A stretch of 64,000 bases of DNA, taken from positions 15,594,485 through 15,658,484 of the forward strand of contig NC_134027.1 in assembly GCF_964204645.1 (NCBI RefSeq), read 5' to 3'. The position numbers were made by a program, and so were the translations under genes. The notes under the pieces are model-generated. The model worked only from the letters and a program-made list of their open reading frames with translations, was not told the DNA's origin and made no database searches. Origin of the DNA: Tubulanus polymorphus (taxonomy: Eukaryota > Animalia > Nemertea). Positions 1-64,000 of the stretch are shown here, one piece after another; position 1 is the stretch's first letter, and each line of letters begins with the position of its first letter.

Positions 1-939
1 CAAAATACGCCTCGTTACCAATTTAATATGGAAATACTAAGTCATTCTATTATTCAACGCCCCCTGGTGACCATATAGAAAAACTAATGTCCTTAAAACT
101 CGCAACAATCATAGATGATGTCATGAGCTAGGCCTACAACTTTGCAATTGATTGTGGTTACAAAATATGCCTAGGTACCAATATAATAAAGAAATGCCAA
201 AATATTGTATTATTCAACACCCCCTGGTGGCCATATACGAAATCCAATTACCTTGAAACTCACCACAATCATAGAACACGTTATGAGCTACAACTTTCTA
301 ATTGATTGTGGTAGCAAAATACGCTTAGGTATCAATATAATGTGGAAAAACGTTTTCCCACTTACGAATGAGTACTGGTGACACAAAGATGGCCGCCAAT
401 TGCGTCATAATTGGCTGATGAAAAATACCTGTCTCAGGTATAAAACATCCCTTTCCAAAGAATACACATCATCACAAATTGCAATGAGAAATGGCAAACC
501 AGTAGGAAGCCACAGGACTCAGAATTCGGGCCAAAATTAACAATTGGGCACTAAAAAGGTCATAGGACGGCCATCTTGAGTCCGACCGACCCAATTTTTG
601 TTATGTTAATGGGCCCTGGGGGGATTCACATATATCCGAAAGATCAAGCTAATTGATCAAAGCGTCTTCAAAATTTCCCTCAAAAAGTTCAAAAATGTTC
701 AAAAAGCTGATTTTGGCGAACAACAATGGCTGCTAGTCGGCCATCTTGATTCTGACAGGGCCAGTTTTTGGGCTGAAGATGTGTCTAGGGTAGATACATG
801 TGTAACCCAAATATCAAGACGTTACCTTGAAGCGTCTTCGAAACTTCCCAAAATAACTGGATTCCGTCTACGGACGGCCGGACGGACGAAAAGTGAACGC
901 AATAGCCCGCTGGGACTAAAGTCCCAAGTGGGCTAAAAA
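1..939 (+). mobile_element. 3' part of a non-autonomous Helentron/HINE (pearl/DINE-1-like) element
   Basis: ~157-bp degenerate tandem units start at 1, 160 and 315 (caaaatAcgc...). An ACGG microsatellite lies at ~869-888, and a terminal hairpin TAGCCC-GC-TGGGACT-AA-AGTCCCA-AGT-GGGCTA at 903-935 is followed by an A-run. This is the known HINE layout. Confidence 0.6.
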
Positions 940-973
940 CATAATCACGAACGGTATCATCACTCCCCAATAC

Positions 974-1007
974 CATAGAAGTGTAAACTTCAGTTTACAC
1001 TTCTATG
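974..1007. mobile_element. 34-bp perfect palindrome; minimal CATAG...CTATG TIR element or transposon remnant
   Basis: CATAGAAGTGTAAACT-TC-AGTTTACACTTCTATG, flanked by ccaatac (967-973) and ccattac (1008-1014), a 7-bp TSD with one mismatch. Confidence 0.5.
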
Positions 1008-2241
1008 CCATTACTGACTGTCACTGGTCTCTGGCTAGAAATCATTCTTTATCGGTGCAGTAGGTATGAATTTTCAACTGACTTTGTTCTATGACAATAC
1101 CATCGCCGCTGCGTTACGATGTGATGTAGGCCTACATGTACAAGGGACCTCCAATTTGTAATGTATGTGATGTATAAACTGACTTTAGACCGTTTAATAT
1201 CGACGATAACAAGGTATCACCGACGCCGACATTTTCTGATGCTAACTAGTATGACCCGCCTTTTGGACCGGACCAATTCAATTAAGAAAACGCGTACCGG
1301 TACAGTAAATAAATTAACCGCTGTTGATTTTTCGAAGTATTGATATCCACGAACAAAACTATACTATTATAGAATGTTTAAAAGGAACTGCTTTTAATAA
1401 CAGTATGAATAAACTTACTTCACAAACAAGGAAGTACATTTTTAACTTGTGAATGGTCGAACCCCAGTTATTCACAGTAACCTGTGATTTGGATATTCTC
1501 GGAGCCTTCCTTCTTTATTTATTTATTTATGAAATGACGTCACAAACTTTCAGATCCGCGCCAGTATGCGCGCCATGATTGATGATTGCTATTTCCACCG
1601 GTGTTATCTTTAAGTAACTTCAAGTTTAAAATAGGAAGCACAGTAGCCTACATCCATAGAAACTACGCGCAGAAAGAGACAGTTATATTATCATCAGAGT
1701 TTAACATTTCGTTTCAAAGTTGTTAGTAGTCAAATCTAATAGAAGATGATTTTTATGTGACGAAACTCAGTGGAAAATATGTTAAAATAATAATCAGCAG
1801 GAATCAAAAGGGATTCGAACCCACTACGCCAAAGCTGTTCCCCGAACCCCTTGACCTCACGAGTATTTGGAGTCATTACTAGCCGACCAGAATCCGGTCG
1901 TACCAATCACAGCGCTTGTAACTAACGACAGAAGACATCGGATGGTTTTCCCGTTAAATGGACCAAACAGCGAACGTTCAATCGAACAAGGAAGTATTTC
2001 GCAAATCGATATATGACCAGCGCCAGTAATGAAATCACGCTTCGTGAGGCCAGGGGGCTGGTGGAAGCGAGTTCGGGAGTGATACCGGACCCCTGGCAAG
2101 CGAGGATGGCTGGATACAGGTTGCGACGAGTCGGTAAGCGTCGGGTTGCCCAGTTGCCGTCGCAAGCCGGCTTTATGTCGAACCGATAGAGCAGCAACGC
2201 CAACTCTCGTAGACCCGTTGCTCGTCGACATAAGCCAGCCC

Positions 2242-2455
2242 GGTAAAAGTGCAGATCCGCACCTCTCCGCGTAAACGATTTAATCAATTACGTTAAATAT
2301 CATTGTTTCAGATTCAAAATGTCGTCTGCAATTCAGTACATTGCCATTGCCTGGTTAATTCTTAAGATATCTCCACAGAAAGAAAGATTTTAGCCAAGAT
2401 TCTGTCATTCAGCAGATTGCATCAATCACGAGAGGTGCGGATCTGCACTTTTACC
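2242..2455. mobile_element. Merlin-like MITE
   Basis: 26-bp TIR GGTAAAAGTGCAGATCCGCACCTCTC and its reverse complement, with a perfect 8-bp TSD GCCAGCCC (2234-2241, 2456-2463). GG...CC ends plus an 8-bp TSD fit Merlin/IS1016. Confidence 0.75.
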
Positions 2456-4563
2456 GCCAGCCCTTATTTAGGCCCAGCCAGGTTCATTAATCAGACAACA
2501 CATACCGACACCGAACTTTATTGGTCCAACCTCCCTCAGCCATGCTCACAACTCCTGACCTGACGAATAGGCTTAGTACTATAGGCCTGTAGTAGGGCCT
2601 AGTTCGTGTTAAATGAAAGTCGACTTCCACTCCGGATGAATAGGCAAATAGAGGGTGGCTCCGAGAAAATCCAGATCGGGTCTACGTGGTTTCACCTAAT
2701 TAGTCTGAATACCAGTAGTTGTTACCGGTTCCCTACATCGTCTGAGGCTAAAGTATCATAGAGGTTAACTCCTGTTAATTGCAATGCAACAACTGATTTT
2801 AGTGTCAAATCAAACTTTTGCACTCAAATAAATTAATTAGTTACCTTGTTGACTGAGAAAGGTGCGATATTTCTGAATAGCAAGAATAGCATTATATTTG
2901 ATGTTCTTGCTTTTATAAACGTTATTCTATAGAAAATATGTGCTATTGTACAATTTTGCGATTCTATGCTTTTATACTGCTATTGTAATGTTACTGTGCT
3001 CCTCTTTATTATAGCACGGAAGTGCTTTTCTAACGATCTTAAGATTAGCGTACGATCGCAATACGATCGCGTGCTCCTGTGCTATTGTGCTCCTCTTCAT
3101 GTAACTATGAACGGAAGTGCTCTTCTAACGATCGTAAGAATGGCGTACGATCGCAATACGATCGCGTGCTCCTGTGCTATTGTGCTCCTCTTCATGTAAC
3201 TATGAACGGTACCCAAGTAGCGCTGTGATGTCAGAATGACATCATAATTACGTCATACCTTGATGTCAGGATGGCATCATATCATGATGTCAAATTGATA
3301 TCAGAGTTGCTCATAGGAATGATGTCATATTAATGTCATATCATGATGTTATTCTGACGTCTTTCTGATCCAAAATGATGTCAATATGACATTGATTTTG
3401 ATGATCAGAAATACGTCATTTTGATGTCCCTTTTTAAATCATTTAATTGATGAAAATATGACATCATTCCGACGTTCCATTTGCAACCATTGATTTATTG
3501 ATTCCACTTATCCAAACAAAATCCTTAAAAGGTGTGAATCCTCAGTCTGTAATTGAGCCCACTCATTAAAAACTACTGAAAAGAATCTTATGGTGAATTA
3601 AGGTAAATCGTAGGCTTAATAGCACATTTTATTTTTTTTTACAAAAAATTAAGGCGATGGAATAAAAAATAATCCCGTCATCAAAAAGTGAACATATTCG
3701 TGTACATGGATTCTACAGTTATAGAATTATTGCTGATTTTTTGATACTTAGCCATTTACATTTCGATACAGCTTACAGCTTTACAGTTACAGTTATTTTA
3801 AAATGAATATCTCTTTAGATTATACATACGTTACAAGGTTAAAAATTGTTGTACTAACCTCTACTCTTTTCAAAGTATCTAACAAAATAACAAATTTTTT
3901 ATTCACTTAAATCTAAACCCTGCTCTCTTGTAAGCTACGTCTTCAATTTCATAAACTGTACATAAATATATTGACTCAGTTTATACATAATATTCTATTC
4001 ACAACATTATTTTTTAAAGACTTTACTACATATTTGCTCCTTCATCAGTCAAATTATGCGAGAAATTCCACATTCCGAACAAAAATTGATTAGTCCTATT
4101 ATCAGAATTACTTTGGTATATTAATCAAACTCCCAAGTTATTTATGCCCAAAAAGGAGATGACATTTATGGATTTCAATTCTACTGTTAACTCCACGTAT
4201 CTTGAATCAAAGAACTCGGAAAACCGAATTAGTCGGACTAATTTACAATACTTTCAGAAGCAATACATGTACAAATATTAATTCAACATTTATGGTTACT
4301 TGGCATTCGTCTGACAAAAAATGGCGGTCCTGAAAGATTTGATTTAAAGCGTAGTCTACTAACCTGACGTTAATTAGATATGAAAATGACAAATGTTCTA
4401 CGGGTTAAATCGAAGAAACATCCTCATTGGTCCGATCAAATGATCATTATAACTGGTTGAAATTCATAGAATACAACTGTTATTCGGAATATTGAGAGAT
4501 CAAACAAACATGACTTAGATAAAAGAAAACCTTTCAACTACATATACATCGAGAATACTAAGT

Positions 4564-4838
4564 TAGTTTTCAAGAAAACGTCAACATTTAAAACAGATCC
4601 TGAAACACCTCAAGCAGAATTAAACCAAAAAGTAGTCTCTTTTGAAATTTGCTAGCTAGTTTTCAAGAAAACGTCGACATTCAAAACAGATTTTGAAACG
4701 GATTTAAGCAGAATTAAACAAAAATGTAGTCTCTTTTGAAATTTGCTAGCTAGTTTTCAAGCGAAACGTCAACATTTAAAACAGATCTTGAAACAGTTTT
4801 AAATAGAATTAAACAAAAATGTAGTCTCTTTTGAAATT
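4564..4838. repeat. ~93-bp tandem repeat, 3 copies
   Basis: Unit tagttttcaagaaaacgtcaacatttaaaacagat...gtagtctcttttgaaatt begins at ~4564, 4657 and 4751. Confidence 0.85.
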
Positions 4839-5227
4839 GTTGGTAGAGAGTTTAAAAAATCATAAGCTCATAAAGGCAAAACACCACATGAGATTTCATT
4901 TTTAAATAAGTATATAGGTTGATTAATAACAGATGTTTTCTGGAACATTTTTTCCCTTGTCAGATTAGAATGCGGCTGAATTCATACTAATACATGTATT
5001 CAGATTATGTACATGACTATTGATTACCTCAAGTTGAGTTTATTTATAAAATAACCGAATAGAATTTGATTTAAACACTGAGTTAGAATTATCTAAAGAC
5101 GTTAAGCATGAACTATGAGCCGTGTTAATGTTCCAGAAATGTTTCGTGATGAATAAATTTATGAAATTTAATCATTTGAAAATGAGCTCTTTCGTGGTGT
5201 TTTCTCTCTTATATGTAACATACTAAA

Positions 5228-5815
5228 TCTAATTATTGATGTCGATCTCCTGCAGTGCGTTGTTTCTTTTGGCGCTCGCCTTTACGCGGTCTGGGGCGTA
5301 TCTCAGCCAGTCCTTCATTGTGCGCTCGATATCGATCCTGGTGTGCTGGTTTCCACCGCGCTGTACTGTATCTGAATCGAAAGAAATTTTGTTCATACAT
5401 CTGTTCAATAAAATATATGAATAAAAGAATCGGGAAAAACAGAACTACATACCTATAATGACCTTGGAAAGCCTTGTCGAGTTAAAGGCTGTTTTCGGAG
5501 CTTTCCCCAGCCAGTTGAATTCTGCTGCTAGTTTGTTGGAAAGTAGGGTCTTCATAATTGACTTTGTGGAATCTTTAGTCGTTTGCGCAGAATACAAACT
5601 AAGGTACCCTATCTAGAACATAAAAAGATTGGTTTACACATAGGTTTATTTCTTCATTTCTAAGCAGCTCCAACGTTAATACAGAACCTTGAATTTTATG
5701 ATAATAATCACTTACCAGCCCTTCTCTGGTCGCCAAGTCTCCCCCAAGCCTATCAAATTGCGTTTTCTCATCAAGAGGTAGATCTATGTCGTCTGGTAAT
5801 TTGGCTATGGCACCG
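5228..5815 (-). pseudogene. 3' exons of the CMC accessory gene (DUF4806-like)
   Basis: Minus-strand exon translations LPLDEKTQFDRL, KSIMKTLLSNKLAAEFNWLGKAPKTAF and IERTMKDWLRYAPDR match the pattern of the accessory protein of animal EnSpm elements. Confidence 0.6.
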
Positions 5816-6849
5816 TGCAGGTGATGTTCAGCATCAACCTGGCGACGGAAATCGTGATCTCTCCGTAAGGGACAATTGGAATCTGTAAACAACATTTTTC
5901 CATTCCAGTTTCCAGGAATAGTACATTTACTGCAACCAGAATAACCACTATGCCCTTTTATATGCTTTACAAATGCCAAAGCTGGGGCATCACAAATAAC
6001 TGCTGCTACATAAACATAATAAGTTTTATCTTTGTAACTAAAAACTAGATTCAAGTTGGTGAATTTCATCGACAAAGGGTATTAGAAAATCAGTATCTGA
6101 AGGCTTTTTTGGCCGTAAAATAGGCCAGCAATGAATGGTTGACTTACGGTATCATTATTTGTAGGTAAAGTAATTTTACATAAAACTGGCCAAAACTGTG
6201 AGTTAGAACTTTTGAATAGCGGAAGACCATCAATATTCACTTGTAATAACAATTTTTGGTCATCATCTAAATCAAAGTCAATTTTATCTAACCAATTACA
6301 AATTCCTAATCGTGCCCCGAAGTGATAATATTGACCACTTGATACTGAACTTATATCAACTGTCGAGATATTATATGTTTGTAATAATGTTCTGGGGTCT
6401 GTAGGCAAGGATGGGTGACATGGGCTTAAAATCTTTAATAAAGCGCCTACAGCTACTTGTGTAATATTGTGATCAGTAGCCCATTGAGCAAGAGATTTAG
6501 ACAGCTCTTGGGGTGATTGTTGTTCTTCTGTGTAACTTTCACAGTCGTTAGAAGACAAAGTGTTTATTGATGCAGAAGAACCAGTTATTTCTGATAATTG
6601 ATCATCCAGTTCATCAAATGCTATAGGACTTGAATTTCCAAGTCCGTAGCTTGAATCTTCCCCCAATAACTCAGGTGAATTCGGCAATACAGCACCCAGA
6701 GTTACATCATTTTCATCATTGGGAGTATTTACAGAATAAATTTGACTCTGATGTTGAGTAGAATTGGATTCTAAGGAATTTACAATTGATGCAACTTCAC
6801 GCCTAATGCGGCGGCGGCGTGTCCAAAACGATGGCTTTTTCTGATCCAT
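5816..6849 (-). pseudogene. CMC/EnSpm transposase, N-terminal half (frameshifted, truncated)
   Basis: Motifs LPTDPRTLL, VNIDGLPLFKSSNSQFWPVL and ICDAPALAFVKHIKGHSGYSGCSKC. Frameshift near 6100; fused by deletion to the accessory gene after HHLHG. Confidence 0.85.
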
Positions 6850-8434
6850 AAAATGGAGAGGCTATTGCTTATGATTATTCATTTAAATTAGAACAGGCCA
6901 AAATTTAAAGTGTTGTGCCGAACTGTAATCAGCCAACAAGACTCGAACCCACCGGTCGCTCAGCACTGCTTATATAGTGAACGCAACACGCCTTACCCCA
7001 CTCCGACTGCGAGGATGCTTCTAAATCAGTACAATCAAATAGAAATAATACGAATATTTGGAGATACTGCTAGATAGTTAACTATACTAATAAATACTGA
7101 AGTATAAATAAAATGTTTTTTATCTATGGTTTTAAGAATTTAGTTTCAAATCTCCGCAAATGAAATTGAGGCTTGCAGCAATAAAATGTCAATCAAATTC
7201 AATTTTAAAAAAGGATCCTGACAAAACAAAAATTACGTCCAATTTAAACGAATTGAATTGAACTGACAAACAACTCGACAGAATCCAATAGCTGTGGTTA
7301 CCGGGTATATAAGACCATTAATCAGAAACGTGAATACGAAACAAAAGCAAAGCATACTTAGGGTAAATTCAATAGAAAACCTGTTTCTTTTGTCTCCGAA
7401 GATCGCTCCTTTGTTCGTGTTCACGGTGAATAATGCATCTTATGCGCATGTGCAACAAATAGCGTGACTCAGCATTGTTATCGTTGGTTTCGAATCCCAT
7501 CGATATATTGCCGTAATAAAGATTGATAATCATCTAAATACAAACAACTTTTTTTTAAATAATGTAACACACCTTTATTTAAATATAGTTTTCAAAGAAT
7601 GATCAATAATCGAAAAGTTTTCTACCCATGACCCCATGATGTCGAAATTTCATCGCTAACGGACATCATAATGACGTCTATTCACGATGGAAACTATAAC
7701 TGAATTTTCACCCATTTAACGACGACATACGGATCATAAAACATCAAAATATATCTTTTAGAATTATTACTCAAATAAGGCTCCCCATAATTGTCGGAAT
7801 ATTTGTCCCCAATATTTCATTTTCTAACATCGCAATGATGTCAGATTGTCATCATATTCCGACAGTCGGTACGGTCAGATTTCGACGGATTTCTGACATC
7901 ATTATGACGTAATGCTGCTACTTGGGTAGTGCTTTTCTAACGTCTTCAGATGATGCTCCTCTTGGTGTTTGAACGGTTGTGTTATATTTTTACATTTTTA
8001 TATATTTTTACAATTTTATTATTAATGCTCTAATTAACTCTCAAAATACCGGACAGCCTAACGAAGTATCCAAGAACTTTGGATAATACCGGTACTCCAC
8101 GTTTGTTGTCGTCATTCGTCGCATTTTTTTCGTTGACGTAATAGTCATCGTGCAATTCACCAAATATCGCTAAAGCATCTTCTCCAAATTTATATTCCAC
8201 TTGTTTGGTGTGCATTTCTAAAAGCGCTTTATAGTATCTTTTTAAGAATCCTTGAAACTCTTCCGGCATGGGTATCTTATAGTCAGAGAATTTGAAGATC
8301 ACTTCTCCCGGGCTGGATACAAGGTATCTGTAACAAACAATTATTATACACTTAAATCTTTACTTATTATTCATTCTAACTTTCATTTCTTTATATCCTC
8401 ATTTACCTATCATAAAATCCGTCATAATCAAAAC

Positions 8435-9617
8435 TAAACCCTAACCCTCTAGACCCTAACTCAATAGACACTTAACTCTCTAAACCCTAACCACCTAAAC
8501 ACTAACCCTATAAACCCTAACCTTCTAAACCCTAACCCTCTAAACCCTAACTCAATAGACACTTAACTCTCTAAACCCTAACCATCTAAACCCTAACCCT
8601 CTTAACCCTAACTCAATAGACACTTAACTCTCTAAACTCTAACCGCCTTAACCCTAACCCCTAAACCCTAACCCTATAAACCCTAACCTTTTAAACCCTA
8701 ATGATACTAGTGAACAAAAATTACTATAAACCCTTACCCTCTAAACCCTAACCCCATAAACCCTAACTCAATAGACACTTAACTCTCTAAACCCTAACCG
8801 CCTAAACCCTAACCCCCTAAACCCTAACCCTCTAAACCCTAACCCCTAACCCCATCAACCCTAACTCAATAGACACTTAACTCTCTAAACCCTAAACCCT
8901 AACCCCTAAACCCTAACCCTGTAAACCCTAACCTTCTAAACCCTAATAATACTAGTGAACAAAAATAACTATAAACCCTAACCCTCTAAACCCTAACTCA
9001 ATAGACACTTAACTCTCTTAACCCTAACCCCCTAAACCCTAACCCCCCTCAACCCTAACTCAATAGACACTTAACTCTCTAAACTCTAACCGCCTAAACC
9101 CTAACCCCTAAACCCTAACCCTATAAACCCTAACCTTTTAAACCCTAATGATACTAGTGAACAAAAATTACTATAAACCCTAACCCTCTAAACCCTAACC
9201 CCATAAACCCTAACTCAATAGACACTTAACTCTCTAAACCCTAACCGCCTAAACCCTAACCCCCTAAACCCTAACCCTATAAACCCTAACCTTTTAAACC
9301 CTAATGATACTAGTGAACAAAAATTACTATAAACCCTAACCCTCTAAACCCTAACCCCACAAACCCTAACTCAATAGACATTTAACTCTCTAAACCCTAA
9401 CCGCCTAAACCCTAACCCTATAAACCCTAACCTTCTAAACCCTTACTCTCTAAACCCTAACCCTCTAAAGCATAATCCCCTAAACCCTTACCCTCTAAAC
9501 CCTAACTCAATAGACACTTCAGTCTCTAAACCCTAACCCCCTAAACCATAACCCCCTAATATAAATCCTATAGGCCTAAACCCTAACCTTATTACTCTAT
9601 ACCTAAACCCTAACCTT
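8435..9617. repeat. Telomere-like (TAAACCCTAACCC) minisatellite with higher-order units
   Basis: Dozens of CCCTAA/CCCTAAA units are interspersed with recurring spacers AACTCAATAGACACTTAACTCTC and ATACTAGTGAACAAAAATTACTAT. Confidence 0.9.
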
Positions 9618-10758
9618 ATAGAATAGCGAAGACGTTTGCTATTCTATGCTATCGTAAGGTTTTGTAGAATAGCAAGAATAGCAATAAATACTGCGATTCA
9701 GTGCTCCTCTTGCTATTCAGAAATATCGCACCATTATGTGTTGACTTTGAAAACAGGTTTTATAATAATAGTCTTAATGATTTAAATCGCGAACCGGGAA
9801 ATTTATTGATTTGATTTGAATTGAATGCCACAATCGCGATTTCCAATACGGGGGTCATTCTACAGTAACATATGAATCTACTGTCCCGACAATTCAAGCT
9901 GTAATATTTATACACAAATTATAAATAAATAATTTTCTGAAAAAGAATCCATTATCTCATAATGAAATGGGACATTCGGCCCACTTTTACACGTGTTTAT
10001 GAGAGTAACTGATTTTTTTTTTCGTTTTTAAAAGTTTTGTGGTCCCGATATTTTGCCTGTCCTGGAGGCCGTATCCAAATTTTGAAAGACAAATAAAAGA
10101 ATAGATTCGTGATTTAATAGCGGTATTTTCGCAGAATTAAGTTATGTGATATGAATTAATTATAAAGATGCATTAATAATCATGAAGCTCCATAAATAAA
10201 TAAATTATTGAATAATTGAAACCTCTTATCCCTTGTCCGTATTTCCTGGTCATCTACGTCACGCTCAGTTAAAATGTACGCTTAGGTGGGATTCGACCCT
10301 AAAAGTTAAATCACGTGATCACAAGTCAACCGTGACAACGCGCTCTTTTTGAATGCGAAAAGTGCAGGTGAGTTAATCTTAGTATTTCTATCAATTCAAG
10401 CTGAATGAACATAATGTCTATGCGTACCTTTATTCATCGTCATCTACGAACGGTCTAGATTCGCGGCAACATCAGTTTTAAGTAGAAAAAAAATGCCCTG
10501 ACCATAATATATGCGGTGCACATTTCCGTAGCGATCATGACTATAGACCCTTGGTTAATAAGTAGGTCAGGTGGAAATGTTATTAAGTGCAGTCATCTAC
10601 GTCACGGTCATTTACGTCACATTCTGCCACCTCAGAAAAGTGACGTAGATGACCAAAATTTCGACCTATTCCTCACCAACTTGATATGCACCTAAAAAAC
10701 TTATAGAATGCATAATTATTTCGTTTTAAAATATAAATATCTAATTTATGTTTGTAGG

Positions 10759-12298
10759 ATGCCGTTAACTGCCGCCGAGCGGGCAAAACGTTATCGCGAA
10801 AGACAAAAGGCCAAAGGCGCGGAATTTCTTGAAAAAGAGCGTACACGGCAGAAAAAACTTTATGTGCCAATACAGGAAAAACATCGCGGGATCAACGACA
10901 TCAACGACGAAGATGGAAGGTAAACGGAGCCGCATATAAAAAACGGAAACGCGAGTTCACTGAAATAGAGAGGGCTTTGGGCACGCCCCCAACGACACCG
11001 ACACAAGAAGATGGTCCAACACCACCCAGGCCAAGTGAGCGGCGTCAGCAGGGGCGCAAAAAAGTTAAGCGTGATAGGGCTGCGGCCTATAGGCAGTTGA
11101 AATCCCTAAAAATTAAACTCTTTAATGAGTCTCGCAAAAGGGAAATGTATCGGAAACGCTGTGAGAGAACTCGGCATGAGTTAAGCTCCTTGTTGTCTCC
11201 CGTAAAACAAAAAACGAATGCGCAGTTACTAGATCGTAGCAAGTTGAAAAAACATGACATTCCACCATGCGTTGATACACGATATTCGTTCAAAATACAA
11301 CCAAACTAAAGCAATAAGGCAGAAGCAAATCTTTAAAATGATAACATGCGGTTGGCTCATTCGAAAGTATAGATTGTTGAATTATGCACGAAAAGTGCTT
11401 GGCTATCACCACAACACACCCGTCTTAGGGTCGATCTTAAATCCATCTCGTAAGAAACGATCCGACGCGATATCCAATGAGAATATAAATCACATTCGTG
11501 AATTTTATCAGAGAGATGACAATAGTCGAATGTTACCTGGCAAGAAGGACACCATCACAAGAGGAAAAGTAAAAATGCAAAAACGCACATTGACGGATGA
11601 TATAAAAATTCTTCATCAAAAGTACCTCTTTGATCATCCCACCATATAGCGTTGTGTCCGGTGGTGTTGTACGTCTTCGGGCTGTGGATATCGCCACCTT
11701 AATGCCTCTTACGTTTTCAGCACATCAAAGTGACGGAACGTCACGAACGCTGCAAACTTTGACAGCTCGCGGGCTTGCAAATACACGTCAATTAGTTAAA
11801 TTAAGTAAATTGTACTTTGCGTGTTGAAGATCTGGTTGGTTTTTTTCTGACGTGTATCACTTTGGCGTGTACGTTTCCCGGCGAAAGTTCAAAAACTAAT
11901 ATTCCTCAGTAGTGCCTCGGTGTTGGATATTAATTCTATTTAGTCGTTGAAGAATCTTACAGTCACAACTCTCATATTTTACGATTAATCCAATGAAACC
12001 ATTCCTAATATTAGTTTTATAAACAGTAGATAGTGAAGTAATATGTCGAAGTGTTACTTACAGTTAAATGAATGCCTTTATAAATATAAAATGCATAAAT
12101 TGGATGGTGTTTCCTGTGGACAAGAGTCATTGCAACATCGCCTTTTTGGCTTGAACACCGTTTGAATACATGCAGTAGTATATGGAAAAGCATTTTTCAT
12201 GTGACACTTTTCATGAGCGTATTAAGAAAGTGCGAGACAGATGAAATTTAGCATAAGTAAGCTATGGGCTGCGACCATATTGGGTTGTGTTCCCTCGC
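10759..12298 (+). pseudogene. Sola2 transposase, 5' part (frameshifted, interrupted)
   Basis: MPLTAAERAKRYRERQK, then FYQRDDNSRMLPGKKDTIT...MQKRTL, then LRPYWVVFPR, which continues in frame as LSDRNTCAC after the Polinton at 36879. Confidence 0.8.
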
Positions 12299-12495
12299 AG
12301 TAATAGGGGTAATGGGCTTTCAGGCCAAAGGTCGAAGGGTCGAGCTCATTAAAAAACAAAACATTAAAAGTAATTTAAAACTATAATATATTTTCATAAC
12401 CGTGTGTATTTTATATTATAACTAAATATTTATTCTAAGATATTAATAATTTTAATTTTAAAAGCATATTGTATTAAATCAATTGGTCGCTCCAC

Positions 12496-12930
12496 GATAG
12501 GTAGAACACAATATCCGTGTTGACGCGATGAGGAGAGAATCCCACAATGATAATAAAAAGTCCGAAAATGAAACTTCGAGATAGTAGTTTATTTCAACGT
12601 TTCGACTATATCCTAATAGTCATCTTCAGGAATAATGAGATACTACAGAAATTATGAGATATATATACAATCCAGAGACAAAGAGACTAATTCAAGTAAT
12701 CAGAGATGATACAAACTAAAGGAAAATTAACGTAGAAACAGTTACACGCTAAAATAGATTAAAGGGAAGCAAACTAAGGGGTGATTATAAACAACAATAG
12801 TGAGTATAAATATAAATGAAACTTAAAGTCAGTAGTAAAAAGAAAGACAAACTAGGGGGCACTTAAATTAAAACAAAGGTGAATCCAAGTTAAGTCAGAG
12901 ACGAAATTGATGAGAGAACAATTCGCTTCG
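12496..12930 (-). mobile_element. Penelope-like element fragment inserted in the P1 left TIR
   Basis: Absent from the right TIR and carries a minimal hammerhead motif typical of Penelope pseudo-LTRs. Confidence 0.6.
12589..12636 (-). ncRNA. Minimal type I hammerhead ribozyme motif
   Basis: Minus strand ttattc-CTGAAGA-t-GACTAT-taggat-ATAGTC-GAAA-CGTT-gaaataa. It has the CUGANGA and GAAA core, a 6-bp stem II, a palindromic minimal stem III and an imperfect stem I. Confidence 0.65.
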
Positions 12931-13349
12931 CTTCGCTACCGCTCCGCTCCGCGACGAATTGATTTATTTACAATACACAAATTCATATAATCAAATATAT
13001 TTTAATAATAATAATTATTCTATTATTCAACTGAAATACACACGGTTATGAAAATATATTATAGTTTTAAATTACTTTTAATATTTGTTTTTAATGAACT
13101 CGACCATTCAACCTTTAACCTGAAAGCCCATTACCCCTATTACTCTTAAAATAATCATGTACATGAATAACATTTAAATTGACAGATTATTCAATATAAA
13201 AGTATATATTTACAACATTATTTCAATATTCATATTTGTATGAGTTAGATTTTTAAACATTAAAAGTGTTAGTAAAGTGTGATTGAAATAATACATATTT
13301 AAATCATTGAACTTCTAAAATCAATTTTAATAAAAAATTTAGTATTAAA

Positions 13350-16300
13350 ATGGAAGCAAATAAGTACTACTGTCCAACATGTAATATCAATATAGATAAA
13401 TCCCAAAAATCAAGACACAATAAAACTAAAACACATTTAGAGAATAAATTGAAATTAGAATATAAAGATGATATATTAGAAACTAAATTAGAATAATTTA
13501 AGAATGAAAAAGAAACATATAAATGTGATACATGTAATCAATCATTCAGTGATAAAAGATATTATAATGAACATTTAAAATCTAAAAGTCATATTAGAAA
13601 TATGAATAATGATATTTTAGGTGAGGATTATTTTGATAATGACAATGATAAGAAACATAAGACAATTAAAAGAATAAGAAATAAATTAAACAATAAAAGA
13701 CCATACATGGAAGATGTAAGAAATTATATTAATTCATTAGATAATAAAAAAGATATAGAGATAACCGAAGCATTTAAAAGTGATATCGGTCCAGCAGCTA
13801 TTGAGTTTAAATTTCATAAAGGAAAAACAATAGAAGAAAATAAAAAACATTTAGAAAATATGAAAGAAATAATAAAAATAATTACAGATGTTGAATACCC
13901 TAAAATTAGTATATCAGTTAAAGTAAAGTTTATAAAATCTGAAGATAAACCAATATATAATATTAATTCTCATTCACAACATATTATTTCAAAACAACAT
14001 ATAGATGATAAATTAGATAAATGTTATAATGAAGTAAAAACTAAAATAGAAGAGAAATATTTTGAAGGATCTGGTTTAATATTTGATGAAATAATATTTA
14101 TGACTTTACATGTTTATAACAGAAAATATAATAAGTTAACTAAATCAAAACCAATTGATGAAAATAATGTATCATATTATAAAGAACCAGATATTGAAGC
14201 ATCGAGTTATATCAAACTACCATTTAAAACTAATGCTGTAATAAATGTACAAAATGAAGATGATAAATGTTTTCTATGGGCTATAATAAGTTGCTTACAC
14301 CCAGTTGAAGATTATAATAAACATACTTATAGATTAACAAATTATAAACAATTTGAAAATAATTATAAGATAGATAAGTATCCAGTTATAATTAAAAACA
14401 TCCCAAAAATAGAAAGAGATAATAATATAAAGATAAATGTATTTGATTTAATCAAATTACCAAATACAAAAGGTAACAATATAAAACATTATACATTAGA
14501 ACCTTTATATCTATGAAAAGATTTTGATTCAAACGATGTTATAGATATATTATATTATGAGAGTCATTATATGTGGATTAAACAAATTTATTCTTCAGAA
14601 CAGAAAGTGATCACCATAATAAAATATATCTATGTAGAAAATGTTTACATAAATTCAGTAATGAAAGTACATTATTAAATCATAAACAATTATGTGAAAA
14701 TCATGATTATTGTAAATTAGTTTTACCAAATGAAAAGGATAAAATATTAGAATTCAAAAAATATGATTACAAAAGTACCATTTGTAATATATGGAGATTT
14801 TGAATCATTAAATAAAGAACTAACTGATCAAGATAGAAATGAAATATATTATAAGAGAAAGAAATTAAATTCTAATGAAAATGATTATTCTGAAGAACCA
14901 CCAAAAACAAATACTATTAAAAAGATTCATCAATCAGCTGCTGCTTTCGGGTTATATATAAAATCTGATTATCCAGAACTAATTGAAAGTGAATATTATG
15001 ATTATAGAAATGAAAATGTTATCAATCATTTTTGTGACTTATTAATTGAATATGAAATAAGATTTAGTAAATTATTGAATACAAATATAGAAATTATAAT
15101 GACAGAAGAAGATAAAGAAGCATTTGAGTTTGCAGATAAATGTTATTATTGTGAAAAGATATTTAATTATAAAGATAAAAAAGTAAGAGACCATGATCAT
15201 TTGAATGGAAAGTTTAGAGGCGCTGCACATGAGAATTGTAACTTACAAGCTAAGAAAATTAACTTTGTACCAGTTATATTTCATAATCTATCAGGATTTG
15301 ATGCACATTTATTCATCAAACAATTATGCCATGAAATAGAAGAAATTAATAATGAAATAGAAAGATTAAATTCAAATAGATCAAAAGATAAAATACCAAC
15401 TTATAAATTTAGAATGTTAGCTAAAACATCTGAGAATTATATATCATTCCAATTTGGGTGTTTAAGATTTATAGATTCATATAGATTTTTTAAATAGTTC
15501 ATTAGATAACTTATCAAAATCATTAGTTGATGATGAATTTAAGATATTAAAAGAATATTACCCAAATAATGATGATTTTAAATTAATGAGATATAAAGGA
15601 GCAATTCCATATTCTTTCTATAAAAATCATAATGATTTTAACGTAACTGAATTATTAAAAGAACAATTTTATGATGAATTAAAAAATGAATATGTTAAAG
15701 ATGAAGTATATAATATAACATTTGGAATCATTTCAAAATAGAAAATCATGGGCAATTAGTAGAATTATATCGAAAATCAGATGTATTATTATTAACTGAT
15801 ATATTCGAAAGGTTTAGAGATGTAAACCTAAACTATTTCAATATTGATCCTTGTCATTGTTATTCAAGTCCAGGATTAACATGGGATTGTGGATTAAAAT
15901 TTACAGATATAAAAATGGATTTGTTAACAAATATAGATCAATTACTATTATTTGAAAAATCTATAAGAGGAGGAGTTTCAGGTGTATTGGGGGATAGATA
16001 TTTCAATGTAAATGATAACCCTGGATATAAGTTATTATATATAGATGCAAATAATTTGTATGGTTGGGCAATGATGGAACCACAACCTTATGGAGTATTT
16101 GAATTAACTGAAGTTTTACAGGATGAAATAATGATAAATTTGATTGGAAGAAAAGAATTCTAGATATTGCAGATGATTCAGATACTGGTTACTTCTTTAT
16201 TGTAGATTTAGAATATCCTGAAGATAAAAAATTTAAATCTAGAAATCTAGCATACTGCCCCGAACATAAAACTGTAACACATGAAGAATTATCAAATTAC

Positions 16301-17377
16301 CATAAAAGAATTAAACCCGAAAATCATATTCATACAGAAAAGTTAATGGTAACTCAAGAAGATTAATATAATTATGTAGTACATTATAGAATGTTAAAGT
16401 TTTATTTGAATCAAGGAATGATTATAAAAAAAAGTACATAGATATATTTCATTCAGCCAATCTAAGTGGTTAGAAAAATATATAGATTTTAACACCAAAC
16501 AGAGAACTGAAGCTAAAACTGATTTCGAGAAAGATTTCTTCAAGTTAATGAACAATGCATTCTACGGTAAGACTTGTGAAAATATTAGAAATAGAAATGA
16601 TATTGAGTTAGTCAGTAATGGTAAAAGAATTAGACATTTACAAACATATCCTAAGTTCATTGGCAACAGAATATTTGATGAAAATTTAGCTGCCGTTAAG
16701 ATGAGAAGAACATCAATGAAATTTAATAAACCAATCTATGTTGGTGCTTCAGTTTTAGAATTATCAAAATTACTAATGTATGAATTCTATTATAATGTAT
16801 TACAACCACTTTTTGGAGAAAAACATATAGAAATATTATATTTTGATACCGACAGTTACATATTAAAGATAAAAACTGATAACATAACAGATGATTTAAA
16901 AACATTGAAACATCATTTTGATTTTAGTAACTATCCTAAAGATCATGAATTGTTTAGCAATGATAATAAAAAGTTCCAGGGAAGTTTAAGGATGAATTAG
17001 GTGGTGAAGAAATGATTGAATTCATCGGTATTAGATCTAAAATGTATTCATATAAAACTAAAGAACATGAAGCTAAAAAGTTAAAAGGAATAACCAAAAG
17101 TGTAGTAGAAAAGAATATTCATTTCAAAGATTACATCAATTGTATATTCAATGAAGAAGTTAGAAAACATAAGATAAGATGTTTAAGATCTGAAGATCAT
17201 GAAATGTTTATTGAAGAAATTGAAAAGATAAGTCTAAACCCATTTGTTGATAAAAGATATATTTTAGATGATGGAATTCATACAGTTGCTTATGGTTCTA
17301 GTTTAGATGAATACTTAAAATTTAAAAGAGAAGAAACAAAAGAGAACGAGATAATGAAAAGAATTCTAACGTGTTAA
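13350..17377 (+). pseudogene. polB: P1 protein-primed family B DNA polymerase (pPolB) with N-terminal Zn fingers and an endonuclease-VII-like insert
   Basis: ExoI YGDFES, ExoII FHNLSGFDAH, motif A YIDANNLYG, motif B KLMNNAFYGKT, motif C YFDTDS, and CYYC...RDHDHLNGKFRGAAHENCN. Multiple stops and frameshifts. Confidence 0.93.
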
Positions 17378-17406
17378 TCAAATTTTAATAAAAATATGTT
17401 ATTAAA

Positions 17407-17760
17407 ATCGAGAGTAAACAAGCGCACAGTGAGAACAACAAATTATTTCTAGATAGAATTAAAGATATCACAAATGTAAAATCTGTAGATTATAAATTCA
17501 AAAAGTTAACAGAATTAACAATCCATAAGAAATATCTAATTACAGATATTGTTACAGTTACTAATAACTATGGAGACAAATTAGTTATACACTTAGAATA
17601 TGAAGGATTAAAAGGAAATACGTATAAATTCCGAACATATTTACCGGATAGATTTCATAGATTATCAAGTGAAGATTTAGAAGAATTATGTTCTGGTGAT
17701 TTCTATTTCGTATACAAAGGTAAGAATGAAAAAGGGCACCATGAAATAGATTTCAAATAA
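17407..17760 (+). pseudogene. Small conserved Polinton protein (possible OB-fold ssDNA-binding protein); start codon mutated to ATC
   Basis: Open 117-codon frame missed by the ORF track (FKKLTEL...YGDKLVIHL...FRTYLPDRF...YKGKNEKGHHEIDF), homologous to 61384-61710. The fold assignment is inference. Confidence 0.6.
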
Positions 17761-17777
17761 GAAAATATGTAAAATAA

Positions 17778-18533
17778 ATGGCGGAATTAAAAGAATACAG
17801 AATATTTGTTGATTCAAGAAAACTTACTAATTATAAATCTCATAATTTACTAGTTCAATTAGATAGAGAATTTAAGAATTGTGTAGATTTAAAATTAGTT
17901 AATATAAGTTTATGTAATTCTTTTTATAATATAACGGATAAAACTATTGAAGATAATACTTTTTTAATTCATATTGGAAATGTAGATAAATGGTTTCATA
18001 TAATTTTAAAACCAGGATTATATAATTTAGAAACATTAGCCCAAGAAATTAATCGAAGAGCACGGTTGAAAATTAGAAGAGATGATAAATTTTCAATTAG
18101 ATTTATAAAAAAGTGATAGCACAAATAAAATTAAAATAAAGGTATATGATGAAAGTCAACATGCATTTATGGTAAAAAAAAAACCATTAGCCAAATTGCT
18201 AGGAATTGCACCAGATACTGTTACAGGAAACATAGATGGTAATTCAAATATAATACCTTTTACACACTTTTATATTTATTGCAATTTAATCGAGCCTACA
18301 AAAACTTTCGAAGCAACTAAAGAAACAATTTTTAGTTCTAGTATACTAAATATTTTACCGCTAAAAAATGTTAAACAATTTGGAACTCAAATAAATTATA
18401 ATTTAACAGAATGTGATTTTAAACCTTGCATTCCTAAATATAATAATTTTAAATTAGAAATCATAATGGTTATTTAATTGATTTGAATAACTTTCCTGTG
18501 ATATATGAATTAGTTATAAGATGTAAAGAGTAA
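17778..18533 (+). pseudogene. P1 minor capsid (penton) protein, frameshifted
   Basis: RIFVDSR, SFYNIT, LKPGLYN, FYIYCNLI and LIDLNNFPVIYEL follow the penton pattern; intact homolog at 51146-51901. Confidence 0.75.
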
Positions 18534-18549
18534 TTTTTTCACTATAGAA

Positions 18550-18906
18550 ATGAATATAACTGTTGGGCCGAGTATATGTTTTGGGTTTGATTTTAAACAT
18601 GAGAAAGAAATGAAATTTAACGTTAATGATGTAATTACACATATCAAAAATATTACATTTTCTAATGAAACAACATTTGAGTATGAAACAACAATAGATA
18701 AAGAAACTTTAAATGTAGAAAAGATTACTAATTTAATTAGAGAATCTTTAAGATTTTATGAATTAGATGAAGATTTTATCATCGATGATATTACAAAAAT
18801 AATAATTGAAATATATACAAATGAAACTAGTAATGAAATAAATGTTGATTTAATCATCACTAAGATAACTAAATATTTTGATGATAGTAATTTTTTTGAT
18901 AAATAA
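18550..18906 (+). CDS. Conserved hypothetical Polinton protein
   Basis: 118-aa ORF with homologs at 51918-52274 and 62447-62812. Confidence 0.75.
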   Translation: MNITVGPSICFGFDFKHEKEMKFNVNDVITHIKNITFSNETTFEYETTIDKETLNVEKITNLIRESLRFYELDEDFIIDDITKIIIEIYTNETSNEINVDLIITKITKYFDDSNFFDK

Positions 18907-19128
18907 ATGAGTGATAATAAGTGGATAATAACTGGATTATATAATGGAGCATTACTATCAGTTGGAACTGTTGGTTATTCAATGGTATTAAAAAAAGTAT
19001 TTAAAATGGGAAGTGTTAATGTTGATAGATTTGATATAAATGATATTTTAAAATTAACATTAGCAGTTACTTTACCTAATTTAACTATTGATTATTTAGA
19101 AAAACAAAAATATATTCCTCCCATATAA
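18907..19128 (+). CDS. Small hydrophobic Polinton protein
   Basis: 73-aa ORF with a TAAATG start; homologs at 52275-52496 and 62247-62468. Confidence 0.75.
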   Translation: MSDNKWIITGLYNGALLSVGTVGYSMVLKKVFKMGSVNVDRFDINDILKLTLAVTLPNLTIDYLEKQKYIPPI

Positions 19129-19152
19129 ATGCATAATTTTTTTGCTAAATAA

Positions 19153-19575
19153 ATGGCTTCTGCAATTATAGCTATTATAGGATCGGCAATTGTTAACGCT
19201 TTAGCATTTACTGGTGGTGGTTATTTATTTAAGCATATTGATAAAAATGGATCATTAACAGAACAAAAAAGACATAACTTAGCATTAGAGAAATACAATA
19301 AAGCAGCTGAAGAATACAGAGAAAAACGACAAAACTATATGGATTACATCAATAAAGAATTATATGATCAGAAGATTTCACACAGAGATTTTCAATCAGT
19401 TGATGATGCAATGAGTTTATATAACGCGGTAACCAAGAAAGAAAAATTACATCTATACAAACCTAAATTATCAGATTATTATACCTCAAGTAATGAACAG
19501 AAGAAATATGAAATAATATGGATTTTAGGCGGAACTAATATTGTTATATTTGTTGCTTATAAGTTTACTAATTAG
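19153..19575 (+). CDS. Putative virion membrane protein (hydrophobic N- and C-termini)
   Basis: MASAIIAIIGSAIVNALAFTGGGYLF...EQKRHNLALEKY; homolog at 52497-52820. Confidence 0.75.
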   Translation: MASAIIAIIGSAIVNALAFTGGGYLFKHIDKNGSLTEQKRHNLALEKYNKAAEEYREKRQNYMDYINKELYDQKISHRDFQSVDDAMSLYNAVTKKEKLHLYKPKLSDYYTSSNEQKKYEIIWILGGTNIVIFVAYKFTN

Positions 19576-19593
19576 TAATTTTTTTCTAAATAA

Positions 19594-20028
19594 ATGGAAG
19601 ATAAAATTGATAGTATTGATATCATTCCTCATGATATAAATAAAACTAAATTAAACATATATTTAGAAAAACAAATATTAGAATTTGAAAGTGACTTAAA
19701 GATAAAAAAGAAAAAATATCTAAAAAGTAAAATTATATATTATCTTATTATCAGTGGTTCGGTTACAATTAGTTCTGTGATAACATTTCTAGCAATATTC
19801 AGTCCATTAACACCTTCAGCTATATCAATTGGTGTGTTAGGATTAAGTTCAAGTGTTTTAACCGGTATAAGTTCAAAATTAAATATAAAAAGTAATAAAG
19901 AAAAAATTAAAACTAATATAAAAGAAATTAATAGATTAAAGAATACACTAGATTATATAATAAGTTTAAATGGCCATATAACAGTTGAAGAACAAGATAA
20001 ATTATTAAAAGAATTAATAAATTATTAA
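19594..20028 (+). CDS. Two-TM membrane protein
   Basis: Central hydrophobic hairpin; near-identical homolog at 52839-53273. Confidence 0.75.
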   Translation: MEDKIDSIDIIPHDINKTKLNIYLEKQILEFESDLKIKKKKYLKSKIIYYLIISGSVTISSVITFLAIFSPLTPSAISIGVLGLSSSVLTGISSKLNIKSNKEKIKTNIKEINRLKNTLDYIISLNGHITVEEQDKLLKELINY

Positions 20029-20044
20029 TTTTTTAATTATATAA

Positions 20045-21370
20045 ATGGTAGATAGTTTTCCAAAAGCTTTCCAATATAATAAATCAATTAAATATAATAT
20101 TCCTGCAATAGATTTTAATAAAGATATTACATATAGAAATGAAGTTTTAGATTCATTAACTGATTTATATATTTATGTTACTGAAAGTAATAATTTTTAT
20201 GTAAAGATGGAAAATATATTTCATGTGTATACAATTAATTTCAAAAATTTAAATGAGGCAAAACAATGGTTATTAAAATCTAATATGAAGTATTGGCAGA
20301 ACCAATTAAATTGTGCTGTTTATTGCGCAACAATAGGATGTGGAATTAGTTGGAATGATCATTTAAACAAACCAAGTTTACCATTGATGTTATCACTTTT
20401 TAGATTTCATACTTATTTTCAAATAAAATTAATATTAGATGAATTAGAATGTCCTTTACCAGGTTCAAAATATTTTAAAGAATTGAATAATAATATTAAT
20501 TTTTCTAAGTTTTATAAAATATGTAATGAATTTAATATTAATTCAAATAAAGATTTTAGAGCAAAAATTGGAACAATGGGTGGATTAAGAATATTATATA
20601 CTAAAGAATTTGGAAAAATAATGACAAATTCAGATATAAGAACACTAAATTGGAATGAATTACCAAAATATTATAATAATATACAACAACAAAATAATAA
20701 TGGTTGGGTTAATTTCATTTTAGAAAATAGTGAAGGTTTTACTAAAGCTGGTATACAAAGAATAAATCAATCTATTAGAACTTATTTGATATGTATTTTA
20801 GGTGCGCAAGTTGAAACAAGATCCCCAATAATTGGAAATGATAACACTTCATTCGATGCGCAGAAACAATTCAAAGTATTATTTGAAGACTCAATTCATA
20901 ATGATAAAAATAGATCGATTCCAGAAAACATTGTAAGATATCAAAATTATTTAGATAAATCACATATTAGATTAAATTATTGTATAGGTCCTAATCTATT
21001 TATTATTTCTAATGATTTAGTATTAAAGATCGGAAACATAATTGGTTACAATAATCTAATTAAAACTGCAACAATAAATAATTCATTTGGATTAAATGAT
21101 ATAAATAAAAAGATTATGACTGCTCCAAAATTAATGGAAGGTGAAAAAAATAAAAAACACATTCAATCAACAGAAACTAAAACTAAGAATATTAAATTAA
21201 ATAATGATTCTAAAATAAAAGATTACAATACATCAGAAAATATAAAAACTGATAATATTCAACATGATATAATTAAACTGAATGATGATAATAAATCCCA
21301 TGAAAATACTAAATTAGCTTTAACTTGTATAGGAATTGTAATCGGAGGAATATTATATTTTAAATTTTAA
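20045..21370 (+). CDS. Conserved Polinton protein with C-terminal TM anchor (putative structural)
   Basis: 441-aa ORF with a WQNQLNxAVYCATxGCG motif; homolog at 53290-54678. Confidence 0.8.
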   Translation: MVDSFPKAFQYNKSIKYNIPAIDFNKDITYRNEVLDSLTDLYIYVTESNNFYVKMENIFHVYTINFKNLNEAKQWLLKSNMKYWQNQLNCAVYCATIGCGISWNDHLNKPSLPLMLSLFRFHTYFQIKLILDELECPLPGSKYFKELNNNINFSKFYKICNEFNINSNKDFRAKIGTMGGLRILYTKEFGKIMTNSDIRTLNWNELPKYYNNIQQQNNNGWVNFILENSEGFTKAGIQRINQSIRTYLICILGAQVETRSPIIGNDNTSFDAQKQFKVLFEDSIHNDKNRSIPENIVRYQNYLDKSHIRLNYCIGPNLFIISNDLVLKIGNIIGYNNLIKTATINNSFGLNDINKKIMTAPKLMEGEKNKKHIQSTETKTKNIKLNNDSKIKDYNTSENIKTDNIQHDIIKLNDDNKSHENTKLALTCIGIVIGGILYFKF

Positions 21371-21385
21371 TTTTTTATTATGTAA

Positions 21386-22968
21386 ATGGCAGAAGGTGGA
21401 GAAGATCATGAAATGGAAGGCATGGGAAATAATAATGAAGGATATATTGATGATGATGATTATAATGATGCAGAAACTAATATTGATGATGGTAATGAAT
21501 CAGCATATAATTCTAATTTAGCAGATAGTGGTTCTAAAGCCCCATCAACAGATGAATTTGATAGAAGAACTAGATCGAGAATACCTCCTGAAAATTTAAA
21601 TCAAGGTTTTTTAAGACAAGATTTAGAATATAATAAAATTATTTATAAATTCAAACCTGTATTTGAAAGATCTGGGTATAATATAAGTGATAGAGATGCT
21701 GAACTTTTAGTAGAAAATTGAAAACTTTTTAAAGGTAAATATTATTATCATTTGGATGGTGATTATTATATTGATATCACTAATCAAAGGACAAAACTAA
21801 ATAAAATATTAGCGGAATCAACTTTGAAAAATTTAGAAACATTTAGAATTAAGAGAATAAGTAATAGTAATGAAATAACTGATGTTAGACAAGAAGAAAG
21901 AGATGATAATATAACAGAATTTAGTGAAAGAATTGATGACTTATTAAAAATAATCAATAAAAATTCAGATACAGAAATGGAAGAGTATAGAGATCGATTA
22001 GATAAATTAAGATCTTCAACGCCCGAAACATCGAGAAGAGATATTCAACAAATTGATAATGATTCAAGTCAATTACAATTAGTAAAACATTTTGATAACA
22101 TGTTAGATACAGTTCATTCATTTGAAGAAGAGATGAATAGTGTTTTAGATACGCCCGGTGCTGAAACTGGAATAAATCGAATACAATCTTTACTAGAAAA
22201 AAGATTATTTGATTTAACTGATGATGAATTAGAAGCATTTCCTGAACAAACACGTAGAGAAATTAAAGGTATGCAAGAATCGGCTGATAAAATTGCGCAT
22301 GAAAAAAGTAAAAGAGATATTAAAATTAGAACTTTAGAAAAAGAATTAACTGATAAAAATAAAGAAATAGAACAACTAAAATTAGATAGAGATAATAAAG
22401 TTATTGAAGAAATCGAATTTAAAAAAAGAAATGCATATTTAGAAAAAGAAAAAGATGATTTAGAATATAACATAGAATTACAAAAAGAAGAAATTAAATT
22501 ATTATTAAAATCATATGATTATAATATAAATAGATTAAAAGTTATTTTTAAAGATTTGTTGATAAAACCAGATTCTAAAATATCATTGAAAGATAGAATA
22601 AATTAGAAGGAATAACAATTCTTTCAATTCTAACAGCTGTAACTATGTTATTTACAACAATTGGTTTAGCAATATCAAATGCTTTAAAATCTACTCCTAC
22701 TCTCAATAAACCAGATAAACCCCCGAATGATAATAATTCTATACAAGTTAAAGTTAAGGATGGTTTAAAGAAATTAGCAAAATATTTATGGGAACTATCT
22801 AAAAAATCTGCTGCAGCATTACCAGGAATTATTGCATCAATTGTTGGTTTTATATTGAAATCTGCAGGAAACATAATTAACTTTGCTGCTGAACATATTA
22901 TTTTATTTTTAATTACAGTTGTAAGTGCTATTATTTTTGGGTTAGTAAACATGATAAAAAATAAATAA
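21386..22968 (+). pseudogene. Acidic/coiled-coil protein with C-terminal TM segments (broken into three ORFs)
   Basis: In-frame TGA at 21719-21 and a small deletion near 22600; colinear with 54695-56152. Confidence 0.75.
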
Positions 22969-22984
22969 TTAATTTTTTAAATAA

Positions 22985-24232
22985 ATGAGTGGGAGTTATA
23001 TCAATCCTTCTAAGAATCATAGAATATCTAATGCTATTAAAGCAGAAAGATCACATCATATAATTACACATACTCCTTCTAACATTAATCCTGATGAAAC
23101 TTTATATGTTAGAATCCCTCGATTAAAACAAAATACTTTTTACGTTCCAAATAGTATTTATTTATCTGCCTATATAAAAGTAATCGGTAATAATAATAAT
23201 TATGTTGTTGATAATGTTGGAAGATATTTGATTAAAAAATTAACTATAAAGATTGGCCCAGAAACAGTTTTCTCATTAGATGATTATAATTTATTTATGC
23301 ATTATAAAGATTTATGGTTAACTAAAGAAAATAGAAATAATATGATATTTCAAGGAATCCATTCAGAAAACCAAAATAAATTTAGATCAGAAGCACATAA
23401 TGCAATATTAACTAATGCTGTAGATAAATTGATAAAAAGTATATATGGAAGCAAATATAAAATTCCATTAGACTTTGAATTGATAAATAACAATGCACCT
23501 TTATATAAATACGCAATTCAAGAAGACGTTATATTCGAAATAACATTTGCTCCTGTAACTGAAATTGTAATATCTAGCGTTAATAAAGATATGAGTTATA
23601 AATTATCGAATATATGTTTAGAATATGATACAGTAACTGATGAAAATATTTCAAGTATAATTCAAACTAAATACAATCAAGGATTTTCATTATTATATGA
23701 TTATATTGATAAATTTAAAACTGTAACTATTAATGCAAATGATGAAATTATTAATGAGAATATTAACTTCCCAAGAAGATCTATTAAAGGTATATTAATA
23801 TTTTTTACCATTGCAACATATACTAATGGTGCAATAAATGTTGATAATTATTATAATCCTGAAATAACAAAAGTAGAAATAACTATCGAAGGAATAGCAA
23901 ATAAAATATTTTGTCAAGGAATGAGAATGATTGATCAATGGCCAGAAATTAGAAAACATTTTATGAATGAAAAAGTGAAATCATCTGAAAATTGTAATAT
24001 TAATCAAATTGATTATTATACCGGTAATAAATATGCATTATGGTTAGATTTTAGAACAACAGAGGATAATTCATTACATGGTTCTGGAAAAAAATTACAA
24101 AACACTAAAGATGGAATACAATTATTCATGACAAAGAATAAAGGAATCAAAAATTTCAAAATGCACATTTATATTATATCTGACGCGCAATTAAATATTG
24201 TAAATTCTCAATTGAATAGTGTTATGTATTAA
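22985..24232 (+). CDS. P1 major capsid protein (double jelly-roll, putative)
   Basis: Intact 415-aa beta-rich ORF at the end of the structural block. Highly conserved with 56177-57424; size and position are as expected for a Polinton major capsid protein. Confidence 0.75.
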   Translation: MSGSYINPSKNHRISNAIKAERSHHIITHTPSNINPDETLYVRIPRLKQNTFYVPNSIYLSAYIKVIGNNNNYVVDNVGRYLIKKLTIKIGPETVFSLDDYNLFMHYKDLWLTKENRNNMIFQGIHSENQNKFRSEAHNAILTNAVDKLIKSIYGSKYKIPLDFELINNNAPLYKYAIQEDVIFEITFAPVTEIVISSVNKDMSYKLSNICLEYDTVTDENISSIIQTKYNQGFSLLYDYIDKFKTVTINANDEIINENINFPRRSIKGILIFFTIATYTNGAINVDNYYNPEITKVEITIEGIANKIFCQGMRMIDQWPEIRKHFMNEKVKSSENCNINQIDYYTGNKYALWLDFRTTEDNSLHGSGKKLQNTKDGIQLFMTKNKGIKNFKMHIYIISDAQLNIVNSQLNSVMY

Positions 24233-24264
24233 AATTTTAACTTTAATAAAAATTTATATAATAA

Positions 24265-25104
24265 ATGGAAGGTAAAGTATATAAACATATTCCATACATC
24301 GATACACATGAAAATAATGATGGTTTATATTATGTAATACCTTGTAATATAGCTTTGATATTTGATCCTATTTTCAAAATTTATAAAACTAAACTAATAG
24401 AAATCGATAATAATAAAAGTGGTGTTGTTGATAATTTAAGTAATGTAATACCTTCTACATCTAATAATGTAATACCTACTACATCTAATAATGTAATACC
24501 TACTACATCTAATAATGTAATACCTTCTACATCTAATAATGTAATACCTTCTACATCTAATAATGTAATACCTTTTACATCTAATAATGAAATAATATTA
24601 AATGTTAGTGAAAATAGAAATTATTGTGGATATTGTAAAAGTGAATTTTCAAACGCTACATCAAATTGGAATAAAAATATGAATACAAGGGTACATATAA
24701 ATAATGTTATAGAACGTGTTGGTTTAAAAGAATTTATAGAACACCCATTTAGATATGTTACAAAGTTTGTTTCAAATCAAAAAGTAAATGGTGAAAAAAT
24801 ATATGAAGATTTATTATTAGCAACACCTAATAAAGATGAATTAGATCTAACCGATGCTAATGAAATATTAGGATCAAACACTGTAAATGAAATATTAGGA
24901 GCAAACACTAATAAAGATTCTATGAAACATAAAGTAGAAAATAATGATAAATTTGATTGGATGAATAAGCATAACAATGAAACAACTATTAATGATGCGG
25001 TAAAAAGGATGAAGAATAAGTATAAAAATAATAAAGAATTTGAAGAAGAAAATTCGGTAGAGAATTTGAATAAATTGTTAGTGTCTGATAGTGAAAGAGA
25101 TTAA
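24265..25104 (+). CDS. P1-specific hypothetical protein with 24-bp tandem repeats and a degenerate Zn finger
   Basis: (NNVIPS/TTS) repeated ~6 times at ~24440-24595, plus YCGYC...H; TAAATG start. Confidence 0.65.
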   Translation: MEGKVYKHIPYIDTHENNDGLYYVIPCNIALIFDPIFKIYKTKLIEIDNNKSGVVDNLSNVIPSTSNNVIPTTSNNVIPTTSNNVIPSTSNNVIPSTSNNVIPFTSNNEIILNVSENRNYCGYCKSEFSNATSNWNKNMNTRVHINNVIERVGLKEFIEHPFRYVTKFVSNQKVNGEKIYEDLLLATPNKDELDLTDANEILGSNTVNEILGANTNKDSMKHKVENNDKFDWMNKHNNETTINDAVKRMKNKYKNNKEFEEENSVENLNKLLVSDSERD

Positions 25105-25499
25105 AATATTAATTATATTTAACACAAATAATAATATTGGTTGAAAATTGTATAAAATAATAGTAAATAAAAAAGGGGGTTTTAAGTATTTAAGGTATTT
25201 AAGGTATCTAATACATATCTAATACAATCTAATACAATCTAATACATAAAATATCTTATTTTATAAACTGATATTCATATGGAAATTGAAACCTCAGTAA
25301 TAATAAATAACCTTTATTATTTTCAAACTTATTCATTTATTAGTTGAAAAAATAAAAATAAATTGGTTGAAAATTGTATAAATAATATTTATTTCAAAAA
25401 AGGGGGTTTTAAGTATTTAAGGTATCTAATAGGGTATCTAATAGGGTATCAGGTATTAGGGTATCTAATAGGGCATCTAATACATAGATATATAAATAG

Positions 25500-26081
25500 T
25501 TATTTTATAAATTTATATTCATAGGGAAATTGTAGTCTCAGTAATAATTTTGAACCTTTATTATTCTTTAATTTATTCATATATTCATCATGTAATTCAG
25601 TAGGTATAATTTGATTTTCTTTGTTATAAAATAAAACTAGAAATCTTATATTCTCCCTAAAGTCTTTAACAATTGAATTATATTTTTGATTTAAGACCCA
25701 TGTTGTTATCCCAAAATGTCTCCCAGAGAAAGCTAGATAACATAACTCACTTTCTCTCACTTTTGAATCATGTAGATTAGCACAATCATCTATAATGAAT
25801 AATGTATTTGATCCTTTATAAGTATCAATTGCTATCTTTATACAATTATCTAAATTTTCTTTTACTGTTTTAGGATCTAATATAATAAACTTTTTTATCT
25901 TAACTATATCTCTATTATATGTTTTATTCATTTCATAAGTAGGACAGAATAATATCATATTATCAAAATGATTCTTATAAATAGTTTCTAACAAGTCTAA
26001 TATGAAATGTGTTTTACCACAATTGGTTACTCCAGTAACTAACATATTATGCGGTTCAAATATAAATAAATCTTTATTCAT
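25500..26081 (-). CDS. A32/FtsK-like DNA packaging ATPase (P1)
   Basis: Walker A GVTNCGKT, Walker B LFIIDD and GRHFGITTWVLNQ; small in-frame deletion relative to P2. Confidence 0.9.
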   Translation of the reverse strand: MNKDLFIFEPHNMLVTGVTNCGKTHFILDLLETIYKNHFDNMILFCPTYEMNKTYNRDIVKIKKFIILDPKTVKENLDNCIKIAIDTYKGSNTLFIIDDCANLHDSKVRESELCYLAFSGRHFGITTWVLNQKYNSIVKDFRENIRFLVLFYNKENQIIPTELHDEYMNKLKNNKGSKLLLRLQFPYEYKFIK

Positions 26082-27008
26082 TTATTCTTTTAATTTTACT
26101 AGATAAAATCCATTCATTAAATTTATCATCGTATCCTTTATATTTCACCAAAGAATACTTTTTTCCTTTAAGAGTTTTTGATTTCAATACTTTTTCTATT
26201 TTGTATTCTATTTCATCTTGATTTGGTACAAGTGATAATTCTTGTTCATAGAAATAACCTAATATTTCTTCATCTTTTAGATCTTCTAATTTATAAACAA
26301 AAGGTTTAGTTAATATTATCTTCTTAATTTTAAATATTTCTTCTGTAAAATTAGGGGTATAACCTTTATAAAATGTTTTTCTATATTTAGATATTCTTAC
26401 GTGTTGTCCTATTTTAAATTTAGGTTCTCCGAAATCATGTGTAACAAACGCTCCATATAAATTATTCCAAACTATTTCTGAATTATCTTCTTTTCTAGCT
26501 TGTATAGGTTTCATATTTATAGAACTATGTTTAGATTTATTATAACCTTTCACTAAATCATCTAACACATCGATATATTTATATGTTTCATTAGCAGTAA
26601 AATATTTCCACATTCTAGTTTTCAATGTTTTATTAAATCTTTCTATAATAGATGCTTTTTTATCTGAATGTGTTGAAAAATATTTCAAAATCGTTATCAG
26701 ATAATAGTTTTTTAAAATGTTTGTTATAGAATTCCTTACCTTCATCAAATTGTATCTTATCTGGAATAGCTTCTTTAAATATAGATTTAAAAGCATTTGT
26801 CACTTCTATACCAGTTTTATTTTTGATTGGAATTGACCATGCGTATCTACTGAATATGTCTATAACATTCAGTGTCCAGAAATATCCTTTGTTGTATTCC
26901 TCTAAGTTCTTCATGTCAATTAAATCTGCTTGCCATTGTTGATCAATATATGAAACCATAACTTTTCTTGTTAAATAAGTTTTATCCATTTTCTTGTGGA
27001 TTTGATTT
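26074..27008 (-). pseudogene. int: P1 RVE integrase with C-terminal chromodomain (3' part)
   Basis: DDE motifs WQADLIDM, QFDEGKEF and IIERFNKTLK, plus chromodomain YKIEKVL...LVKYKGYDDKFNEWI. Frameshift near 26690. Confidence 0.9.
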
Positions 27009-30000
27009 TGTGGATGACACTTCACACTTCTGCAATAGCAGTGGGAACAAACAGACGACAGCAGAGAGCCAGTTAAATCATATAACTTTATTCAGTAAGA
27101 CCACCAAATATGTTATGACCGCGACCGTGCACAAATAACAAAGTCAGTGAATGTCAATTCTGTCTATCACATCCTCCCCAGCATCAGTTGATGATTATAC
27201 AGTCTATTAACAGTTATTTATAAGTCCTTATCATCACACGGTAACAACACGCAGACCTTTGTTGCAGGTCTTCGATAAACTCCGGTTTTAGTTTTCAGTT
27301 CGACAGATCGTACTCGACCGTCTGCAGCAGGAAATGTTTTTGTAATTCGAGCTAACGGCCACATTCCACGGGCAACATTGTCCTCAGCGACTAGCACAAC
27401 ATCGTTCACTTTTAAGTTGCGCTGCTCCTTGGTCCATTTTCGGCGAGAAATCAGCGTAGGAATATACTCCTTGGTGAACCTCCTCCAGAAATGATCTGTG
27501 ATAATCTGCGCTTGACGCCATCTTTTCCGTTTCACCAAGTCGACATCAGTAAACACTCCTGGCGGCAAGTTGACACTACTTCTTCCAAGTAAGAAATGAT
27601 TTGGAGTCAGTGCTTCCGGTTCATTCACATCAGAGTTTACGTAGGTCAGCGGCCTACTGTTCAGCAGCGACTCAACCTCTGTGAAGATCGTGTGTAGTAC
27701 TTCATCGTTGACAGTCTGGTTTCCCAGTACAGCGTAAAGACATCTTTTAATGGACTGCACCATACGTTCCCAAATACCGCCCATATGCGGTGCGGATGGT
27801 GGCTGAAAGTACCACTCAATACCAAGTTGTGTAAGTTCGTCGGATATCTTCTGTTGATTCCATTCAGCTATGGATTCTCGAAGTTCGCGTTCACCACCTT
27901 TCAGATTGGTATCATTGTCAGAGTGGATTTTTGCAGGATGACCACGTCTAGCCATGAATCTTCTCAGCGACAGCAGAAAACTATCTGTGTCCAACTTCTC
28001 CGCTAATTCCAAATGGACAGCCCGAGTTGTTAAGCAAGTCATCGGAACACCATAACGTTTCTCGGTTTTCCGGAACCTTCTAACAGTGAAGGGTCCAAAG
28101 TAATCAATACCAGTGTTGTAGAACGGGTAGCTTCGTTCAAATCGTACAGCAGGCAAGTCGGACATCAATGGAGGTTCTGGTTTAACTCGTCTCTCCTTGC
28201 AAAGCTTGCAGTCAAACACCAACTTTCGTAGTCTCGATCTTCCTTTCGGAACCCAGTACGTTTGACGGACTTCATTTAATGTGTGCTCAACACCAGCATG
28301 AAACAGCAAATAGTGTTTATTCATCAAAACGAGTCTTGTAACTTCATGTTTCGTCGGCAACAGGATCGGGTGCTTAGCAGAATAAGCAATCGGAGCATTC
28401 TCAAGACGACCTCTTGCGCGTAGCAGACCATCATCAGTTATAACTGGTGTTAACTGCAGAATATGACTTCGTCTGGGAATGTATTTCTTCTGCTTCAAAG
28501 CTTCTATCTCTGCGGGAAACAAATTCGCTTGAACATCTTGAAGAATCAATAATTCAGCTTCCTTCAACTCCTCAGCCGTCAAGGGGCTTTTCAAAGGAGA
28601 CATCTTCTGAGTTAGTTTCTTCAAATTCTTCTGATAACGACAGATCCACGAGACAACACGTTTGTACCCCACCCAAGATGAAAATCTTGCCGGGTCAGGT
28701 AGAACTTCAGTTCCAACGACATTGATATGATACATCTGTCTTCTAACTTCTGGATCTTCATCTTGTAATTTCGGAAATTCTTCCTCACGCTGTGGCCAGT
28801 CTTCAGGCTGCGACAACAGAAAACTTGGACCGTTCAACCATTCATCATTTGCCACAAGTTCTGATGCTGAGGAACCACGGGAACATACATCTGCAGGATT
28901 CATACAACCAGGGATGTGATGCCACTGGTCTGGTTTCGACTCGTCACGGATCTCTGCAATTCTGTTGGCAATGAAGACGTGGAAACGACGACTTTCATTA
29001 GTGATATACCCCAGTACTATCAGACTATCACTCCAGTACACAGTGTCATCGGCGGCAAACGTCAGTTCTGTTTTTAAATTCTTGGCCAATCTAACAGCTA
29101 ATACCGCAGCTTGCGTTTCCATGCGTACAATTGACATCTTTTTCAGAGGAGAGACACGGACTTTAGACATCACAAACGACAGTCGGACTTCTCCAGATTC
29201 TGACACCAGTCTCAAGTATGCAACAGCACCAAATGCTTTTTCAGATGCATCGCAGAATACGTGAAGTTCTCGAGTAACAGGAATTATCGTCTGTAGACAT
29301 CTTGGAATTCGTAACTGGGTGACATTCTGCAACTGCTCCATCCATCCCTGCCACGCCACGAGTTCGGGTCCTGTCAATTCTGCATCCAAGTCGATCTTTT
29401 CACTCCATAAACGCTGTACCAGTATCTTCGCTACCAGAGTAAATGGTGCAGCAATACCAAATGGATCAAACAATGATGAAGCTTTACTCAGCAGACCACG
29501 CTTAGTAGCCGGGACATCAGTCACCTGGACTTTAACTCCAAGGGTATCTTTTTCACAATCCCACAGTACCCCGAGGGCTCGAACAGTCGGTAAACACTCA
29601 TCAGGACTGAGTGACTTGACAGCAACTTCGGAATCTGGTACACTGGCTAACAGCTCTCTTGAGTTACTTTGCCATTCTGTCAGACGGAAACCACCTTTCT
29701 TGACCATTTCTGTTACAGCAGACTGCATCTGACTTCCTGAGGCAACATCTTCTTCCGATTTTAAGAAGTCATCCATGTAGAAGTTAGACTTAACAGCCTG
29801 AGCAGCAGCTACAGAAACAGGATCATCTTCTTGGCAGTGGTCTTCAGCTGCTTTTCTCAGTGCATAGTTTGCCATCGCTGGTGAGCATTTCGCGCCAAAT
29901 ATCGTCACCATCATCTGGTAAACATCAGGACTCCGGTCAACGTTCATATCACGCCAAAGGAAACTTAATGCAGGTTGATCGTCTACGGCTACTCTGACTT

Positions 30001-33000
30001 GATGGTACATTTTTTCGACATCAGCCATCATCGCAACAGGATTCTCTCTAAAACGTAGCAGGATTCCTGGTAAACTCTGCAGTAAATCTGGACCAGTTAG
30101 AAGTTTGCTGTTTAATGACTTTCCTTCACAGGTGGCACCAGCATCAAAAACAACTCTCAACTTCTTCTTGTTTGGATTCACTACTGCGTGATGAGGCAGG
30201 AACCATCTTTTAGTGTTCGGCTTAGCAGCTTCTTCTGGACTTAGTTTACGAGCGAAACCTCGATCAACATAGTCTTTGAACGTCTTGTCATAAGCAGCAG
30301 CTCTTTCAGGGTTCCGTTGCAGACTCTTTTCGGTGGACATCAATCGCTTCATAGCCATCAGACGATTATTCGGCATCTGAACGTCATCTTCGTTCCAGAG
30401 CAGACGGGTCTGGTAACGATCTTGACCTTCTATCTTCACTGTACTCGATTTTAAGATGCTCAAGGCTCGGGCATCTTCTTTCGATTCAGAGACTGGTTTC
30501 TCGTATTTCACTCCAAAGGCTTCAGTGGACCACCATTCTTCAACCATTTTATTCAATTGGTCGTCACTGGACATCTTCTGGATAAAATGTACTCCACGAT
30601 CAGCATCAGATACCAGATTAGTCGTCAGACCGGTTAATGACCAGCCGAAATCAGTCTTCACAGCAAACGGCTGACCAGGTCGACCTTTTCTTTCATCATG
30701 CTGAACGACAGCTTCCATTACATTAGCCCCAAGAAGAACTTCCACTTGTCCACGCCCAACATCAGGTATCGGAATATCAGCCAGGTGGCACCATTTGGAT
30801 CTGTTCTTCTGTCTTAACTGCGGCATTGAGACATTCAAACGTGGTATGGACCATATTTCGTCTACTTCGATCTTCTTATCAGTAGCATCTCTTGCAAGAG
30901 GAGTCAATTCAAGTTTCAGCTTCGTGGTTGACTTCACTTCACCGCCAGACTCAAAAGTACCAAGTCGTAACATCTTCTTCTCACCACAGAGATTCAGCTG
31001 ATTTGCTAGTGCATCAGTACACAGCGACGTCTGGGACCCTGGATCCAGTAGAGCAAACGTATCTCGGGAAGCAGTTTCACCATGGACTCTCACAGGAACA
31101 ATCTGCAGTAATGTAACACCGTTGGTTTGAGTTACAGCATTCGTCTCTCTTTTTTCGGTATTAGTGAAACTGTCGACTTTTGACATCTGACCAGCGGACG
31201 AGTCATCTTGTTTAGTAGGTTGACTTCCAGGCTTCGGGTCAGCAGGCTTAGTAGAAGTTGCGTTTTTTCTTCGTCTTCTTGAGTATACAGGTTTACTACC
31301 ATGCAGCAAAGGGTGATGATTAAACTTACAACCGTCTTCATCACAGGGCTTCCGATTTCTGTCTTGATCTGTGACCCACTCGAAGGCAAGTAAAACATCT
31401 GTTATTTTCTGCAACATACACAGCTCGATCATCAACCGTCTTCTTCTTAAACACTTCACAGTCCTTCAACAAGTGACGTTTTTGACAACAGGGAGAGACT
31501 TCTGGATTCACATTGACGAACATCACACCAGACTGAACTTCACCATACGACTCTTCTTGAACACCAGTAGTATGGACGGACCTTGTCACTCCAGACTTTT
31601 GTTTCGTCTTCGTCTGACCAGAGTCCGGCTTCGTCTCATCAGCATAATTCAGGCTAATTCTGACTTGAAGGGTCAACCACTCATCAAAATGCATCAAATT
31701 GGGTCTTCTCTTCTGTTGTTCTAGCTCAAAAACTTGTTTTCCCCAATCTCGGCGCAATTCAATGGGCAGCTTTTGCAGTACTCTTCTCAGATTTTCAGCG
31801 CTTGCCAAATCTCCAGCAAAATCGAGCGTATCAAGAGTCGTCACAGCTGAGTGAACAGTAGCTTGAAAATTCTCCAGGGCCGAGACATCATGAAGACCAA
31901 TGGCTGGCAAAATAAAAATCTTCTGCAGACACGCATGAACAATGTCTTCTTCTTTTCCATAACGATCTTGAAGAACTTTCAGGGCATCTCGGTACTGTCT
32001 TCCATCAAACATCATTCCAGAAATTAGCTTCTGTGCAACACCAGCAACACTTGACTGTAAATGAGTCATCTTCTCAACGTCGGTTAGGGCATGCTGTTCA
32101 TCTACCAGTGCTCTAAACAGCGACAACCATCTTGGCCATTCTGCTGTATCGCCCTTGAATGTCGGCAACTTGACTTTCGGCAGTGATTTCAGAACTCTGG
32201 CATCATGATGACGATCAGGTCTGGGTATTCTCGGCTCATCACCTCTGGGTCTGGGATGGAATCTCCAAGGATCGCCTTCATCTTCTTCATCTGGATCAGG
32301 AACAAGTGGCGGTCTTCTGGGTGCCGATGGCCTCCGGGTGTCAGAGTCTTCATCGTCAAAATCATGCATCCGGTCTGCTTCCAGCCCACTGATTCTGGAA
32401 ACCATCAACTGTGCTTGAAGGGCTGCCATCTCAGCACCATCTCTAGCCTCCTGAAGTAAACGCTGGCGATGGAGTTCCTGTTCTTGGCGTTCTTGGTCAA
32501 GTCTTCTCTCAAGCTGTTTCACCTCAAGGGCCTTCAGTTTTGCTTGGACATCAGCAGCTTTTGATGCTTCGGAACCTCTAGAAGACACCTTCGATACGCT
32601 GGACTCACCGCCCCCTCGGAAGGCTAAATAACCACGTATAGATGACACAACCTGACGTTGGCGTGTCTCTACTTCGGCAAGGTATGCGTCGGCTTCAATA
32701 ATTTCCGGTTCGGCAGTCAGCAAAGCAACCACGCCTTCATTGGTCTTCTGGACGTCTTCAACAGCAACATCAATCTCGGATATGAGCTCAATTCCCGTCG
32801 ACTTCCATTTACAGCAATGAGGTCTTCTGATTTGTTACACTTCCGTGTGAAACCAGCCTTCGCCACACCTCTGGCTCGTCTTCTCTCCTTCAAGGCAACG
32901 TCTGTAGACATTTTCCCTGCTTTCTCTCATTCATCAGTGGACAGACATCCGGCTCGAGGGACCAATAAATGTGGATGACACTTCACACTTCTGCAATAGC

Positions 33001-33311
33001 AGTGGGAACAAACAGACGACAGCAGAGAGCCAGTTAAATCATATAACTTTATTCAGTAAGACCACCAAATATGTTATGACCAACCATGTAAAAATCCCCC
33101 AACCTTTATACAAAAATCTAAGTCACAGTATGTAATTTCCTTTGTCCAAATAGTTCAAATTCCCTGGTTATTCATAAAACCCTCTGAATGCAAATCGGTG
33201 CATTGTATTGTGTTATAACATGCATCCAGATGAATGCAAACTATGACCATGACCATGACCGCGACTGTGCACAAATAACAAAGTCAGTGAATGTCAATTC
33301 TGTCTATCACA
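27009..33311 (-). mobile_element. BEL/Pao LTR retrotransposon
   Basis: TG...CA LTRs at 32970-33311 (5') and 27009-27171 (3'). PBS TGGTCCCTCGAGCCGG (tRNA-Tyr-like) at ~32949-32964, PPT next to 27172, and a 5-bp TSD GATTT/GATAT. Confidence 0.95.
27218..32911 (-). pseudogene. BEL/Pao gag-pol polyprotein (two frameshifts)
   Basis: Gag KLPTFKGD (DUF1759-like) and Zn knuckles, protease LLDPGSQTS, RT FYMDD, RNase H HVFCDAS, and integrase GIDYFGP...GGIWERMV. Confidence 0.93.
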
Positions 33312-33501
33312 GATATGTTGGTTGATTTTGTAACCATGATTTCAATTCACTATATTTTATACCACCATGTGGGTGCCGTACGGCGCCATCACCATTTTCA
33401 TTATCAGATTTAATTTTACCCCATAATTCTGCAACGTTAGAATATGATACTTCACTTTCTGGGTTATAATATAAATCTCTTAAATATTGTTCTTTTTTCA
33501 T
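33312..33501 (-). pseudogene. int: P1 integrase N-terminus (separated by the BEL insertion)
   Basis: KEQYLRDLYYNPES...WLQNQPTY joins in frame to QIHKKMDK once the retrotransposon is removed; matches the P2 integrase N-terminus. Confidence 0.88.
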
Positions 33502-33507
33502 CTTCTT

Positions 33508-33861
33508 TTAATCCATTAATAATAATTTAGATTTAGTTTCAATGGCTTTATGATTTGACTTATTTTCTGGTATGATAGGTTTATTGTCATTGGAATCATC
33601 ATCAGATTTGAATTTTGATTTATATATTACACCGGATAATATAATAACTGTTACTAATCCAATTGTAATATATAATTTATAATTACTTCCAGCATTAGAA
33701 GAATCAGATGGATTATTATTTGAATCAATATCAGGTGATTCATTTATATCAGTTAATTTCTTTTTCTTAGCTTTTTTTAATTCTGAAGACCTTTTACCTA
33801 ATTCTCTTGCCCATTTAATTTTTTTCTCTGATCTAGCCTTTTTCTTAACTCCATCACTCAT
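33508..33861 (-). CDS. Small basic single-TM Polinton protein
   Basis: KKxRSxKxIxWxRxLGxxS motif plus a TM segment; homolog at 59930-60313. Confidence 0.7.
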   Translation of the reverse strand: MSDGVKKKARSEKKIKWARELGKRSSELKKAKKKKLTDINESPDIDSNNNPSDSSNAGSNYKLYITIGLVTVIILSGVIYKSKFKSDDDSNDNKPIIPENKSNHKAIETKSKLLLMD

Positions 33862-33867
33862 TTATTT

Positions 33868-34456
33868 TAGTTAATTTTTGTTCTGATTCATTTTCTGTTT
33901 CGACGTTTGGTTGTAGTACATCTGTTTCGTTCTTACCTGATTTATATTCCATAGGCTTGATGCTCGAAAATGTTATGACGCCAGTAGAAATTAATGTCAT
34001 AACCGATCCTAATTGAAATGAAGCATAACCAACCCATTATTGTAATTCAGTCATAACTAAGTAGTCATTTTTCAAATCACTATATAATTTATTTTCATCA
34101 TTAATTGGTATTAACCGGTTACATAACTTAGAATAACATTTGACAATACCATCTGAAATAGAATCATTTATTCGGGCCAATCTTGCCTCTTCATAAATCT
34201 TAAAATATTTTATTACTTTATCTGGTTTCATAGCATCTAATTCTTGAAAAGTTATTATTTTCCCGATAAACTGATTACATTTCCCGCCAGCAATTAATAA
34301 TTGAAGATGATGCTTACAATATAAATAGTATTCATAATCAATATTGTTATTAACTTGAATAGAATTAGAAACAACTGTATCTTTATTATCACTTATGCCC
34401 AAATCATCTAATATTTTTTCAATATCAATACTATTCTTACTCGATTTCTTTGACAT
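33868..34456 (-). pseudogene. Conserved Polinton hypothetical protein (in-frame stop at 34037)
   Basis: YEYYLYCKH...ARINDxIS...LYSDLKN; intact homolog at 59392-59997. The 3' boundary is approximate. Confidence 0.75.
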
Positions 34457-35602
34457 TTATATTAGAGAAATTTAATAAGAAAAATATTATTAGTATTCTG
34501 ATACTAGATAGTTAAAGGTAAATAATTCTAGTATTCACTACTGATACTAGCTATTTGAATTTAAAGAATTTCTATTTGAATCTATTCAAAATATAAAGTA
34601 TTCTCTTTTGAAAAGCAAGTATCAAAAATATAATAGAATTCACTAGCTAGTTGAAGTTATTGTTTTTTAAATACTTTTTATTTAAATTAGGATTTAGATT
34701 ATCTCACTACTATTGTTTATCTATAGGAGCAGTAATTATAACTGTCCAGATAAGTCATTTCGGATTCTCGATAATAAATCCTCAAACTGAAAATAAATTC
34801 AAAGAAACGACTGGTGGAAATACTATTTCATAAACACACATATATTTTATTCTACAATCATTATCGATTTCCACATTCCAAGCCGCTCGGCAGCCGAGCG
34901 GTAAGGTATGCGTGGAATGCAGGAATCAATAAAGTATAATACAACATCTGTCACTGTGTGTGACATTAACAACAGCTGAATGACGCAATTGAAATTCCGG
35001 CAAACGTAATGCATTGAAAGCCTATACAGTATGGCTAAACTGCTACAGTCTCATGAGTTGAAATATCCATAATTTCTGATTCCACATCCTCCTATCTTCA
35101 CTTTCTTGATTCAATGGTCTTCATTTTGTTTTCTAAAAGATAAATATCTAACGTAGAATAAAACTAACTTGAAGTTGTAGATGTAAAATATTAATTACAA
35201 CACTTAAACATAACCATTTGTGGCGCATCTTACCAGGATAAGTTTTACATGTTTAACGTTTCCCAACGCCTTAATAACAACAAAAACAGTACTTACATTT
35301 ATAACTGTAAACTCCTAAAATTGTGTTTATAGAGAGAATATCCTATACGTTCCTATGCTTATGTGCTGCGCGTTTATAACTGCCAGTTATTCACTAGCTA
35401 AACACTGTCTGTGCAACAGATGTTCTTTTGTAATGTTATTGATTAATCCTTTTCAACTGAAATAGAACATTCGATCAATATTCAAATGAGGTACACCCCA
35501 TTCAACTGAATATAACGTGCGACAGATGCTTTTGTAAACAACCTAATACAATTACATATAGGCGGTTTGACATAGATCGAGAGTAACCGGTTTTCTAAGC
35601 GT

Positions 35603-36256
35603 TTAACATTCAACGTATTTTTCATTATATGTTGAATTCCATAATTCAACAAATGTCTTTGCTTTATCCAGTTGATCTAAATATAACTGTAAATCTAGTT
35701 TGTTAGATTTAATTATGTTTTCCTTCTTTTCTAAAGGTCTTAAATTCTTCCAACCCCAAATAAGTTTTTTATTGTATTCATCATTCATGTTAAATTTAGA
35801 AATCGGCAACAAATGATCAATATCAAAGTATTCACCATATTTATCTATATTCATTTTATCATCGAATTGATATATTATCCATGATATAAAAAATTCATCT
35901 GAACAACCCAATAAATTAGATAGTGTTTCTGAATGCGTTTCTTTGTTGAATAATTGTGTTAATCTAGATCTTAAACATTGTTTCAATCTAAAATTAAGAT
36001 CTGTTTGATATCTTTCTCTTTTATATTCTGTCATATAATCATTATAAGCTTCTCTATTATCTTCTCGATATTGTTTGGTATATAGTTTAGTACAAGTTTT
36101 ACAGCAATATTGAAAACCATCTTTGCTAATCTTACGCTTATTAAATTCTGTTAAAGCTAATTTATCTAATTCACATTTAGAACACTTCTTGTAGTATATA
36201 TTTATGACGCCAGTGTTATTTGTAATATTGATAGTTTGTGGTTGTTCTGGTTCCAT
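35603..36256 (-). CDS. HNH/endonuclease-VII-like nuclease of the giant-virus type
   Basis: CSKC...FNKRKISKDG...CKTC Zn module, LLGCS, IDHLLP and NLRPLEKKENIIKSNK. Confidence 0.75.
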   Translation of the reverse strand: MEPEQPQTINITNNTGVINIYYKKCSKCELDKLALTEFNKRKISKDGFQYCCKTCTKLYTKQYREDNREAYNDYMTEYKRERYQTDLNFRLKQCLRSRLTQLFNKETHSETLSNLLGCSDEFFISWIIYQFDDKMNIDKYGEYFDIDHLLPISKFNMNDEYNKKLIWGWKNLRPLEKKENIIKSNKLDLQLYLDQLDKAKTFVELWNSTYNEKYVEC

Positions 36257-36271
36257 TTATTATACATATTT

Positions 36272-36872
36272 TTTTACTAAATTGATTTTAGAAGTTCAAT
36301 GATTTATATCATGTATTATTTCAATCACACTTTACTAACACTTTTAATGTTTAAAAATCTAACTCATACAAATATGAATATTGAAGTAATGTTGTAAATA
36401 TATACTTTTATATTGAATAATCTGTCAATTTAAATGTTATTCATGTACATGATTATTTTAAGAGTAATAGGGGTAATGGGCTTTCAGGTTAAAGGTTGAA
36501 TGGTCGAGTTCATTAAAAACAAATATTAAAAGTAATTTAAAACTATAATATATTTTCATAACCGTGTGTATTTCAGTTGAATAATAGAATAATTATTATT
36601 ATTAAAATATATTTGATTATATGAATTTGTGTATTGTAAATAAATCAATTGGTCGCGGAGCGGAGCGGTAGCGAAGTGGAGCGACCAATTGATTTAATAC
36701 AATATGCTTTTAAAATTAAAATTATTAATATCTTAGAATGAATATTTAGTTATAATATAAAATACACACGGTTATGAAAATATATTATAGTTTTAAATTA
36801 CTTTTAATGTTTTGTTTTTTAATGAGCTCGACCCTTCGACCTTTGGCCTGAAAGCCCATTACCCCTATTACT
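36272..36872 (-). repeat. P1 right TIR
   Basis: Inverted copy of the left end; 36463-36872 is itself a fold-back. Confidence 0.9.
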
Positions 36873-36878
36873 CCTCGC

Positions 36879-38684
36879 CTATCAGATAGGAATACATGTG
36901 CCTGCAAAAGACAGCAACGTACAACTATTAGCCGATAGGCTGCACGCAGAAGGGGCTCTAACCAATACAAGACCCAGAGAACATGTGTCGTTTCTAGTAT
37001 GTGACATCAATGATAAAGCCTGTATGTGACAAATGTGCGAGGCAAAGACTTCCCCCACTACCGCTGAATTTAGATAAGGAAAAGAAGGTATCTTATTCAC
37101 AGTGGGTAACAGCAGAGAAAGATATAGGATCGGAGCGAGAAAAACGACCAATAAAAGTAACGGTCAAAGAAGAGAGGATGGACTCGTTGTTCGACATGTA
37201 TGATAAATATGAAACTGACCTGAAGCCAAGGTTTACAACCCACATATTTAAGATTAGTCATCAATTTCATTCTCTCCGAGAATTAAAACAGAATCTAGAC
37301 ATAAATGAACTTGTTGTTCACATGGACTTTTCCGAAAACTACAGCTGTTTTAATTCTACAGAGATTCAGAGCACGCACTTCGGTGGATCGCACGCACAGG
37401 CATCCCTGCACACTGGAGTCATGTATACCAAAGAGGGCCACCCGTCATTTTGTAGTATATCGTCGAATACCCGTCATGACCCATCTGGTGTTTGGGCCCA
37501 CGTTCGCCCTGTACTTGTGGATGCAATGAAGATAAATCATGATCTTAATACCGTTCATTTCATTACCGACGGGCCCACGACGCAGTACAGAAGTAAATCC
37601 AATTTTTTCCTAGCCTCTGATATTCCACAAAGGTTAGGCTTCATCAAAACAACGTGGAACTTTTTGGAAGCAGGCCACGGAAAGGGGGGCGGCTGATGGG
37701 ATAGGTGGTTCCGTCAAACGTTTGGCTGATCGTTTAATTGCTGAAGGAATGGATATTCCGAATCCTAGATTGATGTACACCGCCCTGGTCTCAAGAAAGT
37801 CAGATATCAAATACTACTACATCGAGCACGAAGATATAACAGCATTTGACAACAGGATCCCTCAGAATATCATGACTATCAAGGGAACAATGAAGATACA
37901 TCAGGTAGGCCCTAATGTACTACAGAGTATTATCTAAACATAGGCAAAAGCCATGTATACGTCCAGGATAATATTTTTCATTCATTTTCATTTTCAGTTG
38001 CTCTTTGACGATCAAATTACTGTCCGACATCGTCCGTTTAGTTGCTTTTGTAAGAAACCAGAATTCTGTAAATGTTTTGGGTTACAATCATCAAACCTCC
38101 AACCAGCTATAGATAGAGCAACAAATACATATACAGGTAGGGAAACCAGTAAAACTTTTATTTAGTAAATAATCGATGGCGATAGCCTCTCATGGCAATC
38201 AAGGTTTTGTGGTCACGTCAGCCGACATCACCGGAACCTAATGGGTTACATTGACAATATCAGGCTGTCGTTGCAATGAAAAAGTTCTTAACTGAACTTA
38301 ATTGTACTGTACCTTCTATATTTTTGGCATTAAAATACTTAATTAATTATGATCATATTTCGTTTTACAGATGAACTTCATACATGTGTTCTTCAACCTG
38401 TATCAACAAGTGATGAAAACCTCAAAGGAAAGTGGGTCGTGGTATTGTATGATGGTCAACCATATCCCGGAATTATAACTGACTTCGATGAGGACTCCGT
38501 TGAAATTAAATCAATGAGCCGCATAGGTCAAAACAGATTTTTCTGGCTTATGAGAGACTATATTATATGGTATGACTATGAAGCCATCCTATCTCTCATA
38601 CCGCCCCCAACAAATGTTACCTCCCGACATGTTGAGATTGAAAAAAACGTGTGGGAATATATTGCCAATAGGTTAGGCATGTAA
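36879..38684 (+). pseudogene. Sola2 transposase, 3' catalytic part with introns
   Basis: DDD-type motifs VHMDFSENY, FITDGPTTQYRS and WNFLEAGHGKG(G)ADG, with a frameshift in the G-run at ~37690. A final exon encodes GKWVVVLYDGQPYPGII. Confidence 0.85.
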
Positions 38685-38791
38685 CATTCCGCCTGATCAC
38701 TTGGGTCAGTTCAAGGTATTTACATTTCACGACATGTATTTGCGTTATTAGTTGATAGATTCCGAATTTTTGACGCCGTAAAAACCATTTA

Positions 38792-39558
38792 CAGTAGACT
38801 CCTCCCAACTCGAATCCTATTAAGTCAGCATATCAGCATATGTTGAAATTTTTTTTCTGTCTCCTATGTTAAACCATACATTTGAATTCACTCTACTCGA
38901 AATAGCTTTGTTCAACTCGAACTATTTTCTAACAAAATACGTTAAAACTCCTCTCAACTCGAATATCTGACCGACTTCCCGGCAGCAAACACGAAGTTTC
39001 GAATAAAAACATGCATGTATTTACTGCTTTAATTAGTAGGCTACCAGTAGTAATACGTGTAGTAGAAGATTCACGCTACGCATAAAGACAATACATCGCT
39101 CGCGGAGACATTCAGTCATTCAGTACGTACACAATCTCCAACAGGGCTAGCGATCCAAAAACCCGAAAATTAACAGCCCGTTGCCCGTTACACATGTTTA
39201 TTGATTATCTATCAATGAATGTTAGCATCGTTACGTTAGTTTCGTCTACTTTTTTTGAGCCAAAAAAAGTTCACAGTAAAATGATTCAAGCCGCATTTCA
39301 TGATCGTTCCTTTTTCTTCACACCAAGTAAGTTCTTTGGAGGTAAAAAGAGACTAAACAAGCTTTGCTTCAACGGAATTAATTTTTATTCAGCATCAAAT
39401 TGTCAAACAAGCCATGTAGGATCGATACTGAATCGTTTATTGAGGTTTAATTTCTTAATAATTTTTGGGCAATTTCGTCAAAAACCCCAACTCGAATTCC
39501 GCTTAACTAGTTGATTTTTTCCTGGTCCCAATGAATTCGAGTTGAGCAGAGTCTACTG
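38792..39558. mobile_element. Tc1/mariner (pogo/Tigger-like) MITE
   Basis: ta-CAGTAGACTC...CAACTCGAAT TIRs...GAGTCTACTG-ta with a TA TSD. Confidence 0.8.
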
Positions 39559-39682
39559 TAGTACCCCTTTAATAACGCATACTAATATCATTTATAATGA
39601 TATGATTATGGTACTCGAGTCGAGTGCTCATCGCGATGAGCACTTCGTTGTGAATATTGGTATTTTGAAAAGAAAAAAATTA

Positions 39683-39851
39683 CCGTGGAACCTCGTTACA
39701 ACTCCACAGGACCGAAAGTCTGTCCGTTATAACCGATAGTTCGTTATATCCAGTATGAAATTAATCAAATTGTCTTATTTGGGGCACAACTGTATATTTG
39801 TTATATCTGATGAATCCGTTGTATCATATTCGTTATAACGAGGTTCCACTA
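39683..39851. mobile_element. Short pogo/Tigger-like MITE
   Basis: GTGGAACCTCGTTACAAC / GTTATAACGAGGTTCCAC inverted ends. Confidence 0.7.
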
Positions 39852-42800
39852 ATTAAACAATTGTGAATTTTGGCGTTCATTTTGTATTCAAATATGTTTC
39901 ATGTCACGTTCAAATATGTTATATTTTCTATTTTATCAACGTTCGTGTCTTTTTCACAATGAATTTTGTCTGAATAGACCGGTTGCCGGCCAATTCAATT
40001 ATACAACGCTACTGTGGCAATCGTGGATTCCACTAATGGCACGCAAGGATCCAGCAGGTGTCGCTAGTAGTCACTGGTCGGTCTAGCATTCAATTTCATC
40101 TATATTTCAGTTATAGTTGAATGAACTTTTCTCTTAAATTAATTAATCATTTATGAAAACCATACTCACCTAGTAGAAAAATAAATGTTATGTATTTTGA
40201 CGGGTCATGTGATGATATAACTGGTGTTGCAGCTCGATATATCTCAAATTCAATATAGCTTTATTGATCCTTATTTTGATAATATCGGGTAATTCTTTTT
40301 CAAAGCGTCAATAAAGTTAGTTTTCATGTTTTTCAACTGCCCAGTAATTATACTCGACCATTTTTTTCTTACAAGGGTTTGACTGCCTCCAGCATTTGTA
40401 TTGAAGGAAGCTAGCAGAGGCTGACATGTGAGGATGCCCGGTGTGTTTCGAGTCCTGGAATTTCAAGGGATGTATTATATATTGTCGTCAGTTTCTAAAC
40501 ATTTTCTTGAAATGTGTTGTATTGTGTTATCATAGATTAAAACTCGTTTTTACTGTTAAATGATGCTTTTTCTCTAGTTTATCTTGAGTCAGGGATTCGG
40601 CAAACAATCTGAAGTTGAATATTCAGTCATCTACGTCACGAACTAATCATTTACGTCACATCAAATCATCTACGTCACTATCGATATTTTCATAAAAATA
40701 ATTGTTTACAATAAAAGTACAACAGCCATTCACGGTGGTTAGTCGAAATCTGTGCTAATGAAAAGACTTTGAATGATGAATTGGATTTAATGGATTATTG
40801 GCCGTTTTGCAAATTCATATGAAATGTTGTATTTTGGACTCCAGAACATGTATTATTTTGTAAGACATCTAAAAAAACCTGTTGAAACTCAAGCCCATTG
40901 GCCAAAATCCACCAGTTACATAGCATTTCTTTTAAACTTACGTGTAACATGATGAATTTTAAGATTTGTTACACAATTCTGAATTTAAAGTGTTTCACCA
41001 GTAACATAGAAGGTCGTGACGTAGATGACCTTACATCGTGACGTCATTAATTGGTGACGTCATAGTGGGCACCGGCTATTCAAAACATCGTGCCAAATAT
41101 CATTCCAATGATGCAGGTCATCATTAGTTTCAATTTTATTAAGTACTTAATGAGAATATTTAACTTGACAAATCAACAAGTGCAACTGTCATTTTCATGT
41201 GTTACTGTAGAATGACCCACGGACTAAATTAATAAAATGTAGAAAATTCAATATTTCTCTCTAAAATTACTCTAAATGTTATTTTTTGTTGATAAGATGC
41301 ATAAATTTTGGTCAATTTTAACCTTAAGAATATGAAACAAGAATAATATCTGCATTGGCATCGATGTCAGTCCATGTTAAAGTTAGAATGGTCGCCTATC
41401 CAATTCTGCGCCACCTGCATTCGCAGTCAGAATAGGACAGGTTTAAACCGTCCGCCATCTTCCGCAGAACTTACGGATCCAATCATATTTCAGTATTTCA
41501 TCACGTGAACAATGTAACACGGCCGCCTCCAGAGTGTCTCGATTTACGTCCCATGGACCTCTTAAAAGTCGATTTTTAACATCAATGAAGAAAGAAACTC
41601 GACCAAAACTATCAGTAACGCCTTTTGTGAGAACCTGTACCTCGTGACCTCGAAAATATCGATATACATCTCAGGATATCTTCGTTACAGCGCCGTCAAA
41701 ATCTACCCTGCTCGAAGGTATGGTCGTCAATCGACAACAAGAACGAACTTGAGATGGAAAAACCAATCTCTACTGACTGACAGTGACATAGATAACTGAA
41801 CTAGCGATGCTGCTGAGGCCACGACACCGGCAATTGGTTTTTTGACGCCTTATAAAACGTTACCATTATGAAACCTAAACAATGTTAACCATTCAGCGTC
41901 ATTTTACAAACGAAAGCCGTAAATCGATGTGCAAAACGTCACAGGTCTATGTGTACACAAACAAGCTATCTGGCAAAATATTATTGACATAGATGTAGAA
42001 TGGCTTCCTGTGATTATATAATGACCTATATTTGAACGTCGAAATGTTATATTGCATTGAATATCATTAGAAGACGTATTGTAATAGTAAAGGATGTATG
42101 ATTATATCAGAAGCGGCAGGCATAAATAGAAATGATAAGTAAATCGGATTATTCGGTTAAATGGCGGATGTATACACGATTTGGAAGACTGATATAAAAG
42201 TCAGACCCTGACGTGGGCATGCCGGTGGAATGACGAAGCTATCTACGATGTGTGTAGGGCCGGCGTGAATTTCATCAGCGGCTACAAGCGGTCAATATGA
42301 AAATGTGTAAACATATAATTTCAATATTCAAACATTTTAGAAAATATGTTTGATATTAGGAGTATGCAGGTTTCGTGAGATTAGCAATTTATAATAGCAT
42401 AGCTATCATATACGGCTCCGCGTCCTCTGATGGCATGTGTATTAGGTGACAATTCAATTCAATTCTTTATTGATCCTTATTACATTGAAATTTCGGGATA
42501 AAATTCCCAAATTCAATAAATGAAAATTTTAAAATAAAATAATACAACATACATGACAGACAGGTAATTCATACAGAACAACATAAGCATGTTATTTTAA
42601 ATGACAATGTCTACTTCAACCCACCCAGACTCTAGGATATCGAGTGACAGCCAAACCCGTGGCCCGGGGTGGCTAGGCCACACGATATGCTCGAAGTCAT
42701 GATGAAGCAGACATCAGAAGAGCTCGTTCTTCAACCATGGAGGCAATGAAGTTGCAGACCAGCTTAGAGGCATAAGTAAATGAAGGCGGTCGCAAGTTCG

Positions 42801-43549
42801 CGATCAATTATTGAGAATTTTCAATAAAAAAATTTAAACCACAGAGTAGAAGACCCGCTGTATCATCTACCCAATCGCCAAATCTCATCATTCCCCAAAT
42901 TTCTTAAAACTTCGATTTCAAATTTGCAATTCCACATTAGCTTAGCCCAGAAATTATACATTTTTTCGCAGGCGTCAAATAATTTTCTAAAATTAATTTT
43001 CTTGTTTCACTTAAGATGATTGATTGATTATTCTGAATGTGACACTGGACATTAGCAGTCATTTTCAATGTGGTGAAAATATTATACAAGACACTCGACA
43101 TGACAGGTCCGTAACTTCACTTACTTCACTTCAATGTTTTTTAAAACTTGTGAACAGTAAATGAATACTTATTTACAAATATTCTGTTGATTGTCCATTG
43201 AATCTGTTCATTGTCCCAACTCAGAGAGCTCAACATGCACAGAATGAATTGTTGTTGTTTCATGGTAAGTTTAATAAACGGATGAAACATGGAATTGAAA
43301 AGTCAATCCAGGTTTGATTGTTGGTATATCTATAGTGATTTAATTTCAGAAAGTATCGTCAATCACGAATCAAAGAGATCCAGCACTAATTGTCATGAAA
43401 TGAGATTCCAAATAAAGGTGAAACTCCTAGATTCTGATACAGAGATGAGGTTTAAAGAGCTGGAATTTATGAATTACTACACGAGCGAGCATGCAATTGG
43501 AATTAGGCCTACTTTCTGGTCAAGACTTGGTCTTTGTGATTCGAGTTAA

Positions 43550-44160
43550 AGGGGAACTGCAGTGAAAATTTTTTGTATCTAAATGTGTTAGAAAACTTTA
43601 TAAATACATTTTCAAAACAGCAGAAAAACATTTCATCTAATACTTTATCCAAAAGGAGGGTTTTGTAGAGTGCCTGGCCGCCGCCATTTTCTGCACGTAG
43701 CAGACGCTTTTCTCTCGGCTGTGACGTATTTCGGCCCACTGTGATGCGTGTTACTGCTGCTATTCATAGTGTTTTCGCCAATAATAGTTCTAAACTGCAG
43801 CATAATGCCACATCAGCAATTATTTGGATATGTTTCACACAGTGAGTGGATAAATAAAAGTAAAGACCCCACTGGCAGGAGTATTTTAATCGCAATTTTC
43901 AACTGAGATCTTCAATGAGTGTATCTACTTGTGTACACACTGGAGTGTTTGATGGGTCGGGAAACGTCATCAATGTTTACATGCCTCACTTTGGAATTTA
44001 AATATGGCGGCTCTCATCTGCAGTGAATTCTGCTGATAGCAGTATCAAAATCGTTGTAAACAAGTTAATTAGGAAGAATTGGGAATTTAAACGAGCATTA
44101 TGCATAACAACAACAATAGTAGAAATGAATGGCCAATTATAATTTTTTGACTGCAGTTCC
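43550..44160. mobile_element. Kolobok-like non-autonomous element (right end clipped)
   Basis: TTAA-AGGGGAACTGCAGTGAAAA at the left end and TTTTTGACTGCAGTTCC at the right; the second TTAA is missing. Confidence 0.45.
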
Positions 44161-44237
44161 TACAGCAGCATCCTGGCGACAATTATATTTATCTTTTTTG
44201 TAGCTCCCAAAAACATGATTATTTTAAATCAAATTAA

Positions 44238-44520
44238 TTTTCTGTGTGAAAAAATCACACAGAAAAATAATCTATATTTATATTTATCATTTTCCTCGAC
44301 GGTGGCCATTTTACTGTGTGAAAAAATCACACAGAAAAATAATTTATATTTATATTTATCATTTTTCTCGATGGCGGCCATTTTTCTGTGTCAAAAAATC
44401 ACACAGAAAAATAATTTATATTTATATTTATCATTTTTCTCGATGGTGGCCATTATATATAAATATAAATATAAATTATTTTTCTGTGTGATTTCTACAC
44501 ACAGAAAAATGGCCGCCATC
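44238..44520. repeat. ~72-bp tandem repeat x3 plus one inverted copy
   Basis: Unit ttttctgtgtgaaaaaatcacacagaaaaataatttatatttatatttatcatttttctcgatggcggcca; reverse-complement copy at ~44457-44520. Confidence 0.85.
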
Positions 44521-44704
44521 ATGCAGTCCCACGTAACATTGCACAACGGGTCGATGTTGGTAAGCATAATTGGCCCAATGATGGTTACCAATGTCGGACC
44601 AACATTGGACTTACTCATCGGTAATTGGAAGATGTGGGTTTCAGATCAGAGTACTAGAGTACTAGACACCACTCATCACCACGAGTAATTTTTTTTCCTT
44701 ATAA

Positions 44705-47700
44705 ATGGGAGAGAGTGAGTACCAGACAGAAAACAATAATGTTAATAAAAATCAATATTATTGCCCATATTGTAAAAAATACATCGATAAATCTAATAAA
44801 TCTAAACATGAAAAATCTTCAAATCATATAAAAAATGTAATAGATTTTGAAACTCCAGAAAATTCCAATGAAAGAAAAGAAAGATTAGAAAATATGAATG
44901 TGGATGAAATAAAATGCGAAGTTTGTAATGAATTTATAGTAAAAAGGAATTATAATAGACATCTCGAATCACAAAAACACCACCAAAATTTGAGTAATAA
45001 TGTTTTAGGAAAAGCTTATTTTGACGATAAACCTCAAAAAGTAAAAAAACCAAATTCAAAAACTAAATCCATTTCAAATAAACCTTACATGGAAAATGTT
45101 AGAAATTATATTGATTCACTAGAAATAAAAGATACAATTGAAATTTTAGAAACATTACATAGTAAAATTGGTCCTGCAGCTATTATATTTAGATTTTTTA
45201 AAGGTACAACAATAGAAGATTATAGTACATTTAATGAAATAATAGAAAAAATACTAGATTTAATAACAGATGTTGAATATCCAAAAATTAGTATCTCTGG
45301 GAAAGTAAGTTTTATAAAGTCAGAAGAAAAAATGGATTATAATATTCAAACACACTCTGTGTAATTTCAAAAACACAAATAAAAGAGAAGTTAGAAAAAA
45401 TATTTAATGAATTTAAACGTCATATTGAAGAAAGATATTTTGAGGGTTCTGGCTTAACATTGAACGAAATTATATATTTAGATTTAAATGTTTATAATAC
45501 AAAGAGGAATAAAACATCAAAAAGTAATAAAATGTTTAAAAATGATTCAAACTTTACAACAGAAAAGGATATTAAAGCATCATCTTATATTAAATTACCA
45601 TTTACAACAAAAGCAGTAATAAATGTTCAAAATGAAGATAATAAATGTTTTCTATGGTCAATTATTAGTTGCTTACATCCAACACAGGAAAATGTTTGTA
45701 GAATAACAGATTATCGGAAATGTGAAACATTATATAAAATTGATCAATATCCAGTAACTATAAAAATGACACCCAAAATAGAAAAAATTAATAATTTAAA
45801 AATAAATGTATTCGAATTAATGCAATTACCAAAGACAAAAGGTGAAAATATTAAAGATTATACATTGGATGCTTTATATTTAACAGAATATTATGATGAT
45901 GAAAATGCTATAGATTTGTTATATTATAAAAAAGATGAAAATGAACATTATATGTGGTTAAAACAAATTGATTTATTCTTTAGAACAGAAAGTGATCATC
46001 ATCGTAAAATTTATCTATGTAGAAAATGTTTATCTAAATTTATGACTGAGAATACATTATTAAAACATAAAGAATTATGTGATAATAAAGATTTTTGTAA
46101 ATTAATAATGCCAACAGAAAAAGATTATAAATTGAAATTTACTAATCATAAATTTAAGAATATTGTTCCATTTGTAATTTATGGGGATTTTGAATCGTTG
46201 AATAAAGAATTAACTGATCAAGATAGAAAAGAAATATATAACAAAAAGTAATTATTAAAATCAATGGATAAAGGAAATGAATTAAATGAAGACGCAACAC
46301 AAGACCCACCAATTATAAATACAATTAAAAAAGTTCATCAAAGAGCTGCTGCTTATGGAATTTACATCAAATCAAATTATCCCGAATTATATGAAAGTCA
46401 ATATATTTCTTTTAGAGGTGAAAATGTAGTTAATGATTTTTGTAATAAAATAATTGAATTAGAAAGTGATTTTGCAAAATTATTAAACAAAAATTAAAGA
46501 ATAGTTATGACAAAAGAAGATGAAATTGATTTTAATTATGCAACTCATTGTTGTTATTGTGAAAAAAGTTTTTATTCATTTGATAAAAAAGTTATAGATC
46601 ATGATCATTTAAATTCAAAATATCGTGGAGCTGCTCATGAAGATTGCAATTTACAAGCTAAGAAAGTTAATTTCGTACCAATATTATTTCATAATTTATC
46701 AGGCTATGATACCCATCTATTTATAAAACAATTATCGGGAAAATTGGGAGCAATTAATCAAGAAATAGAAGAATATAATGCTATGAATGAAGCAAATGTA
46801 AGAAAATATGATTTTAAACTATTAGCTAAAACATCTGAAAATTATATTTCATTTCAATTTGGTTGCATTAGATTTTTAGATTCTTATAGATTTCTAGCAA
46901 GTTAATTAGATAATTTATCAAAAAGTTTAGTTGATAATGATTTTGATATAACTCAATATTATTATCCAAATGAACAAGATTTTAAATTATTGAGATATAA
47001 AGGCGCAATTCCTTATTGATTTTATAAAACACAAATTAACAGAATTATTAAAAGATCAATTTTATGATCAATTAAAAGAGGAGTATGTGAAAGACGAAGT
47101 GTTTAATAGAACATTAAATATTTGGAACCATTTTAAGATGAAAAATCATGGTGAATTAGTTGATTTATATTTAAAATCAGATGTTATGATATTGGCTGAC
47201 ATATTTGAAAAATTTAGAGAAGTTAATTTGAATCATTTTAATGTTGATCCTTGTTATTACTACTCTAGTCCTGGTTTAACCTGGCAATGTGGTTTAAAAT
47301 ATACAAATGTAGAATTAGATTTATTAAAAGAACCAGACATGGTTTTATTATTTGAAAAATCAATTAGAGGTGGAATTAGTGGTGTTATGGGAGATAGATA
47401 TTTTAAAGCAAATGATGAATATAAATTATTATATATTGACGCCAATAATTTATATGGTTGGGCAATGATGCAACCTCAACCATATAAAAATTTTATATTA
47501 ACAGAAGTTGAAAATGGTGATAAAACTGATTGGGAAAGCGCAATTGCGAGTTTAAAAGATGAAGCACCAATTGGTTATTTCTTTGTAGTTGATTTAGAAT
47601 ATCCTGAAAATATAAAGTTTAAAACAAGAAACTTACCTTATTGCCCAGAACATTTAACTGTAGATGATAGTTATTTAAGTGAATACCAGAAGAAAATAAA

Positions 47701-49755
47701 ACCGAAAGATCATGTTTTTACAGAAAAATTAATACTTACTCAAAATAATAAATACGATTATATTGTTCATTATAGAATGTTAAAATTTTATCTAAAACAA
47801 GGAATGAAATTAAAGAAAGTACATAGATATATTGAATTTAATCAATCGAAGTGGTTAGAAAAATATATAGATTTCAATACTCAACAGAGAACAATATCAA
47901 AAACAGATTTTGAAAAAGATTTCTTCAAATTAATGAATAATAGTTTTTATGGTAAAACATGCGAAAATATTAGAAATAGAAATGATATTGAATTAGTGAA
48001 TAATTCTGAACGATTAAGACATTTACAATCAAGTCCTAGACATTTAGGAAATAAAAGATTTGAAGATTATTTAACAGCAGTTAAATTAAAAAGAACGTCA
48101 ATGAAATTTAATAAACCTATATTTATTGGTTCAACTGTTTTAGAAGTATCAAAATTATTAATGTATGATTTTTATTATAATGTTTTACAACCACTTTTTG
48201 GGGAAAAGCATATTGAAATATTATATTTTGATTCTGTAACAGCTGACACCCCAATATTATCAAAATGTAATGATAAAATATTGATAAGAAGAATTACAGA
48301 AATAATTCCAAAACAAAATGAATGTTATATTTCATATGGTTAAAAAAAGAATTAATACAAATAAATGGATTAATGAATGTTTGGACAAGAAATGGATGGA
48401 AAAAATTAGAGAATATTATTAGACATAGAACAAATAAGAAAATCTATAGAGTTAGAACTAAATTAGGGTTTGTAGATGTTACAGAAGATCATAGTTTAAT
48501 TAAACGAAATGGCGATGAAATAAAACCAACTGATATAAAAATTGGATATGAATTATTACATAAAAGATTTTTCCAAAGAATGAATCATATGTCATTTGAT
48601 GAAATTATTGATAATATTTTTAATATAGAACCCGAAACATTAGAAGAAAAAGAATATTTGATCAAAGGATTTTTCATGGGTGATGGTTCAGCAGGTGTTT
48701 ATAATTATGTTAATCGCACTCAATATTGCTGGTATTTATGCAATCAAGATTTGAAATTATTAGAAAGAATAAAGAAATTCAGTGAAGAAGTTTATTCACA
48801 TAAAGCATTCAAAATCATAGATGTTATGCAATCATCGCAATGTTATAGAATACATGTGAATAATCCTAAAGATTTTGCTATAAAATATAATGATGAATTC
48901 TATATTCATGCAATAGTGAAAAGTAATACTTCAACTAAAGAAAAAATAGTGCCAGATTATGTATTAAATGCAAAAAATAATTTAAGAAAATGGTTCTCCA
49001 TTGGATTCTATGCCGCAGATGGCACTAAAAAATGTACAAAGGATAAAAAGATAACCTTTGCACAGAAAGGAAAAGTTGCTATATCAGGATTAAATATATT
49101 ATGCAATTCATTAGGATTCAATATGAATATTGGATTGATTAAATCTAAACCAAATTGCTTTAATCTAAGCCACACAGAAAAAGATTTAACAGAAGAAGTT
49201 AAAGATTTATTTGAAATATATAACCCAACAGATTATGTTTATGATTTATCAACTGAAGATGGTACATTTAACTGTGGATTTCCATTAATAGCCAAAAATA
49301 CTGACGCCTACATACTAAAAATCAAGACAAATGACATAACAAAAGACTTAAAAACATTAAAACATTATTTTGATTTTAGCAATTATCCCAAAGATCATGA
49401 ACTATTTAGCAATGATAATAAAAAGATTCCTGGTAAATTTAAAGATGAATTAGGGGGTGATGAAATGATTGAATTTGTTGGGATAAGAAGTAAAATGTAT
49501 AGTTATAGAACAAAAGATCATGAAGCTAAAAAGTTAAAAGGAATAACAAAACATGTGGTTGATAAACATATAGAATTTCAAGATTATATAAAGTGTTTAT
49601 ATAAATCAATTGTAATGAAACACAAAATGAATTGTTAAAGATCAGAAGATCACGAGATGTACATTAATGAAGTTGAAAAAACTAGTTTAAATCCATTTGA
49701 TGATAGAAGGCATATTTTAGATTATGGTATAAAAACATTACCTTATGGTCATTAA
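44705..49755 (+). pseudogene. polB: P2 pPolB with intein (several nonsense/frameshift lesions)
   Basis: Colinear with P1 pPolB (YGDFES, FHNLSGYD, YIDANNLYG, KLMNNSFYGKT); motif C is split as YFD|...|TDAY. Confidence 0.93.
48233..49299 (+). mobile_element. Intein with LAGLIDADG homing endonuclease in pPolB motif C
   Basis: Block A SVTADTPIL, block B VDVTEDHSLI, two LAGLIDADG motifs (LIKGFFMGDGS, FSIGFYAADG), block F DYVYDLSTEDGTF and block G LIAKN|T. The insert is 1067 bp with one frameshift at ~48340 and is absent from the P1 ortholog. Confidence 0.93.
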
Positions 49756-51077
49756 AACATAAAATCAATATCATCATACTCGAAATCACTATTGGCTTCT
49801 TCATTTTCATTTAATTGTTTAGGTTCTTCTTCCATTTCATTTTTCTCATTTAAATAAAGTTCTATCTTGTTCCACATTTCATCTCGCTCTCTTTGTTTCT
49901 TTTTGTTTGTTAATTCATCAAATGGAATTATAATATCTATGTTTAAATAATTTACAATCTTATTTATAAAGAATTCATAATTTATTGAATCTGTTATTCT
50001 ATTTTCCAAATGATACATTAATATTTGTTTGAATATTTGTTTGAATATTTTTTTAATATTTTTCATATCTTCTGTTAATTTAGGTTTTTCATAATAATCG
50101 TTAAATAATAAATATAAATACATTTTCTTTTGTTTTGTGTTAAATGTTGACGGAATAATTGTTTTTATAATATCTTTTTTAGTTATTTCACCATTTTTAT
50201 GTTCTATTATTTTCATTTTTTCAAGCCATTGCATATATTCTAGTGTATGATCTTCTATAGAAAATATTTTAAAAATTTCATCTAGATAATTTAATTTTGG
50301 ATGTATGAGAAAATTTCTAGTTTTTTCTTCACCCCATAAATTCTTTTGCCATCCACATTCATTACAAAATAACACAGTACCTTCTTGTCTTAAGGTCGCA
50401 TAACTACATTGTGGACATTTTCGTTTATAATTTATTAGTAATAGATCTTCATTAAGCTCTTGGTATTTTCTTACGTTTTCTTTATGTTTTATTGTTCTAT
50501 TATGTAGATTTGAATTACTTGTTGTAATAATCAATTCACAATATTTACAATAATATGTTTTTCTTGTTAATTCATTATATTGTTTTTCTAACTTTTCAAC
50601 TGTTTCTTTATTATCTGGTAACGTTTTCTCATATTTTATTTTTTCTAATAAAATATTTTTTCTTTCATTGAATTCTGCTTCAAATTTCTTAGAAATTTTA
50701 TCTATATGTGCTTTACGAAATTGATGATTCTCCCAATCTTCTGTATTTTCAGGGCTATATTTCATTCGACAAGGCTCACAGAAACGATCTTTTATATTAT
50801 CCTTATCATAGAATAAGAAAGGTCTTTTCCAAATAATTTCAGGTTCAACTTCAACAGAATTACTATTACTTTCGTTACTATCAACATTAGCCGTTGCGCC
50901 ATTAATTTTACACTTCTCTGAATGTTTTTAAACATAATTTCTTGAGAATAATATATTACATTTTGGGCAGTTTAGTTTAGGGGGTTTATAATTTTCATCA
51001 TGTTTTTTCATATGTCGAGCCATATTACTTTTTCTTAGAAGTTCACCATAAATTTCGCATGCTATCTTCTCATCCAT
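49752..51077 (-). pseudogene. VLTF3-like (poxvirus A2/NCLDV late transcription factor) protein with extra N-terminal Zn fingers
   Basis: Zn ribbon CPQC...FCNECG followed by a helical domain ending RITDSINYEFFINKIVNYL...LTNKKKQRERDEMWNKI. The true start is TAAATG at 51077, with a nonsense codon near 50928. Confidence 0.65.
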
Positions 51078-51145
51078 TTATTTAGGAAAAATTTTATTAA
51101 AATTAATTTTTAGTGATGAGCGGTAATTTTTTTATGTTATAAATA

Positions 51146-51901
51146 ATGGTAGAATTAAAAGAATACAGAATATTTGTTGATTGTAGAAAACTTACAAATT
51201 ATAAATCACATAATTTACTAGTACAATTAGATAGAGAATTTAAGAATTGTGTAGATTTAAAATTAGTTAATATAAGTTTATGTAACTCATTTTATAATAT
51301 AACGGCTAAAACTTTTGAACATAGAGACTTTTTAATTCATATTGGAAATAAAAATAAATGGTTTCATCTATTTTTAAAACCAGGATTATATAATTTAGAA
51401 ACATTAGCCCAAGAAATTAATCGGAAAGCACGATTAAAACTTGAAAGTGAAGATAAATTTTCAATTAGATTTATAAAAAGTGATAGTTCTGATAAAATTA
51501 AAATAAAGTTAGCCAATGAACAAAATAAATTTATGGTAAACAAACCAATAGCTAAAATGTTAGGAATTAAACCGCGTATTGTTACTGGAAACGTAGAAGG
51601 TAGCTCAAATATAATACCTTACACACATTTCTATATTTATTGCAATTTAATTGACCCAACAAAAACATTTGAAGCAACTAAAGATACAATTTGTAATTCT
51701 AGTATATTAAATATTTTACCATTAAAAAATGTTAAACAATTTGGAACGCAAATAAATTATAATTTAGCTGAATGTGATTTTAAACCTTGTATTCCGCATT
51801 TTAATAATTTTAGATTAGAAATTAGAAATCATAATGGATATTTAATTGATTTGAATAACTTTCCTGTAATTTATGAATTAGTTATAAGATGTAAAGAGTA
51901 A
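51146..51901 (+). CDS. P2 minor capsid (penton) protein
   Basis: Intact 251-aa ORF with a penton-like motif pattern; homologs in P1 and P3. Confidence 0.78.
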   Translation: MVELKEYRIFVDCRKLTNYKSHNLLVQLDREFKNCVDLKLVNISLCNSFYNITAKTFEHRDFLIHIGNKNKWFHLFLKPGLYNLETLAQEINRKARLKLESEDKFSIRFIKSDSSDKIKIKLANEQNKFMVNKPIAKMLGIKPRIVTGNVEGSSNIIPYTHFYIYCNLIDPTKTFEATKDTICNSSILNILPLKNVKQFGTQINYNLAECDFKPCIPHFNNFRLEIRNHNGYLIDLNNFPVIYELVIRCKE

Positions 51902-51917
51902 TTTTTTCATTATATAA

Positions 51918-52820
51918 ATGAATATAACTGTTGGACCGAGTATATGTTTTGGATTTGATTTTAAACGTGAGAAAGAAATGAAATTTAACATTAATGATGT
52001 AATTACACATATCAAAAATATTACATTTTCTAATTAAACAACATTTGAGTATGAAACAACAATAGATAAAGAAACTTTAAATGTAGAAAAGATTACTAAT
52101 TTAATTAGAGAATCTTTAAGATTTTATGAATTAGATGAAGGTTTTATTATAGATGATATTAAAAAAATAATAATTGAAATATATACAAATGAAACTAGTA
52201 ATGAAATAAATGTTGAATTAATCATAAATAAGTTAACTAAATATTTTGATGATAGTAATTTTTTTGATAAATAAATGAGTGATAATAAGTGGATAATAAC
52301 TGGATCATATAATGGCGCATTACTATCAGTTGGAACTGGTGGGTATTCAATGGTATTAAAAAAAGTATTTAAAATGGGAAGTGTTAATGTTGATAGATTT
52401 GATATAAATGATATTTAAAAGTTAACATTAGCAATTACTTTATCTAATTTAACTATTGATTATTTGGAAAAACAAAAATATATTCCTCCCATATAAATGC
52501 ATAATAAACAAAGAAGACATAACTTAGCGTTAGAGAAATATAATAAAGCTGCAGAAGAATATAGAGAAAAACGACAAAACTATATGGATTATATTAACAA
52601 GGAATTATATGATCAGAAGATTTCACATAGAGATTTTCAATCAGTTGATGATGCAATGAGTTTATATAACGCAGTAACAAATAAAGAAAAATTACATCTA
52701 TACAAACCTAAATTATCAGATTATTATACCCCAAGTAAAGAACAACAGAAATATGATATAATATGGATTTTAGGTGGAACTGTTATTGTTATATTTGTAG
52801 CATATAAATTTACTAATTAG
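51918..52820 (+). pseudogene. Three small P2 structural-block genes (51918-52274, 52275-52496, 52497-52820), each damaged
   Basis: Homologous to 18550-19575. The first two have in-frame TAA codons; the hydrophobic N-terminus of the third is deleted. Confidence 0.8.
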
Positions 52821-52838
52821 TAATTTTTTTCTAAATAA

Positions 52839-53273
52839 ATGGAAGATAAAGTTGATAGTATTGATATCATTCCTCATGATATAAATAAAACTAAATTAAA
52901 AATATATTTAGAAAAACAAATATTAGAATTTGAAAGTGACTTAAAGATAAAAAAGAAAAAATATTTAAAAAGTAAAATTAAATATTATTTGATTATTAGT
53001 GGTTCGGTTACAATTAGTTCTGTAATAACATTTCTAGCAATATTCAGTCCATTAACACCTTTAGCTATATCAATTGGTGTGTTAGGATTAAGTTCAAGTG
53101 TTTTAACTGGTATAAGTTCAAAATTAAATATAAAAAGTAATAAAGAAAAAATTAAAACTAATATAAAAGAAATTAATAAATTAAAGAACACACTAAATTA
53201 TATCATAAGTTTAAATGGTCATATAACAGTTGAAGAACAAGATAAATTATTAAAAGAATTAATAAATTATTAA
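52839..53273 (+). CDS. Two-TM membrane protein (P2)
   Basis: Near-identical to 19594-20028. Confidence 0.78.
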   Translation: MEDKVDSIDIIPHDINKTKLKIYLEKQILEFESDLKIKKKKYLKSKIKYYLIISGSVTISSVITFLAIFSPLTPLAISIGVLGLSSSVLTGISSKLNIKSNKEKIKTNIKEINKLKNTLNYIISLNGHITVEEQDKLLKELINY

Positions 53274-53289
53274 TTTTTTAATTATATAA

Positions 53290-54678
53290 ATGGTAGATAG
53301 TTTTCCAAAAGCTTTCCAATATAATAAATCAATTAAATATAATATTCCAGCAATAGATTTTAATAAAGATATTACATATAGAAATGAAGTTTTAGATTCA
53401 CTAACTAATTTAAAAATTTATGTTACTGAAACTAATAATTTTAATGCAAAGATGGAAAATATATTTCATGTATATTTAATTAATTTTAAAAAATTGAAAG
53501 ATGAAAAACAATGGTTATTAAAATCTAATATGAAGTATTGGCAGAACCAATTAAATTTTGCTGTTTATTGTGCAACAACGGGTTGTGGAATTAGTTGGAA
53601 TGATCATTTGAATAATTCTAAATATAAATTAATTCAAAGTTTATTTAGATTTCATACATACTTTCAAATAAGAATAATATTAAATGAATTAGAGTGCGCT
53701 TTACCAGGATCTAGGTATTTTAAAGAATTAGATAATTATATTAATTTATCAAAGTTTTATAAAATTTGTAATGAATTTAACATAGATATAAATAAATCTG
53801 ATTTTAGAACAAAAATTGGAACAATAAGATCACTTCCTTGCCCTAAAAAGATTGCAGAATATTGTGCACTTCCCATACCATCTAATAGCTTTTATAATAT
53901 CTATAGTAATAAATTAGGTTATGGTAAAATAGAAACTAAGGATTTAGAAACATTAAATTTCAATAAATTACCGACATTTTATGATAATTTAAAACAAGAA
54001 AACAATAATGGTTGGGTTTATTTCATTTTAGAAAATAATGAAGGTTTTACAAAATCAGGTATACAAAGAATAAATCAATCTATTAGAACTTATTTGATAT
54101 GTATTTTAGGTGCGCAAGTTGAAACAAGATCCCCAATAATTGGAAATTTAAATACATCATTTGATACACAGAAACAATTCAAAGTATTATTTGAAGATTC
54201 TATTCATAATGATAAAAATAGATCGATTCCAGAAAACATTGTAAGATATCAAAATTATTTAGATAAATCACATATTAGATTAAATTATTGTATAGGCCCT
54301 AATCTATTTATTATTTCTAATGATTTAGTATTAAAGATGGGAAACATAATTGGTTATAATAATCTAATTAAAACTGCAACAATAAATAATTCATTTGGAT
54401 TGAATGATATAAATAAAAAGATAATTACTGCTCCAAAATTAATGGAAGGTGAAAAAAATAAAAAACATATTCAATCAACAGAAACTAAAACTAGGAATAT
54501 TAAATTGGATAATGATTCCAAAATAAAAGATTACAATACTACAGAAAATATTAAAACTGATAATATTCAACATGATATAATTAAAGCTGATAATGATAAT
54601 AAATCCCATGAAAATACTAAATTAGCTATAACTTGTATAGGAATTGTAATCGGAGGAATATTATATTTTAAATTTTAA
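53290..54678 (+). CDS. Conserved Polinton protein with C-terminal TM anchor (P2)
   Basis: 462-aa homolog of 20045-21370 with a divergent central segment. Confidence 0.8.
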   Translation: MVDSFPKAFQYNKSIKYNIPAIDFNKDITYRNEVLDSLTNLKIYVTETNNFNAKMENIFHVYLINFKKLKDEKQWLLKSNMKYWQNQLNFAVYCATTGCGISWNDHLNNSKYKLIQSLFRFHTYFQIRIILNELECALPGSRYFKELDNYINLSKFYKICNEFNIDINKSDFRTKIGTIRSLPCPKKIAEYCALPIPSNSFYNIYSNKLGYGKIETKDLETLNFNKLPTFYDNLKQENNNGWVYFILENNEGFTKSGIQRINQSIRTYLICILGAQVETRSPIIGNLNTSFDTQKQFKVLFEDSIHNDKNRSIPENIVRYQNYLDKSHIRLNYCIGPNLFIISNDLVLKMGNIIGYNNLIKTATINNSFGLNDINKKIITAPKLMEGEKNKKHIQSTETKTRNIKLDNDSKIKDYNTTENIKTDNIQHDIIKADNDNKSHENTKLAITCIGIVIGGILYFKF

Positions 54679-54694
54679 TTTTTTTATTATATAA

Positions 54695-56152
54695 ATGGAT
54701 GTAGAAGGTGGAGAAGATATTGGAATGGATAATTTTGATGAACCTGGCATAACTGATGAACAACCGCCTGATTTTGATGAAACAAGTTTTAATGATGGTA
54801 ATGAGCCAGAATATAATAATAATTTGAATATGCCTGATTATATTAAAAATGCAGAATCACAATTAAATCCTGAAAATTTAGACCCAGATTTAGTAAAACA
54901 AGATTTAGATAATTTAAACAAAATACCTAAATTAGAAGATTTAATTGAAAAATCTAAACTTAACATAAATGATGAAGACGTTGGACTTTTAGCAGATCAA
55001 TTAAAATTTTTAGATAATGGTTAATGTTATTATCGTTTGAAAGGTGATTATTATATTGATATCACTCATAAAAATAATAAAAATAAAATATTATCAGAAT
55101 CAACTTTAGAAAAATTAAAACCAGATAGAATTAAAATAATAAGTAATAGTAATGAAATAACTGATGTTACACAAAAAGAAATAGATGATAATATAGACGT
55201 ATTTAAACAAAGAATTAATGAATTATTTGAAATAATCAAAAAGAAATCAGAAACAGAAACAACTTCTGAACAGAATATAACTTCCAAAAATAGTAAACTT
55301 AAATCAAATAAAGTTCCAATTGAAAAAATTTTACCGAATGGATTACTTGATGCAACAGATCAAGAATTAGAAGATTTAGATATATATTCTGATAAAGCAA
55401 TTAGAGAAATTATTAGTATAAGACTTGCATCTGATAAAATTGCACATAATAAAAGTATAAGAGATCAAAAAATTATGTATTTAGAAAAAGAATTAACTGA
55501 TAAAAATAAAGAAATAGAACAATTAAAATTAGATAGAGATAATAAAGTTATTGAAGAAATCGAATTAAAAAAAGGAAATGCATATTTAGAAAAAGAAATT
55601 AATAATTTAAAGGATAATTTAGAAGTACAAAAAGAAGAAATTAAATTATTATTAAAATCATATGATTATAATATAAATAGATTAAAAGTTATTTTTAAAG
55701 ATTTATTGATAAAACCAAATTCTGAAATATCACTGAAAGATAGAATAAAGTTATTATTTAAATTAGAAGGAATAACAATTCTTTCAATTCTAACAGCTGT
55801 AACTATGTTATTTACAACAATTGGTTTAGCAATATCAAATGCTTTGAAATCTACTCCTACTCCCAATAAACCGGATAAACCCCCGAATGATAATAATTCT
55901 ATACAAGATAAAGTTAAGGATGGTTTAAAGAAATTAGCAAAATATTTATGGGAACTATCTAAAAAATCTGCTGCAGCATTGCCAGGAGTTATTGCATCAA
56001 TTGTTGGTTTTATATTGAAATCTGCTGGGAATATTCTTAACTTTGCTGCTGAACATATTATTTTATTTTTAATTACAGTTGTAAGTGCTATCATTTTTGG
56101 GTTAGTAAATATGATATCAAAAAGATATCAAGAAAAAAATAATAAAAAATAA
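54695..56152 (+). pseudogene. Acidic/coiled-coil/TM protein (P2), one in-frame stop
   Basis: TAA at 55022-24 where P1 has AAA; C-terminal half nearly identical to P1. Confidence 0.78.
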
Positions 56153-56176
56153 ATAATTAATTTTTTTGTTTAATAA

Positions 56177-57424
56177 ATGAGTGGGAGTTATATAAGTCCT
56201 TCTAAGATTTCTAGAATATCTAATGCTATTAAAGCAGAAAGATCACATTATATAATTACTAATAACCCTTCAAATATTAATCCCGATGAAACTTTATATG
56301 TTAGAATTCCTAGATTAACACAAAATACTTTTTATGTTCCAAATAGTATTTATTTATCAGCCGATATAAAAGTAACTGGCCATGATAACAATTATGTTGT
56401 TGATAATGATGGAAGATATTTGATTAAAAAATTAACTATAAAGATTGGTCCGGAAACAGTTTTCTCATTAGATGATTATAATTTATTTATGCATTATAAA
56501 GATTTATGGTTAACTAAAGAAAATAGAAATGATATGATATTTCAGGGTATTCAATCGGAAAACCATAATAAATTAAGATCAGAAGCTAATGACGCAATAG
56601 TAAGTCGTGCCACAGATAATTTGATTAAAAAGATTTATGGAAGCAAATATAAAATTCCATTAGACTTTGAATTGATAAATAATAATGCACCTTTATATAA
56701 ATACGCAATTCAAGAAGATATTATATTTGAGATAACATTTGCTCCTGTAAATGAAATTGTATTATCTAGCGTTGTTAAAGATATGGGTTATAAATTATCG
56801 AATATATGTTTAGAATATGACACAGTAACTAATGAAAATATTGCTAGCACAATTCAAACTCAATACAATCAAGGATTTTCATTATTATATGATTATATTG
56901 ATACATTTAAAACTGTAACTATTAATGCAAATGATGAAATTATTAATGAGAATATTAACTTCCCAAGAAGATCTATTAAAGGTATATTAATATTTTTTAC
57001 CATTGCAACATATTCTAATGGCGCAATAAAGGTTGATCATTATTATAATCCTGAAATAACAAAAGTAGAAATAACTATCGAAGGAATAGCAAATAAAATA
57101 TTTTGTCAGGGAATGAGAATGATAGATCAATGGCCAGAAATTAGAAAACATTTTATGAATGAAAAAGTAAAATCATTTGAAAATTGTAATATTAATCAAA
57201 TTGATTATTATACCGGCAATAAATATGCATTATGGTTAGATTTTAGAACAACAGAGGATAATTCATTACATGGTTCTGGAAAAAAACTACAGAACACTAA
57301 AGATGGAATACAATTATTCATGAAAAAGAAAAAAGGAAGCTTAAATTTTAAAATGCACATTTATATTATATCTGACGCGCAATTAAATATTGTAAATTCA
57401 CAATTAGATAGTATTCAATATTAG
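56177..57424 (+). CDS. P2 major capsid protein (putative double jelly-roll)
   Basis: Intact 415-aa ORF, same length as and closely similar to the P1 capsid protein. Confidence 0.75.
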   Translation: MSGSYISPSKISRISNAIKAERSHYIITNNPSNINPDETLYVRIPRLTQNTFYVPNSIYLSADIKVTGHDNNYVVDNDGRYLIKKLTIKIGPETVFSLDDYNLFMHYKDLWLTKENRNDMIFQGIQSENHNKLRSEANDAIVSRATDNLIKKIYGSKYKIPLDFELINNNAPLYKYAIQEDIIFEITFAPVNEIVLSSVVKDMGYKLSNICLEYDTVTNENIASTIQTQYNQGFSLLYDYIDTFKTVTINANDEIINENINFPRRSIKGILIFFTIATYSNGAIKVDHYYNPEITKVEITIEGIANKIFCQGMRMIDQWPEIRKHFMNEKVKSFENCNINQIDYYTGNKYALWLDFRTTEDNSLHGSGKKLQNTKDGIQLFMKKKKGSLNFKMHIYIISDAQLNIVNSQLDSIQY

Positions 57425-57454
57425 AAATATAAAGTTAAAATTAAGGATATATAA

Positions 57455-58576
57455 ATGGGTGGTAAAAAAACTCCTAATACTAAAGAACAATATTTAAGAA
57501 ATTTATATTACAACCCTGAGAGTTCGGTTGCTTATTCTTCTACTAAAAATATATGGCGTCAAGTAAAACAAGATAAATTAGATAAGATAATCCCACAAAA
57601 TTTAGTTAAATATAAAGATATAAATGAATTTATGTTAGAACAACCAACATATACAACACATAAAAAAATTGTTAGAAAATATAAAACTCGTAAAACTATG
57701 GTAAGTTATGTAGATCAACAGTGGCAAGGAGATTTAATTGATATGAAAAATGTTAAGAAAGATAATGATGATTATTGGTGGTTATTGAATATAATTTTTA
57801 GTCGTTATGTATGGAGTTTCCCACTTTATAGAAAAGATGCTGTACAAACATCAAATGTTTTAAGAAAATTTCTTTCGGATGATAAACTAAAACCAGAAAA
57901 AATACAATTTGATGATGGAAAAGAGTTTGATAATTCACTTGTTCATGAACTCTTAGATAATCATAATATTAAATATTTTTCAACAAAATCAGATAAAAAA
58001 GCAGCAGTTGTTGAACGATTTAATAGAACATTAAGAACAAGAATGTGGAAATATTTTACAGCAAATAATACTTTTAAATGGATTGATGTTTTACCAAAAT
58101 TGATAGAAGGATATAATAATTCTTATCATTCTTCTATTGGAATGAAACCTATTGATGCTAGAAAACCTGAAAATGCTGAAATTGTTTGGAATAATTTATA
58201 TGGAGCATTTCTTGTAGATGATTTTGGTGAACCTAAATTTAAAGTTGGTCAAAATGTTAGAATTTCTAAGTATAAAAAGATATTTGATAAAGGATACGAT
58301 CGAAATTTTACCAGAGAAATATATAAAATAAAAAAAGTAATAACAACAATACCATATGTCTATAAATTAGAAGATTTAGATGGTGAAGAAGTTGATGGCT
58401 ACTTTTACGAAGAAGAATTAAGTTTAACTACTGAAAATCTAGAACAAGAATATAAAATTGAAAAAGTATTAAAAACAAAAACTATTAAAAGAAAAAAATA
58501 TTCTTTAGTAAAATGGGTTGGATGGCCAGATAAATTCAATGAATGGATATTATCAAGTAAAATTAAAAATATATAA
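57455..58576 (+). CDS. int: P2 RVE integrase with chromodomain
   Basis: WQGDLIDM, QFDDGKEF and VVERFNRTLR, plus a C-terminal LVKWVGWPDKFNEWI; 2-aa deletion relative to P1. Confidence 0.92.
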   Translation: MGGKKTPNTKEQYLRNLYYNPESSVAYSSTKNIWRQVKQDKLDKIIPQNLVKYKDINEFMLEQPTYTTHKKIVRKYKTRKTMVSYVDQQWQGDLIDMKNVKKDNDDYWWLLNIIFSRYVWSFPLYRKDAVQTSNVLRKFLSDDKLKPEKIQFDDGKEFDNSLVHELLDNHNIKYFSTKSDKKAAVVERFNRTLRTRMWKYFTANNTFKWIDVLPKLIEGYNNSYHSSIGMKPIDARKPENAEIVWNNLYGAFLVDDFGEPKFKVGQNVRISKYKKIFDKGYDRNFTREIYKIKKVITTIPYVYKLEDLDGEEVDGYFYEEELSLTTENLEQEYKIEKVLKTKTIKRKKYSLVKWVGWPDKFNEWILSSKIKNI

Positions 58577-59184
58577 ATGAATAAGGAATTATTTATATTT
58601 GAGCCTCATAATATGTTAATTTCTGGCGTAACAAATTGTGGAAAAACTTATTTTATATTAAATTTATTAGAAACTGTTTATGAAAACTATTTTGATAATA
58701 TAGTATTATTTTGCCCAACATATGAATTTAATCAAACTTATGATAGAAATATTACTAGAAATAATAAATTTATTATATTAGATCCTAAAACAGTAAAAGA
58801 AAATTTAGATAATTGTATAAAAATAGCAATTGATATTTATAAAGGATCAAATACATTATTCATTATAGATGATTGTGCTAATCTACATGATTCAAAAGTT
58901 AGAGAAAGTGAGTTATGTTATTTAGCTTTTTCTGGCAGACATTTTGGGATAACAACTTGGGTTTTAAATCAAAAATATAATTCAATTGTTAAAGATTTTA
59001 GGGAGAATATAAGATTTCTAGTTTTATTCTACAATAAAGATAGAAAATCGATGAAAATGCACTTGAGGAAAATGATATTATTCCACATGATTTACATAAT
59101 GAATATATGGATAAGTTGAAAAATATTAAAAGATCAAAATTACTATTTAGATTACAACACCCATTTAAATATGAATTTATTTAA
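58577..59184 (+). pseudogene. P2 packaging ATPase (frameshift near 59060)
   Basis: GVTNCGKT, LFIIDD and GRHFG motifs; the C-terminus RLQHPFKYEFI lies in another frame. Confidence 0.88.
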
Positions 59185-59391
59185 ATTCAACTAGCTTGTT
59201 AATCTAGTTTAATTCTAGTTACATTCTAGTTGAATTCTAGTTGTTAGTAGTTGAAACAAAAATCAACTAGATTTAACTAGAAATAAACAAAAACAACAAT
59301 ATTTCAACTAGCTTGTTAATCTAGTTTAATTCTAGTAACATTCTAGTTGAATTCTAGTTGCAACATCACAACTAATTTATTTGTTATATAA

Positions 59392-59997
59392 ATGGGAGGT
59401 GAAAAGAAAAGAAAATCTAAAAATGCTGATGTTCCAATTGAAAAAACTTTAGATGATTTAGGAATAACAGAAAACAAATTAACTCCAGATGATGGTGCTT
59501 TAAATAATGTTACAAAAAATAATAATTATGAATATTATCTTTATTGTAAACATCAATTAGAAATATTAATAGCATCTGGAAAATGTAAAAATTTTGTCGG
59601 TAAAAATTTAACTTATAATGAATTAGATACAATGAAATCAGATGAAATTATTAGATTATTTAAGATTTATGAAGCCGCGAGAACAGCTAGAATTAATGAT
59701 GCGATATCAGAAAATGTAGTAAAAGCTTATAGTAAATTATGTAATTATATACTACCAATTGAAGATGAAAATAGATTATATTCCGATTTAAAAAATTACT
59801 ATTTAGTTATGACTGAATTAAATAAATGGATTGGATATTTATCATTTCAATTAGGCGGATTTATGACATTATTATCAACTGGGGTTATAACATTTTCAAA
59901 TATTGAAAGTAAAAATATTTCTATAATAAATGAGCGAGGTGAAAGAAGTGAAGGAATTAACTGTGAAGAAAAAACCGAGATCACAGAAACAAATTGA
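59392..59997 (+). CDS. Conserved Polinton hypothetical protein with C-terminal hydrophobic segment
   Basis: 201-aa ORF, homolog of 33868-34456. Confidence 0.78.
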   Translation: MGGEKKRKSKNADVPIEKTLDDLGITENKLTPDDGALNNVTKNNNYEYYLYCKHQLEILIASGKCKNFVGKNLTYNELDTMKSDEIIRLFKIYEAARTARINDAISENVVKAYSKLCNYILPIEDENRLYSDLKNYYLVMTELNKWIGYLSFQLGGFMTLLSTGVITFSNIESKNISIINERGERSEGINCEEKTEITETN

Positions 59998-60313
59998 ATG
60001 GTCTCGGCAATTAGGAATTAAATCACAAGAATATAAAAAAGCTGTAAAAGAAAAAATAAGTAATAAAAATGGTGAAAATATTGTTATTTCTACTCCTTCT
60101 AATAATAGAATATTTGATAAATGTCTATATTTTACAGTTGGATTTGTAATTGTATTCATTTTGATTGGGTGTAATTGGTATAAGAAATCAAATAAAATTC
60201 ATGATATTAATAATTCTGAAACAACTGCTATCAAAAATGAAAATACTTCTGAAATTCCAAAATTGATAATAAAAAAATGGATTAATATTTTAGAAAAAAA
60301 GCAAAAAAAATAA
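59930..60313 (+). CDS. Small basic single-TM protein (P2)
   Basis: KKPRSQKQIEWSRQLG plus a TM segment; TAAATG start; homolog of 33508-33861. Confidence 0.72.
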   Translation: MSEVKEVKELTVKKKPRSQKQIEWSRQLGIKSQEYKKAVKEKISNKNGENIVISTPSNNRIFDKCLYFTVGFVIVFILIGCNWYKKSNKIHDINNSETTAIKNENTSEIPKLIIKKWINILEKKQKK

Positions 60314-61383
60314 TATTTTTTAATTAATTGAATATCTCACTACTTTTGTCTATCTATGCGGAGCAATTAAATTGTCCAGATAAGTCATTTCGGATTCTAG
60401 ATATTCATTATTTTTATTAATTTATTTTGTTTTTACTTGAATATTGTATTACAGTCGTTTCTTATTATTAGTTTTTTCTTAAATTGAAAGATGGCAGCAC
60501 TGGGCGTGTTGCTAAAATGAATATTTGAATTTGAATTTGAATTTGTTTATCAATTAACATAGTAATTTATTACTAATTTGATTAAAAATTATATCATAAT
60601 TAAGTTAAAAATCCATAATTCATTTATCAGTTTTCATTCTTATATTCTTTTCATTCGGAATAATTTATAATTTCAAATTTCACATATTTTTTAGCACCAG
60701 CAACATTTACTTAGGTGTTTTAGCTAAGTATATAAGGCAATTCATTCAACCACTGGAGTAGCTCTGGCCAGCAGAGGCATTTTGAAAATGCACCTTCGTC
60801 CACTCTCCGGGTTTCTCCTTCGGTTTCGAATTTCAAGATTGGTAGAAATTACATTAGGCGCCTTTAATATAATGTGATTTCTGCCAATCATTGAAGGAGA
60901 TCCCGGTTGACGTGGGTCGCGGGGGTGTAAGTAGAAATGACGGGGGATAAGCGTCCCGTGGCGCCTTTCAATAATGGGATGCTTATCCCCTGAAAACTCT
61001 GTAGGTCGAGGATAGGGCAATTTTGCTCAAACTTACCGTAAAAACATTGAAATATTCCTTTTAATCACGAGAGAATGATGACTATCCTTCGTCACGGCCG
61101 AGCTAATTTAAATAAACCTCGCTTTCAGCAACCATTGAAAACGTGGTGGTTCAATGCCGGCTAACTGGCCTGTGTGTGTTGTATGTACTGCGTGCTTATT
61201 ATATAACTGCTAGCTATCCAATATAACAACAACGTTGTGCAACACCTGTTTGATTGATCAATATTCAAATGAAGCACTCTCTTATAATAACATGTAACAG
61301 ATGTTTGACTGTATGATTGTAGTTGTTTATAAAACGACTAAGGTCATTTTGGATTCTAGATATTCATTATTTTTATTTTTTAT

Positions 61384-61710
61384 TTAATCAACAATTTCTA
61401 AATCATGATGACCGTCTTCATTTTTCCCATGATATATTATTTTAAATCCTACTAAATCTTTCAATTCCTCTGTACTCAATGAAACCCATTTATCGGGTAA
61501 AAACACTTTAAATTCTCGTGATGTACTAACATTACAGTAGCTTAAATTAGCTAATACTTTCTCTCCATATTTAGTTTTTATCTTTTCTAATTTCAATATC
61601 TTATGTTCAATTTCTTTTGTAACATCAACTAACTTTTTTATTTCAAATTGTTTTTTTGTTGGTTTAATTCTGTTATTTATTGTTGCTAAGAATGCTTTTC
61701 TATCTCCCAT
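61384..61710 (-). CDS. Small conserved Polinton protein (possible OB-fold SSB)
   Basis: IKKLVDV...TKYGEKVLANL...FKVFLPDKW...YHGKNEDGHHDLEI; homolog of 17407-17760. The start codon lies inside the right TIR. Confidence 0.68.
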   Translation of the reverse strand: MGDRKAFLATINNRIKPTKKQFEIKKLVDVTKEIEHKILKLEKIKTKYGEKVLANLSYCNVSTSREFKVFLPDKWVSLSTEELKDLVGFKIIYHGKNEDGHHDLEIVD

Positions 61711-61944
61711 TTATTAGGGAAAAAAATTACTTGTGGTGATGAGTGGTGTCTAGTACTCTAGTACTCTGATCTGAAACCCACATCTTCCAATTACTCTCAT
61801 CGGCACTGCATTGGCCCATATTTTTTACCGATGAATGACCAATGAACCAACACAATGAGCCAATGAATTCCCAATGAAATACCTATATTTATCCAATGAA
61901 ATGCCATTTATATTCCAGAAGTCAGCCAATGATTTGCCATCCAA

Positions 61945-64000
61945 GAACTCGTAAAAAATAATAAATAAATTCTCGCACGCTCGAATTTATTTTTACTTTT
62001 TACTCACTCGCCCCTTCAACCTTTATGAACCCCCATATTCCCTTAATTACTTAATTACTTTATTCCCATAATTACTTTAGTATTCATATATATGAAAAAC
62101 ATATACATGAATAACATATTTAAATGAATAACTTCAAAAATCAATTTTAATAAAAAATATGTTATCAAAATGGAGAGTTAACAAGTACACAAATCATTTT
62201 TAAATAGAATGAAAGATATCATTTATTTAGTAAAAAAATTATGTATTTATATAGGAGGAATATATTTTTGTTTTTCTAAATAATCAATTGTTAAATTAGA
62301 TAAAGTTACTGCTAATGTTAATTTTAAAATATCATTGATATCAAATTTATCAACATTAATACTTCCCATTCTAAATACTTTTTTTAATACCATTGTATAA
62401 CCAACAGTTCCCACTGATAATAATGCTCCATTATATAAACCAGTTATTATCCACTTCTGATCCGCCATTTATTTAGAAAAAAATTACTATCTTCAAAATA
62501 TTTAGTTATCTTAGTTATAATTATTTCAACATTTATAGTATTATTAGTTTCATTTTCATATATTTCAGTTATCATTCTTTTAATATCATCAATGATAAAA
62601 TCTTCATCTAGTTCATAAAATCTTAAAGAATTTGTAGTTAAATCAATTGCTTTTTCTATATCATTATTTTCTTCATTAATCATTGATGCATTATTAAATG
62701 ATTTACTTTTAATATCAGTAATCACATCATTTAGTTTAATTCTCATTTCTTTACCACGTTTAAAATTAAATCCAAAACATATACTTATACTCGGTCCAAC
62801 AGTTATATTCATTTATATAGTGAAAAAATTATTCTTTACATCTTATCACTAATTCATAAATTACAGGAAAATTATTCAAATCAATAAAGTAACCATTGTG
62901 ATTTCTAATTTCTAACTTAAAATTATTAAATTGTGAAATGCAAGGTTTAAAATCACATTCTGTTAAATTATAATTCATTTGCATTCCAAATTCTTTAACG
63001 TTCTTCAGTGGTAGAATATTTAATATACTACTATTAGAAGTTATATCTTTAGTTGCTTCAAATGTTTTTGTAGGATCAATTAAATTCCAATAGATATAGA
63101 AATGTGTGTAAGGTATTAAGTTTGGTATAGCATCAACATTTGAATAAAGTTTATCTGGTGTAATTCCTAACAGTTTAGCTATAGGTTTTTTAACTAAAAA
63201 TTGATATTTTTCACCATGAGTTAACCTAATCCTTATTTTATCAGAACTATCACTTTTTAAAAATCTAATGTAAAACCCAGCATTACTACCTAACTTGAGC
63301 CAGGCTTTTCTATTAATTTCTTGTGACAATGTATCTGAATTCTATAACCCTGGTTTTAGATATAAATGATAGCTTTTATTTTTTTCCTGAACCATAAAAA
63401 ATCTATGATCAATAGTTTTATCCGTTATATTATAAAAATTACATAGACTAATATTTACTAATTTTTAATCTACACAATCTCTAAATTCTCTATCTAATTG
63501 TACAAGTAAATTATGTGATTTATAATTTGTAAGTCTTCTTATAACACAAAAAAATTACCTCGAACCACTAAAAAATAATTTTAAGTAAATTTTTCCTAAA
63601 TAAATATGAGAAGATAGAATGTGAAATTCGTGGTGAACTTCAAAGAAAAAGTAATATGGCTCGACATATGAAAAAACATGATAAAAATTACAAACCCCCT
63701 AAAATAAACTGCCCAAATTGTAATAAATCATTCTCAAGAAATTATGTTAAAAAACATTCAGAGAAGTGTAAAATTAATGACTTAACGGTTAATGTTGATA
63801 GTCACGAAAGTAATAATAATTCTGTTGAAGTTGAACCTGAAATTATTTGGAAAAGACCTTTTTTTATTTTATGACAAGAATAATATAAAAGATCATTTCT
63901 GTGAGCATTGTCGAATAAAATATAGCCCTGAAAATATAGAAGATTGGGAGAATCATCAATTTCGTAAAGCACATATAGATAAAATTTCTCATAAATTTGA
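61945..64000 (-). mobile_element. Third Polinton (P3), opposite orientation, internally deleted, continuing beyond the window
   Basis: P1-like inner TIR sequence at ~62015-62170. Minus-strand homologs of the 73-aa (62247-62468), 121-aa (62447-62812) and penton (62829-~63540, damaged) genes, and a plus-strand VLTF3-like 5' end (~63606-64000). The left boundary is approximate. Confidence 0.85.

Follow-up and report, generated by a model that had tools for sequence, protein, structure and literature searches.

The pol-c intein of Mimivirus DNA polymerase B (PolB) is presented in the available text of Ogata et al. (2005, PMC549080) as a LAGLIDADG intein of about 350 aa with Ser1, Thr and His in block B, a terminal Asn and a +1 Thr, all of which, together with its insertion site YxD/TD (a slash marks the insertion point throughout), it shares with the intein described below. 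Polymerase inteins of endogenous giant viruses in algae and protists, likewise situated on nuclear scaffolds, are the subject of a study whose accessible part regards viruses as intein vectors (Gallot-Lavallee et al. 2023, PMC10710043). For eukaryotes, the portion at hand of a survey lists fungi, algae, a few other microbial eukaryotes and giant viruses (PMC5784728), and two reviews state, in the sections available, that metazoan genomes (PMC8529194) and multicellular organisms (PMC5874633) are without inteins. In Polintons, nuclease domains inside the polymerase are also known as HNH/VSR inserts of the protein-primed pPolB2 (Jeong et al., bioRxiv 10.1101/2023.08.22.554363; PMC11161782), and the nearest published statement to the present findings, in the part available of Krupovic et al. 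(2024, PMC11161782), is a guess that these inserts stem from intein invasions. In the main text of Jeong et al. (bioRxiv 10.1101/2023.08.22.554363), as far as available, the words "intein", "Hint" and "LAGLIDADG" have 0 occurrences. A search of the literature turned up no Hint/LAGLIDADG intein reported for a Polinton polymerase, although one may be annotated in a supplement, Repbase or InBase; nor is such an intein described for a Polinton polymerase or an animal genome in the accessible sections of PMC11071308, PMC11161782, PMC12220804, PMC11131425 and PMC13768754 or of bioRxiv 2026.06.19.733378 and 2026.10.13.758929.

In the stretch of DNA analysed here (64,000 nt, referred to as the window) two genes for protein-primed PolB, P1 and P2, were identified in two integrated Polintons, E1 and E2 (Table 1). 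Reading of the sequence places an insert exactly at 48233–49299 in P2, KHIEILYFD/SVTADTPIL...LIAKN/TDAYILKIKT, and P1 reads KHIEILYFD/TDSYILKIKT with no insert. The P2 insert is confirmed as an intein; it interrupts the YxD/TD motif of a protein-primed PolB encoded by an integrated Polinton. An earlier note on this DNA, made from the sequence, had claimed an insert with a Ser start, an Asn end, a +1 Thr and two LAGLIDADG motifs, and every motif that it quoted was found; its view that this is a pol-c-type LAGLIDADG intein in a protein-primed Polinton PolB was borne out by motifs, site and fold. It had also called the intein full-length, which holds for the length but not for the reading frame, since the insert is frameshifted and the polymerase gene carries two further frame changes and five stops. 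The length is not a multiple of 3 and the frame is kept at both junctions, the break being internal; the two sides of the break were handled separately, and the trees and folds took only the 318 residues behind it. No second copy of the insert was found within the 64,000-nt window, and its GC (0.257) does not differ from that of the exteins (0.244–0.258). Decay as the reason for TDA in P2 was considered and ruled out, as 14 out of 108 empty relatives also have TDA.

Table 1. Features of the two Polintons and of the intein (positions within the window)
Feature	Position	Strand	Remarks
Polinton E1	12299..36872	.	AGTA...TACT ends, 6-bp target duplication CCTCGC
P1 protein-primed PolB gene, second subfamily	13350..17374	+	broken, several frame changes and stops; intein-less
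Empty site YFD/TDS	16839..16856	+	junction 16847/16848
BEL/Pao LTR retrotransposon inside E1	27009..33311	-	PF05380, PF18701, PF03564; repeats
Polinton E2	44620..61795	.	95-bp terminal inverted repeats, 6-bp target duplication CTCATC
P2 protein-primed PolB gene	44726..49752	+	broken, 3 frame changes (one in intein), 5 stops
Intein-coding insert (Hint + LAGLIDADG)	48233..49299	+	1067 nt, single frame break near 48340
Ser1, start of block A (SVTADTPIL)	48233..48235	+	Ser in 12/12 covering Polinton rows and 50/50 RNA-primed PolB rows
Motif NX His (IIRH), Ser1-intein signature	48424..48426	+	assigned by motif and alignment
Block B / N3 (DVTEDH)	48475..48492	+	motif, alignment; T-x-x-H present
LAGLIDADG motif 1 (LIKGFFMGDG)	48658..48687	+	acidic residue retained
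LAGLIDADG motif 2 (FSIGFYAADG)	48994..49023	+	acidic residue retained
Blocks F and G (VYDLST ... LIAKN)	49237..49299	+	block F Asp, penultimate Lys for His, terminal Asn
+1 Thr of C-extein (polymerase motif C, TDA)	49300..49302	+	junction sequence
E2 probable major capsid protein	56177..57421	+	ORF
E2 rve integrase with chromodomain, A32-type packaging ATPase	57455..59116	+	Pfam PF00665, PF00385, PF04665

When 14 Polinton and 50 viral rows were aligned, Ser1, the NX His, the block B Thr and His, the LAGLIDADG acids, the block F Asp and the terminal Asn turned out to be invariant or nearly so. The NX motif of Ser1 inteins, which in the available part of its definition (PMC10189870) is a His after Arg or Lys, retains its His in 12 of 13 covering Polinton rows and in 50/50 viral rows, and neither LAGLIDADG acid varies among the covering Polinton rows (13/13 and 12/12). 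The penultimate His, usual but not required in inteins, is absent from the window copy, which has Lys; among the Polinton rows this residue is H in 7, K in 4 and S in 1, among the nearest viral rows K in 36, H in 12 and S in 2, and the Lys is a family variant. The Mimivirus PolB intein starts SVTxDT, as does the insert in P2.

A check with Hint and LAGLIDADG profiles, as the earlier note had proposed, placed the window piece behind the break below the Intein_splicing cut-off (E 1.8e-5, 25.1 bits, cut-off 35.8) and at that of LAGLIDADG_3 (E 1.3e-4, 22.6 bits, cut-off 22.5), and its intact relatives P0043, P0029 and P0001 exceeded the Pfam cut-offs with 38.9–41.7 bits. Among PDB sequences the window piece matches PI-PkoII (E 1e-4), to which a profile also led (E 7.5e-9). 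An AlphaFold model of the intact relative P0043 (pLDDT 82.5) finds its best PDB matches in TliVMA, PhoVMA, PI-PkoII and PI-SceI (E 5e-16 to 6e-13) and, in a viral library, in polymerases of phycodnavirus, Pandoravirus, Megavirus and Marseillevirus; the weaker model of the window's own piece (pLDDT 64.7) has the same PDB matches at E 4e-10. The models thus predict a Hint fold combined with an I-DmoI-like two-motif endonuclease fold. Conservation is 52.6% in the endonuclease domain and 53.9% in the N-terminal Hint part (11 full-length rows). By sequence criteria the intein would belong to class 1, Ser1 type, and its intact members are predicted to self-splice.

The elements themselves show the features of Polintons/Mavericks, namely inverted ends, a 6-bp target duplication, a protein-primed PolB, an rve integrase and a packaging ATPase, the last two (the ATPase of A32 type) being encoded by both E1 and E2. 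Intact relatives of P2 match PF03175, and P1 has a match to Endonuclease_7 (HNH-type). The ORF at 56177..57421 of E2, a probable major capsid protein by its N-terminal motif, has no Pfam or PHROG match; PHROGs gave no matches for 6 ORFs of the window and no maturation protease was identified in its Polintons.

The intein is not confined to the window. Searches of ENA, JGI and NCBI records (26 and 104 matches) revealed it in other Polinton-type polymerases, with intein-bearing clusters of 41, 55, 121 and 136 members. One of these polymerases, P0232 (JGI), is intact and full-length (1693 aa) with an intein 62% identical to that of the window, and further intact full-length intein-bearing polymerases come from ENA (P0245, P0379, P0382, P0383); the intein is fused in frame in P0232, P0245, P0379 and P0382, and 6/14 of the listed cluster mates of P0245 are intact and intein-bearing. 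Among the best 120 of 6130 extein hits, 4 are intein-bearing, 108 empty, 5 unclear and 3 truncated, so that in this sample the intein is a minority state among Polinton polymerases. A metagenome scan added 2 distant loci at 25%, one of which (L002) resembles an unrelated prokaryotic or phage contig, and a GTDB scan 5 loci at 30–36%.

To place the intein among its relatives, a profile search of 1.84 billion representatives was performed. It gave 4072 matches; the best 150 consist largely of RNA-primed PolB carrying an intein at YGD/TDS, plus topoisomerase inteins. In an IQ-TREE tree of 54 intein rows (14 Polinton, 35 of 139 RNA-primed PolB, chosen for similarity and at regular steps, and 5 topoisomerase as outgroup) the 14 Polinton inteins form one clade (100/100), the sister of which consists of 7 RNA-primed PolB inteins (97/96). 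Single-protein pattern scans of IMG/VR found nothing; among the pattern matches in this database 516/568 are relatives, and of the best 80 relatives 32 lie on contigs of giant-virus MAGs, the top identity being 42%. An intein could be extracted from 68/80 of these loci, in 68/68 cases at GD/TDS and in 0/68 with a Polinton polymerase motif in the same ORF. When giant-virus MAG inteins were added to the tree, 12/15 fell within the sister group (SH-aLRT 96; joining branch 94). The site YxD/TD in motif C and this kinship, in trees of Polinton, RNA-primed PolB and topoisomerase inteins, point to the pol-c allele. The simplest reading would be a single old transfer from giant viruses to Polintons, its direction resting on the nesting and on an outgroup chosen by the authors, with archaeal inteins outside the trees. 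The kinship with RNA-primed giant-virus PolB that the earlier note had put forward is upheld within the same trees, in which giant-virus PolB inteins are the nearest non-Polinton relatives; of the move that it had proposed from an NCLDV-type PolB into a Polinton PolB, the giant-virus origin is retained, with co-infection as a possible setting, but the event appears to be old, at the base of a Polinton-wide clade and not in this lineage.

From these results it seems probable that the insert is a frame-broken Ser1/Asn/Thr+1 LAGLIDADG intein, the intact kin of which are predicted to self-splice and likely home between Polintons integrated in a probable animal genome. According to the trees, the YGD/TDS intein of a giant-virus RNA-primed PolB would have entered a Polinton polymerase once, long ago, a transfer between the two PolB types being possible because motif C is common to both. 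Conservation suggests that splicing would follow the class 1 route with an N-O shift at Ser1, assisted by the His of NX and block B, and that attack by Thr+1 and cyclisation of Asn would then restore DTD[S/A]; the unspliced polymerase could not work, because the insert splits the catalytic motif. Judging from distribution and flanks, the endonuclease would cut the empty motif C of other Polintons in the same nucleus, whereupon repair would copy the intein plus a few flanking codons. The intein copy of the window and P1 have since decayed.

Homing was studied in the cluster of P0245, where the N-exteins of intein-plus and empty polymerases are 98–99% identical and the contigs bearing the copies are long (57 kb to 1 Mb). 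When 7 intein-plus rows were compared with 4 empty ones (P0351, P0239 and P0241 left out), the 390 residues before position -10 contained 0 fixed differences and the 20 residues about the site 6 (positions -7, -6, -2, +4, +8 and +9; p 6e-9); four further ones at +23 to +44 point to a tract that is longer, or crossover-like, towards the C side. The flank of the plus copies is similar to plus flanks of other lineages (P0300, P0029). Such a pattern fits what homing with co-conversion would leave, unlike precise loss; it comes from the protein sequences of a single cluster of near-copies and may represent a single event. In the empty near-copies, 6/20 positions around the site are variable compared with 5/390 elsewhere (four rows); 44/108 empty relatives have YxD-CDS instead of YxD-TDS, and Cys at +1 occurs in 0/35 intein-bearing C-junctions. 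This variability of the empty site, with Cys for the Thr of motif C, may reflect escape from cleavage or plain lineage drift. Cys at -5 is present in 20/25 intein-plus and 4/99 empty rows, but is not significant as a marker when independent pairs are compared (median p 0.25). The YGD that precedes the intein of P0232 might have been a scar left by the donor, a reading that was abandoned because the empty relative P0241 also has YGD. Taken together, the sequences argue well, if indirectly, for recent homing among Polintons; since a donor has to be transcribed and translated, with an empty target at hand, for homing to occur, the recent tracts would in turn be indirect evidence of active Polintons that meet.

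P1 had been described in the earlier note as the empty allele 32 kb away, with intein-plus and intein-minus alleles coexisting as donor and target. The empty site is there, and both kinds of Polinton are present in the genome (window and reads), but P1 represents a second Polinton subfamily, about 75% identical, and its site is therefore not a strict allele of P2 and at most a possible target; P2 in turn is a dead copy and thus no donor at present. The DNA of P1 and P2 is 75% identical upstream of the site and 78% downstream, and they belong to different polymerase subclades, each closer to other records (P2 to P0223/P0357, 82–85%; P1 to P0224, 91%) than to each other; the six nearest rows to them on the polymerase tree are all empty. 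Immediately around the site P1 matches the flanks of P2 in 28/30 nt upstream and 21/30 downstream. Identity in the 20 residues upstream of the site is 20/20 compared with 91/120 elsewhere (p 0.014); conversion between P1 and P2 was dropped as an explanation, synonymous identity not being raised (16/20 compared with 58/87, p 0.29).

A run carrying the same species label, of which about 12% was read (likeness cut-offs 88 and 90), gave a median depth of 199 for the intein, about 290 for the P2 exteins and 495 for P1, and of 5–18 over nine host-flank bins. This puts the intein at 11 to 38 times the depth of the host flank, a lower bound if the flank itself is repeated. At the E1 terminus 1439 reads exit into unlike flanks (agreement 0.35), and the family is therefore integrated at many sites. 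The frame break is not typical of the family, since 137/170 reads differ from the window there. That the empty P1 type is deeper than the nearly all-plus P2 type fits a resistant site, lost chance or clonal expansion. It is possible, though we hold it only tentatively, that a live intein gene drive operates in animal nuclei, with conversion in the germline, crossing of two deep polymerase types and driving of target escape in motif C. Homing might instead be limited to free Polinton genomes that replicate in a co-infected cell, the integrated copies being passive and amplified from an intein-plus founder. This alternative, in our judgement doubtful, is favoured by the reads, only 2 of which join P2-type flanks across the site without the intein, so that the subfamily looks almost uniformly intein-plus as under clonal expansion, by P1-type elements that are still empty 32 kb away at about 495-fold depth and by close relatives that are found also on short metagenome contigs. 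The P0245 plus and empty copies, about 99% identical on long contigs, speak against it in that they indicate recent exchange among integrating elements, but leave undecided where the cut is made.

Homing between Polintons also has to be weighed against a single entry followed by vertical inheritance and many precise losses, with the endonuclease having no further role, which we consider unlikely. An N-extein tree was built without the last 15 residues (136 rows, of which the 23 intein-bearing ones are scattered over the tree; sampling uneven, intein rows coming largely from intein searches and empty ones from the 120 top-ranking of 6130 extein hits), and the intein state changes 19 times on it, at least 9 changes being forced by starred branches; shuffled states give a mean of 21.5, and 31/500 shuffles are as low as 19; a further analysis gave similar figures. 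These counts carry no direction, the trees not distinguishing gain from loss, and intein and extein identities are alike between several lineages (62/59, 51/48 and 49/47%), which fits long co-descent, as does, for this alternative, the single clade of Polinton inteins. Precise loss, however, leaves the flanking residues unaltered, yet the copies in the P0245 cluster differ exactly at the site; the intein is moreover common to two barely alignable polymerase types, the N-terminal 1050 residues of the P0379 polymerase not aligning with P0232 and its intein nesting beside the group of the window (99/94), and the LAGLIDADG acids have stayed invariant.

The host is very likely an animal, judging from the BEL/Pao insertion and the many integration sites. 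A protist, fungus or symbiont as host, akin to the known inteins in endogenous viruses of microbial eukaryotes, appears improbable; it would agree with the flanks of the elements, in which no host gene was identified within the window, and with the inteins published from polymerases of giant viruses endogenous to algae and protists (PMC10710043, in the part available). Against it stand the near-complete BEL/Pao element in E1, a group described as a metazoan subclass in the accessible text of PMC3118150, the atlas matches of which are from Eukaryota, most commonly Arthropoda, and the intein-bearing relative P0381, whose source label is a bin from a clam symbiont, suggesting host DNA of a mollusc. 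There is next to no probability that we are dealing with a spliceosomal intron, a nuclease gene standing on its own or an error of assembly, for although the length of the insert in the window copy is not a multiple of three, GT-AG ends are absent in every register that restores the junction, Hint blocks lie at both its ends, many relatives have in-frame fusions, and 4/4 read runs cover it in 30/30 bins with most reads differing at the break.

The window copy is a fossil of a Polinton intein family, and a pol-c intein is here found in a host gene of a new kind and, probably, in a new host kingdom. A multicopy intein family in the Polintons of a probable animal qualifies the rule that metazoans have no inteins, albeit with an intein that resides in an endogenous virus-like element rather than in a gene of the host. 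The passage of an intein from giant viruses to Polintons, spanning the divide between RNA-primed and protein-primed polymerases, would imply that both shared a cell. The natural pairs of plus and empty copies make splicing, cleavage and target escape directly testable, and the family is a source of Ser1/Thr+1 inteins and of nucleases, both likely to function in eukaryotic cells.

When compared with inteins of solved structure (TliVMA, PhoVMA, PI-PkoII, PI-SceI and PI-PfuI), the two-domain fold is shared, in the case of PI-PkoII also by sequence, whereas identity is 11–19%, host proteins or sites are others and the window copy has a penultimate Lys. The intein of Chilo iridescent virus is located in ribonucleotide reductase. 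It likewise belongs to an animal-infecting virus but ends in Gln and is carried by a large iridovirus, not described as integrated in the available text citing it (PMC549080). The HNH/VSR inserts of Polinton polymerases, as far as the available text goes, lie elsewhere in the protein and have no described splicing domain (bioRxiv 10.1101/2023.08.22.554363; PMC11161782), whereas here a complete Hint plus LAGLIDADG intein occupies the catalytic motif. The intein of Mimivirus, the sequence of which is itself outside the trees, interrupts an RNA-primed PolB (PF00136); here the interrupted protein is the protein-primed PolB of a Polinton (PF03175), and the carrier is an integrated multicopy element. 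The endogenous giant-virus inteins, finally, are in the part available of PMC10710043 found in giant-virus insertions of non-animals, whereas the present intein is carried by an integrase-bearing Polinton of a probable animal, with signs of recent exchange.

Comparison of the two Polintons of the window, E1 (carrying the broken, intein-free polymerase gene P1) and E2 (carrying the broken, intein-containing polymerase gene P2), showed 91% identity between E1 17772-19137 and E2 51141-52505 and 85-89% between E1 19262-24276 and E2 52507-57466 while the polymerase region reaches only 74-78%, and the integrase-ATPase block is found in opposite orientation in the two. By these alignments, E1 and E2 are mosaics of one another. 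Further features are collected in the table below, among them an ORF located behind the polymerase gene of E2 and pointing the opposite way, and a third Polinton-like piece with 80-82% identity to genes of E1/E2.

Features within and around E1 and E2 (window positions)
Feature	Position	Strand	Remark
Tandem repeat arrays, host flanks	8434-9620 and 44238-44559		
Endonuclease_7 (HNH-type) domain within P1 polymerase	14751-15494	+	
BEL/Pao insertion	27009-33311	-	Interrupts E1 integrase region
E2 ORF, zinc fingers and Pox_VLTF3-like match	49755-50927	-	Pfam, E 7e-7
Third Polinton-like piece, directly right of E2	62100-64000	-	Extends past window edge

The left end of E1 (12493-13310) varies strongly between reads. 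At the joint with the best support, 475 reads lack a 436-bp piece; about 1950 reads contain tandem copies of a short unit located near 12593-12634. The BEL/Pao element in E1 inserted recently; it contains long open frames of 1415 and 497 aa, and 112 bp of its two ends are 100% identical.

Among the database relatives of the intein, the proteins P0003, P0042, P0043 and P0045 belong to a cluster of 55 members, including many ENA copies where the intact intein frame is annotated as an ORF of 362-365 aa with few extein residues and a stop shortly past the junction. This cluster may represent a subfamily where the intein survives after decay of the polymerase. At nine intein-bearing C-junctions (P0033, P0042, P0045 and others) TDS is replaced by TNS, by which one catalytic Asp of the polymerase is lost. 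Two Polinton-type polymerases, P0381 (clam-symbiont bin) and P0229 (Sulfurimonas sp.), carry bacterial source labels and are probably wrongly binned eukaryotic DNA.

Related inteins were also identified in non-polymerase hosts, namely glycosyltransferase-family-2 proteins (P0024 and P0468, site FED|...|TDF) and, as a clade, type II topoisomerases (P0081, P0190, P0196, P0206, P0207, P0216, P0380 and P0422), where the site DxD|TDG is similar in motif to that of the polymerases. As for the domain inside P1, an internal Endonuclease_7 (HNH-type) domain of the same kind is described for pPolB2 polymerases in bioRxiv 10.1101/2023.08.22.554363.
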